Both the position numbers and the translations under genes were made by a program. Below are positions 1 to 64,000 of a stretch of 64,000 nt of DNA, piece after piece. How positions within the stretch are numbered: the first letter of the stretch is position 1; each line of letters begins with the position of its first letter. The notes beneath the pieces were generated by a model, which was given only the letters and a program-made list of their open reading frames with translations, was not told where the DNA came from and ran no database searches. The DNA comes from Candidatus Woesearchaeota archaeon. Lineage in GTDB: Archaea; Nanobdellota; Nanobdellia; Pacearchaeales; UBA284. Location of the stretch: NCBI GenBank assembly GCA_964396475.1, contig CAYNFE010000003.1:26588-90587 (forward strand), in the 5' to 3' direction.

Positions 1-67
1 TCTGTTCATCATAGATTAAATTTGTAGAACCGCATTCAGGACATTTTTTAATTTGAGTAGTAGGCAT
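1..67 (-). CDS. tfb: Transcription initiation factor TFB (TFIIB), N-terminal zinc ribbon only; partial, runs off the window
   Basis: Reverse-strand ATG at 65-67. The translation is MPTTQIKKCPECGSTNLIYDEQ. A CPxCG zinc knuckle followed by LIYD is the typical TFB N-terminus. Only 22 aa are visible. Confidence 0.4.
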   Translation of the reverse strand, partial: MPTTQIKKCPECGSTNLIYDEQ

Positions 68-180
68 TTTTGTCACTTAATATAATAACAAAAGTTTTAT
101 AAAACAAAAGAAAAAAACTTTATAAATCTTGTGGTTAAATCTTTTAAATATTTCTATTATCTCTCTAAGAACTGCAATAT

Positions 181-552
181 CTAGTCAATAAGAACAGCCT
201 GAATACAACCCTCTTGGCCTGGTCTATTTGTAATCCTAGCTTTTCCAGCTTCAGTATCTATTATTGCTCCTTTCATTAAAATGTTTCTTCTAGCAAGGAA
301 CTTATTACTAGGAACTTCAACGACATTTTTAATCTTGACAACTTTGGCTTTTTGTGTTTTTGAATCTATTAAATTTGCTTTATCTATACTTAATAAGACT
401 GTCTTTATTCTGCCACCCATTGTCCTTATTTTTTTCTTTTTTTCTTTTCCAAGTAAAACTGGTCTTGGTTTTGGTTTCATTTCATATGATTTTTTCTTTC
501 TTCTTTTTTTATATCTGCCACCAGTTATTTTTTTTCCTCGTCTAGTTACCAT
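181..552 (-). CDS. rps8e: 30S ribosomal protein S8e
   Basis: 123 aa. Motifs GKKITGG, KIRTMGG and FLARRNILMKGAIIDTEAGKARITNRPGQEG align with archaeal S8e. Confidence 0.95.
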   Translation of the reverse strand: MVTRRGKKITGGRYKKRRKKKSYEMKPKPRPVLLGKEKKKKIRTMGGRIKTVLLSIDKANLIDSKTQKAKVVKIKNVVEVPSNKFLARRNILMKGAIIDTEAGKARITNRPGQEGCIQAVLID

Positions 553-667
553 GAAAAATTAAACATACAGATTATTTAAATAACTTTCCTTTTTTCTTAT
601 TTTCGTCGGAGAAAATAACAAAACATTTAAAAACTTGGGATGTAAGAAATTAACATACAAGGATAAA

Positions 668-916
668 ATGGTTAACGGAGTAGAAAGACCTTTGGATTTA
701 TTGAATCAATCAAAAGGAAAAGAAATACTAGTACATCTAGAGAACGGAAGTCAAATCGTGGGAAAGTTACTTGCCTTTGACATCCATATAAATATTGTTC
801 TGGATAATACAAAAGAATTGGAAAAGGGAGAAATCAAGAGAAATATAGGTCTAGCTTTTATCAGAGGAAACACAATTACATATATTTCGCCAGCTCCATC
901 AGTTGGATCTTCTTAA
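668..916 (+). CDS. Sm-like (LSm) archaeal RNA-binding protein
   Basis: Sm1/Sm2 pattern: ILVHLENGSQIVGKLLAFDIHINIVLDN ... IRGNTITYI. I prefer the ATG at 668 (AGGA upstream) over the TTG at 635 used by the ORF track. Confidence 0.88.
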   Translation: MVNGVERPLDLLNQSKGKEILVHLENGSQIVGKLLAFDIHINIVLDNTKELEKGEIKRNIGLAFIRGNTITYISPAPSVGSS

Positions 917-980
917 AATTTAGTTTTTGTTTGATTTTTTCTCGATAGCTTTAAAAGTATTTGATAATTCTAAAATATAT

Positions 981-1064
981 GCGGGGGTGCCGGAGTGGTC
1001 AAACGGGCCAGGCTTAGGACCTGGTGGCTTAGTGTCTACGCAGGTTCGAATCCTGTCCCCCGCA
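981..1064 (+). tRNA. tRNA-Leu (anticodon TAG)
   Basis: Acceptor GCGGGGG/CCCCCGC, anticodon arm CCAGG-CTTAGGA-CCTGG, long variable arm, T-loop GGTTCGAATCC. No encoded CCA. Confidence 0.9.
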
Positions 1065-1170
1065 TATTTTTACATAATCTTATATTGTAACCACTGATAA
1101 AAGACAACAGAACGAAAGATTTATAAAGGTCTTTTTCTTATAAAAAATATCGAGGTGTAACAAATAAAAA

Positions 1171-1602
1171 ATGATTAATAAAAAAATCAAGAGACCTTTG
1201 ACATACCTAGCAATTCTATCAGCTTTAGGAGCTTCTGTAATAGGTTGTAGTAAAAAATCTCCCTTAGAAAAAGAGATAGAAACTTATGATCAAAAAATAG
1301 AACTAGAAGAAGCAAAAGCAAGATTTGAAACAGCAAAAAAAGGATATGAAGAAGAAGTGACAGACAGAGCAATATCACAGATTAAAAAAACTGGAGAAAT
1401 AAAAGATGCTGTCTATGAACATATTATTCTAAATTCTGAAGAGATAATGCAAGATATTCTGGAAAGAAGGGGATGTCAAAAACAACAGCCAATAATCTAC
1501 TATGGCGGTGGACCACAAACACCAAAAACACCAAGTGGTGGACAAACAGAATACTGGTATCCTAAGGTTCCTGACAACGGAACACCTGGAACAGATTACT
1601 AA
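1171..1602 (+). CDS. Putative secreted lipoprotein, function unknown
   Basis: N-terminal signal peptide with a lipobox-like LGASVIGC. Charged coiled-coil middle and a G/P-rich C-terminus. Confidence 0.6.
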   Translation: MINKKIKRPLTYLAILSALGASVIGCSKKSPLEKEIETYDQKIELEEAKARFETAKKGYEEEVTDRAISQIKKTGEIKDAVYEHIILNSEEIMQDILERRGCQKQQPIIYYGGGPQTPKTPSGGQTEYWYPKVPDNGTPGTDY

Positions 1603-1636
1603 AGAATATATTTTTTAATTTCTTTTTTTATTTTTA

Positions 1637-4600
1637 TTATTCTAGATCTTTTATTCTCACTAATGTAAATTTTACATCAGGATCATCTAAATATCTTCCA
1701 ATAGGAGAATAACATAACTGACCATCATAATTTTTAGTGCTTTCCTTATTCATTGGATCAGATCCAGGACAGACAGCACTAGCATAAGCTACTGTATCTG
1801 TCTTATCAAAAATTTTGTTGGAATTAGAATCATCATATACAATAAATGTATGTGTATAGTATCCTCCGTCCTTTATCTTCCACATTAATATAATATCTCC
1901 AACCTCAACTTGATTATCTTTTCCAAACAAAAGATTGAAAATATAATTTAAGTCTCTTTTTTCTAGATTATGTTTAATTGAACCATAATTGTTTACAAAA
2001 TAATCAAAATCATTGTAAAGATATGTTTTGCCAGTAGTCTTACTTAAAGATCCAATCATTAAATCAAGACAGTCTATAGCAATAAAATTTTCTGTTAAAT
2101 GTTCTTGCTCTGAACCATAATAACTACAGCCATAAGCAAAAGGAACATTCTTGAAAGCCTCCATTGTTGAGATAAACCTGCATCTCTTGTCATTAGGATT
2201 ATAGCCTAAGCTTGCACAAGTGGTTTCAGCATAATTTGATCTTCTGCTTATTCTATGAACTTCTTTGCTTATACTGAAATGTTCAACAGAATCTGGCTCT
2301 AATAATGTATACCAATTGCTCTCATACTTATCAAAATTTACTCCAGGATACTTAGTTTCATATTTTGTTTTATCATCTTCAAAACCTAAATTCGCTGACT
2401 TTCCAAGAGAAGAGAAAGTATATCCTTCAATTATAAATTCAACCCTATACCAATAAGTTCCAGTGCTTTTGTCAATACTTATACACCAGTCATCTCCTAT
2501 CTGTCTCTGTTCATACTGTAAAAGATCTTTTTTTCCTGATTCTTTGGCTAATAACTCATAAGTTAATCCAGCTCCGTTATATGCTGGTTGATATAAGGGA
2601 ACTATATTATACCATTTAAATTCTGGTAGTGAGCCATCATATTTCTGAATATTCCCAAATGCATTCTTCGAATAAAGATTTCCTTGAGCATCTTTAACAA
2701 CAGCACAGAGTGAAACTGTATCTTCATAATAGACTAGTTTATTCTCAGGAGTGAAAGGGCCATTATTTACACTAGAATATATCAAAATTTCTTGAACTGA
2801 CAATGAGGGACCAATTTCCCCTAACTTATTATTAATTTGAGAAAGCCATATACTGAATTTTGAACTACTTAACCTGTCTTTATTATTTTCTATCAAACTT
2901 TTCAATTCTCTAATCTCACTTACTGTCATAGAATCTAATCTAGCTATTTTTTCTTCTACAAGAGCGTCAGTTATGCTATAACATTTTCCATCTGCACTCC
3001 ATAAGCAATCTAAACCACAATTATTCTGCTCGCAGTCAGATTTTGTCTTGAATATCAAATCATCTACACCAATCCAATTAGCTCCAAACCATCTATCTAT
3101 ACCCTCACACTTATCAGGACAAGGCAGGCATTTACTCTTATAGCTGTTCCACCAACAACTTCCTTTTATCATATTACACTGTTCTTTTCCTAAGCCTTTA
3201 CAATTCTCAAGAAATACGTCAACAATATTATTACAGTATTCATCAGAAGGTTTGCAACCACCATATTTTATGCTATATTTTTGATTTTCAGGATAACTTA
3301 CAGAATCTGTTTGAGCATTGCTACCAGGATTTACTTTTGCTTTGATCTCTGATGAGAAAAAACATAAAGGATGTTGACCAGTATCTCCTCTCCAAACATC
3401 AGCTTCAGAAACATAAACTTTTAAATCAAGATGGTCTCCTGTGGATTTACCTGTAGAACCTACTTCCCCTATTTTTTGTCCCCCTCTAACACTATCACCA
3501 ACTTTTACATCTATTCTGCTTAGATGATGATAGCCAGTATAAAGATTATTAGAATGCTTGATGACAATTCCATTCCCAAAACCACCATTACATTTTTCAT
3601 CTCCTCTAATACATATGCTCACAGCCCTGATAATTTCTCCATTTCCAACAGCTAAAACACTATCCCCTCTAACTGCATTAATATCTATTCCATCAGTATA
3701 ATCTGGGCTTCCTCTTAAAGTACGCCAACCAAAACATGAACTAAGTACATATTTATTCTCTACTGGCCAGACTTCAAAAAAAGTTTTGACAAAAGTTTTC
3801 TCTTTTTCTTTTTCCTCAGGAAGTATACAACACACTCTTCCTTCTTTTTGGTCAATGAATACACCCCCCTCTATTATTCCATTATCTGTAAAGCACTCTT
3901 GTTGTGTTATCCAGACTCCAGGACAGCTTTCCCTTTCTCTCTCAGTTTCATAAATTCCTAACTGTGCATAAAGTCTGGCTCTTAAATCTAAAACTTGTGA
4001 AAGACCATAATCAGCTCTTGCCTTTTCATCGCTTCTTACACATAATTTGCTTATCTCTCTTAATTCTGAAACAAGCTGTTGAATATTATTCTTATCTATA
4101 TCCTCAATCTTTTTCTCAAGACTTGCTTTCCTTGCTCTGTATGATTCAACATCCAAAGCATTAACCTCACTGATAAAATCTGTTACTTTTTGTCTGATAT
4201 CTAAAATCTTTGATTCAGCTGTGATTAATTTACTCTGGCTCTCTTCAAGCTTATCTAAACCATATTTTTCTATAGTATAAGTTATGTCTTTTTCCTCAGC
4301 CTCTGTCATGATATCTTCTCTAATGCCTAAATCACTGACAGCTCCTTCAACACTTCTGGTATCTAACCAGCAACCAACACTAGGAGTATCACAATCACCA
4401 ATCCTCTTCCATCTTCCTGGTTCAGTGTTCTGGCCAGGATTTAGTGTTGAACAAACCCTGATTATACCTCTTCTATATATTGCTGGCTCCATAGCATGCT
4501 CAACAGCTGACTGAATATTTAAAGTGGCAGTAGGAATTATAGTAGGCTTTCCTGAAACACACTCTTTACTTGTGCTTACTTCTTTTGCAGCCTGCTGTTT

Positions 4601-7600
4601 GAGATAATAATTCTGAAGCTCTTCTATTGCGAAATTAGTTGTTGCCTGTCCAAAACCACAAATTTCCTTCTCATTCAGTCTTATACATATTTTTTTGTAA
4701 CCAGATGGCGCTCTGAAGTCTGGTGTATAACTTATGTATTCTCCTGCAGGGATATAACCAAAACCCCCTTGTGCAGGAGGAACAAAATACTGGGAAGGTG
4801 GTTGATAATATCCTGGGGCAGAAGGGTCTGTTAGATATACATTATAATAAACACCCTGATCACGTCCAGCAAAAATATGGAAATAAACTTTATAATGGCT
4901 CTCTGGGCTTCCTCCTCCTAATTCCCTTTCATCAAACCATGCCATTGCCTGTGTAGGACTTTCTGGAGTACTAATCTCTTCCCAGAACTGAGCCTGGGTC
5001 GGATACGCAACACTTGTAAATCTCTTACAGATTTCAGTTCCTATTTGCGCAGTGCTTCTTGCTTTAAATGCTTGTTTAGATGTTTCTCCATAATAATCTG
5101 TGAAATATCTGTAAGAATCTAAACTCTGCTGCCATGATTCACCAAATAAAGCATACTCCCCTCCTCCTCTTCTGGTTAAGGATTCTGTTATAGCTGGAAT
5201 TCCTGCTCTTATAAAAGGATCAAACTGGTGCCAGAAAAATTCACAAATATATATAGACATAATCTCATCACATATTCCTACTGTCTTTCCTGACTCTAAT
5301 TGTTCCTGTAAACAATCACGTCCAGATTGAAGTATTGTTACAAAATTATCCAGACCAGCATGAACTCCTGTCAAGCAGATTGGAACTAAAACACCTCTTC
5401 CATCCTCAAAATTAGGCAGGCATAACATTATGCTTCCTATTACTCCAGAAGCAATCACATTATCAACAGGCATTCTTCCTCCAAAATCACATCTTGAAGG
5501 AGGACACATAACAGGATCACATAAATTAAACATAATTCTACAATCACTTGGAGACATGAAATCTTCACACTGCATTGCTGGTCTAGCTGCAGGCGGCTTT
5601 CCAAGAGTAAATGTTCCGCACTGTCCTGTATCTATCTTTCTCTTGCCTTGAGCATATTCAGCTACAGCATTTCTTGCACAGGTTTTTGCTCTCTCAACTA
5701 TTTTCTGAGAGCCAGCCTCACTTAAAGGAGCTATCTCTGGCTGAACCCCTGTGACTAAAGCAACTTGCGTACAGCAGTCATCTCCTTTTGGCCCCTGACT
5801 ATGATCAAAGTTAGGTGTTCCATCAGGTCCGACATTACATATCCAGAAAACATTTATGTCAGCATTCTCTTTCCATGCAACTAAAGCCCCCTCTAATCCA
5901 GTATATGTTGTTGCCATATACCATCCTGAATTTTTTTCTATAGGCATCAGAGCGACAAATCCTTTATATGGTCCAGACTCCCAAAACTTAATCTCACCTC
6001 TATGAGGGGCTTTAATCTCATTATTATTGCATAAAGTTAAATCAATCTCTTCAATATGTGAAACTCCTAAATCATTTAATTTCCATGTTAATGTTTTTTC
6101 TGTCTCAGCTGTCCATTTTTCAATAACCTCTATATTATCTCCGCCAGTTTTTTTAACAGCATAGAGGGTTTTTATTACAAAATTTCTTTCCCCAGTTGCT
6201 TCAACAATTGCGATATAATAATTTCCTGCGTGATAGAAATAAGAGAATCTTTCCTGCTCTGCTTCCCCGAGGCTTGTAAGTTTAGGGAAATTCTTGATAC
6301 TATAAACAGGAGACTTGATAACTTTACGTTTTTCTGGAACAACAACTACAGCATCTAATCCTAAAACATCTTTTAGTGCTTCCTGGGCTGTTCCTACTTC
6401 AAGAACATCTTTATAGCCTGCCAATTTTCCATAAGCTCCTCTGATTGTTTCCTGACATAAGGCAGAATCTTCTATGTTCTTATCTTTACATTCATCATAT
6501 AGTTCAAGATTCAAATAAAGTTCTTTGACATCATCTTTAAAGAGCTGATTTTTATGATGTAAGAAAGTAATATTACCAACAATCTTTTTAGTGTCAACAG
6601 TTCTGTCTTCTATTTCAGCATATTTTTCTTTTATTAACTCAAAACCTTGTGGAGTCACCTGAGTGATCAATGCATTAATATTCTCATATCTGTTTCCTTG
6701 ATAATATATGGCGCCATCTGCAAGTGTTATCTTCTTGAGCTGTTTCTGTTGTCTGATTGCTCCAATATCTCTAAGTTCAGAAGGAAATGTCCTCTCACTC
6801 TCTTCCATGAACTTTTCTTCATCTATTGCCTTGGATAAACCAAACAAGCCGCCTGATTTTGTTACTCCCTCGCTTTCTTTAACAGACTTGACAAAAGAAT
6901 TAGCCTTATTTAGAGAATCTTTCATCAGACTTATATCCTCATTTATTGCTGATTCTTTTTTTCTATAACAATCTGAAACACTCACTGCTCCAATACTTTT
7001 TCTGTAAGTAGGATCTGCGCAAACCTCTGTCCATTTTTCCATGACATTTTTCCTGGCAAGAGCCTCTCCACCTAAACCAGTAACAAAATTCTTAATCCAT
7101 AATGCATATGCTCCGACATGACAGGCTTTTTTCCAGGCACTAACAACACTTCCTAGTTTATCTCTCACACCACTGACCTGTTCAATATAATTATCTAATT
7201 TATTTATCAACTCTCTTGTCTTTTCAGGAGTTAATTGAATAGCTCTTTTTTCTATTCCAATTTTAACAGAAAAATTTGTGATTGTTTCTCTTTCACGTTC
7301 AAAAGGTAGTACAGTAACTTTAGCCTCTCTCTTTATTAGAGTATCATACAATCTAACTCTTGTCTGATTCAAATATATCAAGCTTCCTATTGCTAAAGTT
7401 TTTGTCTCTCCTGTAGTTACTAGATTTTTAAATACAACACCACTCTCAGTGATATCAGTAATCTGCCATTCGTCGATAATATCATCAATACCATAAGTTC
7501 CTTTTGTTTCATTGACTTCAATTTCAGCTGACTGCATTGCTAGACTTGGTCTTTCTATTGTTATCAACTGAATGAAATAATTACCATTAGGTCTTGAAAA

Positions 7601-9418
7601 AGTAGCGCTGTTCTCCCCCCCAAACATAACTGTTCTTCTTAATTCTTCTCTTGCTTCTTCTACCTCAATAAGAATCTCTGGCTCACTAGAATCAGTATAT
7701 TTATCAATCAACTCTCTTAGAATATCTACTTGGTCAATGTTCTTATGTAACTGGGAGGTAAGATCTGCTGCTGCATGCAAAGCTAGCACACCATAATACA
7801 TACCTTCAGGATGTTGTTTTGTCGAATAAGCATGAGCAACATCACGATAGTGTTGTATAGCATCTTTGTACATCTCTTCAATATCTGCTGGATAAGTAAT
7901 TTGTTCTGGACCAGTCATTTCAACAACTGTCATCTTAATATTATATTTGCCAGCCCTGACCTCTGAGAGAAGGCCTTTTTTCAAAACATAGAACTCCTCT
8001 ACTTGTTTCTCTACTGTAGGATATTTTTTCTTTAGCTCTTTTCTTAAGTTTTCGTTCCATAACTTGTCAGACATTCTTTCAAAAGCAACGCCTCGTTGAG
8101 ACCTGACATAAGAGTAGATAGCCTCACTAACTTTTTCTTTGGCGTTTTTGCTGAGAACACCATTGTCCTTGCCAACAAAAACAATTAAAGTCTCATCTAA
8201 ACCATCTTTAGAATACTCCTTACCTAAAAAACCAACATAGAAATGATTCTTCTTCTCATCCCTCTCTACAATAAATTCAGAACCAACACTGACTCTCTCT
8301 TCTTCTTGGTCTACTTTAATTACAGCCTCAAGATCTCTCAACATCAAGACTTGTTTTGCTTCAGCACCACATCTTATAGTGGCTGTCCCTCCATAAGAAT
8401 AAGGAGATGACTCAATATCATAGACAACACAGCCTGAATCCTGGATCCTCTCTCCTTCTCCTAATAATAATTCATCACCATTAACCAAAAGTCTTGCTCT
8501 TGTTTTTGGAATAGAAATTTCATCTAGTCTTAAATTTACTCCAGCGCCACAATAAAATCCAGGCAACATGATTTCATCTTTTTTTGATGGAGCTAATCCA
8601 ACCCTTAGGTCTTTGATAGCAAAGGGATGGCTTGATGGAGTTGTATAGAGAGCAATCTTTGCGCTGCTCTTGCCAGTAATTTCCTGAAGTCTTAGATACC
8701 CTTTACCTCTCCAGAAACCATAACTCTTATAATTATCAATCCATTCTTCCTGGCTCAACAAAGGCAGAACAAATTGATTCTCATTAATACCATAAGTTCT
8801 TGCAACATCATAAACTATCTTAACAGACATATTAGCAACAACACTCTCTGGCATTTTTGCTTCCACAGGCTGTCTCTTTAAGTGTATCCATAAATAACCA
8901 AGATTGCTCATGGTTGGAGTACCCTCAAAACCAGGCCTTTTCTGGGATTCAGGTGCATAATAACTTAATGCATAGCGAGCTGGAAGAAAAGTGACATAAG
9001 CAATTTCATCTGACTTGTTTTCTACAGCAGGAATAATCCTTTTTATATAAGGAACTTGTATTATTGGATTAATCTTAATGCCAGTCATCTTGCAGAGAAC
9101 AGGGACATCTTGTTCTTCAAGTAAATCAGACCTTACAACAGCTGGAGTGCATGCACCTGGCATAATCTCGACAATAAAATCCATTCCTGTCTTATTGCAG
9201 TAACTGTCTTGCCACTGTCCCTGAGACCAAGGATTGACTTGGGCATTAGGATACAAGTAAGGTGTATTTGGTTCTTGTTGATAATATTCAGGAGGGGGTG
9301 TAGGTTGAGGCAGTTGAGGAATTGGTGGCTGAGAAGATTGTTGAGCAATTACTAAAACAGATAAAATAATTCCAACTATCAAAACTGCCAAAATCAAATT
9401 TATTTTTTTCATTCCCAT
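1637..9418 (-). CDS. Giant secreted or surface Cys-rich protein (2593 aa) with an M23/LytM-like module and a C-terminal NlpC/P60-like cysteine peptidase module
   Basis: Uninterrupted 7.8-kb ORF. Signal/anchor MGMKKINLILAVLIVGIILSVLVIAQQ. M23 motifs DGIDINA, GYHHLS and GDHLDLKV at nt ~3400-3760. NlpC/P60-type PFAYGCSYYG..AIDCLDLMIGSL..GDIILMW..YTHTFIVYD at nt ~1780-2150. Confidence 0.85.
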   Translation of the reverse strand: MGMKKINLILAVLIVGIILSVLVIAQQSSQPPIPQLPQPTPPPEYYQQEPNTPYLYPNAQVNPWSQGQWQDSYCNKTGMDFIVEIMPGACTPAVVRSDLLEEQDVPVLCKMTGIKINPIIQVPYIKRIIPAVENKSDEIAYVTFLPARYALSYYAPESQKRPGFEGTPTMSNLGYLWIHLKRQPVEAKMPESVVANMSVKIVYDVARTYGINENQFVLPLLSQEEWIDNYKSYGFWRGKGYLRLQEITGKSSAKIALYTTPSSHPFAIKDLRVGLAPSKKDEIMLPGFYCGAGVNLRLDEISIPKTRARLLVNGDELLLGEGERIQDSGCVVYDIESSPYSYGGTATIRCGAEAKQVLMLRDLEAVIKVDQEEERVSVGSEFIVERDEKKNHFYVGFLGKEYSKDGLDETLIVFVGKDNGVLSKNAKEKVSEAIYSYVRSQRGVAFERMSDKLWNENLRKELKKKYPTVEKQVEEFYVLKKGLLSEVRAGKYNIKMTVVEMTGPEQITYPADIEEMYKDAIQHYRDVAHAYSTKQHPEGMYYGVLALHAAADLTSQLHKNIDQVDILRELIDKYTDSSEPEILIEVEEAREELRRTVMFGGENSATFSRPNGNYFIQLITIERPSLAMQSAEIEVNETKGTYGIDDIIDEWQITDITESGVVFKNLVTTGETKTLAIGSLIYLNQTRVRLYDTLIKREAKVTVLPFERERETITNFSVKIGIEKRAIQLTPEKTRELINKLDNYIEQVSGVRDKLGSVVSAWKKACHVGAYALWIKNFVTGLGGEALARKNVMEKWTEVCADPTYRKSIGAVSVSDCYRKKESAINEDISLMKDSLNKANSFVKSVKESEGVTKSGGLFGLSKAIDEEKFMEESERTFPSELRDIGAIRQQKQLKKITLADGAIYYQGNRYENINALITQVTPQGFELIKEKYAEIEDRTVDTKKIVGNITFLHHKNQLFKDDVKELYLNLELYDECKDKNIEDSALCQETIRGAYGKLAGYKDVLEVGTAQEALKDVLGLDAVVVVPEKRKVIKSPVYSIKNFPKLTSLGEAEQERFSYFYHAGNYYIAIVEATGERNFVIKTLYAVKKTGGDNIEVIEKWTAETEKTLTWKLNDLGVSHIEEIDLTLCNNNEIKAPHRGEIKFWESGPYKGFVALMPIEKNSGWYMATTYTGLEGALVAWKENADINVFWICNVGPDGTPNFDHSQGPKGDDCCTQVALVTGVQPEIAPLSEAGSQKIVERAKTCARNAVAEYAQGKRKIDTGQCGTFTLGKPPAARPAMQCEDFMSPSDCRIMFNLCDPVMCPPSRCDFGGRMPVDNVIASGVIGSIMLCLPNFEDGRGVLVPICLTGVHAGLDNFVTILQSGRDCLQEQLESGKTVGICDEIMSIYICEFFWHQFDPFIRAGIPAITESLTRRGGGEYALFGESWQQSLDSYRYFTDYYGETSKQAFKARSTAQIGTEICKRFTSVAYPTQAQFWEEISTPESPTQAMAWFDERELGGGSPESHYKVYFHIFAGRDQGVYYNVYLTDPSAPGYYQPPSQYFVPPAQGGFGYIPAGEYISYTPDFRAPSGYKKICIRLNEKEICGFGQATTNFAIEELQNYYLKQQAAKEVSTSKECVSGKPTIIPTATLNIQSAVEHAMEPAIYRRGIIRVCSTLNPGQNTEPGRWKRIGDCDTPSVGCWLDTRSVEGAVSDLGIREDIMTEAEEKDITYTIEKYGLDKLEESQSKLITAESKILDIRQKVTDFISEVNALDVESYRARKASLEKKIEDIDKNNIQQLVSELREISKLCVRSDEKARADYGLSQVLDLRARLYAQLGIYETERERESCPGVWITQQECFTDNGIIEGGVFIDQKEGRVCCILPEEKEKEKTFVKTFFEVWPVENKYVLSSCFGWRTLRGSPDYTDGIDINAVRGDSVLAVGNGEIIRAVSICIRGDEKCNGGFGNGIVIKHSNNLYTGYHHLSRIDVKVGDSVRGGQKIGEVGSTGKSTGDHLDLKVYVSEADVWRGDTGQHPLCFFSSEIKAKVNPGSNAQTDSVSYPENQKYSIKYGGCKPSDEYCNNIVDVFLENCKGLGKEQCNMIKGSCWWNSYKSKCLPCPDKCEGIDRWFGANWIGVDDLIFKTKSDCEQNNCGLDCLWSADGKCYSITDALVEEKIARLDSMTVSEIRELKSLIENNKDRLSSSKFSIWLSQINNKLGEIGPSLSVQEILIYSSVNNGPFTPENKLVYYEDTVSLCAVVKDAQGNLYSKNAFGNIQKYDGSLPEFKWYNIVPLYQPAYNGAGLTYELLAKESGKKDLLQYEQRQIGDDWCISIDKSTGTYWYRVEFIIEGYTFSSLGKSANLGFEDDKTKYETKYPGVNFDKYESNWYTLLEPDSVEHFSISKEVHRISRRSNYAETTCASLGYNPNDKRCRFISTMEAFKNVPFAYGCSYYGSEQEHLTENFIAIDCLDLMIGSLSKTTGKTYLYNDFDYFVNNYGSIKHNLEKRDLNYIFNLLFGKDNQVEVGDIILMWKIKDGGYYTHTFIVYDDSNSNKIFDKTDTVAYASAVCPGSDPMNKESTKNYDGQLCYSPIGRYLDDPDVKFTLVRIKDLE

Positions 9419-9434
9419 ATTTTTTACTTTTTTT

Positions 9435-11300
9435 CTATCCTAGATTGACTTGAACTTCACTTATATCTATCAAACCATAAATATCTCCTAAGTCAAGTAG
9501 ATTTTTTGGAACATCATACGAAGGAGCATTTACAATAATTTTTGAGGCTCCACTTAACTCAGATTCTGTAATATAAAATTCACTCTTGCCTCCACCAAAC
9601 ACAACATTAGTTAAGGTTTCTTTTGGGACATCCATCTCAAAGCACTGTTCTTGCATTGCACCAAAAACTCCCGAAATTCCCGCGACAGGAACATCTATAC
9701 ATTTCTCAACTCTCTGAGCATCTAGTGTAATTGAAGATTCTTTATACAGATAAACTGAAACATTATAGATTCCTTCAACAAGAGTAATTTCTTTTTGTTC
9801 AGGATAATATAAACTAACACTATGATCATCTGAAGTGAATGTAACACTTGCATACTCTCCTGAACCCAATCCCTGAACTTCTAGATCAAGAATATGCTCT
9901 GGTCTCAAGAATATGTTAGCTATGAAAGATTCTATTCCTGGCACTTGCAATTTTGAAACAGCATAGCCAGGAGATTCAGCAACTAAAAACCCATTATAAC
10001 ACTGAGGCACTTTTGTAGTCAGTATGGCTTGTCCTCCTTCTATAATAGTATTTCCAACACTACAGACCTGATTAAAGCACTTATAACCAATATCTGCTTC
10101 TAGTGGTCTGGTATTTTCATCATAAGTAAAGATAGTAACTTCTTGAGTCTTATACTGACAAAGATCAAAGATAATCTCTTCAGTTTCGCCAGCACTCATA
10201 TTTCTCACACTATTCTTGTCTATTATCACTAGAACAGGAAACTGGAATAGTTCCTCATTTTTAATGACCTGAACAAGCACAGGGAATTTAATATCATAGA
10301 CAAAATGATAAGGAACATAACAAAAACCAACAGAACCAAGAAAATTAAGTCCTGGCTGATTCCCTATAGGTTCAGCTTTCATCAATCCATCATCTGAAGG
10401 CCAGACCTCAAAAACATGAGGCATATCTCTAGAATACAAGAAATAAATTTGTTCATCAATGCTCTCTCCAATATCAACTTCAAAATATTTATGCTCTTCT
10501 TTACTTAAAGTGTAATAAGTTCCAGAAACTTTGACAGCACCAATATTTCCCTCTAAAGCACTATTAATCTCTTCCCTGACATCTGAAACAAGCCAGGTTT
10601 TAGGAGCACAACTTAAATCTATACCTGTAACAGGAGCATACAAACGCAAGGCATCTAAAGCATAATTTTCTAAAAATAATTGTTCTTGTTCAGCCTCAAA
10701 AATAATACTGGCACTATCATACAACTGACCAAAACTGCTTTCAGTACTTATTTTATGCTCAGATATTCTTGAACTTACATCTCCAAAAGTTATTGTAAAA
10801 GGCCATCTGACAGTTGTTTCAATATAATTACCATGAATAATAACATCTACATCTGGACTTCCTTCAATTACAATATCATAACCCTGGTCACTAAAACTAC
10901 TAAGCTCACAATCCTGGATTCTATCTTCAAGATAATCTGAAATTTCTTTCTCAACATTTCTCAGACTTGGTCTCTGTTCTCTCACAATATTATTTCCAGA
11001 AACATAAAACCAGTAAGGAACCTGCAACCCAAGGAAACTGAGCTGAGAGGAAAAAGGCATAAACTCAGAGCCAGGCTCAAATTCAGGAATCTCAATATAA
11101 CCCCCTTGCATTCCAGCTATCCTAGAAGCATCCTTGACATGCTCACTAACACACTCAATAAAATAACTCTCTACTGGCTGGATTTCAGAAGGAATAGCCA
11201 AGGGTTTTCTAAAAATAAAAAAATAAGAGAAGAGAGCTGCAGCTACTACGACTATAGCAATTATTATAAAAATAGTAACTTGTGCTTTCTTATGCTGCAT
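9435..11300 (-). CDS. Large extracellular protein with a class III (prepilin-like) signal peptide, function unknown
   Basis: N-terminus MQHKKAQVTIFIIIAIVVVAAALF is the same KKAQ plus hydrophobic-helix pattern as the pilin-like genes at 30688 and 31149. It ends 16 nt upstream of the giant gene on the same strand. SD-like GGAGAGG precedes the ATG. Confidence 0.75.
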   Translation of the reverse strand: MQHKKAQVTIFIIIAIVVVAAALFSYFFIFRKPLAIPSEIQPVESYFIECVSEHVKDASRIAGMQGGYIEIPEFEPGSEFMPFSSQLSFLGLQVPYWFYVSGNNIVREQRPSLRNVEKEISDYLEDRIQDCELSSFSDQGYDIVIEGSPDVDVIIHGNYIETTVRWPFTITFGDVSSRISEHKISTESSFGQLYDSASIIFEAEQEQLFLENYALDALRLYAPVTGIDLSCAPKTWLVSDVREEINSALEGNIGAVKVSGTYYTLSKEEHKYFEVDIGESIDEQIYFLYSRDMPHVFEVWPSDDGLMKAEPIGNQPGLNFLGSVGFCYVPYHFVYDIKFPVLVQVIKNEELFQFPVLVIIDKNSVRNMSAGETEEIIFDLCQYKTQEVTIFTYDENTRPLEADIGYKCFNQVCSVGNTIIEGGQAILTTKVPQCYNGFLVAESPGYAVSKLQVPGIESFIANIFLRPEHILDLEVQGLGSGEYASVTFTSDDHSVSLYYPEQKEITLVEGIYNVSVYLYKESSITLDAQRVEKCIDVPVAGISGVFGAMQEQCFEMDVPKETLTNVVFGGGKSEFYITESELSGASKIIVNAPSYDVPKNLLDLGDIYGLIDISEVQVNLG

Positions 11301-11358
11301 TTAAGGCGCGCCTCTCCTCTTTTTAGCTCTCTTCTCTTTTTGAAAAAAGGAAAAAGTC

Positions 11359-11367
11359 TATATAAAT
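11359..11367 (-). promoter_or_regulatory. Candidate TATA box for the 621-aa/giant-protein operon
   Basis: The reverse strand reads ATTTATATA about 60 nt upstream of the ATG at 11300. No other gene lies between. Confidence 0.3.
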
Positions 11368-11411
11368 CTTACTTTATGTTTTTCTTTTTTCTGTTTTTTC
11401 TGCTTATATTA

Positions 11412-11753
11412 TCAGAACTTAAAAGACTTTGCAAATCCACCAATAACTGGCAGAGGTTTTCTCTTGTCTGTCAATGAATTCACTATACCTACAACTATTA
11501 ACAAAACTATAAGCAACCAAATAATTGCCCAAAAAAATCCACCTATGAAAGGTACAAAAAAGAAAATTCCTGTAAATATCACTGCGATAACCCATAATAT
11601 CATTTCTGTTATAAATAGAACTAGTCCCTGCTTAGCATGATAGATACTGAAATCACTTCTCTCTTTCTTTGTTGCTAAGACAATCACTACACCAATTATT
11701 GAAATCAAATAACAAAGAAATGCAAATATCTTCTCTTCCTCTTTTTTTGCCAT
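11412..11753 (-). CDS. Small membrane protein, DUF4870-like
   Basis: FAFLCYLISIIGVVIVLATKKERSDFSIYHAKQGLVLF matches the conserved DUF4870 pattern. Three predicted TM helices. Confidence 0.6.
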   Translation of the reverse strand: MAKKEEEKIFAFLCYLISIIGVVIVLATKKERSDFSIYHAKQGLVLFITEMILWVIAVIFTGIFFFVPFIGGFFWAIIWLLIVLLIVVGIVNSLTDKRKPLPVIGGFAKSFKF

Positions 11754-11795
11754 ATTTTCTCAAATTTTTTACATTATTTAAATTCTATGCTATGA

Positions 11796-11868
11796 TGGGC
11801 CTGCCAGGGATCGAACCTGGGATCTTTGCCACGTCAAGGCAACGTCATAACCACTAGACCACAGGCCC
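11796..11868 (-). tRNA. tRNA-Val (anticodon GAC)
   Basis: The reverse complement is GGGCCTGTGGTCTAGTGGTTATGACGTTGCCTTGACGTGGCAAAGATCCCAGGTTCGATCCCTGGCAGGCCCA. Anticodon loop TTGACGT. Confidence 0.9.
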
Positions 11869-11909
11869 AAACATAAGTGTAAAAACAAAGAAATTAGAAT
11901 TTAAAAAGA

Positions 11910-12476
11910 TTACATTCTGTCCATCTTTACCATAGCTATATCGTAGATAGTATCGCTATTATCTGTATCTGCTGGTTTGATTCTTAGAGTGCTTTTTCCA
12001 TACTCCTTGACTAAAGGGGTAGAGGTAAAAAAATGAAAATTATATTTCTGATTACCTAAAGAAAATATTTTAGAATTATATGCTGTTTCCTTCCCCGGGA
12101 TATTACATAATATATCTATAATTTTTATATGTTCTTTATTTTTTAATTCATTTATTTTTAAACCACAACTTCTACCAACAAAATAAAAATCATTACCTGT
12201 ATTAAACCAATAAAAATTATAATGCAACTCTTCTAAATTTATACTGGTTTGTTTACAAAAAGGTATGATAATACTATTAAAAAGAAATTCTTCTTTAGGA
12301 ATTATCTCTATGTTTGAGGACTCTGTTCTAAAAATTAACTTATTTTCAAGAACACATGTGCTTAGACTAGGGGAAATTGATGATGACTCTACTTCTTTTT
12401 TTTCATAACGGTATTTATTTAATTCTCTATCTAAAATACTAATTTGAATATCACTTTTATTTTTACGATTTGACAT
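11910..12476 (-). CDS. Hypothetical protein
   Basis: ORF with the ATG at 12474-12476 abutting the stop of the upstream gene. I recognise no motif. Confidence 0.5.
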   Translation of the reverse strand: MSNRKNKSDIQISILDRELNKYRYEKKEVESSSISPSLSTCVLENKLIFRTESSNIEIIPKEEFLFNSIIIPFCKQTSINLEELHYNFYWFNTGNDFYFVGRSCGLKINELKNKEHIKIIDILCNIPGKETAYNSKIFSLGNQKYNFHFFTSTPLVKEYGKSTLRIKPADTDNSDTIYDIAMVKMDRM

Positions 12477-12477
12477 C

Positions 12478-12870
12478 TTATTCTCCAAAAACAAAACCAA
12501 CTCCTGCTGAAGCCTCACTTTCAGTTTCTTCAATTTTCTTTTTTACTTTTTCAAATTTCTCTCCCTCTAAAACTTTAGCACCGTTATCTAAAAGAATTTT
12601 CTCATTTCTCTTAAAGAAATCCTCATCAGCATTAATATAAAGATAGGTTTCTTTTTCTTCAAAACCAAGGGCTTTTCCATCTCTTAGAATATAACCTGTC
12701 CTCTTGAATTCATTAATTTTCCACTCTTTTGCTTTCTCAATCTTAGTTCCTTTCTTTCCATCTTCTTTTTCAATTTCAACATCAAGTTCTCCAGTAGCTT
12801 TTTCAGGAGCTTCAATAATATTTTTCACTTTTTGTAATTTATCTGATGATATTTCATAAATTTTTATCAT
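12478..12870 (-). CDS. Acidic hypothetical protein with a ribosomal-stalk-like C-terminal tail
   Basis: 130 aa and K/E-rich. The C-terminus EETESEASAGVGFVFGE resembles the aP1/P0 tail (compare [10 protein letters not shown] at 47207-47491). Confidence 0.55.
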   Translation of the reverse strand: MIKIYEISSDKLQKVKNIIEAPEKATGELDVEIEKEDGKKGTKIEKAKEWKINEFKRTGYILRDGKALGFEEKETYLYINADEDFFKRNEKILLDNGAKVLEGEKFEKVKKKIEETESEASAGVGFVFGE

Positions 12871-12949
12871 ACTAAAATTGAAAAGGAAAACCTATTTAAA
12901 CATTATGCTGAATAAATACATATAAGGCTAAGAGAGTTAATATAATAAG

Positions 12950-13324
12950 ATGAAGCTAAGGGAAACAATAAATGGAAGTATAGAGCAATTAAAAGAAATA
13001 GATTGGGAACTTGTTCAGAATAATAAAAACTGTGCCAGCATGTATAAAATTTCAGAAGAAACAAATCTAGAAGGATTTTGTCAGATAGAAAAAAGAAACA
13101 ATTCTTATAATATTTCTTTAATTATAAAAGATCCTTCAGGAAAAATAATATGCCATATAGAAAATAAAAATAAAATAGATAAAGAATCTAAAGCAGCAAG
13201 ATTTTTTAAGAGATTTGCTGCTGGTGAAGGAGAATGTTATTTATCTAGAGAAACTAATGATCCTTTAGTTAAAGCAGTTTATGATAAATATAAAAAATTA
13301 AAAAAACAAAATACAAAAAAGTAA
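12950..13324 (+). CDS. Hypothetical protein
   Basis: 124-aa ORF with an ATG start and a Lys-rich C-terminus. No recognisable motif. Confidence 0.45.
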   Translation: MKLRETINGSIEQLKEIDWELVQNNKNCASMYKISEETNLEGFCQIEKRNNSYNISLIIKDPSGKIICHIENKNKIDKESKAARFFKRFAAGEGECYLSRETNDPLVKAVYDKYKKLKKQNTKK

Positions 13325-13344
13325 ATTCAGATATTTCTTTTTGA

Positions 13345-13923
13345 TTATAAATAAATTCCTGTTGTAACGCAAGTATTTCCTTTACATACTGTTCCTATTC
13401 CTGCTCTTTTAGGCCACTGACATGATTCAGCCTTAAACCATGCACCATATAAGATAAACTCTTCAAATTCTTCATCTGAAAACCAATCTTCAAAAACATT
13501 GTCTGCTATTTTCTGATTGTCTAAAGATGCTATGGCTTCTGTAATTGTCGTCTTGTTTTGAACATATAACTGAAGACCCATACACATTTTTCTATGACGT
13601 AAATCAGCATCAGAAAGCATCATTATTATCTTGGCTTCAGACAAAAATTCCCCGCTATCTAAAACTTTTTGACTGACATCTCTAGCAATTACACTATATT
13701 CAGGATCAAGTTCTAAATCTACAAATCCTGCTTCAGTTCTTTTCTCATTTACTTTGTCATGCACTAGCTGCTCTATCTGTCCTGAATCTATACCCGCTGG
13801 TAACTCTACTTCTTGTTCAGGCATTTCTGTTTCATTTGTTTCTTCTGCTTCTTTTACACAACCTACACCAATTACCAAGAACAAAACCAATACAAGACAT
13901 AAAATTAAAATTATATTTTTCAT
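13345..13923 (-). CDS. Secreted or lipoprotein-like protein with a possible CAP/SCP (YkwD-like) domain
   Basis: Signal peptide MKNIILILCLVLVLFLVIGVGC. LVHDKVNEKRTEAGFVDLELDPEYSVIARDVSQKV resembles the N-terminal CAP-domain motif. The ATG at 13923 is preferred over the TTG at 13944. Confidence 0.5.
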   Translation of the reverse strand: MKNIILILCLVLVLFLVIGVGCVKEAEETNETEMPEQEVELPAGIDSGQIEQLVHDKVNEKRTEAGFVDLELDPEYSVIARDVSQKVLDSGEFLSEAKIIMMLSDADLRHRKMCMGLQLYVQNKTTITEAIASLDNQKIADNVFEDWFSDEEFEEFILYGAWFKAESCQWPKRAGIGTVCKGNTCVTTGIYL

Positions 13924-13962
13924 GATATATTGAATAATTATCAATTTTTAATCTTTTCCAAA

Positions 13963-14035
13963 AGCCTCAGGAGGGATCCGAACCCTCGACCTACGGTTTA
14001 CAAGACCGCCGCTCTACCAACTGAGCTACTGAGGC
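13963..14035 (-). tRNA. tRNA-Thr (anticodon TGT)
   Basis: The reverse complement is GCCTCAGTAGCTCAGTTGGTAGAGCGGCGGTCTTGTAAACCGTAGGTCGAGGGTTCGGATCCCTCCTGAGGCT. Anticodon loop CTTGTAA. Confidence 0.9.
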
Positions 14036-14071
14036 ATGATAATACAAAAGAAGAATGGTTTTTTAAGCTTT

Positions 14072-14602
14072 TTATTTGTTTTTCTCTATCTTAACTATTC
14101 TTAATTCACATACTGCTAGAGGATATGTCTTTTTTAATTTCTTAGATAATGCTTTTTGTAAGGTTGCATTTATTATTGATTGAAATATATCTTCTCTATT
14201 TTTATCTGCTAGTTCTCTTGTTATAAACTCCTTTGCTTTGATTCTCAGGGCCTTTCTTACAGACCTATGAACTCTCTTTCTTGTTACAAGGAAAGGTTTG
14301 ACTCTCATATAATTATCTTTAGTCTTACATACAAAAGAATCTTCAACTATAGATATATTATGACCAATTAAACGTTTTATGTAAGATGGATTAATTTTGA
14401 ATTGATACATCTCCCCTATAAGCTCACCATTCTCATTCTTAACAATAAATCTAGCTTCACATTTTTTTCCTCTTAATATTTTTGTCAAGTCAAATTTTAT
14501 TGTCCTTCCTTCTAAATCTTCTGATTTGAAAGTAAAGAGAGGAATTATAGTGTTAAAAATTTCAAGCTTCACATCAAAATATTTTTTCTTTAATACAACC
14601 AT
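14072..14602 (-). CDS. rps3ae: 30S ribosomal protein S3Ae (eS1)
   Basis: 176 aa. YFDVKLE..., LEGRTIKFDLT and RVKPFLVTRKRVHRSVRKALR are typical S3Ae blocks. Confidence 0.9.
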   Translation of the reverse strand: MVVLKKKYFDVKLEIFNTIIPLFTFKSEDLEGRTIKFDLTKILRGKKCEARFIVKNENGELIGEMYQFKINPSYIKRLIGHNISIVEDSFVCKTKDNYMRVKPFLVTRKRVHRSVRKALRIKAKEFITRELADKNREDIFQSIINATLQKALSKKLKKTYPLAVCELRIVKIEKNK

Positions 14603-14613
14603 TTTATTCTTTT

Positions 14614-14931
14614 TTATTTCTCCTTAAATTGAACTCTTGATGTTCTTTTACCTTTTTTCTGAATACTGCTTTTTCCACATATCTTACATTTAAACACTAG
14701 ATTTGTTTTTTTTGTTGATTTTGTTTTTCTCTTCCATTTTCCTACAGCCGGCTTACTTCCCCATTTGCCAAGATTCCCCATACCTCTTCCTAATCCTCTT
14801 TTTTTGGCTCTTTCCATAGATCCCCTTTTTAATGCTGATCTTTGATGCCCTGCTTTAACCTGAGTAATCTTATGTTCTGTATGTTTTTTACACTTTGGAC
14901 AATATCTTTTCTTTGTTTTTGGGAATTTCAT
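14614..14931 (-). CDS. rpl44e: 50S ribosomal protein L44e (eL42)
   Basis: MKFPKTKKRYCPKCKKHTEHKITQVKAG ... CKICGKS is the four-Cys zinc-ribbon layout of L44e. Confidence 0.92.
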   Translation of the reverse strand: MKFPKTKKRYCPKCKKHTEHKITQVKAGHQRSALKRGSMERAKKRGLGRGMGNLGKWGSKPAVGKWKRKTKSTKKTNLVFKCKICGKSSIQKKGKRTSRVQFKEK

Positions 14932-14942
14932 TTTTTTCTTTT

Positions 14943-15518
14943 TTATTTAGCGTCTATCATCATAGCCTTTCCATCATTCAAGAGAATCTCGGCAATCTCT
15001 TGAGCCAGATTAACAACTTCTCCTGATTTAAAAGGCCCTAATTCTGTACCATCTCCAGCGAGAAATGCTGGTACCTCTTCTTTAAACCTAATGAGAACAT
15101 TTTTTAAATCTTTCTTCTCTTCATTTATTTTTCCATTCAATTTTTCACTAACCACTTTTTGATTTTGTTCAAGTCTCTTGACAACTATCTCAAAAAGCTC
15201 TTTCTCATGCTCTAGTAAATTTTCAGTATCTCTTTTACTTATTCCAGTGAGGGCAGCAGTAAAAGCCAGATTCAAAACTTTTCTTTCTCTAATAGCAATT
15301 ATTTCTTTGATAATCGAAAGGGTATTATCTAACTGCTTCCTCGTCATTCTTACAGTATCTGAAAATAATTCACTATCTTTCTGTTCTCTATTTACTATAT
15401 CTTTCTTTTCAGTAAGATAAGAAGCTACTTCCCTTAGAAATTTTTTAGGGAGCTGTTGCAGAGCTTCATTATACTTTTCCTTTCTCAATATATCATAAAT
15501 ATCTTGGTAAGTTATCAT
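14943..15518 (-). CDS. GINS subunit (Gins51/Gins15-like) replication factor
   Basis: N-terminus YQDIYDILRKEKYNEALQQLPKKFLREVASYLTEKK and the later IRERKVLNLA match the archaeal GINS51 pattern. About 190 aa. Confidence 0.55.
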   Translation of the reverse strand: MITYQDIYDILRKEKYNEALQQLPKKFLREVASYLTEKKDIVNREQKDSELFSDTVRMTRKQLDNTLSIIKEIIAIRERKVLNLAFTAALTGISKRDTENLLEHEKELFEIVVKRLEQNQKVVSEKLNGKINEEKKDLKNVLIRFKEEVPAFLAGDGTELGPFKSGEVVNLAQEIAEILLNDGKAMMIDAK

Positions 15519-15591
15519 TTGACCCTTAGCTTATGATTATGATGATAGTAATAAGGAATTTAAAAATGTTCTTGAACTAAAATTCAATAAT

Positions 15592-16176
15592 TCAGCATTT
15601 GACAGTATATTCAAAATAATCATCATAAGGTATCTCAAGTTTCATCATCTTTTTAATAGAAAATCTCTCAAAATATCTTCTAAAAGGCCTCATTGAATTG
15701 CCATGGGCTGAAAGGGCAATATTAACATTATTCTTCTTTATGAATTTTAACATATCTTTTATGAAACTATTAACTCTTTTCTCTACCATCTTAATACTCT
15801 CACCTCTTAGAGGAGGTATATCATATGACCTATGGAATATATCAAATTTCTTTTTACCATATTTCTCAATGAATTTTTTATGGCTATGTCCTTGAAGTCT
15901 GCCATAACTTCTTTCGATAATCCTATCATCTTTAATCTTAGTCTTACATTCTGAATGATATTTTAGAACCTCTTTCAATGTATCTTTAGATCTTGATAAT
16001 CTAGTATAATAAGCTGCCTCTATCTTTTTATTTTTCAATTTCTTGGCAATAATCTTTGCTTGTTTGATGCCAAGGGGAGTTAATTTTGAATCTTTCCATC
16101 CAGTAAACCATTTATTTTTGTTATAGTAGGTTTGTCCATGTCTAAAAATATAAATCTTACAAGTCCTCTTTTTCAT
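15592..16176 (-). CDS. Histidine phosphatase / 2,3-bisphosphoglycerate-dependent phosphoglycerate mutase family
   Basis: IYIFRHGQTYYNKNKWFTGWKDSKLTPLG (RHG motif) and SAHGNSMRP. The ATG at 16176 is preferred over the GTG at 16215. Confidence 0.8.
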   Translation of the reverse strand: MKKRTCKIYIFRHGQTYYNKNKWFTGWKDSKLTPLGIKQAKIIAKKLKNKKIEAAYYTRLSRSKDTLKEVLKYHSECKTKIKDDRIIERSYGRLQGHSHKKFIEKYGKKKFDIFHRSYDIPPLRGESIKMVEKRVNSFIKDMLKFIKKNNVNIALSAHGNSMRPFRRYFERFSIKKMMKLEIPYDDYFEYTVKC

Positions 16177-16226
16177 ACTTTTTTTAATAAAGTAACATTT
16201 ATTAATATTTCTCACCTCTCCGCTTT

Positions 16227-17294
16227 ATGTTCGGTTTCCTTAAGAAAAAAATCAAAGAAGTATTTGGAAAGACAGAGAAAGAGTTAGAAAAGGAAGGTAA
16301 GAAAGAGGAAAAGGAATTGAAAGAAGAAATTAAAGAAATAGAAAAAAAGGAAAAAGAAGTAGAAAAACAAAAGCCAGAAAAAAAGGAAGTAGAGAAACTT
16401 GAGGAAAAGAAAGAGAATCTTCTTACAAAATTAATGAAGATAGCTAAAGTTGCTAAAATTAAGGAAGAAAATTTTGACAAATTTTTCTCAGAACTAGAAA
16501 CAGTGCTTATAGAAAATAATGTGGCTATGGAAGCTATAGAGTTTCTAAAGAAACAATTAAAAGAAGAGCTTATTGGTAAGGAAATCAAAAGAAGAGAGCT
16601 TGAGAAAGAAATTGAAAATGCTTTAAAAAAATCTATAAATGATTTGCTTATAGAACCTTTTGACCTTGTCGAGAAAATAAAAGAAAAAGTGAAGAAAGAA
16701 AAACCCTATACAATTGTATTTTTTGGTATTAATGGATCAGGAAAGACAACAACCATAGCAAAAATCTCTCATCTTCTAAAGAAAAATAATTTAAGTTCTG
16801 TATTAGCTGCAAGCGACACTTTCAGAGCTGCTAGCATAGAACAATTAGAAAAACATGGGGAAAAATTAGGTGTTAAAGTTATCAAGCATAAATATGGTTC
16901 TGATCCTGCTGCAATCGCCTTTGATGCAATTGCCCATGCAAAAGCTAAAGGAATAGATGCTGTTCTTGTAGATACAGCTGGAAGAATTCATGTCAAGGCT
17001 GATTTGATGAGGGAAATGGAAAAAATTTGCAGAGTGAACAAGCCAGACTTGAAAGTTTTTGTAGGAGAGGCTATTGTTGGTAATGATGCAATCGAACAAG
17101 CTAAAGCTTTTCACGAAGCTATAGGAATTGATGCTATAATTTTAACAAAAGCTGATGTTGATGAAAAAGGAGGAGCAATGATTTCTGTCAGCTATGTAAC
17201 AAAAAAACCAATAATTTTCCTTGGAATCGGCCAAGAATATAAAGATTTAAAGAAATTTGAAAAAGAAGATTTGATAAAAAGTATTTTTAGTTAA
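16227..17294 (+). CDS. ftsY: Signal recognition particle receptor FtsY
   Basis: K/E-rich N-terminus followed by an NG domain: FFGINGSGKTTTIAKI, DTAGR, TKADVDEKGG. Confidence 0.93.
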   Translation: MFGFLKKKIKEVFGKTEKELEKEGKKEEKELKEEIKEIEKKEKEVEKQKPEKKEVEKLEEKKENLLTKLMKIAKVAKIKEENFDKFFSELETVLIENNVAMEAIEFLKKQLKEELIGKEIKRRELEKEIENALKKSINDLLIEPFDLVEKIKEKVKKEKPYTIVFFGINGSGKTTTIAKISHLLKKNNLSSVLAASDTFRAASIEQLEKHGEKLGVKVIKHKYGSDPAAIAFDAIAHAKAKGIDAVLVDTAGRIHVKADLMREMEKICRVNKPDLKVFVGEAIVGNDAIEQAKAFHEAIGIDAIILTKADVDEKGGAMISVSYVTKKPIIFLGIGQEYKDLKKFEKEDLIKSIFS

Positions 17295-17974
17295 ACAATT
17301 ATTCCATCTCTTAACTTTATTGTTTTGTTTGCTCTTCTTGCTATATCTTGGTCATGTGTTATCACTATTACAGTTGCTTTTTCTCTTAATTTCACTAGCA
17401 ATTTCATGATTTCATCTCCTGATTTTGTATCAAGATTTCCAGTTGGTTCATCAGCCATGATAATCTCAGGATCATTGCTCATGGCGCGGGCTATTGCTAC
17501 TCTCTGTTGCTCTCCTCCTGAAAGTTGATTAGGATAATGGTCAGCTCTTTCATTAAGTCCAACCACTTTTAGCAATTCTAGAGATTTTTTTCTTCTTTCT
17601 ATTAGGGAAATACCTGATATTGTTAAAGGAAGTTCAACATTTTCTACTGCTGTAAGCAAGGGATGTAAATTAAAGAACTGAAAAACAAAACCTATTTTTT
17701 TTAATCTCAGTTTTGCAAGTTGTATTTCAGTTAATCTAGAAACATCATGTCCATCAAAGTAAATCTTTCCTCTTGTTGGTTTGTCAAGAAGTCCTATTAG
17801 ATGAAGTAAAGTTGATTTTCCACAACCACTAGGACCAATTATTACTGTCATTTTATTTCTAGGAATACTAAATGTGACACCATTTACTGCTTTTACAATC
17901 ACACCATCGAGATAATAGTGCTTTACTAAATTTTTTGTATGAACTATTTCTTTATCTTTTTTCATTTTATTCAT
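17291..17974 (-). CDS. ABC transporter ATP-binding protein (MacB/LolD-type)
   Basis: Walker A GPSGCGKST, signature LSGGEQQRVAIARA, Walker B IIMADEPT. Confidence 0.92.
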   Translation of the reverse strand: MNKMKKDKEIVHTKNLVKHYYLDGVIVKAVNGVTFSIPRNKMTVIIGPSGCGKSTLLHLIGLLDKPTRGKIYFDGHDVSRLTEIQLAKLRLKKIGFVFQFFNLHPLLTAVENVELPLTISGISLIERRKKSLELLKVVGLNERADHYPNQLSGGEQQRVAIARAMSNDPEIIMADEPTGNLDTKSGDEIMKLLVKLREKATVIVITHDQDIARRANKTIKLRDGIIV

Positions 17975-19202
17975 ATCTCAAAGCCTCAACTGGCTGGAGT
18001 CTTGCTGCTCTCCTTGCGGGGAAAATTCCTGAAAGAACACCTATGACAATTGAAAATACTAAGGCGAATATTATGAGAGTAGGAGTTATAGAAATAAAAG
18101 ATGTTCTAAACATTGCTCCTCTAAGGAAAAAAGCAGCTATTTGACCTATTGCTCCAGAAATAATAAAGCCAACAAACAAACCAAGAATACCCCCAACTAA
18201 TCCAATAAGAGCAGACTCTACAAGGAAAAGATTCATAACTTCTTTATTTGTCATTCCTAAAGATTTTAAAATTCCTATCTGTCTGGTTCTTTCTGTAACT
18301 GAAGTGAACATTGTATTGGCTATTCCAACAGCTCCAACAATTAAAGAAATAGCAGCTATTCCATAAAGGAAAAGATTTATTGTGTTCATAATGTTCAAAA
18401 CCATTTCTGATATTGTTTCTGGTGTAAGAACAGTAAAATCAATATTTTCCTCATTAACATGTCTTGAAATCATTAGTTTTTCCTTAATTCTTTCAGCAAT
18501 TTCCTCTGTCCTCTCTGATTCTACTTTTATTTCTATAGCATAATAATTATCAACACCCATACCACCGGAATAAGGCTCCGCATCTTCTAGAGTAAGATAA
18601 ACAGACTGATCCTCATCTGAACCAAATCCCCCAAATTTCTCAAGAATTCCTATAACTCTAAAAGATTCACCTTCTATTTTTATGTTAGATCCTATTAAAA
18701 TTTCCTTATCAAAGGCTTCTTTTGCAATTGTATCTCCTAAAACAACTACACCACTATCTCCTTTTTTCAAAAACCTGCCTGATTCAATATTAGCTCTATT
18801 TCTGACTTTTACCCAGTTCTCATTCGTCCCATACATATACAAGGTCCTGTTTTGTTTTAGATAACTAACTTCTACAAAACCAAAAATATCTGGGGCAACA
18901 TGTAACACCCCCTCTACAGCCTCTGCAATCTCAACATCCCTATCATCTAACTCTCCTGCTTCTCTAGCATAAGCAGCCTGACCAATACCCATCTGGAAAG
19001 AAGAGCCTGCCATAACAAAAACAACATCTCCTCCTAAACTTCCTAATTCTGCTGAGATAGTCTCTTGCATTCCCTGTCCAACAGATACTATGGCAACTAT
19101 AGCGGCAACACCAATAATAACACCAATAATAGTCAACCAACTTCTCAAGCCCCTAGTTGTTAAATTATTTAAGGCAAACTTCAGTGAGTCATCAAATTTC
19201 AT
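17967..19202 (-). CDS. ABC transporter permease, FtsX/MacB-like
   Basis: N-terminal TM helix, a large extracytoplasmic domain and a C-terminal FtsX-type 3-TM bundle (LKSLGMTNKEVMNLFLVESALIG). It overlaps the ATPase gene by 8 nt. Confidence 0.88.
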   Translation of the reverse strand: MKFDDSLKFALNNLTTRGLRSWLTIIGVIIGVAAIVAIVSVGQGMQETISAELGSLGGDVVFVMAGSSFQMGIGQAAYAREAGELDDRDVEIAEAVEGVLHVAPDIFGFVEVSYLKQNRTLYMYGTNENWVKVRNRANIESGRFLKKGDSGVVVLGDTIAKEAFDKEILIGSNIKIEGESFRVIGILEKFGGFGSDEDQSVYLTLEDAEPYSGGMGVDNYYAIEIKVESERTEEIAERIKEKLMISRHVNEENIDFTVLTPETISEMVLNIMNTINLFLYGIAAISLIVGAVGIANTMFTSVTERTRQIGILKSLGMTNKEVMNLFLVESALIGLVGGILGLFVGFIISGAIGQIAAFFLRGAMFRTSFISITPTLIIFALVFSIVIGVLSGIFPARRAARLQPVEALRYE

Positions 19203-19211
19203 TTTCTAATA

Positions 19212-20081
19212 TTATTTTTTTCTTCTTTTTCTTAGAATTCTTAAAATCACAAATATAATAAGTATGCCAACGACACCAATAATAATATACAATAAAGATC
19301 TATAATCTGTAATTGCTCCTTTATCAGCTTCTTTTTCATATTTTGAAGCATTAAATATTACAGCTTTTTCAACTTCTCTCCTTATCCCTATTGAATCTGT
19401 ATAAGTAATTTTTACAATTAAAGCAGCATCTTCTTTTGGAATAACCTTAAACGAAGATACAGTATAATCGTCAGCATCTATACCTCCGACAATCTCTCTG
19501 TCTGAACCAATAATCTCAATAGAGCTTTGTTCAGGTAATATGACTGTAACAGAATTCGCATCTTGCTCACCTATATTTGATAATGCTATTGTTAAACTAT
19601 TGGTTTCATGAGAATAATCTTGGATAGCAATATCAAAATCTGTTTTAGGATCTTCTATTGTAATATTAAACTCTCTTTTGTAGTAATTAGTCCATCTACC
19701 TTCAGTGTTATAATTAAATCTTATAGATATCTCATTCTCACCATCTATAGCATCTTTATCAACCCTAATCTTATACTTGACAAAAACAGCATTTTCACCA
19801 TACTGAACTCCGCGAATTAGACCTAATCTTTTTGTGGCATCAGCACCAGGATCAAGAGCAAAAGGATATTCCGGTAATATCTCAACAACAACATCTTCTG
19901 CGTCCTGGCCTCCAGTATTTTCCAACTTAAAGACTAAATCAACATAATCATCTGGCTGTGCAGGATAAGGATCTTGATTAAGCAAATCCATTTCAAGATA
20001 AGTATATTTTTCATCTGCACTTACATTAATAATAAAAAATAAAAGAATTAATGCAAATAAAATAAATAATATTTTCCTCAT
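19212..20081 (-). CDS. Secreted beta-rich protein (COG1361/CARDB-like) with a C-terminal TM helix and basic tail
   Basis: Signal peptide, repeated Ig-like segments (LENTGGQDAEDVVVEI, LSNIGEQDANSVTVIL), C-terminal LLYIIIGVVGILIIFVILRILRKRRKK. First gene of the ABC operon. Confidence 0.6.
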   Translation of the reverse strand: MRKILFILFALILLFFIINVSADEKYTYLEMDLLNQDPYPAQPDDYVDLVFKLENTGGQDAEDVVVEILPEYPFALDPGADATKRLGLIRGVQYGENAVFVKYKIRVDKDAIDGENEISIRFNYNTEGRWTNYYKREFNITIEDPKTDFDIAIQDYSHETNSLTIALSNIGEQDANSVTVILPEQSSIEIIGSDREIVGGIDADDYTVSSFKVIPKEDAALIVKITYTDSIGIRREVEKAVIFNASKYEKEADKGAITDYRSLLYIIIGVVGILIIFVILRILRKRRKK

Positions 20082-20152
20082 TTTTTGTCCTTAATCACAT
20101 TAAAAGTCTTAGGTTTATAAAGTTTTATAAACATTCTTGGTTTTTTTCTTTT

Positions 20153-21526
20153 ATGTTAGACAAATTAGGAAATGTGTTGAAAAAAACTATGTCTAAGTTA
20201 GCTGGAGCTATCTTTATTGACAAAAGAATTATTGAGGATATTATCAAAGATTTAAAATACAGCTTATTAGAAGCAGATGTTGATACTAAAATTATTAATG
20301 AGTTAATAGATAAGATAAGGAAAAAAGCTTCTCAAAAGATAGCTGGCTTAGAGAAAAAAGAGCAACTCATTAAACTGATACATGATGAACTTGTTGAAAT
20401 TTTAGGAAAAGAAGAATATGAACTTAAGATTGACAAGAAAAAAAAGCCATTCAAAATCATGCTTCTTGGTTTATATGGTTGTGGTAAAACAACTACTGCA
20501 GCTAAGCTTGGATTTTATTATAGTAAAAGAGGTTTTAAGATTGCTTTAGTTGGTTTAGATGTTCATCGTCCTGCAGCTCCAGAACAATTAGAGCAACTTG
20601 CTAAAAAAGCTAATCTATCTTATCTGATTGACAAGGAAGAGAAGCAGGCTGGAAAAATATGGAAAAAATTTGAAAACAAGCTTAGTAAATACAATCTAGT
20701 CATTATTGACACAGCTGGAAGAGATGTTTTAAACAATGCCCTAATTAATGAACTTAAGGCCTTATATAGAGAAATAAAACCAGATATGGTGATTTTAGTC
20801 ATGCCTGCTGATATTGGAAAAGCTGCTTCAAATCAAGCTAGGGGTTTTAATAAGACTGGAAAAATTGATGGTGTCATTATAACTAGACTAGATGGGACAG
20901 CAAAAGGTGGTGGTGCTCTAATCAGTTGTGCAGAGACAGGAGCTAAAATAATTTTTATCGGAACAGGGGAAAAATTACAAGACATAGAAACTTTTGATCC
21001 TGATTCTTTTGTTTCTCGCTTATTAGGAATGGGTGATCTTAAATCATTATTAAAGAAAGCAAAACTGGTTATTGAAGAGAAAGAAAAAAAGAAAATAGAG
21101 ACAAGACTTGAAGAGGGAAAATTCACCTTATCAGATTTATATGATCAGATCAAAGCTATGCAATCAATGGGACCTCTAGGAAAAATCGCTGAAATGATTC
21201 CTGGGTTAGGTGGGGTAAAAGCAAAGGCCCCTAACTTATTTGATGTTCAGGAAGCCAAGTTAAAAAAATGGAGATATGCTATAGATAGTATGACTCTAGA
21301 AGAAAGAGAAAATCCTGAAAAACTAAATTCCAACAGGATAGCTAGAATTGCTAAGGGAAGTAATGTTTCAACTTCAGACATTAGAGGGATGATTAAACAG
21401 CACAAGATGGTCAAGGAATTAATGTCTAGTGCTGGTGGAATGAAAGGGAAAGGACTCGGACAAGGACAGATGGATAAAAAAACACTTCAAAAACTGGCAA
21501 AGAAATTTGGCAGAAAGATGTTTTAA
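20153..21526 (+). CDS. srp54: Signal recognition particle protein SRP54
   Basis: LLGLYGCGKTTTAAKL, DTAGR and TRLDGTAKGGGAL, plus a Met-rich M domain. Confidence 0.95.
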   Translation: MLDKLGNVLKKTMSKLAGAIFIDKRIIEDIIKDLKYSLLEADVDTKIINELIDKIRKKASQKIAGLEKKEQLIKLIHDELVEILGKEEYELKIDKKKKPFKIMLLGLYGCGKTTTAAKLGFYYSKRGFKIALVGLDVHRPAAPEQLEQLAKKANLSYLIDKEEKQAGKIWKKFENKLSKYNLVIIDTAGRDVLNNALINELKALYREIKPDMVILVMPADIGKAASNQARGFNKTGKIDGVIITRLDGTAKGGGALISCAETGAKIIFIGTGEKLQDIETFDPDSFVSRLLGMGDLKSLLKKAKLVIEEKEKKKIETRLEEGKFTLSDLYDQIKAMQSMGPLGKIAEMIPGLGGVKAKAPNLFDVQEAKLKKWRYAIDSMTLEERENPEKLNSNRIARIAKGSNVSTSDIRGMIKQHKMVKELMSSAGGMKGKGLGQGQMDKKTLQKLAKKFGRKMF

Positions 21527-21567
21527 TTTTTCTGTTTCTTAAATTCTTAACTTCTACTTAATGTATT

Positions 21568-22053
21568 CTATTTTCTTGTTAAAAGCCAAGAAATAAGCAT
21601 GGTTATTGCAACTAAAATAATGACACCAAGAACACTAGGTTGTAATAGAAATGCTTTTGGCCCAGACATGTACTTATTTATAATATCAGCAAAAACATAT
21701 ATTGCAGAAAATACAAAAATAACTATTAAAATTATTATTGTAAACCAAGCAAAACCTTTTCCTTTAAAAAAGTCTTCAATATTTCCTTTCAAAAGGCCTA
21801 CGATGAGTACAATGAAAAGTAATGAAATAATAAAAGCAGCAAACCAGGGTGTGATTACACTAACATAATCTATCGCACTAGCTGAAACAAGAAATATTAT
21901 AGCTATTGCAAAAGAAGTCAAGATATGAACAAACTTATTTTCTCCTAAAATTTGTGTCTTGCTGAGCAAAGCATAGACTACTGTAAAGACTAACAAGAAA
22001 CCAAATACTGGTATGAAAGTTGAAGCTCCACTTAAATCTAATACCCAAGCCAT
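21568..22053 (-). CDS. Polytopic membrane protein, paralog 3 of a tandem triplet
   Basis: Shares FLLVFTVVYALLSKTQILGENK with the two upstream genes. 4-5 TM helices. Confidence 0.65.
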   Translation of the reverse strand: MAWVLDLSGASTFIPVFGFLLVFTVVYALLSKTQILGENKFVHILTSFAIAIIFLVSASAIDYVSVITPWFAAFIISLLFIVLIVGLLKGNIEDFFKGKGFAWFTIIILIVIFVFSAIYVFADIINKYMSGPKAFLLQPSVLGVIILVAITMLISWLLTRK

Positions 22054-22089
22054 TTTTCTTTTTTCTTATTTTTATATTTTAAGATTAAG

Positions 22090-22614
22090 TTAAGGATTTT
22101 TAGCTTTATTTACACTAAACATTACAATTCCTATCATTGCAGCTACGACTAAAAGTAAGATAACCATAGCGCTGTTTGCCTGGAACCAGTACCAAAATCC
22201 TTCTCCTAACATCATTCTTAATAATCCTGATCTTGCAAGAACAAATAAGAATATCACTCCTCCAAAAATCCCAAATATCCATTTCCAGGTATTCTCTGTC
22301 GGTTTTAATGCCACCCCTAACAAAATAATCAATCCAAGCAAGATAGCGACACCTAGACCTAGATTTGAGAAGAAATACATGAAAAAACCACTCACATAAG
22401 GATTACTGACAGTGAAAAAACCTATAATCAAGGCTACGAGTAGATGTACCCCACGATTTTTGAAAAGATCAACTTTCTCAAGTATAGCAAAAACAACTGC
22501 AAAAACCAAGATTAATGGGAATAAGATAGTAAAAACACCAAACTGCTCCCACTGTTGTATTACTCCATAAAGATTTGTCCAAGCAAATGAACCATAGCCA
22601 TATCCATTAACCAT
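22090..22614 (-). CDS. Polytopic membrane protein, paralog 2 of a tandem triplet
   Basis: The motif PLILVFAVVFAILEKVDLFKNRG is shared with its neighbours. Confidence 0.65.
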   Translation of the reverse strand: MVNGYGYGSFAWTNLYGVIQQWEQFGVFTILFPLILVFAVVFAILEKVDLFKNRGVHLLVALIIGFFTVSNPYVSGFFMYFFSNLGLGVAILLGLIILLGVALKPTENTWKWIFGIFGGVIFLFVLARSGLLRMMLGEGFWYWFQANSAMVILLLVVAAMIGIVMFSVNKAKNP

Positions 22615-22675
22615 TTTTTCCTCTTTTATTCTGTTCTTATAAAAAAATTATGTTTTATATACTTTTCTTTTTATT

Positions 22676-23158
22676 TTACTTATTTTCTTTTTGATGGGTT
22701 GAAAGTATCAATCCTATGGCCCCACCAAAAATTGCTAAGAAAATTATTAACGCTATTATATCAGGACTCCAAGTTGCAGGAGTTATTAGATTAAAAAGTC
22801 CTGCTGCCCATGCTATTGAGGCTAGAATGGCTATACCAAATAAAATACCTAAAGCTATCTTCAAACCTTTATTCCCTGCTATACCTATAAAACCAAAAAT
22901 CAAAAAATAACCTAATAGAATGATTATCATTACAGCAAACAAAGGGATGAGTCTGATAGTAAAACCAACCAAAGACTGGGCTCCTATCCATATAAAACCA
23001 ATGACAGCAGCAACTATGATATTAGCATATCTTTTATCCTTTCCTAAAACACCTGTCTTTTCAAGAATTGCATAAACAACAACAAAAATTAACAAGAAAG
23101 GTAAAAGAATATTTATGAAAAAAGGATGCAGAAGTAAATTAGGGGTTTCTAAAGCCAT
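22676..23158 (-). CDS. Polytopic membrane protein, paralog 1 of a tandem triplet
   Basis: The motif PFLLIFVVVYAILEKTGVLGKDK is shared with its neighbours. Confidence 0.65.
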   Translation of the reverse strand: MALETPNLLLHPFFINILLPFLLIFVVVYAILEKTGVLGKDKRYANIIVAAVIGFIWIGAQSLVGFTIRLIPLFAVMIIILLGYFLIFGFIGIAGNKGLKIALGILFGIAILASIAWAAGLFNLITPATWSPDIIALIIFLAIFGGAIGLILSTHQKENK

Positions 23159-23178
23159 GATTATTTAAAAATTTGAAT

Positions 23179-23469
23179 TTATTCTACTAATTCTCCAGCC
23201 TCTTTCATTTCTTCTTCTCTTAAAGGGATAGCGCTCTTACTTATAATAACAACCTCACTTATTGCTTTAACATATTGATGTGGAATTATTAAACCACGAG
23301 CACCAGAAAGCAGCGAAGAAAGACTACTGTCCCGGGCAATCTTAACTCTCCAGCTGTCTATTTTATTTTCGACAACATTAGCTTCTTCTATAATGCCCAG
23401 ATAATCTCCAGAGTCTGTAAAAATTTTCATGCCAACCATGTCACTTATTCTCAGAATCTTCAATACCAT
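23179..23469 (-). CDS. PRC-barrel domain protein
   Basis: 96 aa. ISDMVGMKIFTDSGDYLGIIEEANVVENKIDSWRVKI is a typical PRC-barrel pattern. Confidence 0.7.
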   Translation of the reverse strand: MVLKILRISDMVGMKIFTDSGDYLGIIEEANVVENKIDSWRVKIARDSSLSSLLSGARGLIIPHQYVKAISEVVIISKSAIPLREEEMKEAGELVE

Positions 23470-23645
23470 CTTTTATAGCTTTTATATTAATTATTTAATT
23501 ACTGTTTAAAATCAAAAAGGCTTTAAATATTTTTTGTATATTTCTTTGCATATTTTTTAATTTTTTATATTTGGAAATCTTTTTATAATGTTTTTTCTTT
23601 TTTAATAGAGAAGATTAAAAAGAAGAAAAAAGAGGTAAGATAGTT

Positions 23646-25820
23646 ATGGTAAGAGAAGATGTTCGTAAATTTCTAAAAGAATATGAAGCTAAGATAGAAA
23701 AAGAATTAAAAGAAGAGATTTCTGAGGCTCCTGCTGCTTATTCCCGGGAATACAGGAGTTTTAGAAGAGAAACTCTTGCACCCCTCAATTCTTATGAAAG
23801 AGCCTGTAAAAGCATAGGAAGAATAATAAAACTAAAACTTTCAAAAAAAGATGAAGAGAAAACAAAGAGAGCCATAGAAAGAGCTCATCTTGATATCGAA
23901 CCAAGCGAGGCTGCCGGCCTAGCGATTTTTGCTTTAATTGCAACAATAATCCTAGCTTCCTTAATTTCCATGGTAATCTATTTTTTCACAGACACTTTTC
24001 CTTTTTTAATTTTTATACTCATATTTTTTGTATCCTTTTTCTTCTACTATTATCTAAATACTCTTCCAATGAGGATAGAACAAAAATGGCGCTTAAAAGC
24101 ATCCTCACAAATGGTTCCTTGTATCCTCTATATAATTGTTTATATGAGGCATACTTCAAATCTAGAAAGAGCTATCCATTTTGCATCCCAACACTTGCAG
24201 CCCCCTTTATCATTAGACTTAAAAAAGATTTTCTGGAATGTAGAGACTAGTAAATACAGCACAATAAAAGATGCTTTGGATGCTTATCTCGAAACATGGA
24301 GAGAGAAAAATCTTGAATTTGTAGAAGCTTTCCATCTAATAGAATCCTCTCTTTATGAACCCTCTGAAGCAAGACGTATAAAGATCCTAGAAAAATCTAT
24401 GGAAGTTATATTAGATAGAGTTTATGAAAAAATGTTGCATTACTCTCATGAAGTTAAGAGTCCTATTACAAATATCTATATGTTAGGTATAGTTCTTCCA
24501 ACTCTAGGCTTGGCTTTATTGCCTCTGGCTTCAACACTTTTGCAAGGGGCAATAAAATGGTATCATGTGGCTCTTTTATTTAACATAATTATTCCTTTCT
24601 TTGTTTTCTATATGACAAACAGTATCTTAAGTAAACGTCCTGGTGGCTTCGGGGAAACCGAACTTCTGGAAAGAAATCCTGAATACAAGACATATATATC
24701 AAGAAAACCATATGTCACAGCAGCCCTCATTACATTGCCTTTTTTCATAATAGGCTTTTTGCCTTTACTAATGCAGTATGGATTAGCCGATGTTATAGGT
24801 ATTCCTTCTGATTATAGTCTTGAACAGTTAGGGATGGGATTTTTAGGAAATCAAACACTATTCGACTTCAAAATAGATTCTGAGACTGGAGCAACAGTCG
24901 GTCCATTTGGGCCTATTGCCTTATTATTAAGTTTATTTATTCCTTTCTCAATAGCGATGTTTTTTGCAATAGCCTATAAGTTAAAAACACAAAAATTAGT
25001 AAAAACAAGAAATGAAACAAAAAGGCTTGAAAAAGAATTTGCTTCTAGTATCTTTCAGCTTGGAAACAGGCTTGCTGATGGAATTCCTGCTGAGATGGCC
25101 TTTGGAAGGGTCGCAAGATCCCTGAGAGGAACACCGACAGCCGGCTTCTTTAATCTTGTAAATAATAATATTCAACAAGCAGGGATGAGTATCAAAAGTG
25201 CTATATTTTCTGAAGGTCGTGGAGCAATAAACTATTATCCTTCTGAATTAATAAAAACTAGTATGAGAATTCTTATAGAAAGCTCAAAAAAAGGTCTTAG
25301 CGTAGCAGCAAAAGCATTGATGTCTATAAGTGATTACATTAAAAATATTCATAAAGTAAATGAAAGGCTCAAAGATCTTCTTGCTGATGTGACTACAGGG
25401 ATGAAAAGCAACATGACTTTTCTTGCTCCACTACTTGCAGCAATAGTAGTTGGATTGGCTTCAATGATAACTATGATTTTAGGTAGGTTAGAATTAATGA
25501 TATCAACAGGAGATATTACTGCTGAACAAAGTATGACAGGTTTTGGGACAGTAGGAACAGTAACAAGCATGTTCAATATAGCTAAAATGATTCCACCATA
25601 CTGGCTTCAAATCATAGTGGGAATATATATTGTTCAGATTATTTTTATCCTAACACAAACACTAGTCACAATCGAATCAGGAGAGGATAGATTAGGGGAG
25701 AAATCAGAAATAAGCAGAATGTTATTGACAGGAATGATTCTTTATACAATTGCTGCTTTTATAGCAATAATTGCTCTTGCAGTCCTCGCGATAGTATCAG
25801 TAAGTGGAATTATTGCCTAA
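23646..25820 (+). CDS. FlaJ/TadC/PilC-like polytopic membrane platform protein (T2SS-F-like domains)
   Basis: 724 aa. Two cytoplasmic helical regions are each followed by TM bundles: AIERAHLDIEPSEAAGLAIFALIA, and LEKEFASSIFQLGNRLADGIPAEMAFGRVARSL...YPSELIKTSMRILIESSKKG. Confidence 0.55.
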   Translation: MVREDVRKFLKEYEAKIEKELKEEISEAPAAYSREYRSFRRETLAPLNSYERACKSIGRIIKLKLSKKDEEKTKRAIERAHLDIEPSEAAGLAIFALIATIILASLISMVIYFFTDTFPFLIFILIFFVSFFFYYYLNTLPMRIEQKWRLKASSQMVPCILYIIVYMRHTSNLERAIHFASQHLQPPLSLDLKKIFWNVETSKYSTIKDALDAYLETWREKNLEFVEAFHLIESSLYEPSEARRIKILEKSMEVILDRVYEKMLHYSHEVKSPITNIYMLGIVLPTLGLALLPLASTLLQGAIKWYHVALLFNIIIPFFVFYMTNSILSKRPGGFGETELLERNPEYKTYISRKPYVTAALITLPFFIIGFLPLLMQYGLADVIGIPSDYSLEQLGMGFLGNQTLFDFKIDSETGATVGPFGPIALLLSLFIPFSIAMFFAIAYKLKTQKLVKTRNETKRLEKEFASSIFQLGNRLADGIPAEMAFGRVARSLRGTPTAGFFNLVNNNIQQAGMSIKSAIFSEGRGAINYYPSELIKTSMRILIESSKKGLSVAAKALMSISDYIKNIHKVNERLKDLLADVTTGMKSNMTFLAPLLAAIVVGLASMITMILGRLELMISTGDITAEQSMTGFGTVGTVTSMFNIAKMIPPYWLQIIVGIYIVQIIFILTQTLVTIESGEDRLGEKSEISRMLLTGMILYTIAAFIAIIALAVLAIVSVSGIIA

Positions 25821-26616
25821 TTTCAACCTCATGTCTCTGTGGAATCTTTTCCATTTCTATTTGAACAGGGATAAGAATATGATACTCTTGATTTAAGTAC
25901 GGAAGAAGTTGTGGAACATCTCTACCAAGAATATGATTCATATAAGAAGAATAAAAACTCTCACCAAAAATATTATGAAAATACTGTAAAATATCAAGAT
26001 TGGAAACCTTATCTATAAATTCCTCTGAATCTCTATAATCTGTCCTAAAAACAGCAGCTTCATTCCAATTATATTCAAAACCTAAATTCTTTTCTATAGA
26101 ATCAGGAAGTGGTTTGCTTAAAGGATTATTGATATGATTCAAAAGAACAAATAAAGGAAAATTAGCCTCATAAAAATTATAATCAGAACATTTTACCTCT
26201 ATTTTTGATATTTTTCTTTCATTATCCGTTGCAACACTAAATACAGACATTCCATTTTTATCTGTCATCGTATTATAAGGATAATAAAAAACATTTGAAC
26301 TTGAACCAATAAAATAATCCTCTCTTATGCTCTTATTCTCCTCTTTTAACTCTACCAATGCCCCCCTCAATGGCATTTTTGAATATTTATCTATTACCTG
26401 AATTCGAATAATAGGAACATCATTTTTAGAAAAATTTACCCTTCTAATTATCTCATTAAGATCTTCTCTGGAAATCCTCTGTTCTAGTTTTCCTTCCATC
26501 ATCTTTCTATCTTCTATCCCTTCTCCATAATTTTGTGCTAGAGTAAGAGATGGAGTCATTGCTAAAAAAAACGAAAATAATAGAGTTGGAAACTTCCTCA
26601 TTTTTTCCCTAGCCAT
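25810..26616 (-). CDS. Secreted hypothetical protein
   Basis: Signal peptide MRKFPTLLFSFFLAMTPSLTLAQ. Possible beta-sandwich segment IRIQVIDKYSKMPLRGALVELKE. Confidence 0.55.
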   Translation of the reverse strand: MAREKMRKFPTLLFSFFLAMTPSLTLAQNYGEGIEDRKMMEGKLEQRISREDLNEIIRRVNFSKNDVPIIRIQVIDKYSKMPLRGALVELKEENKSIREDYFIGSSSNVFYYPYNTMTDKNGMSVFSVATDNERKISKIEVKCSDYNFYEANFPLFVLLNHINNPLSKPLPDSIEKNLGFEYNWNEAAVFRTDYRDSEEFIDKVSNLDILQYFHNIFGESFYSSYMNHILGRDVPQLLPYLNQEYHILIPVQIEMEKIPQRHEVEIRQ

Positions 26617-26656
26617 TCAGATTAAATTTTTAAAGTTAAAATACTTTTTGTTTTTG

Positions 26657-26833
26657 ATGAAAAAAGGTAAAAGAAACATTAAAAATAAAAAAGGTCTAGT
26701 CTGGTCAGAAATAAGTTGGTGGGTTATGGGTTTAGTTGTTCTTGCTCTTGTAATAATCTTAATTATTATTTTACAAAAAAGAGGACTTGATATTTTAGAA
26801 CAGATTAAAACCTTTCTAAGGTTCGGGAGATAA
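26657..26833 (+). CDS. Small pilin-like protein (class III signal peptide)
   Basis: MKKGKRNIKNKKG/LVWSEISWWVMGLVVLALVIILIIIL. The ATG at 26657 is preferred over the TTG at 26648. Confidence 0.5.
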   Translation: MKKGKRNIKNKKGLVWSEISWWVMGLVVLALVIILIIILQKRGLDILEQIKTFLRFGR

Positions 26834-26838
26834 AAAAG

Positions 26839-27426
26839 ATGGAAATATGGCAGATAATCAGAGCAATAATTGCTGTGGTAGTTATCTTCGTTGTAATACT
26901 GATAGCTACAGGTTTTTTTAGGCCCCTCTATGAAGAATTGAGCAGGAAACCATTGACGACACAGGAGGAACAGCAAAACACAAATAATTTTGATGCTCTG
27001 ATAAGCAACATAGAAAAATGTTATATTATTGAAGATACTGAATGTGTATGTGATGGTCTTCCTAATTATCCAGGAAGTTTTGCCATAGGTTCAAAACTTA
27101 TTTTTGATGATTTGCCAGATAATAAAATACATGTTAATCTAACTCATAAGGATAAAACTTACAAAGAACACACCCTACAAGGTATAAAAATTGCTGGTAT
27201 TTTTTATGATACAAAAGTAGAAACCCCTTACAGAATTAAAAAAACTCTGGATTTTAGTAAAGAGCCTCCCTTGTTTAAACAAGAAGGGTCTAGAAAAGGA
27301 ATTTTATGGTGGACTAAGGATATATTAATAATAAGCTCCTTTATTTACAAAAAGGAAGATGGGATTTATTTTATTGTAGGATATGAAAAACCACCATTAG
27401 TGCAATTCAGGAAATGTGGAGAATAA
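26839..27426 (+). CDS. N-terminally anchored extracellular protein in the pilin cluster
   Basis: N-terminal TM helix IIRAIIAVVVIFVVILIATGFF, with no clear K-G cleavage motif. Cys pair CYIIEDTECVC. Confidence 0.55.
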   Translation: MEIWQIIRAIIAVVVIFVVILIATGFFRPLYEELSRKPLTTQEEQQNTNNFDALISNIEKCYIIEDTECVCDGLPNYPGSFAIGSKLIFDDLPDNKIHVNLTHKDKTYKEHTLQGIKIAGIFYDTKVETPYRIKKTLDFSKEPPLFKQEGSRKGILWWTKDILIISSFIYKKEDGIYFIVGYEKPPLVQFRKCGE

Positions 27427-27492
27427 AAAAGAAAACTTTTAAAAATAATTCATACTTTCTAAAATAGAATAAAAGAGGTAAATAAAATAAAA

Positions 27493-27852
27493 ATGGATAA
27501 GAAAGGTGTTGAATTGAATATTGCTACAATAGTTGTAGTAATTCTTGCTGTTCTTGTTCTAGTAATTCTTGCTTTGTATTTCACAGGAGGAATGAAAGCA
27601 CTTTGGGGACAAATTACACCTGTGCCAGGAGCATGGGACATAACCCAAGGAACTCAAGCTAGAGCAGCATGCACATTACTCTGTAGTGCACAGGATAAAA
27701 CAGCATTCTGTGAATATAGTGTATTGATAGACTTAAAAGATGAACAAGGGAATACTATAGCTACTGAAGAAAGAAAGTGTTGGGAAGATCCTATTAATGC
27801 AGACAAAGAATCAGAGTGTATATCTGCTGGTTTCAACGAAAACGCCTGTTAA
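27493..27852 (+). CDS. Archaeal type IV pilin-like protein (candidate major pilin) with a Cys-rich C-terminal domain
   Basis: MDKKG/VELNIATIVVVILAVLVLVILALYF, with its own TATA-like and AAGAGG signals upstream. Six Cys in the C-terminal half. Confidence 0.7.
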   Translation: MDKKGVELNIATIVVVILAVLVLVILALYFTGGMKALWGQITPVPGAWDITQGTQARAACTLLCSAQDKTAFCEYSVLIDLKDEQGNTIATEERKCWEDPINADKESECISAGFNENAC

Positions 27853-27858
27853 CAGAAA

Positions 27859-28035
27859 ATGAATAAGAAAGGTGTAGAACTTTCTATCAATACTATAATT
27901 ATAGTAATTCTTGCTGTCATTGCTCTCATTGTAATTATATTTATTTTCTCTGGAGCAATGAGGGGTTTTGCTTCTGACTTATTTACAAAATTAAAGAATG
28001 CTTTGGGATTATGGAATGCATCCCAGATTCAATAA
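27859..28035 (+). CDS. Short type IV pilin-like protein (58 aa), paralog of the preceding gene
   Basis: Not in the ORF track because it is under 60 aa. The translation is MNKKGVELSINTIIIVILAVIALIVIIFIFSGAMRGFASDLFTKLKNALGLWNASQIQ. The first ~25 codons are near-identical to 27493. Confidence 0.6.
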   Translation: MNKKGVELSINTIIIVILAVIALIVIIFIFSGAMRGFASDLFTKLKNALGLWNASQIQ

Positions 28036-28103
28036 CATTAAAATCAAATCACAAAATCACAGTTTAACCAAAATTTTAAATATTCTTTTTATATTATTCT
28101 TCC

Positions 28104-29186
28104 ATGCAGAATAAAAGAGGTCTACTTTTACTTAAACAAATAATTGAATTAATAATTGCAGTTATAGTTATTCTAATCCTTATTTATATGAGTGTTGTAT
28201 TATTTAGGACATATTTCGGAAGACAGGAAGATCTTCAAGCGCAGGGAACTTTAGATAGGATAGTACAAAAACTAGAAAGTTTAGAAGAAGCTGAAACAAA
28301 TTCATACACTTTACTCTCTCCTGCTGGATGGCACATAGTGGCTTTTGACGCAGAACATAATTTCAATGGAAAATTTGAAAAACCAGGAAGTATGTTCCAA
28401 CAAAATATTTTATGCTTATGTGAAAAAAAATGTGATACTAAGTTCTGCAGAGCAATTTCTTTGCCCTTAAAACAGCAGGATAAACTAGTTAACATTGAAA
28501 TAAAGATTGTAGATATCTGGCTAAGTCATAAGATAGATTATTATGAGGTGACTAAAATAGAACCCTCAGTAATAGCTAAAGAATTAAGTGGAAAAGAACA
28601 GACAGAAACAGGTTTTGCTTATGACAAAATGAGCACAGAGAACTGGAATAATGAGATTCCAAGAATAACCTATCAGTATTATGAGCAGTATCAATTAAAT
28701 AGATATGTAGCAAGCAAAGAAGAATTTGAAAAAATTGTTAGAGCAATGATAATCCAAGAATCTAGTACTGTAGAAGATGCTATAGGTTGTGATGGTGAAG
28801 TGGGATTAATGCAAATAATGCCGCAGACAGCCATAGGCCTTGGTCTTAATGTTCCTGACTATGGCCTAGAAGATATATCAAAGATAGCGCCATGTACTAA
28901 TGAAAAAAGAACCTCAGTATCAAAATGCAATATAGTACATCCTGAAAATTGCAACAAGGAAGAAGATGAAAGATTTGATCCAATAAAGAATATTGATGCA
29001 GGAACAAGATATCTATCTGAAAGGATAGCTGAATTCCAAAATCAATGGCTAGGAATAGCTGCATATAACGCTGGTTCTGGGGGTGTAAGAAAAAATTGCC
29101 AGCCTCTTACGATAACTGCTTGTCCTTCAACATTTTCAGGCAGACAATATGTAGAACTAGTTAAAGCAAAAATGGAGTTGATATAA
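28104..29186 (+). CDS. Pilin-signal protein fused to a lytic transglycosylase (SLT, GH23-like) domain
   Basis: N-terminus MQNKRG/LLLLKQIIELIIAVIVILILIYM. C-terminal SLT motifs IIQESS (catalytic Glu-Ser), GLMQIMP and AAYNAGSGGV at nt ~28720-29110. Confidence 0.8.
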   Translation: MQNKRGLLLLKQIIELIIAVIVILILIYMSVVLFRTYFGRQEDLQAQGTLDRIVQKLESLEEAETNSYTLLSPAGWHIVAFDAEHNFNGKFEKPGSMFQQNILCLCEKKCDTKFCRAISLPLKQQDKLVNIEIKIVDIWLSHKIDYYEVTKIEPSVIAKELSGKEQTETGFAYDKMSTENWNNEIPRITYQYYEQYQLNRYVASKEEFEKIVRAMIIQESSTVEDAIGCDGEVGLMQIMPQTAIGLGLNVPDYGLEDISKIAPCTNEKRTSVSKCNIVHPENCNKEEDERFDPIKNIDAGTRYLSERIAEFQNQWLGIAAYNAGSGGVRKNCQPLTITACPSTFSGRQYVELVKAKMELI

Positions 29187-29188
29187 AG

Positions 29189-29308
29189 ATGAAAAATAAA
29201 AAGGGAATCACCTCAGAAATCTTAATCAAATTACTAATACTAATAATCATGTTTGCTATTATTGGTGCAGCATTACTTTATTTATTAAAAAGATATAATG
29301 TGATATAA
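29189..29308 (+). CDS. Mini pilin-like peptide (39 aa)
   Basis: Not in the ORF track. The translation is MKNKKG/ITSEILIKLLILIIMFAIIGAALLYLLKRYNVI. It starts 3 nt after the SLT gene stop. Confidence 0.4.
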   Translation: MKNKKGITSEILIKLLILIIMFAIIGAALLYLLKRYNVI

Positions 29309-29340
29309 AAATTTATTAAGATGAATTCAATTAAAATAAG

Positions 29341-30240
29341 ATGAAAAATAAAAAAGGGGTATTGGTTCAGAACATAATCATAGGAATAATAATTCTTGTA
29401 ATAAGTGCTGCAATAATCTTTTTCTTTCTAAGGGCTTTTCCTTATAGAGAAACAATTGACAAAGAAGCATGCCACCAGTCTGTGATTTTAAGAAGTCAAC
29501 AAATAGCTGGATTACAACCAGGACAACTTGCTGGTATTCCATTAAACTGTAAAACTCAAGAAGTGATAATAAGTTCACCAGATGAAAATTTTATCAAAAG
29601 TGAAATAGCTAACCAGATGTATGACTGTTGGTGGATGTTAGGAGAGGGTAAAATGCAGTTCTGGTCTGAAAGCGCTTGGAGAACTATAGGTGTTCCAGGA
29701 GCAGGCACAGCTAAAACTCATTGCAATATCTGTTCTATAATAAGGTTTGAGGATCAAGCAAAAGACAAGCAGATAGACCTCTTAAGTTATTTAGATGAAA
29801 CAAAGATACCAACAAAAAATATTACTTATATAGAGTATTTCATGAATCCTGGAACAAAATTACCAGCAGAACTTAAGGTTGATAAGCTGGACACGAACAA
29901 GGATTATGCTTTAATATATATGGGAATAAAAGGTGCTGAAGTAAAAGAAACAATCATAAATTTCATAGGGCTTAGCGGGGGCTCAGCTTTTGCAACCGGA
30001 GCAATACTAAAAATTGGTTTAGGGGTTGGCTTAAAAACGGCACTAAAAGCAGCAGGATGGGTAGGATTAATTATAGGTGTCTTAGAAGCTGCTGGCCAGA
30101 TAACAACCTTCTGGACACATGCGCATGCTTCAGCAATACACTGTGATGGTGAAACAGGAGGATGTTACGCACTAATTCTCATACCTTTAGAGGCATCAGG
30201 AATATCTGAGCAGTGTCAGAACATAGAAAGCATTCCTTAA
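29341..30240 (+). CDS. Pilin-signal protein with a Cys-rich domain and a C-terminal Gly-zipper hydrophobic region
   Basis: MKNKKG/VLVQNIIIGIIILVISAAIIFFFL. Later GLSGGSAFATGAILKIGLGVGLKTALKAAGWVGLIIGVLEAAG. Confidence 0.65.
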   Translation: MKNKKGVLVQNIIIGIIILVISAAIIFFFLRAFPYRETIDKEACHQSVILRSQQIAGLQPGQLAGIPLNCKTQEVIISSPDENFIKSEIANQMYDCWWMLGEGKMQFWSESAWRTIGVPGAGTAKTHCNICSIIRFEDQAKDKQIDLLSYLDETKIPTKNITYIEYFMNPGTKLPAELKVDKLDTNKDYALIYMGIKGAEVKETIINFIGLSGGSAFATGAILKIGLGVGLKTALKAAGWVGLIIGVLEAAGQITTFWTHAHASAIHCDGETGGCYALILIPLEASGISEQCQNIESIP

Positions 30241-30313
30241 ATTTTCTTAGATCTTATTTCCTTAGATCTTATTTTTTGATAAGATTTATTAATATTATTT
30301 CTTTAGCTCATCT

Positions 30314-30661
30314 ATGCTTAAAGATAAAAGAGGTATTGAGCTTGGTTGGGAATTTATTTTTACTCTTCTGTTTGTCGTAGCAATAATAATAATAATCAGT
30401 TTCTGGATAGGCAGCCAAGCTTCAGGAAGTGCGATGAAAAAACAGATTCTTGCAAAAGAAATCTGTCTGCTCGTGACATCAGCAGAACCTGGAACTACTA
30501 TAATGATTGAGACTGAAAAGAAAATGAGCATAATAAGACAGAATACTGGAATAGTTGTTAAAGAGAGTGAGCTTGACAGAGGATATTTTTATGATTGTTA
30601 TTTCAAAGATAATATTGATTTTTCAAAAAAAGATGATATCATGATTATAGAAATAAGATAA
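30314..30661 (+). CDS. Pilin-like protein (class III signal peptide)
   Basis: MLKDKRG/IELGWEFIFTLLFVVAIIIIISFWI. Confidence 0.6.
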   Translation: MLKDKRGIELGWEFIFTLLFVVAIIIIISFWIGSQASGSAMKKQILAKEICLLVTSAEPGTTIMIETEKKMSIIRQNTGIVVKESELDRGYFYDCYFKDNIDFSKKDDIMIIEIR

Positions 30662-30687
30662 AAAAAACTGAATAAAAAAACGAAAAT

Positions 30688-31146
30688 ATGATGAAAAAAA
30701 CAAACAAGAAAGCCCAGTTAGGACATGCAACAACCTGGCTCCATAAATTTTTTATACTTGTTTTAGTCATTGGAGGAATAATAGCTATAGTAACTATGCA
30801 TTATTCTAAGCAATACGATGTTCGTGATGTTGAAGCTAGTGTAGTTGCAAGAAACATAGTGGAATGCGTGGCTCCTGGAGGCATTCTAAAAGAATTTAAT
30901 GAAGAAACAATAAGAAACTGTTTTCCTTTCAATGAGGAAGAGATTTATATGAATATAACCTTAGAAAATGATAATTTGGTTTTTGGAAATGATTTTCTTG
31001 CTACACTCTGTAAAGCAGAGGGAAAAAAAGTAAAAGTAGAATACTACCCAGCATGTTTAGAAGAAAGATATTATGTTCTTGAAAATGATGAAGGAAAAAC
31101 CCTAAATTTATTTATAGCAATCAAAAAAATTGGGAAAAATCTATAA
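30688..31146 (+). CDS. Pilin-like protein (KKAQ-type class III signal)
   Basis: MMKKTNKKAQLGHATTWLHKFFILVLVIGGIIAIV. Confidence 0.55.
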   Translation: MMKKTNKKAQLGHATTWLHKFFILVLVIGGIIAIVTMHYSKQYDVRDVEASVVARNIVECVAPGGILKEFNEETIRNCFPFNEEEIYMNITLENDNLVFGNDFLATLCKAEGKKVKVEYYPACLEERYYVLENDEGKTLNLFIAIKKIGKNL

Positions 31147-31148
31147 AA

Positions 31149-31592
31149 ATGCAAACAATAATAAAAAATAAAAAAGCACAGGCTGGAGAATTACTTCAAG
31201 ATACAGTAGGATTAGTAATTATAGCTCTCTTATTAATTATCTTTCTTGTCATATCTAGCAGTTTATGGGGCTTTCCAAAAAAAGAATTAGAGACTCTAGC
31301 CACAGAGCACTCTATTCATAACCAAGAACATCTCTCTCTTCAAGCATGGCTACAAAAGAGTATTGAGATAGAAATCGATGGAGAAAATCAAAAGATAACT
31401 ATGGCTGACTTGATAAGACTTTCAAAAATAAATCCATATTACAAGGAAATTCTGGACCAGGAAGCAAGTTATGCATTTGACATCTATAATTATGAATTTG
31501 AAACGAGCAATAAAAAAGAAATAGAAATGGGTTCGTCATTTTATATTCCATCTAATGAAACTATCAAAGTTAATTTAGAAATTAAGAAATAA
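31149..31592 (+). CDS. Pilin-like protein (KKAQ-type class III signal)
   Basis: MQTIIKNKKAQAGELLQDTVGLVIIALLLIIFLVI. It starts 3 nt after the previous stop. Confidence 0.55.
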   Translation: MQTIIKNKKAQAGELLQDTVGLVIIALLLIIFLVISSSLWGFPKKELETLATEHSIHNQEHLSLQAWLQKSIEIEIDGENQKITMADLIRLSKINPYYKEILDQEASYAFDIYNYEFETSNKKEIEMGSSFYIPSNETIKVNLEIKK

Positions 31593-31621
31593 ATAGAAAA
31601 TAAAATAGCAAGAAAAATAAA

Positions 31622-32419
31622 ATGATAAATATGAAAGGAAAAAGAGCAGGAATTTTTGCAGCAGGATTGGTTTTAGGAATGATTATTTTTATAGGGTTAT
31701 CTTGGCATTCATTCTCAACAACTAACAGAAATCTAAATATGGGAATAATTAAAGCACTCTCTTCAACCCAATACAAAGACATGGAAAACAAAGTCTCTTT
31801 TTATTTAGATGAATCAGCAAAATTAGCATCATCACAAGCTTTTTATGAAATTGCAAAAAACAGCGCAGTAAACAAAGAAAGTATGTGTAATGTCATAAAT
31901 GATAATATAATATGGAATTCGAACTGTAGACCAGAACAGCAGTTCATAGAATCTATGTTTATTGAAAAATATAATCAAAGCTTTTATGGTTTTCTGGAAA
32001 ATTATCTAGAAGAAGATCTCAAAGCAGAGTATATTCATATTATAAAAGAAGGAAAAATAGAGTCAAGCGCAGAGCAAAAAACTTTTGTTAGCCAGGAAGG
32101 GACTTCTCTCTCAACTTACAAATTAAGTTATGTTCTTGACCCATCCATAACTCACAATCTTAATGAACAAGATATCTATCTAGGAGATTTTGAATTTATA
32201 TATCAAGAAACAGACTCTGTCATACTAAAATGTAAAGATAATGATGATGTTGTTTCTTGTGTTAAAAAAAATCTAAACCTAGCAAGATGGACAACAAAAG
32301 TGAAAAAAGAAGCTTCTTATTTGATTTTTGAACTTGAAACAAAAAAATCTTTCTTTTTCGAAGATCCTGAAGAAAAATTTGAACCTGTCGTGTTAAATTT
32401 TGCAATGAATGCAGAATAG
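31622..32419 (+). CDS. Pilin-like or pilus-associated protein
   Basis: MINMKGKRAG/IFAAGLVLGMIIFIGLSW followed by a ~235-aa extracellular domain. Confidence 0.55.
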   Translation: MINMKGKRAGIFAAGLVLGMIIFIGLSWHSFSTTNRNLNMGIIKALSSTQYKDMENKVSFYLDESAKLASSQAFYEIAKNSAVNKESMCNVINDNIIWNSNCRPEQQFIESMFIEKYNQSFYGFLENYLEEDLKAEYIHIIKEGKIESSAEQKTFVSQEGTSLSTYKLSYVLDPSITHNLNEQDIYLGDFEFIYQETDSVILKCKDNDDVVSCVKKNLNLARWTTKVKKEASYLIFELETKKSFFFEDPEEKFEPVVLNFAMNAE

Positions 32420-32473
32420 ACATTTGAGTATAAGAATATTTAAAAAAACTAGTTCTTTTTACAAAATGATAAA

Positions 32474-33445
32474 ATGATTAGAGCTACTTATCAACAGCTA
32501 ATAGAAAGGATAGTACATCTTTCTGGTTTAAATAAAGAGGAAATTGAAAGAAGAGTTGAAGCAAAAAAAGCCAAGCTTTCTGGACTAATCAGCACTCTTG
32601 GAGCAGCGCAGGTCGTGGCTGCTGAATTAGGCATTTCATTTGAAAATCAAAAATTCAAAGTGACTGACATGTTAATAGGGATGAAAAAAATTCATGTTAT
32701 AGGAAAAGTAATGGAAGTTTATCCAGTAAGAAAGTACAGAAGAGCAGGACATGAAGGGGAGATAGGTTCTTTCTTACTAGCAGATAATACTTCTAGCATT
32801 CGTGTAGTGCTATGGGATACTCATCATATTGATAAAATAAAAAATAATACAATAAAAAAAGATTCTGTGATAGAAATAAAAAATGCTGATGTCAGAGGAA
32901 CTACAATGAGAGAGCTACATCTAGGATCTAATTCAACTATTGAAATAAGTGATAAAGAGATAAAGGCTGTCAAGATAATAAAAGAGCCCTTAATTACCAA
33001 AAAAATATCTGAACTTAAGTCAGGAGAGAGAGTGAATATAAGAGGTAATATCCTTCAAATATTCCAACCAAATTTTTTCATGACCTGTCCTGAGTGTGGT
33101 ATGAAGGTTTCTTATGAAGGAGATAAAGCAATGTGTATAAAACATAATTCTGTCGTACCGAAAAAAAGAGCCATAATAAGTATTATTATTGATGACGGAA
33201 GTGATAGCATGAGGGCTATTGCTTTTAATGAGACAATAACTAATTTATTTAAAATAAAAGAAGAGGAAATAGAAAATCTCCAGAACTCATCTTTCATGCT
33301 AGATAAAAAACAAGAGCTTTTAGGAGCAGAGATGACTTTTTCAGGAAGAGCAAGAAGAAATGTCATGTTCAACAGAAATGAATTTGTGATAAATAGTATA
33401 GAAAAAGTCACTCCAGAAGATATTATTCAGGAATTAAGTAGATAA
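32474..33445 (+). CDS. rpa: Replication protein A (RPA) / ssDNA-binding protein with OB folds and a zinc ribbon
   Basis: N-terminal LSGLISTLGAAQVVAAELGI helix typical of archaeal RPA. OB-fold segments. Zn motif CPECGMKV...CIKH. Confidence 0.8.
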   Translation: MIRATYQQLIERIVHLSGLNKEEIERRVEAKKAKLSGLISTLGAAQVVAAELGISFENQKFKVTDMLIGMKKIHVIGKVMEVYPVRKYRRAGHEGEIGSFLLADNTSSIRVVLWDTHHIDKIKNNTIKKDSVIEIKNADVRGTTMRELHLGSNSTIEISDKEIKAVKIIKEPLITKKISELKSGERVNIRGNILQIFQPNFFMTCPECGMKVSYEGDKAMCIKHNSVVPKKRAIISIIIDDGSDSMRAIAFNETITNLFKIKEEEIENLQNSSFMLDKKQELLGAEMTFSGRARRNVMFNRNEFVINSIEKVTPEDIIQELSR

Positions 33446-33511
33446 AAGTATAGTTCTAAACATATAATCTAACTGAATAATCTTTATAAAACTCTCGTCC
33501 CTTGAAACACT

Positions 33512-34477
33512 ATGGCTAAGGACAAGAATAAGAAAGAGTTGAAACTGACAGATTTGCCTGGCATTGGCCAGACAACAGCATCTAAACTAGAATCAGCTGG
33601 CTATGGAGATTTAATGTCAATAGCAGTCATGACTCCTAATGACTTAAGTTCTCTAGCTGACATTAGTGGAGCAACAGCAAGGAAAGCAATAGTTGCAGCT
33701 AGAAAAATGTTAAAGCTAGGATTTGAAGATGCAACTGAATACTTGAAAAAGAGGGAAGAAATTTTCAAAATCACTACAGGCAGCAAAAATTTTAATGCTC
33801 TTTTAGGAGGGGGTATAGAGACTAGGGCAATAACTGAAACTTTTGGTGCTTATGGCTCAGGAAAAAGTCAACTAGCTCATGTAATTGCTGTAACAACCCA
33901 ACTTCCTAAAGAAAAAGGTGGCGCTGGGGCAAAGGTAGTCTGGATTGACACTGAAGGAACATTCAGGCCAGAAAGAATCAAGCAGATAGCTAAAGCTCAA
34001 GGCATGGACCCAATGAAAGTACTAAAGAATATTTTTGTTGCTCGTGCATTCAATAGTGATCATCAGATTCTTCTTGTAGATAGGGTTGTTGATTTAATAA
34101 ATAGGGGGGAACCAATAAGACTCTTAATTGTTGATTCTATCACAGCACACTTTAGAGCAGAATTTACAGGACGTGGAATGTTAGCAGACAGACAACAGAG
34201 GATTAACAAACATCTTCATAGCTTGATGAGGATTGCCGAAGCAAACAATCTTGCTATTTATATAACAAATCAAGTTATGTCACGTCCAGATGTTTTATTC
34301 GGAGACCCAACACAAGCTATCGGCGGTCATATAGTTGGTCACGCCTCAACATATAGAATCTATTTGAGAAGAGGAAGAAAAGACTCAAGAGTAGCTAAAA
34401 TGATTGACTCCCCAAACTTACCAGAATCTGAATGTGTCTTTTTTATAACAGCTGATGGATTAAAAGACGAGATTTAA
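33512..34477 (+). CDS. radA: DNA repair and recombination protein RadA
   Basis: HhH N-domain LTDLPGIGQTTASKL. Walker A GAYGSGKSQLAH. LLIVDSITAHFR. IYITNQV. Confidence 0.96.
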   Translation: MAKDKNKKELKLTDLPGIGQTTASKLESAGYGDLMSIAVMTPNDLSSLADISGATARKAIVAARKMLKLGFEDATEYLKKREEIFKITTGSKNFNALLGGGIETRAITETFGAYGSGKSQLAHVIAVTTQLPKEKGGAGAKVVWIDTEGTFRPERIKQIAKAQGMDPMKVLKNIFVARAFNSDHQILLVDRVVDLINRGEPIRLLIVDSITAHFRAEFTGRGMLADRQQRINKHLHSLMRIAEANNLAIYITNQVMSRPDVLFGDPTQAIGGHIVGHASTYRIYLRRGRKDSRVAKMIDSPNLPESECVFFITADGLKDEI

Positions 34478-34493
34478 ATTTTAAAATAGAAGA

Positions 34494-35258
34494 TTATTTT
34501 CTTTTTCTCTTTATTGTTTTTGCTTTTGCTATTTTTGGTTTAACAGGCTTTGCCTTAGCTATCTTCTTCAATTTTCTCATTTCCTCACTTAGTTCTCTTA
34601 ATTCCTTAACTGACCCTGTTAAAGGCTTGACAACTTTTCCAAAAGCTCCTTCTAGAGCTTGTATTTCTGTCCCTAATGATTTTACATCTCTGCCATACTC
34701 TTGCATCTTTCCTAGGGTAGCTGATTGAAGTTTATCAAAAGATCTCTCTAATCTCTTTATCCGTTCATCCAAACTTTTTATTCTTGATTCAATATACCTT
34801 TTAAATTCTATAATATCACCAGCCTTCTTTGTAAACTCTTCCCATTTCTCTCTTATAATTTCCTCAGCAAGTTCTTCCATTGATTCTGTTGATGCTGGTT
34901 CATAAGTAGAAGGATAAGCATAAGGATAGCCTTCACTCTCAGGAGCAGATACAGCAGCAGGAGCGGCTTGAGCAGGAGCATAATAAGCTTCTTCAGGTTG
35001 TTCTTGTTGAGACATTATAGAAGGAGTCATCTCTTCTTCAGCTGTTTCAGCAGATTCATAAGGACTAGGAGCATAAACTTCAGACTCCATACCTGCAGTT
35101 TCAGCTAATTCCATCTTAATCTTGGCTTGATTCATAGCATCATTTATCTCGGTAGGAGTGTAACCCTCTTCTCTCAGATAACGAATTATATCAGCATCTG
35201 TATACCCTTGCTTGCTTAATTTTAAAATATCATTAACAGATATTTTTTTCTTTGGCAT
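34494..35258 (-). CDS. Coiled-coil protein with a small N-terminal helical domain, an acidic linker and a basic tail (possibly FlaC-like accessory)
   Basis: ISVNDILKLSKQGYTDADIIRYLREEGYTPTEINDAMNQA, then an E/A/P-rich linker, then heptad-rich IESRIKSLDERIKRLERSFDKLQ, then a K-rich tail. Confidence 0.6.
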   Translation of the reverse strand: MPKKKISVNDILKLSKQGYTDADIIRYLREEGYTPTEINDAMNQAKIKMELAETAGMESEVYAPSPYESAETAEEEMTPSIMSQQEQPEEAYYAPAQAAPAAVSAPESEGYPYAYPSTYEPASTESMEELAEEIIREKWEEFTKKAGDIIEFKRYIESRIKSLDERIKRLERSFDKLQSATLGKMQEYGRDVKSLGTEIQALEGAFGKVVKPLTGSVKELRELSEEMRKLKKIAKAKPVKPKIAKAKTIKRKRK

Positions 35259-35330
35259 CTTTTCTTGTTCTCTTCTCTTTTCTATATTTATTCTTATTCT
35301 TTATTGTTTTTAAATTTTTTATTTTTTTCT

Positions 35331-35726
35331 TTATTCTTCATCAATTTCTATTATGCCGTCTCTTTTATCTTTAACAGCTTTTTTGACTATTCTTTTTACA
35401 TCATCCATAGTGGCAAATTCAAGAGGCTCAAACATTTTCACATATCTTTCTAAAACCTTTATCTCTTCTTTTCGTGCAAATTCAGAACTTTCTCGAACAA
35501 TATGCTCGACTGTTTCTTTTAGTCTGTCAATTTCATTATGAACATTCCTCATATCCTCTTTCATCACGACCATTTCTTTATTCAGTTTTTCACTCTGCTT
35601 TAATATTGTCTGGCTCAAAGTAAGTAGTCTTTCCTTGATTTGTGTCGTTCTCTCCTCTATATCATTAACTCTTATACTAAACTCTGAAAGAAGAGCAGAA
35701 ACAGCGCCAAGATCTCTTTCATCCAT
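35331..35726 (-). CDS. Coiled-coil protein (possibly FlaC-like accessory)
   Basis: 131 aa and almost entirely heptad-like: IEERTTQIKERLLTLSQTILKQSEKLNKEMVVMKEDMRNVHNEIDRLKETVEHI. Confidence 0.6.
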   Translation of the reverse strand: MDERDLGAVSALLSEFSIRVNDIEERTTQIKERLLTLSQTILKQSEKLNKEMVVMKEDMRNVHNEIDRLKETVEHIVRESSEFARKEEIKVLERYVKMFEPLEFATMDDVKRIVKKAVKDKRDGIIEIDEE

Positions 35727-35803
35727 CTTACTTATTTTACCTCTTTTCCCCTAATTTATCTCTTTTTATTTAAAAGAAAATTTGATTTAAATATTTATCT
35801 TGT

Positions 35804-35825
35804 TTATATCAAAGTTATATCAAAG
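35804..35825. repeat. Perfect tandem direct repeat, 2 x 11 nt (TTATATCAAAG)
   Basis: Read directly: tgTTTATATCAAAGTTATATCAAAGca, in the divergent promoter region between 35726 and 35902. Confidence 0.85.
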
Positions 35826-35901
35826 CAATAACACAATAATTAAAAATATCTATTACCTTAAAAATAATGAAATATAAAAGAGGAAAAAACAAAAATAGAT
35901 T

Positions 35902-38202
35902 ATGATTTTCAAGAAAGATATAAAATTATATGGTTATGACGTTGTGAGAGAGGCTAGCCAGGATGTAATGTATATTAATTATCTTGGTGCCCCTTATGTT
36001 CCTTCTATATCAGATTCTCCTTTAGTGATGGCCAGAACCATAGATTCTTTAATTGAATCACCAAATGTCTCTAGATTAGTTTTTGTTCAGCAGAGAAACT
36101 ACAGCCATAATTTTAGACAAGTTTCTTTATTGATAGAAATAGGACAATTGTATGTGCATCTAATAAAACAAGAAAAAGTTTTGGAGCCAACTACATTAGA
36201 ACCTTTTAGATGTAAGAGACATTTGCCTCAAAGATATGACACTATGCGTTATCTCATTCTAACCCTACTAAAACAAGATCCTATAGGTTGTTATGTCGAA
36301 GCAAAAAGACTTCTTCGAGAAGAAAAGATAGTAGTTAAAAAAATACCAAAAAGTGCAAAAGCTGAGCAGACTTGTGAGGCACACTATATCAGGCTTCTAA
36401 CAAAAATTATCTCACTTCTAGAAAATTTAACAATAATAAAAACACTGAAAGAAGGACTTTTAGGTCATAAAGTTGGTGAAAGGACATTGTACAAAGAAAT
36501 CTTTAGGCCAGAAATCGTTCCTAACTTCACATTTACTAGATTGATGTCTACTTTTCCTCCAGAAGCTGAAATCATAGAGCAATATGACATAGGACCAGAA
36601 CACGATAGAAGCACAGTAACAATTCTAAAAATTCCAGGAAGAACAAAATACATTTACCATATAATGGCTCCTGAATTTACTCTTCCAGAAAATCTTCAAA
36701 CTTTGGTGAACTTAGCTAGAAATGTCTTGCTCGAACATAAGCCAAGAGCAGAAGAATTTGTTGATCCTGCAAGAATAAGAACAGTATTCTTCAACATTGC
36801 TAGAGATTTAATTAGAGAATTAGCTGGAACAAAGAAAATCACATTAAGTTATAGAAAAATCAATAAATTAGCAACAATTCTAGTCAGACACACGATAGGT
36901 TTTGGTTTGATAGAGGTTCTTTTGCAAGATGATAAAATACAAGATATAATGATTAATGCCCCTCCTGGTATAGTGCCAATATTTGTCAGGCATCAGGAAT
37001 TTGATGAATGTGATACTAATATAATCTCAAGCCATGAAGATGCTGAATCATGGGCAGCCAAATTCAGAATGATGTCTGGAAGGCCTCTTGATGAAGCTAA
37101 TCCTGTTTTAGATACAGAACTTATTATTGGAATAGCCAGGGCAAGAGTCTCAATAATTCAACAGCCATTAAGTCCTTATGGTCTTGCCTATGCTCTCAGA
37201 AGACATAGAGAAAAGCCTTGGACCCTTCCTCTCTATATAAAAAATAAGATGATAAATCCAATCACAGCTGGAGTGCTTTCTTTCTTAATTGATGGTTCTA
37301 GAACAATGCTCATTGCTGGAACTCGTTCTAGTGGAAAAACATCTATGTTAGGAGCTTGTATGTTAGAAATCATGTCACGTTACAGAATGATTGTAATAGA
37401 AGGAACAATGGAATTACCAGTTGTTTCTTTCAGAGATTTGGGTTATGATATATTAAGAATGAAAGTACGAGAAGCTTTGGCTAGAGAAACAACTGAGTTA
37501 AGTGCAGCTGAAGGAATAAGAACTTCCTTACGTTTAGGAGATTCAAGTCTCATAGTTGGTGAAGTTAGAAGTGAAGAGGCTTTAGCATTGTATGAGGCAA
37601 TGCGTATTGGTGCTTTAGCTAATGTAGTAGCAGGAACTATTCATGGTGCATCTCCTTATGGTGTTTTTGATAGAGTTGTTAATGACTTAAAAGTCCCAGC
37701 AACAAGTTTCAAAGCAACAGACATCATACTAGTGTGTAATCCTATTAAAAGTCCTGATGGTCTTCATAGATGGAGAAGGGTTTTAGAACTAGCTGAAGTA
37801 AGAAAACACTGGACAACAGACCCTAATACAGAAAAAGGATTTCTCGATCTTTTGAAGTATGATGTTAGAAAAGATGAGCTTATTGCAACAGATGATTTAA
37901 TTAATGGAGAAAGTGAAGTCCTTAAAGATATAGCAGGAAATGTCAAGGGATGGGCAGGTTCTTGGGATGCTGTCTGGGATAATATCCTTCTCAGATCAAA
38001 AATAAAAGAAACAATAGTTAAAACATCAGACAAATTAAAAAATCCTGACATACTCGAAGCTCCCTGGGTTCTTAAATCTAATAATATGTTCCATGAAATA
38101 AGTGATAAGGTAAGGAAAGATATAGGCATACCAAAAGGAAAAAGAGTTTTCAAAGAATGGCAGGACTGGTTCAAAAAAGAAATAAAAAAGAGAAAATTAT
38201 AA
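35902..38202 (+). CDS. FlaI/VirB11/GspE-family secretion or pilus-assembly ATPase with a long N-terminal extension
   Basis: Walker A AGTRSSGKTSMLGA. LIVGEVRSEEALALYEAMRIG. His-box AGTIHGASPYGV. 766 aa, so roughly 450 aa precede the ATPase core. Confidence 0.85.
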   Translation: MIFKKDIKLYGYDVVREASQDVMYINYLGAPYVPSISDSPLVMARTIDSLIESPNVSRLVFVQQRNYSHNFRQVSLLIEIGQLYVHLIKQEKVLEPTTLEPFRCKRHLPQRYDTMRYLILTLLKQDPIGCYVEAKRLLREEKIVVKKIPKSAKAEQTCEAHYIRLLTKIISLLENLTIIKTLKEGLLGHKVGERTLYKEIFRPEIVPNFTFTRLMSTFPPEAEIIEQYDIGPEHDRSTVTILKIPGRTKYIYHIMAPEFTLPENLQTLVNLARNVLLEHKPRAEEFVDPARIRTVFFNIARDLIRELAGTKKITLSYRKINKLATILVRHTIGFGLIEVLLQDDKIQDIMINAPPGIVPIFVRHQEFDECDTNIISSHEDAESWAAKFRMMSGRPLDEANPVLDTELIIGIARARVSIIQQPLSPYGLAYALRRHREKPWTLPLYIKNKMINPITAGVLSFLIDGSRTMLIAGTRSSGKTSMLGACMLEIMSRYRMIVIEGTMELPVVSFRDLGYDILRMKVREALARETTELSAAEGIRTSLRLGDSSLIVGEVRSEEALALYEAMRIGALANVVAGTIHGASPYGVFDRVVNDLKVPATSFKATDIILVCNPIKSPDGLHRWRRVLELAEVRKHWTTDPNTEKGFLDLLKYDVRKDELIATDDLINGESEVLKDIAGNVKGWAGSWDAVWDNILLRSKIKETIVKTSDKLKNPDILEAPWVLKSNNMFHEISDKVRKDIGIPKGKRVFKEWQDWFKKEIKKRKL

Positions 38203-38239
38203 AAGAAAATATTATAAAATCCTTTTTCTTTTTTAATTA

Positions 38240-38971
38240 ATGAAAAAGTATGATGAATTAATAAAAGAAATATTACTTATCATTGTTGCATCATTATTTC
38301 TTGGTATTATCCTTACTCTAGACATCTCTTTGCCAGTAATAAGTTTTGAGCCTAGTGAATTTGGTTTAATGTTCTTATTTTCTATAATTATGTTATCTGT
38401 TTTCGTACTTGCTCAAAAATTTACAGCCTTTAGACTTGACTGTAAAATAAAAACCAAATTCCTTAGTTTCAGAAGATACTGGTTCCAACCTCCAACAGAA
38501 GGTCAGAAAGCAGAACTTCCTTTTGATTTTCCTGCCTGGCTTGCTTTGCCATTAATCTTAGCGCTAATAACAAATGGCTTCATAAGATGGTTAGCTATTC
38601 TAGATTTTGATATTAAGCCTAAAGCCTCTCGTTTAAGAAGAAGATGGCAAGAATTAAGTGAAGAGGATGTAGGAAGAATAGCCATATCAGGTCCTGTTGC
38701 AGTTCTTATTCTTGGTTTGATAGTAAGAATAGCTGGCTTTAATGAATTTGCAATCTTATGCGCCTGGCTTTCTTTCCTTGCTTTAATTCCAATAGGTCAG
38801 GGCTTTAAGATAATGAATACAGTAAGAATATCTTGGTTCTTTGCCTTTATCTTTTCTATATTCATATTACTATTGATGAATTTAACAGCAAACACTTTCG
38901 CTACGATAATAGTGGCCTTACTCATAACTGCAATAATAACAATAATTTATTATTCAACATATGAAAGATAA
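38240..38971 (+). CDS. Polytopic membrane protein, possibly a catalytically degenerate M50 (site-2 protease)-like fold
   Basis: AISGPVAVLILGLIV and LALIPIGQGFKIM parallel the GxGxxxN and NxxPxxxLDGG blocks of the true M50 at 42967-44373. The HExxH position reads AQKFT. Confidence 0.5.
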   Translation: MKKYDELIKEILLIIVASLFLGIILTLDISLPVISFEPSEFGLMFLFSIIMLSVFVLAQKFTAFRLDCKIKTKFLSFRRYWFQPPTEGQKAELPFDFPAWLALPLILALITNGFIRWLAILDFDIKPKASRLRRRWQELSEEDVGRIAISGPVAVLILGLIVRIAGFNEFAILCAWLSFLALIPIGQGFKIMNTVRISWFFAFIFSIFILLLMNLTANTFATIIVALLITAIITIIYYSTYER

Positions 38972-38989
38972 ATAAAGAATAAAACTTAA

Positions 38990-39457
38990 TTATTTCTTTT
39001 TCTCTTCTTCAGCTTCTTCTTTTGTTCTTCTTATTACTTTAACATTATCTATTTTGAATGTGACTGGGATAGGAACAGCTGCTTCAAGAAGCTCTACGAC
39101 AACTTCTTCCTTCTGTTTATTAATCCTGATAACTCTGGCTTTTTCTCTCTTGAATGGTTCTGTTAACATCTCTACAACATCACCTTTCTCAATATTGATT
39201 TGAGCAGCAACTGGCTTAACCATTGTCTCAATCTCTTTGAAAGTTATTGGTCTCTTTATGAGTCCTTTAACATAAGGTAAATTAAAGACTGCTTGCTCTG
39301 CATTCTCTGTATTAGCTGCTTCTATAATTATATAACCTCTTAAGCCATGAGGTCTAATAACTGAAAAAATCTCTAGTTTCTTCTTCTCTATTCTCCCCTC
39401 TATAAGATCAGCTGCCTGGTCTTCTTTGTTTGTTGTTACTTTAACTACAAATATCAT
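38990..39457 (-). CDS. spt5: Transcription elongation factor Spt5 (NusG)
   Basis: MIFVVKVTTNKEDQAADLI..., GYIIIEA, and KOW motif KGDVVEMLTEPFKREKARVIRI. The ATG at 39457 was chosen. Confidence 0.9.
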   Translation of the reverse strand: MIFVVKVTTNKEDQAADLIEGRIEKKKLEIFSVIRPHGLRGYIIIEAANTENAEQAVFNLPYVKGLIKRPITFKEIETMVKPVAAQINIEKGDVVEMLTEPFKREKARVIRINKQKEEVVVELLEAAVPIPVTFKIDNVKVIRRTKEEAEEEKKK

Positions 39458-39458
39458 T

Positions 39459-39653
39459 TTATAAGAAAAATAAAGTGAATATGAGTCCAATAATAAAACC
39501 AATAGCTCCTATAGCTAATATTCCTAAAGCAGAAACTTTTGATATTTGTTTTACTTCTGAAGTGGTTGGTTTTCTTGCTACTCTAAATACTCGAATGCAT
39601 TTATGATAAAATCCACTTACTTTAGTAAAGATAGATTTTTGTTGTTCTTTCAT
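39459..39653 (-). CDS. secE: Protein translocase subunit SecE / Sec61-gamma
   Basis: 64 aa. RVARKPTTSEVKQISKVSALGILAIGAIGFIIGLIF. Canonical position upstream of spt5. Confidence 0.88.
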   Translation of the reverse strand: MKEQQKSIFTKVSGFYHKCIRVFRVARKPTTSEVKQISKVSALGILAIGAIGFIIGLIFTLFFL

Positions 39654-39721
39654 CTGTTCTTAAAAAATAGAAACCTTAAAAATCTTACTTTTCTAGATTT
39701 TTTGCTTTTGTTTTTAGTTTT

Positions 39722-40813
39722 TTATTTCTTCTCTTCTCCCACAAACTCTATTCCAAGCTCTTCTTCCAGTTCTTCTTTTTCCTTATCAACTCTTCTTTCC
39801 CCTGGTCCTAATATCTGGCTGCTTTTGACTCCTGTAACAATTAACAAAACTCTTAAGGTTTTATCCATATCCTCGCTAAGCTGGGCACCCCAAATTAATT
39901 TTGCTCCAGAACTTATCTTATTTGCAATAGCCTCAATGACTTTCTTAGCCTCATCCAGAGATAGATCAAGACCACCAATAATATTAACCAAAGCTCCAGA
40001 AGCATTAGATATATCAACATCAAGAAGAGGATTTTCTATTGCTTTTTCAACTGCTTCTCCTGCTCTATCTTGACTATCACTCTCACCAACACCAATCATT
40101 GCTACGCCGCCATTACTCATCACAGCCTTAATGTCAGCAAAATCCAAATTCACAAGGCCTGCTCTTGTTACTAATTCTGTTGTGCCTTTAACAGCATTTG
40201 TCAATATCTCATCAGCAACTTTAAAGGCTGTGTGTAAAGGTAAGTCAGGGGCAAGCTCCAAAAGCTTATCATTTGGTATGACTATTAAAGTATCAACAGC
40301 ATGTTCCATCTTCTCTAAACCCAATATAGCATTCTCATATCTTCTTTGGCCTTCTATAGTAAATGGAAGTGTAACAACACCAATAGTTAAAGCACCCATC
40401 TTTCTGGCTGTCTTTGAAACAACAGGAGCAGCTCCAGTTCCTGTCCCTCCGCCTAAGCCACAAGTAATAAAAACCATATCAGCCCCATGCAACCTTTGCT
40501 TAATTTCATGCTCTGATTCATGGGCTGCTTCCTCACCAATTTGAGGATTACTTCCAGCTCCTAAGCCATGAGTTAATTCCTTCCCTATAAGAATTTTAGA
40601 ATCAGCATAGGTATAAAGTAGATCTTGAGCATCTGTATTTACAGCTATAAGCTCAGCCCCCTTAATCCCTATTTCTCTCATCCTTGATAAAGTATTACCG
40701 CCTCCGCCGCCACAACCAAAGACCTTAATTGCAGCTTTTTGTTTTGATATTATCTGCTCTAACTCCTTGTCAATATCTTGCTTTTCCTCTTCTTTAATTT
40801 CAAAGTCTGCCAT
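39722..40813 (-). CDS. ftsZ: Cell division protein FtsZ
   Basis: GCGGGGGNTLSRM, tubulin signature GLGGGTGTGAAPVV, NLDFADIK. Confidence 0.97.
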   Translation of the reverse strand: MADFEIKEEEKQDIDKELEQIISKQKAAIKVFGCGGGGGNTLSRMREIGIKGAELIAVNTDAQDLLYTYADSKILIGKELTHGLGAGSNPQIGEEAAHESEHEIKQRLHGADMVFITCGLGGGTGTGAAPVVSKTARKMGALTIGVVTLPFTIEGQRRYENAILGLEKMEHAVDTLIVIPNDKLLELAPDLPLHTAFKVADEILTNAVKGTTELVTRAGLVNLDFADIKAVMSNGGVAMIGVGESDSQDRAGEAVEKAIENPLLDVDISNASGALVNIIGGLDLSLDEAKKVIEAIANKISSGAKLIWGAQLSEDMDKTLRVLLIVTGVKSSQILGPGERRVDKEKEELEEELGIEFVGEEKK

Positions 40814-40887
40814 CTTTTTTCTTATTCCTTAAAAATCAATCTGATTTATAAATTTTAGTATTCTATAATTAGTATTTTCAAACCAAA

Positions 40888-41526
40888 CTAATCAAATTCA
40901 CACCCTAATCCCAAAAGAGATTTTATCTTTTCATTGAATTTATCCAGAATCTTTTCTACTTGCTTCTTATTCTTTATTTTAATTTTTACCTTCTTTTGTT
41001 TTTCTTCTATCTTTATATTCTCTATTTCTAATCCAAAAATTCCTGCTATTAGTTTTATTTTTTTAGAAATATCTTCTATATTTTTATTGATTTCAAATTT
41101 ATAAATAATTATTTTTCCTGCAAGAGGATTGTTAAGATCAATCAAGGTTCTGCCTCCAGTAACAGTAACTACTCTAGCAACTAATCCATTGACATTAACA
41201 AACATCCCTGGATGCGGCATTTCCTGAAAAGCGCTTAAAGGGACTGTTTTAATAAGCTTAGCATTTCTGTTTCCAAAAGCCTCTTTTGGCTGAATTTCTA
41301 TTTCATACTCTTTTCCTATATCTTTATCAACCAAGGCCTCGTCTAAACCCTTAATTACCATCCCTTCTCCAATACATACAGACATCGGTTCAAATTTGTG
41401 ATTTTTCTTTTCATCGAAAAGGTTAGCTTTTCGTGCCTCTTTTTCTTTTGTGGTATCAAAAACCTTACCCTCTTTTACAGTCGCAGTAAAATCTAATTCA
41501 ACAAAATCTCCTTTTTTTGTTTTCAT
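40888..41526 (-). CDS. FKBP-type peptidyl-prolyl cis-trans isomerase (archaeal long/SlyD-like)
   Basis: GDFVELDFTATVKEGKVFDTT, VIKGLDEALVDKDIGKEYEIEIQPKEAFG, NNPLAGK. Confidence 0.88.
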   Translation of the reverse strand: MKTKKGDFVELDFTATVKEGKVFDTTKEKEARKANLFDEKKNHKFEPMSVCIGEGMVIKGLDEALVDKDIGKEYEIEIQPKEAFGNRNAKLIKTVPLSAFQEMPHPGMFVNVNGLVARVVTVTGGRTLIDLNNPLAGKIIIYKFEINKNIEDISKKIKLIAGIFGLEIENIKIEEKQKKVKIKIKNKKQVEKILDKFNEKIKSLLGLGCEFD

Positions 41527-41548
41527 GATTCTCTAAGAAAAAATATGT

Positions 41549-41845
41549 TTAAATGTTTTTTCTTTTCTCTCCATAAATTGGTAAATTAAAATATTCAAGA
41601 AGAGGTGGTATTTTATTTATAGAGTTAACTTGTTCAGCACTTTCTATTATAGTACATGAATCATCATATTTTATTCTATTATCTATTAATTCAGCTTTGA
41701 TACACTTGACCCCTGTTTCATGATTCCCAACATAAACATAAATACCTTTCAGATGCGTTCCATTGACTTTAGCATCTAATTCCATAGATATTCCTGGGGA
41801 AAAGCTTTTGAAAAGCTCAACTAGATTTTTTTTATCTTCTGCCAT
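41549..41845 (-). CDS. Hypothetical protein
   Basis: 98-aa ORF with an ATG start. No recognisable motif. Confidence 0.45.
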   Translation of the reverse strand: MAEDKKNLVELFKSFSPGISMELDAKVNGTHLKGIYVYVGNHETGVKCIKAELIDNRIKYDDSCTIIESAEQVNSINKIPPLLEYFNLPIYGEKRKNI

Positions 41846-41952
41846 TTTAAAACAAGAGAAATAAAATTTAAATTATTTATAAATGTTATGTTTTGTTACT
41901 TTTGTGTTACATCAAACGAAAACTTTATATATTTGGTTCATTATTTTTGTCT

Positions 41953-42348
41953 ATGGTATGGAGAGATTATCTCGATGAAAGAATTAAACCTCATCTCGAA
42001 AGATTAATTATAGAAAGTATTAACTATAATAATATTTATTCATTAGCCAAGGATAAAGGAAAAGCACAATTATGGATTGCATTAGCTATATTACATAAAC
42101 AATTGCATAATGCTAATCTAAAAATTGATTATCTTGAGAAAGCCTTACAAGATGTCGCCGGTCCAAAACTAAAAAAGAAAGAATTAGCTAAGAGAAAAAA
42201 AGAGGAAAAAGAAGTGGAAAAATTCATCAAGGAACTGGCAGGCGGTAGAATAACCAAATCAAAAAAAGAGAAGAAAAAGAAAAAAAATAAGACTAGAAAA
42301 AAGAGGGGGAAAAAATTCAGTGAGATAAAAATAGCAAAATCTTTATAA
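41953..42348 (+). CDS. Hypothetical protein with a poly-Lys C-terminal region
   Basis: The ATG at 41953 (MVWRDYLDERIK...) is preferred over the TTG at 41893. A TATA-like ACTTTATATATT lies ~25 nt upstream. Confidence 0.5.
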   Translation: MVWRDYLDERIKPHLERLIIESINYNNIYSLAKDKGKAQLWIALAILHKQLHNANLKIDYLEKALQDVAGPKLKKKELAKRKKEEKEVEKFIKELAGGRITKSKKEKKKKKNKTRKKRGKKFSEIKIAKSL

Positions 42349-42371
42349 GTTCTTCTTTTCTTTCTGTTTTA

Positions 42372-42764
42372 ATGCCTTCAAAATTGGTTAATGCTACAGA
42401 ATTACGTCCAGGAAGTTTTGTTATGCTTGATAACTCAGCCTGTGTTGTTAAATCTATAGATATTAGTAAAACAGGAAAACATGGTCATGCAAAAGCAAGA
42501 ATTGAAGCTGTTAGTATTCTTGATGGGAAAAAACATATTACAGTGATGCCTGGTTCTGATCGTGTGCAAATTCCAATAATAGAAAAAAGAAGGGCTCAGG
42601 TCTTAAGTGTCAAAAAAGAAGAAAAGAAAGCCAGCATCATGGATCTCGAAAGTTTTGAGACAATAGATGTCTCGATAGATGCTAATCTTATTGATGACAT
42701 TCAAGAAGGCATACAAGTGGAATACTGGAATGTTGAAGGTATAAAAATAATTAAAAGAGTATAA
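42372..42764 (+). CDS. eif5a: Translation initiation factor 5A (aIF5A)
   Basis: Hypusination loop SKTGKHGHAKARIEAV. 130 aa. Confidence 0.95.
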   Translation: MPSKLVNATELRPGSFVMLDNSACVVKSIDISKTGKHGHAKARIEAVSILDGKKHITVMPGSDRVQIPIIEKRRAQVLSVKKEEKKASIMDLESFETIDVSIDANLIDDIQEGIQVEYWNVEGIKIIKRV

Positions 42765-42792
42765 AACTTAAAAAATATAAAATAAATACAAA

Positions 42793-42966
42793 ATGGCAAA
42801 AATAGAAGTAGCACATAACAGACTTTTCAAAAAAGTTTTTGTTTGTAAGAGATGCGGAAGTAAGATAAAAGCTCAACCAAGAAAAGTTGCAGAAGGTAAG
42901 ATAAAATGCAGAAAATGCAAGAGTAGAGCATTAAGGCCTAAAAGTAAAAAAACAGGTAAGGGATAA
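42793..42966 (+). CDS. rpl40e: 50S ribosomal protein L40e
   Basis: Not in the ORF track (57 aa). The translation is MAKIEVAHNRLFKKVFVCKRCGSKIKAQPRKVAEGKIKCRKCKSRALRPKSKKTGKG. C4 zinc ribbon and an LRPK ending, as in archaeal L40e. Confidence 0.8.
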   Translation: MAKIEVAHNRLFKKVFVCKRCGSKIKAQPRKVAEGKIKCRKCKSRALRPKSKKTGKG

Positions 42967-44373
42967 ATGTTTCCTATCTATGTTTATGACTTAATTTTTC
43001 TTTTCATTTTCAGTTTGGCAATTGCTCTATTTCTTTATAAAAATAGAAAAAGAGTGAAGATAGAATCTAAAGTTTTTTTCATGTATAGATCAAAATTTGG
43101 AATAAAATTTATGGATTGGGCAAGTAAAAAATTTTCAGGTTTGCTTAATGTTCTAAGTTATGCTTCTATAACTTCTGGATATATTATGATGATAGCTGCT
43201 TTTGCTCTTTTTTATTTGAGCATAGTCTTAATGACTTCTTTTATTACTGTCCCAAAAATCCCTCCTATAATGCCTCTTGTCCCATATCTCCCTCAACTTT
43301 TTAATCTTCCATTACCACCTTTTTATTTTTCATACTGGATAATAATAATTTTAATAGTAGCCATAACTCATGAATTTGCTCATGGTGTATTTGCAAGATT
43401 TTTTAAAATAAAAGTAAAGGCAACAGGGTTTGGTTTTTTTGGACCTTTTCTTGCAGCTTTTGTAGAACCTGATGAGAAAATGATGACAAAGAAAAGTAAG
43501 AGAGCCCAGCTAGCTATTCTAGGCGCAGGAACCTTCGCTAATTTTATTTTTGCGTTGCTCTTTATACTACTCTTACAACTTTTCTTGTTTGGATTCTATG
43601 AAATGGGTGGTATAACTGGATACATGTGTGCTATTGGGCCAGTAAATATAACAAATATAGATGAAATAGGAAATTATAGTATTGAAGAATTTTTTAATTT
43701 AAGCGATGAAGAATTACAAAACATAACTGAAACATTACCTGTGAAAGTAGATGAAAAAACTTACTATTTACAGCCAGAACTCTATATAATGTTAGAATCT
43801 GCAAAAAAAGGCAAGATTGAAACAATTTACTTGTATGAAGATACTCCCGCAATAAGAGCAAATCTATCAGGAGCTTTACAAGAAATAGATGGGGAAAAAA
43901 TAGAAAAAATGGATGATGTGTATGACATCTTAAGTTCACAAAAACCTAATGAGACAATAGAAATTAAAACCAGTGAAAAAGATTATTCTATTACTCTAAC
44001 AGAACATCCTAAAAATTCTTCAATAGGTTATCTTGGAATAGGTTTTCCTGAAATATCTGGAATAGCATCTGTTTTATCTACACTAACTTCCCCATTTTTA
44101 TCACCATACTCTTATGCAAAACCAAAATATAATCCTGAAGTATTACAGTTTATACGTGATTTATTTTTCTGGCTTATCTTAATTTGTTTCTCTGTAGCTC
44201 TATTAAATATGTTACCTTTAGGAATTCTCGACGGTGGTAAATTCATATACATAACTGCACTTGGTTTAACTGGATCAAAGAAAAAAGCTGAGCTTGTGTT
44301 TAAAATATCTGCTTTTATAGTCTTATTAATTTTCCTGATATTGATGTTAGTTTGGATAAAAAAAGCTTTTTAG
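42967..44373 (+). CDS. Site-2 protease, peptidase M50 family, with an inserted PDZ-like region
   Basis: HEFAHGVFARFF (HExxH), GAGTFANFIFA, LNMLPLGILDGGKF. Confidence 0.88.
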   Translation: MFPIYVYDLIFLFIFSLAIALFLYKNRKRVKIESKVFFMYRSKFGIKFMDWASKKFSGLLNVLSYASITSGYIMMIAAFALFYLSIVLMTSFITVPKIPPIMPLVPYLPQLFNLPLPPFYFSYWIIIILIVAITHEFAHGVFARFFKIKVKATGFGFFGPFLAAFVEPDEKMMTKKSKRAQLAILGAGTFANFIFALLFILLLQLFLFGFYEMGGITGYMCAIGPVNITNIDEIGNYSIEEFFNLSDEELQNITETLPVKVDEKTYYLQPELYIMLESAKKGKIETIYLYEDTPAIRANLSGALQEIDGEKIEKMDDVYDILSSQKPNETIEIKTSEKDYSITLTEHPKNSSIGYLGIGFPEISGIASVLSTLTSPFLSPYSYAKPKYNPEVLQFIRDLFFWLILICFSVALLNMLPLGILDGGKFIYITALGLTGSKKKAELVFKISAFIVLLIFLILMLVWIKKAF

Positions 44374-44390
44374 TTGAATTTGATTGAATC

Positions 44391-44462
44391 GGGCCGGTAG
44401 TTCAACGGCAGAATACCGCTCTCGCTAAGCGGTGGTTACGAGTTCAAATCTCGTCCGGTCCA
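44391..44462 (+). tRNA. tRNA-Ala (anticodon CGC)
   Basis: GGGCCGGTAGTTCAACGGCAGAATACCGCTCTCGCTAAGCGGTGGTTACGAGTTCAAATCTCGTCCGGTCCA. G3:U70 identity pair. Anticodon loop CTCGCTA. Confidence 0.9.
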
Positions 44463-44618
44463 TTTTTTATTTTTGATTTTTAAAATTTTAATTTTAATTT
44501 TTTCCGTCGGGAAATTTTTTTCTTTCAGCAATTTTTTCCAAAAAAAATAGAAAAGTATTTAAACTAAAAGCATCTTTTATTTTTATAAAAAAAAATTTTA
44601 AAATAAAAGAGGTTTCAA

Positions 44619-44684
44619 ATGGCAAAAAAGAAAAAGAAGAAAAAATCAAAAAAGAAAGCTAAGAAAAAGAAAAAAAAGAGATAA
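44619..44684 (+). CDS. Poly-lysine micro-ORF (21 aa), possible L41e-like peptide
   Basis: AAGAGG lies 8 nt upstream of the ATG. The translation is MAKKKKKKKSKKKAKKKKKKR. Its size and charge resemble eL41, but A-rich DNA can give such an ORF by chance. Confidence 0.25.
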   Translation: MAKKKKKKKSKKKAKKKKKKR

Positions 44685-44719
44685 ATAACATTTAATTTTT
44701 TTGTTTTTATTTTTTATTT

Positions 44720-45082
44720 TTATAATTTAATTATTCCTTCTTTTGTAAGAATCACAAATTTTATACCTACTGGTAGCTGTAAAAGAGCTGATATCAAAGC
44801 CATATGTTCTTTGCCTTTTCCACTTGCTATGCTTAATGCAACTTCTGTACCTTGAATTTTATCTTTTAAATTTTCTCTTATCTGTTTAATGGTATCTTCA
44901 ATACTTTTATCAAAATCTACAGCTATGATTTCTAATTCTTTATCAAAATTAAATTTGCTGATTGTTGATCTAAAAAAATCGCTAGTAATAATAATTATTT
45001 TATCCCACTGACCTCTATTTATTAAACCTATTACTTGACCCCACGTTCCTTTTCCACTAGAAAGTAATGCAATAAATTCCAT
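44720..45082 (-). CDS. Small Rossmann-like protein (possibly CARF-like), function unknown
   Basis: Beta-strand plus Gly loop FIALLSSGKGTWGQ, and late LSIASGKGKEHMALISALL resembling the CARF TGGTK segment. Confidence 0.45.
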   Translation of the reverse strand: MEFIALLSSGKGTWGQVIGLINRGQWDKIIIITSDFFRSTISKFNFDKELEIIAVDFDKSIEDTIKQIRENLKDKIQGTEVALSIASGKGKEHMALISALLQLPVGIKFVILTKEGIIKL

Positions 45083-45212
45083 CTCATTAGTTCGACTAAA
45101 GAATATATAAATATTATTGAGATTTTTGGAAAGTTTAGAAAAAACTGAAAACTAAAAATTTATAATCTTATTTTCTTTTCTTTACTCTAAGATGCTCTAA
45201 AATACAAATACA

Positions 45213-45659
45213 ATGAAAGAAGAATCTTTAGGAGAAATCACATTAAGAAAATATGAAAAACCTTATCAATTAAGTTCTCGAGAGCTCGTGAAAAAGATAT
45301 GTCTCAGCCTTGGTTTATTACAACCAGGAGACTCTAGAGATATAGTGGTTGATATTCTTTTTACCCTATTGAATGCAAGAAAACAAAAAAAGGAATTAAA
45401 TTTAGAAGAAATAAAAGAACAGGTTATAGAATCTAGAAAAAAAGGTAATTTTGAGTTGAAAGGTATAGCTAATTCAAACATAAGAAGACAACTGAAAAAA
45501 CTCAGAGATGTATTTATTGTTGAAAAAAAAGCTAATAATTATAGAATTTCAGAATTTGAGAATCTTAAAAAGATTTTTGAAGAAAAAATAGAAAGATTTT
45601 ATATTGTTTCTATAATTGAAAGAATTAAAGAATATCTCGACGAATTAGAGAAATCTTGA
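45213..45659 (+). CDS. Winged helix-turn-helix transcriptional regulator-like protein
   Basis: GDSRDIVVDILFTLLNARK ... SNIRRQLKKLRDVFIVEKK is a wHTH recognition-helix-plus-wing pattern. Confidence 0.5.
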   Translation: MKEESLGEITLRKYEKPYQLSSRELVKKICLSLGLLQPGDSRDIVVDILFTLLNARKQKKELNLEEIKEQVIESRKKGNFELKGIANSNIRRQLKKLRDVFIVEKKANNYRISEFENLKKIFEEKIERFYIVSIIERIKEYLDELEKS

Positions 45660-45672
45660 GACGTCAGAAACC

Positions 45673-45680
45673 TTTATAAA
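45673..45680 (+). promoter_or_regulatory. Candidate TATA box of the L1-P0-P1 operon
   Basis: TTTATAAA preceded by purine-rich AGAAACC, ~76 nt upstream of the L1 ATG. Confidence 0.35.
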
Positions 45681-45718
45681 GTTAATTTTACTCTCATTTA
45701 TGTCCGTTATTACTACAT

Positions 45719-45737
45719 CCTGACGGGCCAGTTCAGG
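45719..45737 (+). promoter_or_regulatory. GC-rich hairpin in the L1 leader (candidate L1 autoregulatory site)
   Basis: CCTGA-CGGGCCAGT-TCAGG sits just upstream of the SD GGAGG (45747-45751). It is a GC island in otherwise AT-rich DNA. Confidence 0.3.
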
Positions 45738-45755
45738 ACGAAAGTAGGAGGAAAA

Positions 45756-46406
45756 ATGAATTTTTCTGAAGCACTGAAAAAACTAAGGAAAAGAAGCAAA
45801 AAAAGAAATTTTAATCAGACTTTTGACATTATAATAAATCTTAAAAATTTTGACCCTAGGAAAGAAGTAGTAAATACTTCCATTATTCTTCCAATTATAG
45901 GTAAAAAAAAGAAAATTTGTGCTTTTCTTGAACACCCTTCTAAAGCTGTTGATTATGTTATCACCAAAAATGAAATAGAACAAATAGAACTTAAAGATAT
46001 CAAAAAATTGGCAAAAGAGTATGATTTTTTCATAGCAAATGCAAAATTAATGCCTAAGATAGCATCAAAATTCGGAAAAATATTAGGTATGGCTGGAAAA
46101 ATGCCTGATCCAAAGATAGGTGGGGTTTTAGCACAAGAAAATGAGGATGTTATAAATTCAACTGTAAAAAAACTTTCTAACATATTAAAAATTCGTTCAA
46201 AAGAAGCAAGTATTAAGATAGGGGTTGGTAAAGAAAATATGTCTGATGAAGAGCTTATAAAAAATGCTGAGACTGCATTTAAAACAATAGTTAAAGCATT
46301 GCCAAAAAAAGAATTTAATGTTAAATCTGTTTTACTTAAATTTACTATGAGTTCTCCTGTAAAAATTAAAGAGCAAATAAAAAAACAAAAAGGGAGAGGA
46401 AAATAA
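45756..46406 (+). CDS. rpl1: 50S ribosomal protein L1 (uL1)
   Basis: RNFNQTFDIIINLK, FFIANAKLMPKIASKFGKILGMAGKMPDP. Confidence 0.93.
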   Translation: MNFSEALKKLRKRSKKRNFNQTFDIIINLKNFDPRKEVVNTSIILPIIGKKKKICAFLEHPSKAVDYVITKNEIEQIELKDIKKLAKEYDFFIANAKLMPKIASKFGKILGMAGKMPDPKIGGVLAQENEDVINSTVKKLSNILKIRSKEASIKIGVGKENMSDEELIKNAETAFKTIVKALPKKEFNVKSVLLKFTMSSPVKIKEQIKKQKGRGK

Positions 46407-46411
46407 AAAAA

Positions 46412-47194
46412 ATGGAAGAAGAAAGAACAAAAGATATTCCTGAAAAAAAGAAAAAAATGCTTGCAAATCTAATTGATCTTATTAATAAAAGCAATACTAT
46501 AATGATTGTTTCTATAGAAAATATTCCAGCACCACAATTTCAAAAAATAAAACGTTCACTGAAAGACACAGCCACAATTAAAGTGATTAAAAAAAGTTTT
46601 ATGTTCAGAGCATTTGAAGATACTAAAAAAATGAAGAAAGATATTGAGAAATTAGAAAATTGGCTTCAGAAAGGTTTTGCTATAATTTTTTCTAATATTG
46701 ATCCTTTTGAACTTTCATCAATTTTAGCAGATAATAAATTCCCTGCTAAAGCAAAGGCTGGGCAGACAGTTCCAAAAGATATAATCGTAGATGCTGGTCC
46801 AACAGATCTCCCTGCTGGCCCTATAATTTCTGAACTTAGTAAAGTAAATATAAAAGCAAGGATAGAAAGAGGTAAAATAGTAATAAAAGAATCATGCATT
46901 ATTGTAAAAGAAGGAGAAAAATTAAGTAAGGAGGCTGCTTCTATTCTCACAAAATTAGAAATTACCCCTTTTACTTTAGGTTTTGAACCATTAGTAGCTT
47001 ATGATAGTAAAGAATCAAGAATTTATGAAAAAATAAAAGTAGATAAAGAAGCTATGGTTAATGATTTAAAACAATTATCTATGAATGCTTTCAACCTAGC
47101 ATTCAATATTTCATACTTAACTAAAGAAACATTTTTACTTTTTATCTCAAAAGCAAATCAAGAAGCTAATATAATATTAAATTTAATCAAATAA
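46412..47194 (+). CDS. rplP0: 50S ribosomal stalk protein P0 (uL10), short form
   Basis: IMIVSIENIPAPQFQKIKRSLKD, PAKAKAGQTVPKDIIVDAGPTDLPAGP. Only 260 aa, with no acidic C-terminal tail. Confidence 0.88.
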   Translation: MEEERTKDIPEKKKKMLANLIDLINKSNTIMIVSIENIPAPQFQKIKRSLKDTATIKVIKKSFMFRAFEDTKKMKKDIEKLENWLQKGFAIIFSNIDPFELSSILADNKFPAKAKAGQTVPKDIIVDAGPTDLPAGPIISELSKVNIKARIERGKIVIKESCIIVKEGEKLSKEAASILTKLEITPFTLGFEPLVAYDSKESRIYEKIKVDKEAMVNDLKQLSMNAFNLAFNISYLTKETFLLFISKANQEANIILNLIK

Positions 47195-47206
47195 ATTGGA
47201 GGAAAT

Positions 47207-47491
47207 ATGGAATATGTATATGCGGCTCTTTTGTTGCATAAAACAGGGAAGGAAATAAACGAAGAGAATTTAAAAAAAGTAATAGAATCAGCAGGTGGAA
47301 CAGTAGATGAATCAAAACTAAAAACAGTAATAGCAAGCTTAAAAGGAGTCGATATAGAAAAAGTATTGAAAGAAGCTGCAGCAATACCAGCAGCACCGGC
47401 AGCAAAAGGTGAAGAGAACAAGGAAGAGAAAAAAAAGGAAGAAGAAAAGAAAGAAGAAGCTGCAGAAGGTCTTGCTGTTTTATTTGGATAA
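47207..47491 (+). CDS. rplP1: 50S ribosomal stalk protein P1 (L12e)
   Basis: [22 protein letters not shown] ... [16 protein letters not shown]. Confidence 0.93.
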
Positions 47492-47501
47492 ATAAAATAA
47501 A

Positions 47502-47975
47502 ATGAATCCTCTTTTGCTGGGTATATTGCTCAGTATCTTACCTGTAGTAGAGCTTCGTGGAGGAATTCCTTTTGCGATTGCTCAAGGTATCAATCCTATA
47601 GTAGCTTTTATTTTTTGTACTCTAGCTAATATAGCCATCATACCAATCATTTTCTTATTTCTTGATTATCTTCACAAACATTTTCTAAAAATCAAACCTT
47701 ACAGAAAAATATTTAATGTTTTTCTTAAAAAAATAAGAAAAAGAAAAACTAAGGTAGAAAAGGATTACCAAATCTATGGTATAATTGCTCTGACTTTTTT
47801 TGTGGCTATCCCATTACCTGTAACAGGAGCCTGGACTGGAGCTTTGATAGCTTGGCTCCTTAGTTTAAAGAGGGGGCGAAGCTTTTTAGCAATTGCACTA
47901 GGAGTAATAATTGCAGGGATAATAATAACTCTAGCAACAACAGGAATAATAACTTTTCTAAAATTCTTAATCTGA
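47502..47975 (+). CDS. Small membrane protein, COG2426 (putative small multidrug export) family
   Basis: LPVVELRGGIPFAIAQGINP and PLPVTGAWTGALIAWLL. Confidence 0.6.
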   Translation: MNPLLLGILLSILPVVELRGGIPFAIAQGINPIVAFIFCTLANIAIIPIIFLFLDYLHKHFLKIKPYRKIFNVFLKKIRKRKTKVEKDYQIYGIIALTFFVAIPLPVTGAWTGALIAWLLSLKRGRSFLAIALGVIIAGIIITLATTGIITFLKFLI

Positions 47976-47984
47976 ATTTCTAAG

Positions 47985-48518
47985 TTATTTTCTAAAACTA
48001 CTTTTATTTAAAATAAATTTAATATCAGAAATAAAAGGAATTGTCTTAATCTTAAAAATAAAAACAGTTAATATCCATACTAAAACAACAAAAACTGTGC
48101 TTATCCCATACCAAAAAACCTTATGAGTTATGTCAAAAGCAAGAGATTCATTGACAAGTAAGATAATTAATAAAATTAAGCGGATTATATTCATTACTAA
48201 AAGAAACGCCGCATCAAAAAGAAAAACATAAACTCTTTTTCCTAAACTTAAACCACATGTTAAAATATTAAGAATAAATAAAAGAAAAAAAGCACTGCCA
48301 GCAATACAGGCATCTATAAATTCTATAGCAATCCCATTAACAATTATACTGATACTATTTTCTAAGGAAATTTCATAAAAAAGACCTAAGATAAATACTG
48401 TAGGCCATATGGTAAGCGGACGAAAAATGAAATAAAAAACAGGAACAAACAAAGTAACTATCGCAATAATCATTCCAATAAAATATCTTAAAAGAATTTC
48501 TTTGACCCTTTTTTCCAT
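47985..48518 (-). CDS. Small exosortase/archaeosortase-family protein (candidate archaeosortase)
   Basis: 177 aa and polytopic. A Cys/Arg/His triad is spaced as in exosortases: FIDACIAGSAFF, MNIIRLILL, FDITHKVFWYGIS. Confidence 0.5.
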   Translation of the reverse strand: MEKRVKEILLRYFIGMIIAIVTLFVPVFYFIFRPLTIWPTVFILGLFYEISLENSISIIVNGIAIEFIDACIAGSAFFLLFILNILTCGLSLGKRVYVFLFDAAFLLVMNIIRLILLIILLVNESLAFDITHKVFWYGISTVFVVLVWILTVFIFKIKTIPFISDIKFILNKSSFRK

Positions 48519-48566
48519 GACCTTATCATAACAAAATTATTTAAATATCTTTAGATAAGAAAAAAT

Positions 48567-49145
48567 ATGAAAAAGGGAACAAAAACAATTATTCTTTTTA
48601 TTATAGCTATTATGATCTTTGTCATAAGTTTTGTCTTAGATAAACAAATATTCTCAATAATCCAGAATCTAAGAAATCCCACTTTAGATTCTTTCTTTTC
48701 ATGGATATTATTTATAGAGGAATGGTTTATTTATTATCCTTTAGTCATATTATTTTCTTTTGCGATTCTCTTTTGGAAAAAAAAGAAAGACCTTTTACCT
48801 TTCACATTCACTTTTTTTATCTCCTTATTATTAATTTTATTCTTAAAAACCATAATTGTTAAACCAAGACCTTTATTTCCCTTATCAGAAGATTCCTTTC
48901 CTTCTGGGCATCCTTTAATCTTTAGTATTCTTCCATTCTTAGATTATAAAAAAAATAAATATCTGAAAATAATTTGGTTGATAGTATCTTGTTTAATTAT
49001 TTTTACAAGAATATGGTTTGGCTTGCATTATCTTAGTGATATTATTTTTAGTCTAATAATTATTTATACTGTATCATTCTTAATAACAACTTTGTGGAAA
49101 AAATTAAAAATATCAAAAACTAAGATAAAGAAGAAAAAGAGGTAA
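48567..49145 (+). CDS. PAP2-family lipid phosphatase
   Basis: KPRP, PSGHP and RIWFGLHYLSDIIFS are the three PAP2 motifs. Confidence 0.8.
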   Translation: MKKGTKTIILFIIAIMIFVISFVLDKQIFSIIQNLRNPTLDSFFSWILFIEEWFIYYPLVILFSFAILFWKKKKDLLPFTFTFFISLLLILFLKTIIVKPRPLFPLSEDSFPSGHPLIFSILPFLDYKKNKYLKIIWLIVSCLIIFTRIWFGLHYLSDIIFSLIIIYTVSFLITTLWKKLKISKTKIKKKKR

Positions 49146-49157
49146 GAAAAATAAAAA

Positions 49158-49748
49158 ATGACTAATGGCATTGGTGCTGCCATAAATCTAGTATTAGAAA
49201 AATCTGTCGAGTTATTAAAACAACTTATCCTAAATACAGATATGTTATGGATTCTTTTGCCTTTACTCATAGCTTTATTCTTGATGGAACTTTATTTTGG
49301 TCGTTATAAAGAAGAAGAACTAGGATGGAACAGCGCAGTTAGCAACTCTATTGTTTTGTTCTTTGTCGGAATGAATCTATGCTCTTATCTTTTCTCTAAA
49401 AATATGCTTGTAGGCTTAACAACAGTATCCCCAGAATTAATACAAGTAGCATCAGAAAAAACATTTATTGCATTTATAGTTATTCTAGAAAGCATTTTTT
49501 TGCTTGTTTTAAACTTCTTCCACCTTGTATCAAAAAGATTTGCTTTTGGAATATCTTCTTCATTAATTATGAACTATATTGGAGTCATAGGGATCATCTT
49601 AGTATATTCTAATATACCTATAGATGCAACTATTATACCAGCAATCTTATTCCTCTTCATTGTAGCAGTTCTTTTCTTCTGGATAATACAATCCCTGGAA
49701 TCAAAGGCAGAGAAAGAATCTGAAGAAGAGGAAGAAGAGACTGAATAA
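49158..49748 (+). CDS. Polytopic membrane protein with an acidic C-terminus, function unknown
   Basis: Five or more hydrophobic helices. The tail is EKESEEEEEETE. Confidence 0.55.
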   Translation: MTNGIGAAINLVLEKSVELLKQLILNTDMLWILLPLLIALFLMELYFGRYKEEELGWNSAVSNSIVLFFVGMNLCSYLFSKNMLVGLTTVSPELIQVASEKTFIAFIVILESIFLLVLNFFHLVSKRFAFGISSSLIMNYIGVIGIILVYSNIPIDATIIPAILFLFIVAVLFFWIIQSLESKAEKESEEEEEETE

Positions 49749-49778
49749 AGTTTAAAAAACTTCTTTCCAATTATAAAC

Positions 49779-51272
49779 ATGAGAAAAAAAGAAAAAGAGA
49801 GTATAGAAAAACTGGATAAAATAACAGCAATCGCTCTAAAAAGAGGCTTTTTCTGGCCAACAGCCGAGATTTATGGTGGAAAAGCAGGCCTGCTTAGTTA
49901 TGGTCATCTTGGAAAAGCAATAAAAAATAAATTTGAAAACTTATGGCGCGATTATTTTATAAAAAATTATGAAAATTGTTATGAAATCGAGGCTTCAACA
50001 ATCTTGCCTGAGGAGGTTTTCATGGCTTCGGGACATATAGAGCATTTTAATGATCCTCTTATTGAGTGTAAAACATGTCATTTTAGATTCAGAGCAGACC
50101 AGTTCATAGAAAATAATCTAAAAGTGAATGTAGAAGAATTAACACTAGAAGAAATGTCTGAATTAGCAAGAAAAAATAAGCTTAAATGCCCAAAATGCGG
50201 TTCTTGGCATCTTGGAGAAGCAAAATGGTTTAACATGATGTTCCCAATACAATTAGGAGCTGTAGGCATAAAGGACATGGCATATTTGCCTCCTGAAACA
50301 GCACAGGCTTCTTATCTTGCTTTTAAACGAGAATTTGAAGCTACGAGAAAAAAATTGCCTTTGGGAATAGCAATCATAGGAAAAGCCTTTAGAAATGAAA
50401 TATCCCCAAGACAATTGATAACCAGAATGAAAGAATTTCATCAAGCAGAACTTCAAGTATTCTTTGATCCTGATGAAATAAATAAGATTAATAAGGAAAA
50501 ATGGAAACAAATATCAAAATATAAATTAATCATGCTCCCACAAAAAGAAAAGAAAATAAAGGAGATAACATGTGATGAAGCAAATAAAAAACTTAAGCTA
50601 CCAAAATTCTATATCAAACATCTTGCTCTAGTGCAAAAATTTTATCTTGAAAAATTAAAAATTCCAAAAAATGAATTCAGACTTCGTGAATTAAGTGAAA
50701 AAGAAAAAGCATTCTACAATAAAATTCATTGGGATATTGAATTAAATTTAGAGACTTTTGGTGAATTCAGAGAAATTGGAGGAATTCATTACAGAACAGA
50801 TCATGATTTATCTGGACATGAAAAATATAGCAAAGAGAACCTACATATTTTTTACAATAATAAAAAATTTATTCCTCATGTTCTTGAAATAAGTCTAGGA
50901 ATTGATAGAGATATATGGGCTTTAATGGATATTTTCTTCAAAGAAGAAAAAGAAAGGGCACTCTTTTCATTTCCACTAGCTATTTCACCAATAGATATGG
51001 CAATATTCCCTCTTGTAAGCAAAGAGGGTTTGCCAGAAAAAGCTAAAGAAATATATAATATGCTTAAAAAAAAGTTCTCCTGCTTCTATGATGAAACCGG
51101 AGCAATAGGAAGACGCTACAGAAGACAGGATGAGATAGGAACACCTTATTGTATAACAATCGACAACCAAACTATGAAAGATGATACAGTAACTATTAGA
51201 GAACGAGACAGCATGAAACAAAAAAGAGTTAAGAAAGCCGTCCTTCTTATTGAATTCAAAAATTTGATATAG
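49779..51272 (+). CDS. glyS: Glycine--tRNA ligase (class II, archaeal/eukaryotic type)
   Basis: RGFFWPTAEIYGG..AGLLSYGHLG, FRNEISPR, GIDRDIWA, and a C-terminal anticodon-binding domain. Confidence 0.93.
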   Translation: MRKKEKESIEKLDKITAIALKRGFFWPTAEIYGGKAGLLSYGHLGKAIKNKFENLWRDYFIKNYENCYEIEASTILPEEVFMASGHIEHFNDPLIECKTCHFRFRADQFIENNLKVNVEELTLEEMSELARKNKLKCPKCGSWHLGEAKWFNMMFPIQLGAVGIKDMAYLPPETAQASYLAFKREFEATRKKLPLGIAIIGKAFRNEISPRQLITRMKEFHQAELQVFFDPDEINKINKEKWKQISKYKLIMLPQKEKKIKEITCDEANKKLKLPKFYIKHLALVQKFYLEKLKIPKNEFRLRELSEKEKAFYNKIHWDIELNLETFGEFREIGGIHYRTDHDLSGHEKYSKENLHIFYNNKKFIPHVLEISLGIDRDIWALMDIFFKEEKERALFSFPLAISPIDMAIFPLVSKEGLPEKAKEIYNMLKKKFSCFYDETGAIGRRYRRQDEIGTPYCITIDNQTMKDDTVTIRERDSMKQKRVKKAVLLIEFKNLI

Positions 51273-51287
51273 AAAAATAAAATTAAA

Positions 51288-51767
51288 ATGATGCAAAGAA
51301 CACTTGTACTTTTAAAACCAGACGCTGTAAAGAGAACAGTTAGCGGAGAAATTCTACAAAGATTTGAAAAAGTAGGTTTGAAAATTATTGGAATAAAAAT
51401 GGTTTGGGTAAATGAAGATTTTGCTAAAAAACATTACTGTGAACATATTGGAAAAGATTTCTATAAATGTCTAGAAGAATTTATTACGAGCGGTCCTGTT
51501 ATCGCTATTTGTCTAGAAGGAGTTAATGTAGTTGAGATTGTAAGAAAAATGATAGGACGTACAGAACCAGGAAAAGCAATGCCAGGAACAATAAGAGGAG
51601 ACTTTGCACATCTAAGCACAGAATGGGCGAATCAGAAAGGTAAGGCAGTTTCAAATCTAATCCATGCTTCAGATAAAATAGATACGGCAAAAAAAGAAAT
51701 TAAGTTATGGTTTAAAGAAGAAGAGCTACATAATTACAAAATAGCTCATGAAAATTTTGTTTTTTAG
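51288..51767 (+). CDS. ndk: Nucleoside diphosphate kinase
   Basis: RTLVLLKPDAV, GTIRGDFA, NLIHASD (catalytic His). Confidence 0.93.
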   Translation: MMQRTLVLLKPDAVKRTVSGEILQRFEKVGLKIIGIKMVWVNEDFAKKHYCEHIGKDFYKCLEEFITSGPVIAICLEGVNVVEIVRKMIGRTEPGKAMPGTIRGDFAHLSTEWANQKGKAVSNLIHASDKIDTAKKEIKLWFKEEELHNYKIAHENFVF

Positions 51768-51770
51768 AAA

Positions 51771-52295
51771 ATGATGTTTCGCACACACATATTATTCGCA
51801 CTTTTTTTCTATCTTTTATTTATAAAAATATTTTCTATAGATTTTTCCATAATTTTTACATTAGTATTATGTTTTGGAGCAATACTTCCAGATTTAGATT
51901 CTCCGAAAAGTTATGTAAATAGAAAATATCTTTTTGGAGCAGGTAAAGGAATAGCGGCTTTTTCAAAACATCGTGGTTTTTGGCATAGTGTATTTGGTTT
52001 GCTTATCTTCTTGATACTCTCGATTATCGTTGTTTATTTCATTAAAGCCCCGCTCATTTTCTCTATAGCCTTGCCAATAGGTTATTTCATGCATTTGGCA
52101 GCAGATTCTTTTAATGTTTCTGGAATAAAATGGCTCTGGAAATCTAAGAAGCTTCATATAAGATGGAAAATCAGCACAGGAACTATTTCAGAACAGATTT
52201 TCTTCATCTTTCTACTTTTCATGACTATCTATCTCATTATTGGAAACCAAAGTATCCAAGAAATCACATCTTTCATAACAAAAATAAAACCTTAA
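51771..52295 (+). CDS. Membrane-bound metal-dependent hydrolase, DUF457/YdjM family
   Basis: GAILPDLDSP, HRGFWHS, HLAADSF. Confidence 0.75.
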   Translation: MMFRTHILFALFFYLLFIKIFSIDFSIIFTLVLCFGAILPDLDSPKSYVNRKYLFGAGKGIAAFSKHRGFWHSVFGLLIFLILSIIVVYFIKAPLIFSIALPIGYFMHLAADSFNVSGIKWLWKSKKLHIRWKISTGTISEQIFFIFLLFMTIYLIIGNQSIQEITSFITKIKP

Positions 52296-52320
52296 AAACC
52301 TAACACTATTTCTTAACTAA

Positions 52321-52391
52321 GGGCTCGTAGTCCAATGGCAAGACATCCGCTTGGCTGGCGAATAATCCGGGTTCGAATCCCGGCGAGTCCA
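52321..52391 (+). tRNA. tRNA-Ala (anticodon GGC)
   Basis: GGGCTCGTAGTCCAATGGCAAGACATCCGCTTGGCTGGCGAATAATCCGGGTTCGAATCCCGGCGAGTCCA. G3:U70 pair. Anticodon loop TTGGCTG. One C-A mismatch in the anticodon stem. Confidence 0.85.
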
Positions 52392-52592
52392 TAAAAAACA
52401 CAGAAAGGATTATAAACTCTAGACATTTATAATCTAAGTTAAGATGAAAAAGAAAAGGAAAAAGGAAAAAACAGAGGCTGAGGAGATACTTGAATTTGAA
52501 CAAGAATTAACAGATGATAATTCTGATTCTATCAATCAATTTACAAAAGAAGATAAAGACACCATATGTCGTTATATTGGTTGAATTTTAAA

Positions 52593-52991
52593 ATGAGTGA
52601 TTGTATATTCTGCAAGATTGTCAAAGGAGAAATTCCTTGCTATAAAATCTATGAAGATGATAATTTTCTCGCTTTTCTCGATATAAAACCTGTAAATAAA
52701 GGACATGCTTTAGTAATCCCTAAAAAACACTATAGATGGGTCTGGGATGTTCCAAATATCAATGAATATTATGAAGTTACTGGAAAAATTGCTAATACTC
52801 TAAAAAAAGTTTTCAATATAGAGCAGGTCGTATCTTTAGTTTGGGGAGATGAAGTGCCCCATGCACATATCTGGCTTATTCCAAGATTTGAAAATGACAA
52901 TATCCCTTTTCCTTTTAGTAAAGATACTCTAAAAACAATATCTAAAGAAGAGATGCAAGAAATAGCTAACAAAATAAAGAATTCTTTATAA
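52593..52991 (+). CDS. HIT-family (histidine triad) nucleotide hydrolase
   Basis: MSDCIFCKIVKGEIPCYKIYEDDNFLAFLDIKPVNKGHALVIPKKH and PHAHIWLIP. An alternative ATG exists at 52566. Confidence 0.88.
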   Translation: MSDCIFCKIVKGEIPCYKIYEDDNFLAFLDIKPVNKGHALVIPKKHYRWVWDVPNINEYYEVTGKIANTLKKVFNIEQVVSLVWGDEVPHAHIWLIPRFENDNIPFPFSKDTLKTISKEEMQEIANKIKNSL

Positions 52992-53004
52992 AGTTTCAAA
53001 TTTT

Positions 53005-54546
53005 ATGATGAATATGGAAAGGCCAAGGGAATATCAAGAAGCTATTTTTAATACAGCAAAGAAATATAATACTTTAGTCGTACTTCCAACTGGTCTTGGA
53101 AAAACACTCATAGCTCTTCTTCTAGCTTCTTATATGATTAAAAAATATCCAGAATCAAAAATTTTATTTCTTGCCCCAACTCGCCCGCTCGTAGAACAAC
53201 ATTATGAATATTTCAAAAAAAGAATGTTAGATGACTATGAAAGTCATATCTTTACTGGAAAGATTAATGCCAAAAAAAGAGCAGAACTTTGGCAAAATGT
53301 AAAAATAATATTTTCTACTCCGCAATGTATTGAAAATGATCTTAAACATAAAAGAATTGATTTAAAGAATGTTTCTCTATTAATTGAAGATGAGTCTCAT
53401 AGATGCCTAAAAAATTATTCTTATGTTTATGTAGCCAAAACTTATCTGAAAGAAGCAAAAAAACCTAGACTCCTAGGTCTCACAGCAAGTCCAGGCAGCG
53501 ATGCTTCTGTAATCAAAAAAATATGTAAAAATCTAGGAATAGATGCTGTAGAAATAAGAACAAGAGAGAGTTCTGATGTTAAACCATATTTACAAGAACT
53601 AAAAAAAGAAATAATTAAAGTAGACTTAACAAAAGAATTGCAAGATATCCGTTTCCTTTTACAAGAAATTTATAAGAAAAGAATTGAAGAATTAAAAAAT
53701 AGAAAACTTTTGTTTGCAAGAACATCAAAAACAAATCTCATTGAGTTACAAAGAAAACTGCAGAGAATGATAGGGTCTGGAAATAGACATTTTAATAATC
53801 TAAGAGGTATAAGTGTATGCGCTCAAGCTATTAAAATACAACATCTACTTGAACTTCTTGAAACACAAAGTATAGAATCGGCACAAAATTATGTGAATGA
53901 TCTCTTCGAGCAAGATAAGCAAGGAAAAAGCAAAGCTGTAAAACAACTTGTAAAATCAAAAACATTTGGTGATGCTTATCTTTTACTGATGAAACTTTAT
54001 GAAAAAAATATAGAACATCCGAAATTTGAAAAACTTAAGGAAATAATGCAGAAAGAAATGGATAAAAATAAGGAGCTTAAAGCAATTATATTTTCGCAAT
54101 ATAGAGATAGTGTGAATAAAATATGCCAAATTTTGAAAACAAAAGATATCAAGGCTAAGGTTTTTATTGGTCAAGCTAAAAGAAGAACGGACGGCTTAAC
54201 TCAAATAGAGCAACAAGCTATTCTCAGAGAATTTAAACAAGGAAAAATTAATGTGCTCGTATCAACAAGTGTAGGTGAAGAGGGATTAGATATCCCAGAA
54301 GTTGATCTTGTAGTTTTTTACGAACCAATTCCTAGTGCGATAAGAAAAATCCAGAGAGCAGGAAGAACAGCCAGATTAAAACCAGGAAAACTAATAATTC
54401 TAATGACAAAAGGAACAAGGGATGAAAGTTACCATTGGGCAGCTTATCATAAAGAAAAAAAGATGTATCAAGCTTTAGAAGATATGAAAAAAGACTTTAA
54501 AAATAAGCTTGATAAAAAAGAACAAAAGAAAATTAATGAATTCTAA
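53005..54546 (+). CDS. hef: Hef-type (ERCC4-related, COG1111) SF2 helicase, helicase part only
   Basis: PREYQ, LPTGLGKT (motif I), EDESHR (motif II), LTASPG, VSTSVGEEGLDIPEVD, QRAGRTAR. Confidence 0.85.
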   Translation: MMNMERPREYQEAIFNTAKKYNTLVVLPTGLGKTLIALLLASYMIKKYPESKILFLAPTRPLVEQHYEYFKKRMLDDYESHIFTGKINAKKRAELWQNVKIIFSTPQCIENDLKHKRIDLKNVSLLIEDESHRCLKNYSYVYVAKTYLKEAKKPRLLGLTASPGSDASVIKKICKNLGIDAVEIRTRESSDVKPYLQELKKEIIKVDLTKELQDIRFLLQEIYKKRIEELKNRKLLFARTSKTNLIELQRKLQRMIGSGNRHFNNLRGISVCAQAIKIQHLLELLETQSIESAQNYVNDLFEQDKQGKSKAVKQLVKSKTFGDAYLLLMKLYEKNIEHPKFEKLKEIMQKEMDKNKELKAIIFSQYRDSVNKICQILKTKDIKAKVFIGQAKRRTDGLTQIEQQAILREFKQGKINVLVSTSVGEEGLDIPEVDLVVFYEPIPSAIRKIQRAGRTARLKPGKLIILMTKGTRDESYHWAAYHKEKKMYQALEDMKKDFKNKLDKKEQKKINEF

Positions 54547-54588
54547 AGAAAGAAAAAGATTTTAAAATCAAACAACTTATTTCTTTCA

Positions 54589-56694
54589 ATGAAAAAGAGG
54601 TCTAAAAGATTCAGAAATCGAATCAAAAAAATAAGAAAAAGAGACGGTTCTACAGTATCTTTTAATTCAAATAAAATAACTGTTGCTATTCTAAAAGCTA
54701 TGGTTGTTCTTGACCTTAAAAATAAAAAAAATGCAAGAAAAATCACTTCTGATGTTATCTTATTGCTTAATGAAAGAATCAACAGATTTGAAAATAAGAT
54801 GCCAACAGTAGAACAAATTCAAGAAATTGTTGAAGAAGTTCTTGAGAGATATAATGAAAGATTATTCAAAGTTTATTCACTATACAGACGTTCTAGGCAT
54901 ATTGCAAGAGATATTAGGAATTTTTTCAAGATAAGAGATGATATGAAATTTAGTGCAAATGCATTAAAGGTTTTAGAAGAAAGATATCTTTTAAAAGATG
55001 ATAAAGGAAAAATTATTGAAACACCAATACAGATGTTTAAACGTGTTTCAAAAACAATAGCCAGCGTAGATAAAAAATTTAAAAGAAATCCAAAAAAAGC
55101 TGAAAAAGAATTTTTTGAAATCATGAAAAATCTTGAATTTCTACCAAATAGTCCAACTTTAATGAATGCTGGAACATCAATTGGCCAACTAAGTGCTTGT
55201 TTTGTCTTGCCTATAGAAGACAGCCTTGATAGTATCTCAACAACATTAAAGAACATGACAAAAATACAACAGACAGGTGGGGGCACAGGATTTTCTTTCT
55301 CTAAAATAAGACCTAAAGGAGATGTAGTTAAAAGTACAAAAGGTATTGCAAGTGGTCCAGTCAGTTTTATTAAAGTCTATGATAAAACAACAGAAGTCAT
55401 TAAGCAAGGCGGCAGAAGAAGAGGAGCAAATATGGCTGTTTTACACTGTACACACCCAGATATAGAAGAATTTATTGTATCAAAACAAAAAGCAAAACAA
55501 TTAAGTAATTTTAATATAAGTGTGGCTGCAACAGATGCTTTTATGAATGCATCCCTAAAAAATAAAATTTTTAGTCTAATAAATCCCAGAACAAAAAGAA
55601 TAGTTAAAAAAATAAATGCAAGAAAACTTTTTGATGAGATGTGCAAAGCAGCATGGAAGACTGGAGATCCTGGGCTTGTTTTTATAGATGAAATCAACAG
55701 AAAACAGCCAACACCAAAGCTAGGAAAAATAGAAGCAACTAATCCTTGTGGAGAAGTTCCCTTACTTGCATATGAATCTTGTAATCTTGGTTCAATTAAT
55801 CTGGCAAAATTTGTTGAAAAAAGAAAAATAAATTTCAGTAGATTGAAAAAGATTATCCATATAGCTGTTCATTTTCTAGACAATGTTATTGAAAAAAATA
55901 AATATCCTCTTCCTGAAATAGAAAAAATAACAAAAGCAAACAGGAAAATTGGTCTGGGAATAATGGGTTTTGCAGATACGCTCATAAAATTAAGAATTCC
56001 TTACAATTCAGAAAAAGCGCTAAAGACAGCAAAAAAAATAATGTCTTTTATTGATAAAGAAGCAAAAAATGCTAGCATAGATCTTGGAAGAAAAAGAGGC
56101 TCTTTCCATAATCTAAAAAAAAGTAAATACAAAAAACTAAAACACTTAAGAAATGCTACAAGAACAACAATAGCCCCGACAGGCTCAATTTCAATCATAG
56201 CTGGATGTAGCTCAGGAATTGAACCTTTGTTTGCAATAGCATTTGTAAGAGAAATTATGGAAGGTAAAAAGCTTATTGAAATAAATCACGATTTTAAAAT
56301 AGAGGCCATAAAAAAAGATTTGTATACTGATAATTTAATAAAAAAGATTGCTTTTGCAGGCTCAGTAAGAAGGGCTTCTATTCCAAAAGAAATGAAAAAA
56401 ATCTATATGACTGCATTAGAGATTCCAACAGAATATCACATAAAAATGCAGGCTATATTCCAAAAATATACAAATAATGCAGTTAGCAAGACAATAAACT
56501 TCCCAAAAAAAGTCTCAGTAGAAAAAGTAAAAAAAGCTTACTTAATGGCATGGCGCTTAAAGTGCAAAGGGATAACCATTTATCGTTATGGTAGTAAGCC
56601 AGAACAAGTATTATATCTTGGACAAGGAAAAAAACTGACAAAAGCTGAACTTCATTATGCTGGTGGTTCAGCTTGCTCTGAGTGTTCTATTTAG
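54589..56694 (+). CDS. nrdJ: Ribonucleoside-triphosphate/diphosphate reductase, class II (B12-dependent), with an N-terminal ATP-cone
   Basis: ATP-cone IRKRDGSTVSFNSNKIT. LPNSPTLMNAG. ATNPCGEVPL. TIAPTGSIS. C-terminal Cys pair CSECS. Confidence 0.9.
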   Translation: MKKRSKRFRNRIKKIRKRDGSTVSFNSNKITVAILKAMVVLDLKNKKNARKITSDVILLLNERINRFENKMPTVEQIQEIVEEVLERYNERLFKVYSLYRRSRHIARDIRNFFKIRDDMKFSANALKVLEERYLLKDDKGKIIETPIQMFKRVSKTIASVDKKFKRNPKKAEKEFFEIMKNLEFLPNSPTLMNAGTSIGQLSACFVLPIEDSLDSISTTLKNMTKIQQTGGGTGFSFSKIRPKGDVVKSTKGIASGPVSFIKVYDKTTEVIKQGGRRRGANMAVLHCTHPDIEEFIVSKQKAKQLSNFNISVAATDAFMNASLKNKIFSLINPRTKRIVKKINARKLFDEMCKAAWKTGDPGLVFIDEINRKQPTPKLGKIEATNPCGEVPLLAYESCNLGSINLAKFVEKRKINFSRLKKIIHIAVHFLDNVIEKNKYPLPEIEKITKANRKIGLGIMGFADTLIKLRIPYNSEKALKTAKKIMSFIDKEAKNASIDLGRKRGSFHNLKKSKYKKLKHLRNATRTTIAPTGSISIIAGCSSGIEPLFAIAFVREIMEGKKLIEINHDFKIEAIKKDLYTDNLIKKIAFAGSVRRASIPKEMKKIYMTALEIPTEYHIKMQAIFQKYTNNAVSKTINFPKKVSVEKVKKAYLMAWRLKCKGITIYRYGSKPEQVLYLGQGKKLTKAELHYAGGSACSECSI

Positions 56695-56724
56695 ATTGGC
56701 AAACTTATGTCTTTTTTTTAAAAC

Positions 56725-57003
56725 TCATATTAAACTAAATATCCCTTTCTGCCCAACTGCGAGAGCTGCTAAAAGAAATAATAATGGAGGAAGACTGACA
56801 AAGAAATTTATTAATATAAATATGGCAGCCACTATATCTATAACACTAGCTATATCAAAATTTAATATGAAAGGTAAAGATTTTACAGTTAGAATTATGA
56901 TCACTATTAACAATAATAAAAAAGGTATGTTTATATTAAATGCTATTAGAAATAAAATTAAAGCTATAATCAAATCTAATACACCTAATATTTTTACTAG
57001 CAT
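56725..57003 (-). CDS. Small three-TM membrane protein, function unknown
   Basis: 92 aa of clean hydrophobic helices. Preferred over the overlapping + strand ORF 56657-57022, whose product is low-complexity and basic. Confidence 0.4.
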   Translation of the reverse strand: MLVKILGVLDLIIALILFLIAFNINIPFLLLLIVIIILTVKSLPFILNFDIASVIDIVAAIFILINFFVSLPPLLFLLAALAVGQKGIFSLI

Positions 57004-57044
57004 AAAAATTAAAAGACGCTGATGTTTTAAAATTTTGCGATAAA

Positions 57045-57680
57045 ATGATAATAATAGACAAAAGAGAAAAGAACTCCTTAATTATATCTGAACTTATAGA
57101 AAGAAAATATAAAATTGAACTAAAGCAGCTAAAAGTAGCAGATTATATCATAGGAAATGTAGCTATAGAAAGAAAAACAATTTCTGACTTCATAAGCTCA
57201 ATGTTAAATAAACGATTACTTAGGCAGATTGAAGAACTAAAACAATATCCTCAACCAATCCTCCTTATAGAAGGTGTAGACGATCATCCTCTTTATGAGT
57301 TTGGGAAAGTAAATCCAAATGCCATAAGAGGGATGATGTTATCTGTAATGTTAGATTTCAATATTCCAATAATTCTAACAAAAAATTATGAAGATACTGT
57401 TAATTTTCTTATTCTTCTGGAAAAAAGACAGAGTAAGAAGCCAAAAGAAATATCTCTAAAAGTTAAGAGAAAAGCTTATAGTTTAGGAGAACAGCAACAA
57501 TTCATTCTAGAATCTTTTCCTGGAATAGGCCCAGCAACAGCAAAAAAACTTCTAAAATACTTTAAGAATATAAAGAAAGTAATCAATGCAAAAGAAAAAG
57601 ACCTCATCAAAGCAAAACTTCATAAAAATAAAGTCGAAGCAATGAAAAAAATTATAGAGACTGAGTACAAAGAAAAATAA
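57045..57680 (+). CDS. ERCC4-type (XPF/Hef/Mus81) structure-specific nuclease with C-terminal HhH2
   Basis: VADYIIGNVAIERKTISDFISS (GDxn-ERKxxxD motif). C-terminal ESFPGIGPATAKKLL helix-hairpin-helix. Confidence 0.88.
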   Translation: MIIIDKREKNSLIISELIERKYKIELKQLKVADYIIGNVAIERKTISDFISSMLNKRLLRQIEELKQYPQPILLIEGVDDHPLYEFGKVNPNAIRGMMLSVMLDFNIPIILTKNYEDTVNFLILLEKRQSKKPKEISLKVKRKAYSLGEQQQFILESFPGIGPATAKKLLKYFKNIKKVINAKEKDLIKAKLHKNKVEAMKKIIETEYKEK

Positions 57681-57938
57681 TCAAGAATTTGATCTATTTG
57701 CAATTCTCGCTAGATTATCAAAAAAAGGCTTATATCTTTGTTCATCATATATTCTATTAATTGTTTCTTCGATTGATTCATTTCTAAATCTTTCAATTAT
57801 TTTATAAATTTGCATAGAAAAATATGAATTAAGGCCTTTCGTTCTGAGATCTGATTTATATTTTATATTATCTTTATTATTCTTATTAATAGAATCTATA
57901 CAATATGTTAATAATTCTAAACCATCTAAAAACACCAT
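57681..57938 (-). CDS. Hypothetical protein
   Basis: 85-aa ORF with an ATG start. No motif recognised. Confidence 0.4.
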   Translation of the reverse strand: MVFLDGLELLTYCIDSINKNNKDNIKYKSDLRTKGLNSYFSMQIYKIIERFRNESIEETINRIYDEQRYKPFFDNLARIANRSNS

Positions 57939-57980
57939 TAAAGTAACAAAAAGAAACTAAAATTAATAAATTTTATTGTA

Positions 57981-58529
57981 CTAAAATTCAAACTTAGCAA
58001 TATCTTCATAGACAGGCCCTTCTCTTGTCAGTGTAGATTTCTTCAATGAAAAATTCTTTATTTCAAATTCTAAAGGCTCGATAGTTATCTGTTTAAGTCC
58101 TTCGATAAATTTTTGTTTATCCCTAATATACTTAACTCTAGCCAAGGTTATGTGTGTTTCAAAATTTTTATTTTTTTTAAAACCTAGAATTTCATTTACT
58201 AAATTATCTATTTTCTTTTCAAGTTCAATAAGCTGTTCTTTAGGCAGAATATCAATCCAAACTACACGAATAAAATTTAATGAAGGAAAAACACCAAAAG
58301 TATTCAATTTTACTTTAAAAGATTCAAATTTTATTGTTTTCAACGCTTCTTTTACTTTGTTTATCTGTTCATCTGTTAGATCCCCTAAAAATTTGATAGT
58401 TATGTGTAGATTTTCTAGTTCCACTGATTTTAATTTTGCTCTCTGATCTAAATTTCTTACCTCTTTTCCTGATTGCTCCAATAATTTTCTAATTTCTTTT
58501 GGTAAATCTATGGCAATAAAGCATCTCAT
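57981..58529 (-). CDS. thpR: RNA 2',3'-cyclic phosphodiesterase / 2'-5' RNA ligase (2H family)
   Basis: Two HxT/S motifs, HITIKFLG and HITLARV, at the expected spacing. Confidence 0.88.
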   Translation of the reverse strand: MRCFIAIDLPKEIRKLLEQSGKEVRNLDQRAKLKSVELENLHITIKFLGDLTDEQINKVKEALKTIKFESFKVKLNTFGVFPSLNFIRVVWIDILPKEQLIELEKKIDNLVNEILGFKKNKNFETHITLARVKYIRDKQKFIEGLKQITIEPLEFEIKNFSLKKSTLTREGPVYEDIAKFEF

Positions 58530-59206
58530 TTTTCTTTGTTTTGTAATTTATCTTCAAGAAAAGATTCTATCTTAGAATTAATTTCATTCCAAGAATAATC
58601 ATGCCCAGAAACATGAAGAGCTTGCGCGAAACTTGGTCTTTGGCCATTTCTTGAAAAAGTAAATTTAAAAAGTGATTTGATTAAATTTGGGATTAATTCA
58701 TCTAGTCTTCTCTTGGTTAAAGGATCTGTCCCATTATTATCTATTCTAAGAATATTCTTAGATTCAAATTTATCAAACCAAAAAGGAAGACCAACCTCTA
58801 TACTATAAATTTTATATTTTTTGGGAATCTGTCTAATGGTTTTATCAATAAAAGCAGCCCCATTTGAAAGACCCGCAAGTATTACATAAGTGTTTGATTC
58901 TAATAATTCACTCTCTAGAGATTTTATTTTATTTGCTAGAATTTTTGATGAAAATTGAAAAGAACTTAAAAAATCTCTAAGTCCTATTATTTTTCCAAAT
59001 AAATTATTTTCTATGCGATAGTATTCCAAGACAGTATGATTATAACCTTTTTTATCTAGAATTTGTTGAATGCCTTCTATGATAGGTGCGAAATCTTCTG
59101 CTTCTTTTAAGGGTGTATTACCCCATCCTCCTGGATTATATATTATAAGAATGTTAGAACCATCTTTAGAATAATTTGGATTGTTTGGATATGATATATG
59201 TGCCAT
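58526..59206 (-). CDS. Hypothetical alpha/beta-hydrolase-like protein
   Basis: Nucleophile-elbow-like ILAGLSNGAAF and a later HVSGHDY. Weak assignment. Confidence 0.45.
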   Translation of the reverse strand: MAHISYPNNPNYSKDGSNILIIYNPGGWGNTPLKEAEDFAPIIEGIQQILDKKGYNHTVLEYYRIENNLFGKIIGLRDFLSSFQFSSKILANKIKSLESELLESNTYVILAGLSNGAAFIDKTIRQIPKKYKIYSIEVGLPFWFDKFESKNILRIDNNGTDPLTKRRLDELIPNLIKSLFKFTFSRNGQRPSFAQALHVSGHDYSWNEINSKIESFLEDKLQNKEK

Positions 59207-59207
59207 T

Positions 59208-59951
59208 TTACATAAATTCTTCTATAATCTTAACTCCTAGTTTAACTGTTAGATTATTTATATCTTTATCTGGATTTATTTCTACTAAATCAATTGCCTT
59301 TAAATTTTTTAGTGAAGACAATTTTTGAATTAAATAAATAAACTGGCTACTTGACAAGCCCCCTGGTTCAGCATAGCCTGTCCCTGGTGCGATATTTGGA
59401 TCTATAATATCAATATCAATGCTTAAATATAAAGAATCAAATTTGCGTGCTTTTTCTGTTATTATATCAACTACTTCTTTAAAATCAGAAGCTAGCTCTT
59501 TCATCAAAAAACAATTAACTTTTTTCTCTTTTAAAAACTCTTTTTCTTCAGATTCAACATTTCTAAGCCCAATTAACATAATATTTTTAGGATTAAAACC
59601 ATCATCAATCAAAGCTCTTATCCATTCTTCATGTGTTGGTTCTTTCATTGCTGGCATACAATCAGCATGAGCATCCAAAATAATAAGCCCAGTATCTTTA
59701 TTCACAGACTGAAAAGCCCTAACTAAAGGAAAAGATATTGAATGATCCCCACCTAAAAAAATACTAAAATCTTTCTTTAAAAAATCAATAGCTTTTTCTG
59801 ATATAATCTTAATATTTTCTTCAATATTCTCATTATTAATTTTGATTTCCTCTGACTTTATTTTTAATTCTTTCGTTAATAAATCAGGAGTTTTCTCACA
59901 GCCTTTAGTCTTGCCTAAACCATTTATTGCAGGAACTTTAACAATCAACAT
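59208..59951 (-). CDS. speB: Agmatinase/arginase-family ureohydrolase
   Basis: GGDHSISFP, ILDAHADC, LSIDIDIIDP, DLVEINP (Mn-binding motifs). Confidence 0.88.
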   Translation of the reverse strand: MLIVKVPAINGLGKTKGCEKTPDLLTKELKIKSEEIKINNENIEENIKIISEKAIDFLKKDFSIFLGGDHSISFPLVRAFQSVNKDTGLIILDAHADCMPAMKEPTHEEWIRALIDDGFNPKNIMLIGLRNVESEEKEFLKEKKVNCFLMKELASDFKEVVDIITEKARKFDSLYLSIDIDIIDPNIAPGTGYAEPGGLSSSQFIYLIQKLSSLKNLKAIDLVEINPDKDINNLTVKLGVKIIEEFM

Positions 59952-59953
59952 TT

Positions 59954-61156
59954 TTAATCTGAAACAAGAACCATAGAACTATAGTTTTTTATTTTTGCTA
60001 GCTTTTTAATATCTTGAAGTTTAACATCAGATATTTTCTTAGGATAATCATAAAATTCTTCTGCTTTGGTTGCTATCTCTTGAAATAAAAGATTAGTTGC
60101 GACATTCCTACAATCTTCAAGACCAAGTTCCCAATTACCTATTTTTTGTTCTTTTGCTTCATCTAGGTCTTTTGTCTTAATTTTAGCCATATCTCTAACT
60201 TCTTTAAGTACAATTTCCTTAACTTTCTTTATATTCTTTTTTTCTATGCCAGCATAAATTAAGGAGTATCCATAATCTTTTTCCTGATCAAGATAGCTAT
60301 GAATAGTATAAGCCCATCCTCTCTTTTCCCTGACTTCTTGAAACAAAATAGAAGACATACCCTCACCAAGAATTGCATTGAAAATCTCACTAGCATATCT
60401 CATTTTACTAGAGAGAGGAGGAGAATGAAATCCTAAAGCAAAATGTGTCTGATCCAAACCTTGTCTTTTCTCTATCACATTAGTATTTTTTAGTAATGGC
60501 TTAATACTATGTTTAGGAATTATATTTTCTTTTGTTTTTTTAAAATATTTTTTACCAAATTCATCAATATCCTTTAGATTAGCGTTTCCAACAACAGAAA
60601 TAATTAAATTTTCTGGTCCATAATATTTTTGCCAGTCTAAAAAATCTTTTCTTTTGAATCTTTTAATATTTTCTTTACTGCCAAGAATAGGCATAGCAAA
60701 AGGCTTAGCATATAATAATTCTTTAGTCTTATCAAAAAGATAATGCTGAGGTGTATCATGGCATCTATCTATCTCAGATAAAATAACTCCTCTTTCTCTT
60801 TCGATGTCTCTATCAGCAAATTTTGAATTTTTTATACAATCTAATATAATATCAATACCTATATCAAAATGTTTTGAAGGAATTTTTATATGAAAATTCG
60901 TTATCTGTTCTGCTGTAAAAGCATTTAAAATACCACCAACTTTTTCAATGCAATAACTTATTTGTTTTGTAGTTCTTTTTTTTGTTGGGCCCTTAAAAAC
61001 CATATGTTCAGAAAAATGTGCAATTCCTTTATTTTTTATAGTTTCGTAAGCTGCTCCAGCTCTAGTAGCTGACATAATTGCGACTATGGGTAAATCTCTT
61101 TTCTCAAATAAAATAGTTAATCCACTTTTTTGCTTTATTTTATAAAATTCAACCAT
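59954..61156 (-). CDS. M16-family (pitrilysin-like) zinc peptidase
   Basis: Inverted zinc motif HFSEHMVFKG (HxxEH) and a downstream ERGVILSE. Confidence 0.85.
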   Translation of the reverse strand: MVEFYKIKQKSGLTILFEKRDLPIVAIMSATRAGAAYETIKNKGIAHFSEHMVFKGPTKKRTTKQISYCIEKVGGILNAFTAEQITNFHIKIPSKHFDIGIDIILDCIKNSKFADRDIERERGVILSEIDRCHDTPQHYLFDKTKELLYAKPFAMPILGSKENIKRFKRKDFLDWQKYYGPENLIISVVGNANLKDIDEFGKKYFKKTKENIIPKHSIKPLLKNTNVIEKRQGLDQTHFALGFHSPPLSSKMRYASEIFNAILGEGMSSILFQEVREKRGWAYTIHSYLDQEKDYGYSLIYAGIEKKNIKKVKEIVLKEVRDMAKIKTKDLDEAKEQKIGNWELGLEDCRNVATNLLFQEIATKAEEFYDYPKKISDVKLQDIKKLAKIKNYSSMVLVSD

Positions 61157-61323
61157 ACTATACCAAAAAAATTATGTTTTAAATTATTTTCTACTATTAA
61201 AATATCTTATAAAATGATTATAAATTATCATCACAATGTATTTAAATTAAAAAAACCAAGAAATAATAGGCTTTCGGGGGAAAGAAATGTTAAAAAAAGA
61301 TTTGAACTTTTTCTGTATTTTTT

Positions 61324-62025
61324 CTATTTTTTAATTTTTTTCTTCTTCTTTTTTCTTTTTATTTTTTTAATCATTAAAAAATGTCTGTAAGGGCTCTCAC
61401 TCATAATTTTTGCTGAAATCTCTATTTTTTCTTTGAATAAAGGCATATCTAAAACAGCAGTCTCAGCATCCCCCCCTTCAAATTCAAGATTAAATCCATA
61501 TTTTCTACTTCTCTCAATCATTTCCTGAAATAATTTTTTATCAATCTCTTTTCCTAAAAAAAATATATCTAGGCCCTCGCAACAAATTTTTGTTAGAATA
61601 ATTTCGAAATTATTCTTTAAACATTCTTTCCAGATCTCTGTTGCTTTAAATCCCCAGAGAGGATTGAAAATTTTAAGATTAAATTTTCTAGCAGTTTTTT
61701 CAATTCTTATTTTCTGATATTTTGAAGCCACACCTCCTGTAATAATATAATTAACTTTCTCTTTAATCTTACTAAACAATTTTTCTAAATCTTTAATTTC
61801 CTTCTCTTTTTCTGTTTCGCTCTCTTGTGTTATTAGAGGTATACCAAGAGATTCTGCCTGTGCTTTTAGAAGAATTACTGAGGGTTTATGATACATATAA
61901 GAATCATAAGAACTTGGAATTATAGTTAAAAGATATTTGATATTGAATCCTTTATTTTTAGCCTTAAGTAAAGCTAAACAAGAATCCTTCCCTCCAGAAA
62001 AGAGAACTGCTGCTGTTTTTATCAT
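61324..62025 (-). CDS. dph6: Diphthine--ammonia ligase-like ATP-pyrophosphatase (MJ0570/Dph6 N-domain family) with a poly-Lys tail
   Basis: PP-loop AVLFSGGKDSCLAL. EGGDAETAVLD. C-terminal KKIKRKKKKKKIKK. Confidence 0.8.
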   Translation of the reverse strand: MIKTAAVLFSGGKDSCLALLKAKNKGFNIKYLLTIIPSSYDSYMYHKPSVILLKAQAESLGIPLITQESETEKEKEIKDLEKLFSKIKEKVNYIITGGVASKYQKIRIEKTARKFNLKIFNPLWGFKATEIWKECLKNNFEIILTKICCEGLDIFFLGKEIDKKLFQEMIERSRKYGFNLEFEGGDAETAVLDMPLFKEKIEISAKIMSESPYRHFLMIKKIKRKKKKKKIKK

Positions 62026-62253
62026 TTTTAATTAAAATATTGACATTTAATAAGGCTTTCGCCGTCTATAAATTGTGGTTAAAAAAATAGATATACAAAA
62101 TATAGTATTTTTTATAGATTTTCCGACGATAAAAGTCTAAAAGGTAAAAATACCGAAGAGAAAGATTTAAAAAGTTGTTAAATTAAAAAAAATTACAGTT
62201 AACAGAAATGTTAGAAAAAGAAGTGAGAATTCTAGGCTAGGGTAAGGAGAGAA

Positions 62254-62478
62254 ATGGCATTTACAGCAGGCGGTTGCCGCGATTTAAGACATTATATGAA
62301 TGACCCAAAAATTCTTGAGGCATTTGGCAAAATTATCAGTGGAAAATCTGGTTATATACCAGTTGTGGAGAAGAGGAAAGAAGTATTAGTTTGTTCAAGA
62401 TGTAACAAGCAATTAATGGGTGACGAGAAATTTTGTTCAGAGTGCGGCACAAAAGTTGAAAAAAAGAAAACAGAATAA
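62254..62478 (+). CDS. Small zinc-ribbon protein
   Basis: Strong SD (AAGGAGAG) 5 nt upstream. CSRCNKQL...FCSECGTKV. Confidence 0.6.
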   Translation: MAFTAGGCRDLRHYMNDPKILEAFGKIISGKSGYIPVVEKRKEVLVCSRCNKQLMGDEKFCSECGTKVEKKKTE

Positions 62479-62482
62479 AAAT

Positions 62483-63487
62483 TTAATAAGCTTCTTTAGC
62501 AAGTTTTTTTAATTTATCTGATTTTTTTCTAATAGGTTCTAACAAAGAATTAATCTCTCTAGCTATAGCAATTTTCAAATCTAAAGGATGAATTTTCTTC
62601 TCTATAAAATCTTTTTTCAGTTCTTTATAAGTTAAATATTCTTTATTTCCTCCGAATTTCTCTGGTCTTTTAATAATGAATTTACCTTTAATTGTCATAA
62701 TAACATACTTTACAAAAGGAAGCAAACCATTTTCTGGATCTCCTTCTTTGCAATATGCTCTATTAATTTTCCTTTCAACAATCTTCTCATCATCTAAAAT
62801 ATCTATTTTACTTTCCTCTACACTTGCACTCATTTTACCCCCTTCTACAAGACTAGGAATTAAAGGATGTAAAATTTCAATTCTTGGCTCATAAGTTAAT
62901 TTGGGAAGATTTTCTCTGGCTAAGACTATTATTTTTCTTTGGTCAGTTCCACCTAACTGAGCATCTACTCTAAGATATTGTTCATCTACTGCTTGCATTA
63001 TAGGATATATTAATCCTGACAGTTTTGGACTTTTTCCCATTTTAACAACGTCAGAAGCTGCTTTATTTGCATCACGCACAGAAACAAAAGAACTCATTTT
63101 AAGTACATCAAACATATAGTCTGCCCCTAATTGAAAATCACTGCCTTTGATAAATTCTAGATTTTTGATATCCACCCCAATTACTTTTATCATCAAAGGT
63201 ATAATCTCTTTGTAATAATTATATCTCTTTTCTAAAACACTCCAAGATACATTATCAAGAGCCGCATGTAAATCTGCAAGAAGAATTTTTACTTTAAATC
63301 CTGCCTTAAGAAGATCTGCTATTTTAAGGGCTGGAAGAAAATAACCCACATGTGGTTTTCCTGTTGGAGCTGTCCCCCAATAAGCAACAAGTTGTTTTTT
63401 ATTCTTCAACAGCTTCTTTAATTTCGCTTCCCCAAGTATTTCTTCTGTATTTCTCTTTATCAGTTCAAACCTCTTTTCTTCATCCAT
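62483..63487 (-). CDS. tyrS: Tyrosine--tRNA ligase (archaeal type)
   Basis: Collinear with M. jannaschii TyrRS: MDEEKRFELIKRNTEEI, APTGKPHVGY, LLADLHA, IYPIMQAVD, GGKMSAS, KRPEKFGG. Confidence 0.95.
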   Translation of the reverse strand: MDEEKRFELIKRNTEEILGEAKLKKLLKNKKQLVAYWGTAPTGKPHVGYFLPALKIADLLKAGFKVKILLADLHAALDNVSWSVLEKRYNYYKEIIPLMIKVIGVDIKNLEFIKGSDFQLGADYMFDVLKMSSFVSVRDANKAASDVVKMGKSPKLSGLIYPIMQAVDEQYLRVDAQLGGTDQRKIIVLARENLPKLTYEPRIEILHPLIPSLVEGGKMSASVEESKIDILDDEKIVERKINRAYCKEGDPENGLLPFVKYVIMTIKGKFIIKRPEKFGGNKEYLTYKELKKDFIEKKIHPLDLKIAIAREINSLLEPIRKKSDKLKKLAKEAY

Positions 63488-63538
63488 TATTCAACAATAG
63501 TAGCTTAGTTTTTTATAGTTTTCGTAATAAAGATTAAT

Positions 63539-63883
63539 ATGAAAACACGTTCCTTGCTTAAATTTTCTTTAATAACTGCTTTGATAGGAATTTATCTTAT
63601 TATTATTCTTGCTAATACTCTAGAACCGAGCATAATAAAAATCTCTGATATAAATGAGAATATGGTTGATGAATGGGTCAGAATTAAAGGAAATGTGACA
63701 AATCAGAAAAATATTGATGGATTAACAATACTCACACTCTATGATGGTACAGCAGGAATTCATGTAGTGATGTATAAAAAAATAGAAAATTTTGAGAATT
63801 CAGAAGTTATTATTCTAGGAAAAATAATTGAATATAAAGGGGAAATTGAAGTTGAAATAAATAAAATACAAGTAGTTAAATGA
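63539..63883 (+). CDS. Membrane-anchored OB-fold protein
   Basis: N-terminal TM helix, then WVRIKGNVTNQKNIDGLTILTLYDGTAGIHVVMY...ILGKIIEYKGEIEV, an OB-fold (tRNA_anti-like) pattern. Confidence 0.5.
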   Translation: MKTRSLLKFSLITALIGIYLIIILANTLEPSIIKISDINENMVDEWVRIKGNVTNQKNIDGLTILTLYDGTAGIHVVMYKKIENFENSEVIILGKIIEYKGEIEVEINKIQVVK

Positions 63884-64000
63884 TTGGGTATATCTTAATT
63901 GCTATATTTTTAGGTCTTATAGCAGGAATTTTTACAGGCTTAATTCCAGGAATTCATATAAATCTTCTAGCTTTACTCTTGTTTTCTAGCTCAGCTTTCT
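63880..64000 (+). CDS. Membrane protein, DUF112/TctA-like; partial, runs off the window
   Basis: ATGA overlap with the previous stop. MIGYILIAIFLGLIAGIFTGLIPGIHINLLALLLF is the GxxxGxxPG motif of the TctA/DUF112 family. Confidence 0.45.
   Translation, partial: MIGYILIAIFLGLIAGIFTGLIPGIHINLLALLLFSSSAF

What the first reader, a model, noticed from the sequence alone, without database searches (positions are those of the whole stretch)
26657..32419. Eleven consecutive small surface-protein genes, ten with class III (prepilin) signal peptides: an unusually large archaeal pilin or pseudopilin battery
Eleven same-strand genes are tightly packed, several with 3-nt gaps. Ten open with a short basic segment ending K/R-G or K-A followed by a ~20-residue hydrophobic helix: KKG/LVW, KKG/VEL (twice), KRG/LLL, KKG/ITS, KKG/VLV, KRG/IEL, KKA/QLG, KKA/QAG and KRA/GIF. 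The gene at 26839 has only an N-terminal anchor. Two are tiny (58 and 39 aa) and are missed by a 60-aa ORF cutoff. The C-terminal domains are diverse and many are Cys-rich. The N-terminal pattern is the archaeal PibD/EppA substrate architecture, which is established knowledge. The number and diversity of subunits in one array, with an embedded enzyme, looks more like a T2SS-type pseudopilus set or a complex tip assembly than a simple adhesive pilus. No prepilin peptidase is recognisable anywhere in the window.
Basis: partly seen in the sequence, partly recalled or inferred. Interest (0 to 1): 0.7.

Follow-up and report, generated by a model that had tools for sequence, protein, structure and literature searches.

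The report
Archaeal pilus operon with wall-cutting pilin
Eleven packed genes in a tiny symbiotic archaeon (Pacearchaeota) encode the subunits of a type IV pilus-like machine, and one subunit carries an enzyme that cuts bacterial cell walls, which suggests these archaea use the filament to attach to and breach bacteria.

Summary
Eleven same-strand genes (26657-32419) are real, and ten open with a conserved N-K-K/R-G/A leader followed by a hydrophobic helix.

They are the subunit block of a type IV filament (TFF) locus conserved in Pacearchaeota/Woesearchaeota; its platform protein is encoded in at least 573 species genomes. One is a divergent 724-aa platform protein directly upstream (23646-25820). 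The other is a FlaI/TadA-like ATPase 3.5 kb downstream (35902-38202).

In most relatives the order is ATPase, platform, 7-12 pilin-like genes, then an A24 prepilin peptidase. The peptidase is absent from this window and from its closest clade.

The new point concerns the "embedded enzyme" (28104-29186). It is itself a modular pilin-like protein: a conserved ~165-aa carrier with a predicted pilin-like architecture, fused to an intact SLT lytic transglycosylase. In relatives the same carrier bears GH73 glucosaminidase, 3D, M15/VanY or Amidase_2 modules. Every Pfam-recognisable module on this carrier cleaves peptidoglycan.

Most likely the filament or pseudopilus presents a murein-cutting enzyme to bacterial hosts. 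I rate it a new variant of a known kind, interest about 0.68.

The parts
23646..25820 (+). 724-aa polytopic membrane protein, the candidate assembly platform (divergent GspF/PilC/TadB-like)
   Evidence: No Pfam or NCBIfam hit. More than 4800 homologs, 52-79% identical, found in at least 573 GTDB species genomes of Pacearchaeota/Woesearchaeota/Nanoarchaeota. The ATPase gene is its adjacent called neighbour in 31 of 61 loci, and the pilin array follows it. AF2 model pLDDT 81. Foldseek local matches, prob 1.00, TM 0.72-0.75, to cytoplasmic domains of OutF/EpsF, plus the PilC model 3jc8. hhalign E=3.8e-22 to the ATPase-adjacent 'secretion system protein' of Haloterrigena pHTUR04. Some JGI records name it 'Flp pilus assembly protein TadB'.
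26657..26833 (+). g1, 58-aa helix-only class III-type protein (leader ...NKKG|LVWSEI); an alternative TTG start lies at 26648
   Evidence: Best-hit matches in 61 loci, with conserved NK[KR]G|LVWSEIxWW and a C-terminal LRFGR in close relatives.
26839..27426 (+). g2, 195-aa protein with a plain N-terminal membrane anchor (no K/R-G motif); an accessory, not a prepilin
   Evidence: Orthologs in 17 loci all lack the motif.
27493..27852 (+). g3, 119-aa pilin-like protein (MDKKG|VELNIATIVVVILAV); candidate filament subunit
   Evidence: Best-hit matches in 57 loci. Paralog of g4.
27859..28035 (+). g4, 58-aa helix-only pilin-like protein (MNKKG|VELSINTIIIVILAV); Flp/EpdE-like in size; candidate major subunit (inference)
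   Evidence: Best-hit matches in 31 loci.
28104..29186 (+). g5, a modular pilin-like lytic transglycosylase. Class III leader (MQNKRG|LLLL) plus carrier module (residues 1-~162), then an SLT/GH23 domain (residues ~163-360).
   Evidence: Pfam SLT E=2.5e-22. E219-S220, GLMQ and AYNAG are invariant in SLT-bearing homologs. AF2 pLDDT 82: helix 4-59, beta domain 65-154, then a helical domain. Foldseek top hits are Slt/MltD/Slt70, prob 1.0. The carrier is conserved while the C-terminal module is swapped for Glucosaminidase, 3D, M15/VanY or Amidase_2 in relatives.
29189..29308 (+). g6, 39-aa class III-type mini-protein (MKNKKG|ITSEILIK)
   Evidence: Orthologs in 15 loci, with conserved C-terminal LLKR(Y/F)G(V/L)I.
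29341..30240 (+). g7, 299-aa pilin-like protein and the most widely conserved subunit. It has 8 Cys and a Gly-rich second hydrophobic stretch.
   Evidence: Best-hit matches in 71 loci. Conserved DKEACHxSVxxR and PLxCKT. Second hydrophobic segment in 52 of 68 orthologs.
30314..30661 (+). g8, 115-aa pilin-like protein (DKRG|IELGWEF)
   Evidence: Best-hit matches in 59 loci.
30688..31146 (+). g9, 152-aa pilin-like protein (NKKA|QLGHA)
   Evidence: Best-hit matches in 60 loci.
31149..31592 (+). g10, 147-aa pilin-like protein (NKKA|QAGEL)
   Evidence: Best-hit matches in 16 loci.
31622..32419 (+). g11, 265-aa pilin-like protein (KGKRA|GIFA)
   Evidence: Best-hit matches in 18 loci.
35902..38202 (+). 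766-aa secretion ATPase of the GspE/FlaI/TadA (CpaF) family, the assembly motor
   Evidence: Pfam T2SSE 7e-11. NCBIfam FlaI 2e-34 and TadA 4.5e-33, both far below the equivalog cut-offs. PDB: A. fulgidus GspE2 8e-26, CpaF 6e-20, FlaI 4e-15. In 31 related loci the ATPase gene is the called gene adjacent to the platform gene.
34494..35726 (-). Two coiled-coil proteins (254 and 131 aa) divergently upstream of the ATPase; conserved neighbours of unknown role
   Evidence: Each found in 55 loci beside the ATPase. Only weak coiled-coil Pfam hits.
38240..38971 (+). 243-aa membrane protein after the ATPase; a conserved neighbour with an M50/S2P-like remnant; not a prepilin peptidase
   Evidence: Found in 30 loci. 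No conserved Asp. An L070 ORF that resembles it carries the canonical NxxPxxxLDG motif; that ORF was not aligned to mem243.
21568..23469 (-). Three paralogous 160-174-aa 4-5-TM proteins plus a PRC-barrel protein; conserved neighbours of unknown role
   Evidence: Syntenic in 44-58 loci. Sequences.

Best explanation
The eleven genes are the subunit block of a type IV filament (T4P-like) machine that is a conserved feature of Pacearchaeota/Woesearchaeota.

**Shown**
- Ten genes encode proteins with a short basic leader ending K/R-G/A, followed by a hydrophobic helix.
- The block lies directly downstream of a conserved polytopic protein with a GspF-like cytoplasmic domain.
- A FlaI/TadA-type ATPase is nearby. 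In most relatives ATPase, platform, array and an A24 prepilin peptidase form one contiguous cluster.

**Inferred**
- The A24 peptidase, encoded elsewhere in this genome, removes the leader after G/A.
- The ATPase and platform extrude the subunits from the membrane into a filament or short pseudopilus.
- The small helix-only or small-domain proteins (g4, g3, perhaps g1) form the shaft.
- The larger diverse proteins (g5, g7-g11) act as minor or tip subunits.

**The g5 subunit**
- Shown: g5 is a modular pilin-like protein. Its ~165-aa carrier has a predicted long N-terminal helix plus a beta domain. It is fused to a lytic transglycosylase with intact catalytic motifs.
- Shown: the same carrier in relatives bears other peptidoglycan-cleaving modules.
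- Inferred: the machine presents a murein-cutting enzyme at the cell surface or filament tip. This would locally open the wall of a bacterial host or prey at the contact site, for attachment, nutrient access or DNA access.
For: - **Motif and clustering:**
- **Synteny:** 87 related loci with the order ATPase-platform-array-A24. 32 of 45 loci of at least 20 kb hold all four core parts.
- **A24 peptidase:** Pfam PF01478 E=6e-14 to 9e-10, above the cut-off, with 'QDxKxREVxNW' and 'AGGDAKLL' motifs. NCBI names homologs 'prepilin peptidase [Candidatus Pacearchaeota archaeon]'.
- **ATPase family:**
- **Platform:**
- **g5 domain:** SLT domain and motifs.
- **g5 architecture:** pilin-like helix plus sheet. 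Weak profile hits to type IV pilins, with the alignment starting at the leader (Geobacter PilA E=0.018).
- **Module swapping on one carrier:** SLT, GH73 and 3D in close relatives whose platform proteins are 63-79% identical to the window's.
- **Module census:** among 73 long carrier-family representatives the only Pfam domains are SLT 13, Glucosaminidase 5, 3D 3, M15/VanY 2 and Amidase_2 1.
- **Bacterial SLT homologs** use Sec-type N-termini, not class III.
- **Literature:** murein hydrolases in these lineages are proposed to target bacteria (PMC8204110, PMC9723730). Archaeal PG hydrolases kill bacteria, and many lack a recognised Sec/Tat signal (PMC12352652).
Against: - No A24 peptidase in the 64-kb window or within +-10 kb in the closest clade. 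Processing in this organism is therefore unproven.
- No pilin-family Pfam or NCBIfam model hits any subunit.
- Foldseek found no solved pilin for the g5 carrier.
- The platform has no Pfam T2SSF hit, no hhalign match to a canonical haloarchaeal T2SSF protein, and no detectable internal duplication.
- About two thirds of long carrier proteins have unrecognised C-terminal modules, and many carriers have no module at all.
- No expression, localisation, activity or host data exist here.
Confidence: 0.7

Rival explanations
1. This is a bindosome- or T2SS-like pseudopilus rather than a long pilus. The class III proteins would form a short, membrane-rooted stalk that anchors enzymes (g5) and binding proteins at the cell surface. 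Its job would be to scavenge peptidoglycan fragments and other polymers, not to attack a host.
For: - Ten diverse subunits with no obvious dominant major pilin.
- Functional proteins with class III signals are the hallmark of the Sulfolobus bindosome, and a recent preprint proposes that such proteins are widely used to functionalise TFF machines (10.64898/2026.04.22.720090).
- Other large class III proteins in related arrays carry protease, lectin or Ig-like modules (Peptidase_S8, Laminin_G_3, FG-GAP, Big).
Against: - The NCBIfam BasE match of the ATPase is weak (57 bits against a cut-off of 1000).
- No ABC transporter or substrate-binding proteins are linked to the array.
- Helix-only mini-pilins (g1, g4, g6) resemble Flp/EpdE-type filament subunits in size.
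Confidence: 0.2
2. The main role is DNA uptake or exchange, as a competence- or Ups-like pilus. The muralytic subunit would help reach DNA or the partner cell.
For: - RPA and RadA directly follow the array here, and RPA lies near the array end in many distant loci.
- Pili and competence genes are jointly noted in ultra-small prokaryotes (PMC9938205).
- Ups pili in Sulfolobales are linked to DNA-repair genes.
Against: - The adjacency may only reflect conserved gene order in small genomes.
- No ComEC/DprA or Ced-like genes are in the window.
- This role does not by itself explain five kinds of peptidoglycan hydrolase on the carrier.
Confidence: 0.1
3. The N-termini are ordinary uncleaved signal anchors. 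The proteins would be independent membrane-tethered surface proteins, and their proximity to the ATPase and platform would be coincidental.
For: - No peptidase in the window clade.
- No pilin-family HMM hits.
- g2 in the same array is a plain anchor.
Against: - N(-4) and K(-3) are conserved, along with G/A(-1) and a 5-6-residue leader, across 597 proteins.
- The array is contiguous with ATPase, platform and A24 peptidase in 32 of 45 well-covered loci.
- The NKKG motif is strictly kept in the window clade.
Confidence: 0.05
4. The SLT module serves the producer itself. Like VirB1, FlgJ or BfpH in bacteria, it would open the cell's own wall so that the machine can assemble.
For: Bacterial trans-envelope machines commonly encode a dedicated lytic transglycosylase in the operon (established knowledge, not tested here).
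Against: - Archaea normally lack murein, and murein transglycosylases are normally absent from them (PMC8204110).
- Bacterial assembly lytic transglycosylases are not fused to pilins. The bacterial SLT homologs found here have Sec-type N-termini.
- Many relatives assemble the same locus with a carrier that has no recognisable muralytic module.
Confidence: 0.05

Closest known systems
Archaeal type IV pili / TFF systems, especially the Epd pilus of Methanococcus maripaludis ('System 1' of Sivabalasarma & Albers 2026, 10.64898/2026.04.22.720090)
   Same: - Core set of ATPase, platform, several class III-signal subunits and a dedicated A24 peptidase in one cluster of about 11 genes.
- Many diverse pilins.
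- A small major pilin lacking a globular domain.
- System 1 is reported in some DPANN.
   Different: - One 724-aa platform protein with no Pfam T2SSF hit, instead of two platform genes.
- The ATPase is below all equivalog cut-offs.
- No subunit hits the known archaeal pilin HMMs.
- A dedicated carrier subunit bears muralytic modules.
- In the window clade the ATPase block is separated from the array and the peptidase gene is absent from the +-10 kb fetched around the platform gene.
Bacterial modular type IV pilins (Streptococcus sanguinis PilB/PilC; survey in PMC8179133)
   Same: A small pilin module carries a grafted functional module for presentation by the filament. The paper's survey lists peptidase modules as well as adhesin modules.
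   Different: - Archaeal rather than bacterial.
- The modules are peptidoglycan hydrolases, and neither 'transglycosylase' nor 'peptidoglycan' occurs in that paper's main text.
- One conserved carrier exchanges at least five muralytic families.
Sulfolobus bindosome (class III-signal substrate-binding proteins assembled by BasEF)
   Same: Functional, non-filament proteins are exported and positioned through a class III signal and a TFF base machine.
   Different: - The cargo here is enzymes acting on a foreign polymer, not ABC-transporter binding proteins.
- The cargo gene sits inside the pilin operon.
- The ATPase is not a BasE ortholog.
Large extracellular SLT / PG-hydrolase proteins of Pacearchaeota, Woesearchaeota and other archaea (PMC8204110, PMC9723730, PMC12352652)
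   Same: Same lineages, the same enzyme class, and the same proposed target (bacterial murein).
   Different: - Those are giant (up to 3000 aa) or Sec/Tat-secreted proteins. The window also has such a giant M23 protein at 1637-9418.
- The proteins described here are small, carry a prepilin-type leader and sit in the TFF operon. That linkage was not found in any of the papers read.
Bacterial Tad/Flp pilus
   Same: The ATPase is closest to archaeal GspE2 and to CpaF/TadA. Both have tiny helix-only subunits. JGI names the platform 'TadB' and the peptidase 'CpaA'.
   Different: - No secretin, TadZ, or RcpA/B/C.
- A single fused platform.
- An archaeal gene context.

Membership tests
Type IV filament (TFF) superfamily machine | Hexameric secretion ATPase of the GspE/PilB/FlaI/TadA family | tested here: met
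   35902-38202: Pfam T2SSE 7e-11. NCBIfam FlaI 2e-34 and TadA 4.5e-33. PDB GspE2, CpaF and FlaI at 8e-26 to 4e-15.
Type IV filament (TFF) superfamily machine | Polytopic platform protein of the GspF/PilC/FlaJ/TadBC family | tested here: inconclusive
   For:
- Position beside the ATPase and the array.
- Foldseek prob 1.00, TM 0.72-0.75 to OutF/EpsF cytoplasmic domains.
- hhalign E=3.8e-22 to an ATPase-adjacent haloarchaeal 'secretion system protein'.

Against:
- No Pfam T2SSF or NCBIfam hit.
- No match to a canonical T2SSF protein or to PDB sequences.
- No internal repeat detected.
Type IV filament (TFF) superfamily machine | Subunits with class III signal peptides (short basic leader, G/A at -1, hydrophobic alpha-1N) | tested here: met
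   Ten of eleven genes; the motif is conserved in orthologs. Actual cleavage is not testable with these tools.
Type IV filament (TFF) superfamily machine | Dedicated A24 prepilin (class III signal) peptidase | tested here: not met
   Absent from the window and from +-10 kb in the closest clade. Present at the distal end of the array in 44 related loci, Pfam PF01478 E down to 6e-14. The rest of this genome could not be searched.
Type IV pilin fold | About 50-residue N-terminal alpha helix packed against an antiparallel beta sheet | tested here: inconclusive
   The g5 AF2 model has helix 4-59 and then strands 65-154, with pLDDT above 90 in the beta domain. No solved pilin is among the Foldseek hits. 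Only weak profile hits to type IV pilins (E=0.018). The other subunits were not modelled.
GH23 family-1 lytic transglycosylase (SLT domain) | SLT fold with a catalytic Glu in the E-S motif, plus GLMQ and AYNxG motifs | tested here: met
   Pfam SLT 2.5e-22. E219, S220, G234-L235-x-Q237 and A320-Y321-x-x-G324 are invariant. Foldseek hits Slt, MltD, Slt70 and LtgA at prob 1.0. Enzyme activity is not testable here.
Archaellum | FlaI equivalog, archaellins, FlaH/FlaJ and other accessory genes | tested here: not met
   The FlaI model scores 119 bits against a cut-off of 550. No archaellin or Fla accessory hits in the window.
Sulfolobus-type bindosome | BasE/BasF machinery and class III substrate-binding proteins linked to ABC transporters | tested here: not met
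   BasE scores 57 bits against a cut-off of 1000. No substrate-binding proteins are in the array.
Bacterial T2SS pseudopilus (GspG-K) | GspG-K pseudopilin homologs, a secretin, and secreted exoprotein substrates | tested here: not met
   No pseudopilin or secretin Pfam/NCBIfam hit in the array or window. This organism is an archaeon, and no secretin gene was found in the window. Working like a pseudopilus is not excluded.

The most novel reading that the evidence does not exclude
Pacearchaeota/Woesearchaeota possess a dedicated pilin-like 'carrier' subunit that mounts interchangeable peptidoglycan-cleaving modules (SLT, GH73, 3D, M15/VanY, Amidase_2) on a type IV filament. This would be a pilus-borne tool for breaching bacterial cell walls. 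It would also be direct genomic evidence that these widespread, uncultivated DPANN archaea live on bacterial rather than archaeal hosts. And it would explain how archaeal PG hydrolases that lack Sec/Tat signals reach their target.
Probability: 0.45. Interest if true: 0.85.

Novelty: new variant of a known kind. Interest (0 to 1): 0.68.

Why it matters
Pacearchaeota and Woesearchaeota are abundant and uncultivated. Their hosts and their mode of interaction are unknown. The literature read here proposes bacterial hosts on the basis of giant murein hydrolases, but gives no delivery mechanism.

This locus links murein hydrolases physically and evolutionarily to a conserved surface machine whose platform protein is encoded in more than 570 species genomes. 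That yields testable predictions:
- cleavage by the A24 peptidase;
- surface or tip display of g5;
- activity on defined sacculi.

It also offers molecular handles for finding hosts, such as antibodies and module specificity toward Gram-positive or Gram-negative wall chemotypes.

Three further points follow. The 'modular pilin' principle now extends from bacteria to archaea. A platform-protein family invisible to the Pfam and NCBIfam models tried here is exposed. And a 2025 survey's finding that most archaeal PG hydrolases lack a recognised Sec/Tat signal may be partly explained.

Tried and rejected
1. **mem243 (38240-38971) as a hidden prepilin peptidase.** Rejected. No conserved Asp, and an M50/S2P-like remnant instead.
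2. **The three 160-174-aa membrane paralogs as the peptidase.** Rejected on sequence.
3. **First GxGD regex.** It missed the real A24 genes, whose motif is AGGDAK. A broader regex found them.
4. **Platform by sequence.** Pfam, NCBIfam and a PDB profile search gave nothing. hhalign to a canonical haloarchaeal T2SSF gave nothing. The internal-duplication test was negative.
5. **Pilin HMMs.** No Pfam or NCBIfam pilin family hits any subunit. Foldseek of full-length g5 returned only SLT-domain matches.
6. **Reaching the rest of the genome.**
   - Exact look-ups for g7 and g5 were not on record.
   - Look-ups for edge genes gave only short contigs.
   - None of the top 120 of 1148 A24 homologs lies on the contigs of the window clade.
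8. **Chance Pfam hits.** Colicin_V on g4, NGF on g11 and Tox-SHH on g5 are all below the cut-off and were disregarded.

Full report
**1. The observation**

ORF listing confirms eleven consecutive + strand genes between 26657 and 32419. Intergenic gaps run from 2 to 73 nt, and four of them are 2-6 nt.

A scan for [KR][GA] within the first 25-30 residues followed by a strongly hydrophobic stretch picks out these genes. Elsewhere in the 64 kb it finds only about four ORFs: a MacB permease, a PAP2 protein, a 621-aa protein at 9435-11300 and one spurious ORF.

The gene at 26839 has no such motif in any ortholog and is a plain N-terminal anchor. Three ORFs, not two, are shorter than 60 aa (g1, g4, g6). 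All three have best-hit matches in related loci (61, 31 and 15 loci), so they are real genes.

GC content is about 31% across the window. The surrounding genes are archaeal housekeeping genes: SRP54, FtsY, RPA, RadA, FtsZ, aIF5A, ribosomal L1/L10/P1 and Spt5.

**2. Origin and conservation**

The SLT protein and the upstream membrane protein have close homologs. Where a name is given, the sources call them Candidatus Pacearchaeota archaeon.

Contigs holding SLT-protein homologs 40-74% identical keep the same gene order. A scan of one genome per GTDB species with the upstream membrane protein found at least 573 species genomes encoding it. Nearly all of the 80 listed are labelled Pacearchaeota, Woesearchaeota or Nanoarchaeota; a few are labelled archaeon, bacterium or Parvarchaeum. 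Eighty loci were fetched with 10-kb flanks.

**3. The machine around the array**

*ATPase.* The window contains a 766-aa secretion ATPase at 35902-38202.
- Pfam T2SSE 7e-11.
- NCBIfam FlaI 2e-34 and TadA 4.5e-33, both far below the equivalog cut-offs.
- Nearest solved relatives are Archaeoglobus GspE2, CpaF and FlaI.

*Platform.* Directly upstream of the array lies a 724-aa protein with about nine hydrophobic segments (23646-25820). It has no Pfam or NCBIfam hit.
- The listed top hits are 57-84% identical to the window protein. In the 80 fetched loci identity is 52-79%.
- The ATPase gene is its adjacent called neighbour in 31 of the 61 loci where an ATPase is seen, and the pilin-like array follows it.
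- Its AlphaFold model (pLDDT 81) gives Foldseek local matches to the cytoplasmic domains of the T2SS platform proteins OutF and EpsF (probability 1.00, TM 0.72-0.75, rmsd about 2.9 Å). It also matches the PilC model of the T4aP machine.
- A profile of the family matches the protein encoded right after the closest plasmid-borne ATPase homolog, on Haloterrigena pHTUR04, with hhalign E=3.8e-22 over 486 columns.
- It does not match a canonical haloarchaeal T2SSF protein.
- Some JGI records call it 'Flp pilus assembly protein TadB'.

I read it as a strongly divergent platform protein. Family membership by sequence remains unproven.

**4. The peptidase**

No A24 peptidase is in the window (Pfam on 70 window ORFs including all polytopic ORFs; motif scan).

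A broader motif scan of the related loci found a 266-338-aa polytopic protein with 'QDxKxREVxNW' and 'FAGGDAKLL'. In 44 loci it lies on the far side of the pilin array from the platform gene, in nearly all cases on the array's strand. Pfam confirms Peptidase_A24 (E=6e-14 to 9e-10, above the gathering score). NCBI names homologs 'prepilin peptidase [Candidatus Pacearchaeota archaeon]'.

Of 45 loci with at least 20 kb fetched, 32 contain ATPase, platform, array and A24 peptidase. The exceptions are mainly the window and its closest relatives (L001-L017). There the array is followed after 54 nt by RPA and RadA, and the ATPase block lies beyond them. The order array, A24..., RPA..., RadA is still seen in other lineages and is probably ancestral.

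The peptidase of this organism must therefore be encoded more than 26-32 kb away, or it has been lost. I could not test which. The strict retention of the NKKG-type leader in this clade argues that processing is kept.

**5. The leaders**

Over 597 array proteins from the related loci, the positions not fixed by my search are N at -4 (58%) and K at -3 (83%). G outnumbers A at -1 (377 to 203). The leader is mostly 5-6 residues. Acidic residues or Q are common at +1 to +5.

This is the short basic leader with G/A at -1 typical of prepilin-type (class III) signals (established knowledge of PibD/EppA/PilD substrates). Each gene family has its own conserved mature N-terminus, for example G|VELSINTIIIIILA in g3/g4 and A|QAGELxQD in g10.

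No known pilin HMM hits them.

**6. The enzyme is a modular pilin-like protein**

g5 (28104-29186) has the leader MQNKRG|LLLL, then a ~165-aa module, then an SLT domain (Pfam 2.5e-22).

In SLT-bearing homologs the catalytic E-S pair (E219-S220) and the GLMQ and AYNAG motifs are invariant.

The AlphaFold model (pLDDT 82) shows a 56-residue N-terminal helix (4-59). A beta domain follows (65-154, pLDDT above 90). That is the lollipop architecture of type IV pilins. A helical domain comes next, and it matches Slt, MltD, Slt70 and LtgA (probability 1.0).

A profile of the carrier alone gives only weak PDB hits. The top three are Geobacter type IV pilins, aligned from the leader onward (E=0.018-0.05).

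Bacterial SLT homologs of g5 have Sec-type N-termini or N-terminal hydrophobic anchors. The fusion therefore appears lineage-specific.

**7. Module swapping**

BLAST hits of g5 in most loci fall on the carrier, not on SLT. The carrier keeps invariant A46, C104, C106, C110 and C115, and nearly invariant P73 and W76.

In close relatives (platform 63-79% identical to the window's) the same gene position carries different modules:

| Module at the g5 position | Loci |
|---|---|
| SLT | window, L001, L002, L005-L008, L011 |
| Glucosaminidase/GH73 | L010 (6e-22), L017 (3e-13) |
| 3D domain | L015 (3.5e-11) |
| No extra module | L009, L012-L014, L016 |

A full HMMER search with the carrier alone found 695 clusters (50% identity) at E<=1e-3. 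Among 73 long members, the only Pfam domains detected at E<=1e-4 are listed below:

| Pfam family | Members |
|---|---|
| SLT | 13 |
| Glucosaminidase | 5 |
| 3D | 3 |
| Peptidase_M15 / VanY | 2 |
| Amidase_2 | 1 |

Every recognisable module is a peptidoglycan-cleaving family, and together they attack glycan, amide and peptide bonds. The few names that sources give these proteins agree: 'beta-N-acetylglucosaminidase' and 'lytic transglycosylase domain-containing protein [Candidatus Pacearchaeota archaeon]'.

Other large class III proteins in related arrays carry protease, lectin or Ig-like modules. Grafting modules onto pilin-like proteins is thus common in this system. This particular carrier, however, appears dedicated to muralytic modules.

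**8. How it most likely works**

*Shown.* A conserved cluster holds the four core TFF parts in most relatives. Ten subunits have prepilin-type leaders. One subunit joins a carrier of pilin-like architecture to an SLT domain with intact catalytic motifs.

*Inferred.*
- The peptidase trims the leaders.
- The ATPase and platform assemble the subunits into a filament or short pseudopilus.
- g4/g3 (and perhaps g1) form the shaft, and the larger proteins are minor or tip subunits.
- g5 exposes its enzyme outside the cell.

Archaea normally lack murein (PMC8204110). Pseudomurein producers contribute almost none of the archaeal PG hydrolases (PMC12352652). The target is therefore most likely the wall of bacteria. 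This fits earlier proposals of bacterial hosts or prey for these lineages (PMC8204110, PMC9723730).

The window also encodes a 2593-aa protein with an M23 peptidase domain.

**9. Rivals**

- A bindosome- or T2SS-like surface-display stalk is compatible with most of the data. It differs mainly in filament length and purpose.
- A DNA-uptake role is suggested only by the RPA/RadA neighbourhood.
- Uncleaved anchors are unlikely, given motif conservation and the linked A24 genes.
- A self-wall remodelling role for SLT is unlikely without murein.

Details and refuting tests are given under each rival.

**10. Comparison with what is known**

T4P-like loci in DPANN, class III signals and modular pilins in bacteria are all established (PMC6098224 listed; PMC8179133; 10.64898/2026.04.22.720090). 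So are large SLT proteins in Pacearchaeota/Woesearchaeota.

None of the papers I found or read describes muralytic enzymes fused to a prepilin-type carrier inside an archaeal TFF operon. None describes exchange of several hydrolase families on one carrier.

The 2025 survey of archaeal PG hydrolases reports that only 32% have a known signal peptide, all of them Sec or Tat. It does not mention pilins.

I therefore rate this a new variant of a known kind. The pilin battery itself is an ordinary, lineage-typical TFF operon. The dedicated muralytic carrier and the very divergent, very conserved platform family are the new elements.

**11. Limits**

- Everything on processing, assembly, localisation, enzyme activity and host is inference.
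- Only two proteins were modelled.
- The pilin fold is supported for g5 only, and only by predicted architecture.
- Two thirds of the long carrier proteins have unidentified modules.
- The rest of this genome could not be searched for the peptidase.

Noticed in passing
window 1637-9418 (-) and 9435-11300 (-): A giant 2593-aa protein carries a Peptidase_M23 (murein endopeptidase) domain (Pfam 1.6e-23) and a Sec-like N-terminus. The adjacent 621-aa protein has a class III-like leader, MQHKKA|QVTIF. A homolog of the 621-aa protein lies next to g3-like pilin genes near the platform gene in L086.
   Followed up: partly
window 47985-48518 (-): A 177-aa, 5-TM protein with no Pfam hit. It has a Cys/Arg/His pattern (DACIAG, NIIRL, THKVFW) that recalls exosortase/archaeosortase. 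The resemblance is from memory and was not tested.
   Followed up: no
window 21568-23158 (-) and 23179-23469 (-): Three paralogous 160-174-aa membrane proteins and a PRC-barrel protein keep synteny with the ATPase/platform/pilin locus in 44-58 of 87 related loci. They may be unrecognised accessory parts of the machine.
   Followed up: partly
window 34494-35258 (-) and 35331-35726 (-): A pair of coiled-coil proteins lies divergently upstream of the ATPase in 55 related loci. Function unknown.
   Followed up: partly
window 38240-38971 (+): A 243-aa membrane protein after the ATPase, conserved in 30 loci. It has an M50/S2P-like C-terminal motif but no HExxH and no conserved Asp, so it may be a degenerate site-2-protease relative.
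   Followed up: partly
window 32474-34477 (+): RPA and RadA genes start 54 nt after the last pilin-like gene. RPA is near the array end in many distant loci too, and RadA in some. This could be conserved gene order or a link to DNA uptake.
   Followed up: partly
window 29341-30240 (+): g7 is the most widely conserved subunit. It has conserved DKEACHxSVxxR and PLxCKT motifs, 8 Cys, and a glycine-rich second hydrophobic stretch (residues ~205-250) present in 52 of 68 orthologs. A membrane-inserting element is conceivable.
   Followed up: partly
window 28410-28450 (g5 residues 104-115): The carrier module has an invariant C-x-C-x3-C-x4-C cluster across 37-73 diverse homologs. It could form disulfides or a metal site.
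   Followed up: no
L088 (Haloterrigena turkmenica plasmid pHTUR04) 7212-10980: A haloarchaeal plasmid carries the closest plasmid-borne ATPase homolog (37% identity). Directly after it lies a 604-aa 'secretion system protein' homologous to the Pacearchaeota platform family (hhalign E=3.8e-22). That protein also lacks a Pfam T2SSF hit. It is flanked by DUF7311, a helicase, ParA and DUF87 genes.
   Followed up: partly
window 25810-26616 (-): A Sec-signal 268-aa protein is wedged between the platform gene and the array. It is variable, being found in only 7 related loci and replaced or absent in the others.
   Followed up: partly

Follow-up and report, generated by a model that had tools for sequence, protein, structure and literature searches.

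Some bacterial filament and secretion machines come with a murein-cutting enzyme of their own: BfpH of the bundle-forming pilus, VirB1 of type IV secretion systems (T4SS), EtgA of type III secretion systems (T3SS) and FlgJ/SltF of flagella are specialised lytic transglycosylases that open the sacculus of the cell that makes them. Tad/Flp pili and the Epd pili of archaea comprise a Flp major pilin, minor pilins of the TadE/TadF/TadG type, a CpaF ATPase, a TadB/TadC platform and a TadV/EppA peptidase; to our knowledge, neither system has been described with an enzymatic minor subunit. Nor do we know of any archaeon that produces peptidoglycan.

Modular pilins are known from Streptococcus sanguinis, in which PilB bears a vWA module and PilC a lectin module, and exposure at the pilus tip has been proposed for them (Raynaud et al., 2021, PMC8179133); the survey of modular pilins in that study searched the bacterial prepilin signature IPR012902. 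In archaea, the sugar-binding proteins of the Sulfolobus bindosome carry class III signal peptides (PMC3047682), and Woldo and Danwoldo of Halogranum are secreted peptidoglycan hydrolases (PGHs) that kill bacteria (Strock et al., 2025, PMC12352652). The latter study reported PGH homologues to be prominent in Nanoarchaeota, using a survey that demanded peptidoglycan-binding domains and predicted Sec/Tat signals only; we found no mention of pilin-type carriers or of SLT in its text. Large extracellular SLT proteins of up to ~3,000 amino acids have been described in Pacearchaeota and Woesearchaeota (fam00969; Castelle et al., 2021, PMC8204110), and attack on bacterial walls by SLT proteins of these groups was proposed in print between 2013 and 2022 (PMC8204110, PMC9723730, PMC10936187). 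None of these three papers links the giant SLT proteins to pilus genes.

The DNA analysed here, a 64-kb stretch that we call the window, encodes a modular prepilin-like protein of 360 amino acids (positions 28104–29186, + strand) that combines the leader MQNKRG, a long N-terminal helix and a beta-rich N-terminal module (N-module) with a C-terminal SLT/GH23 lytic transglycosylase domain. A preliminary description, made from the sequence, had reported this reading frame and a set of SLT motifs, and both were found exactly as given. The catalytic module (GH23, family-1 lytic transglycosylase) spans amino acids ~200–360 (28701–29183, + strand), as judged from PF01464, alignment to Slt70 and Foldseek. 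Searching the 360-amino acid protein against Pfam returned PF01464 (SLT) with E=2.5e-22 and 79.1 bits against a cutoff of 21.3. The IIQESS motif is present, GLMQIMP occupies amino acids 234–240 and AAYNAGSGGV amino acids 319–328, and the C-terminal tyrosine is Y349; Glu219-Ser220 (nt 28758–28763, with the Glu219 codon at nt 28758–28760) aligned with Glu478-Ser479 of Slt70 (1QSA), bearing out the SLT assignment of the preliminary description. We collected 13 full-length homologues and 40 representatives that pair the N-module with SLT (N+SLT). Across these 40 proteins, which share 24–74% identity, E219, G234, Q237 and Y349 are invariant (40/40 each), and Y321 (39/40) and G324 (38/40) nearly so, indicating selection for catalysis.

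The predicted structure agrees with this assignment. An AlphaFold2 model of the full 360 amino acids had a mean pLDDT of 89.3, and its best Foldseek matches in the PDB were P. aeruginosa Slt and E. coli Slt70, MltD, MltC and MltE (lowest E 2.5e-5, prob 1.00); the top 30 matches, all at prob 1.00, comprised Slt, Slt70, LtgA, MltC, MltD, MltE and Cj0843, which share a lysozyme-like, all-helical catalytic fold. By profile, catalytic glutamate, motifs and modelled fold, the window protein is thus a predicted enzyme of the family-1 lytic transglycosylases. The preliminary description had also pointed to a Cys-rich insertion between the SLT blocks (CTNEKRTSVSKCNIVHPENC, amino acids 261–280). This segment does interrupt the blocks, as PF01464 matched in two stretches with the insertion between them, but the insertion as a whole (amino acids ~246–288) is lineage-specific: in the 40-protein alignment C332 and C340 are conserved, C261 and C273 are not, and we do not regard the Cys-rich insertion as defining the family.

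Upstream of the catalytic module, the protein begins with MQNKRG followed by LLLLKQIIELIIAVIVILILIYM. We read the first six residues as a putative class III (prepilin-type) leader (28104–28121, + strand) with predicted cleavage after Gly6. In the alignment of the 40 N+SLT proteins, the −1 column holds G or A in 35 of 40 and the −2 column K or R in 33 of 40, with five gaps in each; by pattern, the [KR][GA] junction with its hydrophobic continuation occurs in 59 of 68 N-module proteins, the leader varying from 3 to 21 amino acids and the junction staying fixed. The N-module itself (amino acids 1–160; 28104–28583, + strand) is modelled as a continuous helix from residue 4 to 59, ~56 residues of which the first half is hydrophobic, followed by a beta-sheet at residues 65–150, a layout that matches the type IV pilin pattern; QAxGTL, W76 and the cysteines C104, C106 and C115 are conserved across the family. 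From its conservation and its model, amino acids 1–160 form a separate carrier module with a small, putatively Cys-stabilised beta domain. Modelled in isolation, the N-module reached a pLDDT of 72, weaker than the same region within the full-length model, and a Foldseek search of the isolated model against the PDB returned no pilin and no significant match (best E=2.3); we therefore do not claim a pilin fold. Its sequence profile drew only a chance-level DNA polymerase match from the PDB (E=0.15), and none of the curated pilin and prepilin profiles of Pfam and NCBIfam, such as Class_IIIsignal, Pilin_N and Flp1_like, matched the SLT protein at E<=1. Separately, we note that the C-terminal effector, bulky at ~200 amino acids, need not fit into a filament.

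The SLT gene is one of 11 consecutive + strand genes extending from 26648 to 32419. Ten of the 11 encode a basic leader ending in [KR][GA] and then ~20 hydrophobic residues, in keeping with the likeness to flanking genes first noted in the preliminary description, and the pattern is kept in the orthologous loci L001–L003. A strict form of the leader pattern matched eight of the 222 ATG-initiated ORFs of the window, and six of these eight lie inside the 5.8-kb cluster run. The run opens with a small prepilin-like gene of 58–61 amino acids (26648–26833; ...NKKG then LVWSEISWWVMGLVVLALVIIL) that has orthologues in L002, L003 and L004. Next to it lies the exception to the motif, a 195-amino acid gene (26839–27426) whose product has an N-terminal hydrophobic helix without a basic [KR][GA] leader. 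Its family aligned with the N-module by hhalign at 73% probability over 51 columns, all within the helix, and with the similarity limited to that helix it was not called a paralogue. A prepilin-like gene of 119 amino acids (27493–27852; MDKKG then VELNIATIVVVILAV) precedes a Flp-like prepilin of 58 amino acids, the candidate major pilin (27859–28035; MNKKG then VELSINTIIIVILAV), which always stands directly upstream of the module-bearing gene and takes the same place in L011, L018 and L019. The window's 58-amino acid protein gave an NCBIfam prepilin-domain match at E=0.075; its positional counterpart in L004–L006 matched PF16982 (Flp1_like) weakly and is linked to the window protein by a weak BLASTP match (E=0.003).

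Downstream of the SLT gene the series continues with a 39-amino acid ORF that is missing from the ORF list (29189–29308; MKNKKG then ITSEILIKLLILIIMFAIIGAALLYLLKRYNVI). It is conserved directly after the SLT gene, with counterparts of 33–55 amino acids in L001, L002, L003, L008 and L010. There follow prepilin-like genes of 299 amino acids (29341–30240; MKNKKG then VLVQNIIIGIIILV; 49% identical to a 283-amino acid gene of L010, E=2e-91), 115 amino acids (30314–30661; MLKDKRG then IELGWEFIFTLLFVVAIIII), 152 amino acids (30688–31146; ...TNKKA then QLGHATTWLHKFFILVLVIGG), 147 amino acids (31149–31592; ...KNKKA then QAGELLQDTVGLVIIALLL) and 265 amino acids (31622–32419; ...MKGKRA then GIFAAGLVLGMIIFIGLSW), all on the + strand. 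Pfam and NCBIfam profiles detected no significant pilin family in any of the cluster neighbours. Gene order around the SLT gene is kept in related loci from 69% down to 41% identity. Together, these patterns support the assignment of the SLT protein's N-terminus to a conserved series of prepilin-like (class III signal-type) genes.

Candidate assembly machinery lies close by: a TadB-like platform gene adjoins the prepilin-like run, and a gene for an archaeal GspE/CpaF/FlaI-type ATPase is found 6.7 kb away. The latter, a type IV filament assembly ATPase of 766 amino acids (35902–38202, + strand), matched PF00437 (E=7e-11) and, in the PDB, archaeal GspE (2OAP, 8e-26), CpaF (6e-20) and FlaI (4e-15); it is syntenic in L001, and RPA, RadA and two other genes separate it from the pilin genes. 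The former encodes a polytopic membrane protein of 724 amino acids (23646–25820, + strand) with no Pfam match (T2SSF included) and no PDB sequence match, so we infer its identity from its neighbourhood and from source names: it has more than 4,800 homologues in Pacearchaeota and Nanoarchaeota, several of them named 'Flp pilus assembly protein TadB' by JGI, and a gene of this type immediately follows the T2SSE ATPase gene in L008 and L019. A type IV filament platform protein of the TadB/TadC/PilC kind is the probable identification. The related cluster L009 contains a prepilin peptidase gene (Peptidase_A24); tblastn with this peptidase found none in the 64-kb window, and a 243-amino acid membrane ORF after the ATPase gene has no Pfam match and no obvious GxGD motif. 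The ATPase, the TadB-named platform, the prepilin-like series and the peptidase of L009 uphold the earlier view of the region as an archaeal type IV filament locus. Its archaeal origin is likewise secure: RadA, an RPA-like protein, L10P with RL10P_insert and Spt5-NGN are encoded in the window, and source names are Pacearchaeota. With archaeal core genes throughout, a bacterial mis-bin was rejected.

Relatives of the N-module reveal what else this carrier can bear. The 68 N-module proteins divide into 40 with SLT, 20 consisting of the N-module alone and eight with another partner. At the same position in the cluster, we found the N-module by itself (153–185 amino acids; L007, L008, L009 and L015; BLASTP E=2e-21, 3e-9 and 7e-11), joined to a glucosaminidase of the GH73 type (PF01832; P0172 and P0175), joined to an MltA-type 3D domain (PF06725; P0198, P0220 and P0235), and joined to SLT plus Amidase_2, a MurNAc-L-Ala amidase (PF01510; P0243). 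As in modular pilins, then, the putative carrier exists without an effector and the effector is exchangeable. The exchange of unrelated muralytic modules on one carrier points to peptidoglycan as the substrate. The preliminary description had proposed a bacterial wall as the most plausible target, and four different muralytic modules on the same N-terminal carrier strengthen that proposal: judged from these sequences, foreign (bacterial) peptidoglycan is the most plausible substrate of the SLT module. The recurrence of muralytic enzymes at one position of a pilus cluster suggests that the machinery presents tools for breaching bacterial cells. A pattern-based scan of genome contigs returned six loci, a figure that is not an estimate of prevalence.

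How does this locus compare with the systems described above? With bacterial modular pilins (PMC8179133) it shares a putative class III-type leader, a small carrier, an exchangeable C-terminal effector and a gene placed among putative minor pilins; it differs in being archaeal, in having a muralytic effector and not an adhesin, and in a carrier that the pilin profile and fold searches made here did not recognise. The giant SLT proteins of DPANN archaea come from the same lineages, carry the same SLT family, are likewise inferred to bind or degrade bacterial peptidoglycan and belong to organisms of presumed episymbiotic or predatory lifestyle. Those proteins (for example P0278, 2,555 amino acids, and P0283, 2,912 amino acids, with M23 plus SLT) have no pilin-type carrier, whereas the window protein is 360 amino acids long, prepilin-like and fixed in a type IV filament cluster. 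The window does also encode a giant protein with an M23 endopeptidase; P0283 is its orthologue, and the SLT segment of P0283 is absent from the window's version.

Like BfpH, VirB1, EtgA and FlgJ/SltF, the window protein has a family-1 SLT domain encoded in the locus of a filament or secretion machine; those enzymes, however, are Sec-exported proteins or lipoproteins, whereas the window protein is a pilin-type fusion, its producer has no known murein and close relatives assemble the same cluster enzyme-free. The ~58-amino acid Flp-like candidate, the larger prepilin-like genes, the ATPase resembling CpaF and archaeal GspE (afGspE), the TadB-named platform and the Peptidase_A24 of a related locus all recall Tad/Flp and Epd pili, from which the locus departs in that its pilin-like genes gave no significant Tad/Epd profile match and its single 724-amino acid platform lacks a T2SSF match. 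Woldo and Danwoldo are, similarly, archaeal enzymes (M23, glucosaminidase) that derive from bacteria and are directed against bacterial walls, but they are soluble proteins secreted by Tat or Sec with peptidoglycan-binding domains. The bindosome offers an archaeal precedent for functional non-pilin proteins that depend, for export and assembly, on a prepilin-type signal and on a type IV-like system of their own; its subunits, in contrast, are crenarchaeal solute-binding proteins of ABC transporters and not enzymes that act on another cell, and its locus is organised differently. We found no description in the literature of a DPANN SLT combined with a modular pilin-type carrier. The novelty asserted in the preliminary description stands in part: DPANN SLT proteins and the idea of wall attack were already published, whereas we found no description of the fusion to a pilin-type carrier or of its place in the cluster.

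We consider it reasonably probable that the gene product is a modular, prepilin-like subunit of a Pacearchaeota (DPANN) type IV filament system, with a likely place at the tip and an SLT domain that cuts the bacterial wall. A prepilin peptidase of the PibD/EppA type (Peptidase_A24) would remove the leader after Gly6, and the hydrophobic helix would let the ATPase and platform pull the protein from the membrane into a filament or short pseudopilus. The bulk of the effector would make the tip its most probable location, in company with other minor pilins, in line with the proposal for modular pilins of bacteria. The SLT domain could then attack the sacculus of a bacterium to which the archaeon attaches, cutting MurNAc-beta-1,4-GlcNAc bonds and opening the wall locally for tight attachment, membrane access or scavenging of wall material, and would probably work together with the M23 endopeptidase of the window's giant surface protein. 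We count against this filament-tip model the lack of a pilin profile or fold match, the lack of a peptidase in the window, the separation of the ATPase from the pilin genes, the bulk of an effector that may not fit a filament, and the use of archaeal class III signals by surface proteins outside pili.

The same absence of a pilin fold match in the N-module, together with the bulk of the effector, leaves some room for an enzyme anchored at the surface that takes the prepilin route without ever entering an extended pilus. Its leader cleaved or uncleaved, such a protein would stay in the membrane, a short pseudopilus or a bindosome-like assembly, its muralytic domain acting in a zone of direct cell–cell contact or digesting free wall fragments for amino sugars. 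Non-pilin archaeal proteins do use class III signals, as the Sulfolobus bindosome illustrates (PMC3047682), direct attachment to a host is presumed for DPANN cells (PMC8204110), and nutrient scavenging would suit their reduced metabolism (PMC9723730). We nevertheless regard this arrangement as rather unlikely, given the fixed position of the gene in a cluster with some nine further prepilin-like genes and a Flp-like candidate major pilin, and the enzyme-free carrier found in the same slot, which is what one expects of a structural minor subunit, although a pseudopilus is still compatible with it. That the protein is an ordinary Sec-secreted or signal-anchored enzyme whose prepilin resemblance is coincidental seems to us highly improbable. 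Sec signals and signal anchors, to be sure, are generally built in the same way, with a hydrophobic stretch after a basic n-region, and the MacB permease of the window fits the leader pattern too. Against this, the hydrophobic stretch is ~28 residues long and runs into the 56-residue helix with no A-x-A site beyond it, the [KR][GA] junction is conserved where leader length varies and recurs through the adjacent genes, and the gene's position in a type IV filament cluster is itself conserved.

As to substrate, an enzyme encoded in a filament-machine locus could remodel the producer's own envelope for filament assembly, in the manner of BfpH, VirB1 and FlgJ-type enzymes, and the best NCBIfam match of the SLT protein is in fact a flagellar-assembly lytic transglycosylase, although its 40.8 bits fall far under the cutoff of 234. 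Yet the close relatives L007, L008, L009 and L015 keep the cluster without the enzyme, so that the enzyme is not needed for assembly, and the 64-kb window contains no wall-synthesis genes among those scanned; we give an own-envelope role very little credence. We think it scarcely likely, too, that the domain acts on a different GlcNAc-containing polymer (chitin, pseudomurein or some archaeal glycan, for instance), with a target that is not bacterial. GH23 does include a chitinase, and that of Ralstonia A-471 (3w6e and related entries) appeared among the Foldseek matches at E~1e-3, but the leading structural and sequence matches are all murein lytic transglycosylases, the same carrier bears a peptidoglycan-specific MurNAc-L-alanine amidase, a GH73 glucosaminidase and an MltA-type 3D domain, and an M23 endopeptidase is also encoded in the window. 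Pseudomurein contains beta-1,3 linkages to N-acetyltalosaminuronic acid that lysozyme-type enzymes do not cut, which counts against it in particular.

Pacearchaeota and Woesearchaeota are very abundant, uncultivated groups in which attack on bacteria has so far been suggested from scattered SLT-domain genes. The arrangement described here connects enzymes that degrade walls with one particular, conserved machine of the cell surface, and repeated swaps of peptidoglycan-cutting modules on one carrier are hard to explain unless peptidoglycan is the target. It would bring archaea, and enzymatic effectors that act across domains, into the modular pilin concept, and the N-module with its effector type could serve as a sequence marker from which to predict the DPANN lineages that interact with bacteria and, possibly, the wall types they meet. 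More tentatively, and as a possibility that we would not yet call probable, DPANN archaea of the Pacearchaeota/Woesearchaeota type may use a type IV pilus whose tip holds a dedicated minor-pilin carrier with interchangeable wall-cutting enzymes (lytic transglycosylase, glucosaminidase, MltA-type 3D domain, amidase), matched to the wall chemistry of the bacterium that hosts each lineage and deployed alongside the giant M23 protein, such that retraction or contact drills the sacculus for episymbiosis or predation. If true, a pilus acting as a wall-breaching device would be the first in archaea to be armed with enzymes, and would provide direct molecular evidence that these lineages have bacterial hosts.

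A further conserved element lies beside the platform gene, on the opposite strand: a set of four genes (21568–23469, − strand) encoding a 96-amino acid PRC-barrel protein and three membrane proteins of ~160–174 amino acids, which is also present in L001, L002, L003, L007, L008, L018 and L019.

The 360-aa ORF at 28104-29186 (+), present with every motif quoted for it in the preliminary description, matches the SLT family PF01464 at 79.1 bits (Pfam; E=2.5e-22; curated cutoff 21.3), in two stretches divided by an insertion. Aligning it with phmmer to E. coli Slt70 placed its Glu219-Ser220 (nt 28758-28763) on the catalytic Glu478-Ser479. When an AlphaFold2 model of the protein, built from a 39-sequence alignment (mean pLDDT 89.3), was searched with Foldseek, the best PDB matches were all murein lytic transglycosylases (P. 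aeruginosa Slt, Slt70, LtgA, MltC, MltD, MltE and Cj0843; E down to 2.5e-5, probability 1.00); a GH23 chitinase came further down the list (E~1e-3). Conservation was counted across 40 representatives that join an SLT domain to the same N-terminal module (N-module; residues 1-160 here), at 24-74% identity to the window protein: the catalytic E219 is kept in 40/40, S220 in 38/40, Y321 in 39/40, and G234, Q237 and Y349 in 40/40 each, while the insertion cysteines C261 and C273 show no conservation. The domain assignment, its catalytic Glu and its likeness to Slt70/MltE-type enzymes, all anticipated in that description, are thus borne out, and at the level of sequence these data show that the lytic transglycosylase domain is complete and strongly constrained.

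By its gene content the window is archaeal, as had been argued against a bacterial mis-bin: it encodes RadA, an RPA-like protein, L10P with the archaeal/eukaryal insertion, L1, Spt5-NGN, FtsZ and SRP54/FtsY, and its GC content stays at ~27-39% along its length, the SLT locus showing no break in composition. Homologues are labelled Candidatus Pacearchaeota, Woesearchaeota or Nanoarchaeia in their source records, and one is encoded on a complete 710,724-bp chromosome.

The SLT gene lies within 11 consecutive pilin-like genes (26648-32419, +), a run that also holds a previously unlisted 39-aa ORF (29189-29308, +). Ten of the 11 start with a short basic leader ending in [KR][GA], followed by ~20 hydrophobic residues (for example MNKKG/VELSINTIIIVILAV and NKKA/QAGELLQDTVGLVIIALLL); the prepilin-like N-terminus claimed for the flanking genes therefore holds for all but a 195-aa gene (26839-27426, +), which has the hydrophobic helix and in the window lacks the basic leader. 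The pattern is also kept in orthologous loci, and among the 222 ATG-ORFs of the window, six of the eight matches to its strict form fall within this 5.8-kb run. Upstream, a gene at 23646-25820 (+) encodes a 724-aa polytopic membrane protein with no match in Pfam or PDB; it belongs to a very large family, several members of which are labelled 'Flp pilus assembly protein TadB' by JGI, and in two related loci (L008 and L019) a gene of this type comes directly after the T2SSE ATPase, indirect evidence that it is the filament platform protein. Downstream, beyond RPA, RadA and two small genes, a 766-aa ATPase (35902-38202, +) matches PF00437, its closest solved relatives being archaeal GspE (2OAP, 8e-26), CpaF and FlaI. 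A Peptidase_A24 prepilin peptidase is found inside the related cluster L009, and none is encoded in the 64-kb window. Directly upstream of the SLT gene is a 58-aa gene whose positional counterpart weakly matches Flp1_like in L004-L006. A survey of relatives recovered the proposed fusion in the 40 N-module plus SLT proteins, and gene order flanking the SLT gene is kept at 69%, 44% and 41% protein identity. The SLT gene lies in a type IV filament locus, of which it is shown to be a fixed member.

The main new result is the modularity of this protein. Its model comprises a continuous helix (4-59), a beta-rich domain (65-150) and a helical SLT domain from residue 163. In more distant versions of the cluster, the gene that follows the Flp-like one encodes a 153-185-aa protein homologous to residues ~3-152 (BLASTP E=1.9e-21 in L007, 2.6e-9 in L008 and 7e-11 in L009), and L015 is a further locus with the N-module alone. 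When 1.84 billion representatives were searched exhaustively with a profile and the matches, pooled with earlier homologues, were classified by local HMMs, 68 N-module carriers emerged: 40 with SLT, 20 with the N-module alone and eight with another C-terminus. The Pfam matches of alternative effectors are Glucosaminidase PF01832 (GH73; P0172, 6e-16; P0175, 2.5e-20), the 3D domain PF06725, the MltA/RlpA-type catalytic fold (P0198, 9e-10; P0220; P0235), a weak Lysozyme_like match (P0251), and SLT plus the MurNAc-L-Ala amidase Amidase_2 PF01510 (5e-30) in P0243, from a Candidatus Nanoarchaeia MAG. In L010, L011, L018 and L019 the effector variants are encoded at this same cluster position. Sequence comparison thus shows an architecture of carrier plus effector in which the muralytic effectors are interchangeable.

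Among the 40 SLT-bearing representatives, C104 and C115 of the N-module are kept in all and C106 in 39. A [KR][GA] junction followed by a hydrophobic stretch opens 59 of the 68 N-module proteins, after leaders of 3-21 residues; such variation in leader length around a fixed junction is what one would expect if the leader were cleaved. The N-terminus is shown to be prepilin-type. Neither Pfam nor NCBIfam gave the N-module a pilin profile match, and neither profile search nor Foldseek matched it to a pilin in PDB, so 'pilin' here describes layout and context, not demonstrated fold membership. The preliminary interpretation is extended and in part supported: SLT domain, prepilin-type N-terminus and filament cluster stand.

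In a 252-aa short form (P0015 loci, L004-L006), the beta-rich part of the N-module is missing, and a prepilin-like leader and helix run almost straight into SLT. Its gene immediately follows a 62-aa gene with a weak Flp1_like match, in a cluster that is similar but smaller. The short form points to a second route, independent of the first, by which SLT became attached to a pilin-type helix.

We propose that Peptidase_A24 would cleave the leader of the SLT protein, that the N-terminal helix would allow its extraction into a filament or pseudopilus, where by analogy with bacterial modular pilins (PMC8179133) it may sit at the tip, and that the SLT domain would act on peptidoglycan in the wall of a partner bacterium. 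Since close relatives assemble this cluster with no enzyme at all, the enzyme does not serve as a factor for assembly; this, together with the convergence of four unrelated peptidoglycan-specific activities on one carrier, argues for a foreign, bacterial target. The main rival concerns the filament step: the prepilin route may serve surface display only, as in the Sulfolobus bindosome (PMC3047682), with the SLT protein never entering an extended filament.

SLT-domain proteins of Pacearchaeota/Woesearchaeota, and their binding or degradation of bacterial walls, have been published and proposed, respectively (PMC8204110; PMC9723730; PMC10936187); the first of these cites Rinke 2013 and Castelle 2015. 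Those papers treat large SLT proteins and leave pili unmentioned, whereas the protein described here belongs to a pilin cluster. Killing of bacteria by archaeal peptidoglycan hydrolases has been demonstrated for secreted halophile enzymes (PMC12352652), in a survey that predicts Sec/Tat signals; its text, as far as we found, says nothing of pilin-type carriers. For bacteria, modular pilins are established (PMC8179133). Open-access papers and bioRxiv full text yielded no description of a pilin-type carrier fused to a lytic transglycosylase in DPANN/Pacearchaeota. What is new is a modular prepilin-like protein of archaea whose muralytic effectors are exchangeable, its parent kinds being known, and the family offers a concrete handle on whether these DPANN lineages interact with bacteria.

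Several further genes accompany the cluster. The RPA-like and RadA genes (32474-34477, +), odd company for a pilus as recombination genes, are embedded between the pilin-like genes and the ATPase, a linkage kept in all related loci (L001, L003, L007, L008, L018, L019). Adjoining the platform gene, a four-gene set (21568-23469, -) encodes a 96-aa PRC-barrel protein (PF05239, E=2e-4) and three paralogous-looking membrane proteins of ~160-174 aa with no family match; the set keeps its synteny with the pilus genes in every related locus that was examined and may belong to the filament machine as a part not yet characterised. Divergently upstream of the ATPase (34494-35726, -) are genes for a 254-aa (low-complexity, coiled-coil) and a 131-aa (coiled-coil) protein, possible accessory factors of the ATPase that have no family match; similar-sized genes hold this place in L001, L003, L008 and L019. 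Directly after the ATPase, a 243-aa polytopic membrane protein (38240-38971, +; no Pfam match; present in L001) was considered as a divergent prepilin peptidase, but it has no similarity to the L009 Peptidase_A24 and no obvious GxGD motif. A 268-aa protein with a signal-like N-terminus and no family match (25810-26616, -) lies between the platform and pilin-like genes, in a slot that varies (251 aa in L001, 363 aa in L002, absent in L003).

Elsewhere in the window, a 2,593-aa protein (1637-9418, -) starts with a Sec-like sequence and contains a Peptidase_M23 domain (aa 1908-2005, E=1.6e-23). P0283, which has 2,912 aa and combines M23 with SLT, is its orthologue (39% identity over 2,155 aa); the SLT segment is precisely what the window's copy lacks. 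This copy probably represents the 'large extracellular SLT protein' type of Castelle et al. 2021, here without SLT. With M23 on this giant protein and SLT on the prepilin-like one, the predicted peptide-cutting and glycan-cutting activities thus lie on two surface proteins. Immediately upstream of the giant gene, a 621-aa protein (9435-11300, -; no Pfam match) begins with MQHKKA/QVTIFIIIAIVVVAAALF, a textbook example of an archaeal prepilin-like N-terminus, and the L008 pilin cluster includes, on the opposite strand, another gene of 621 aa (12958-14823).
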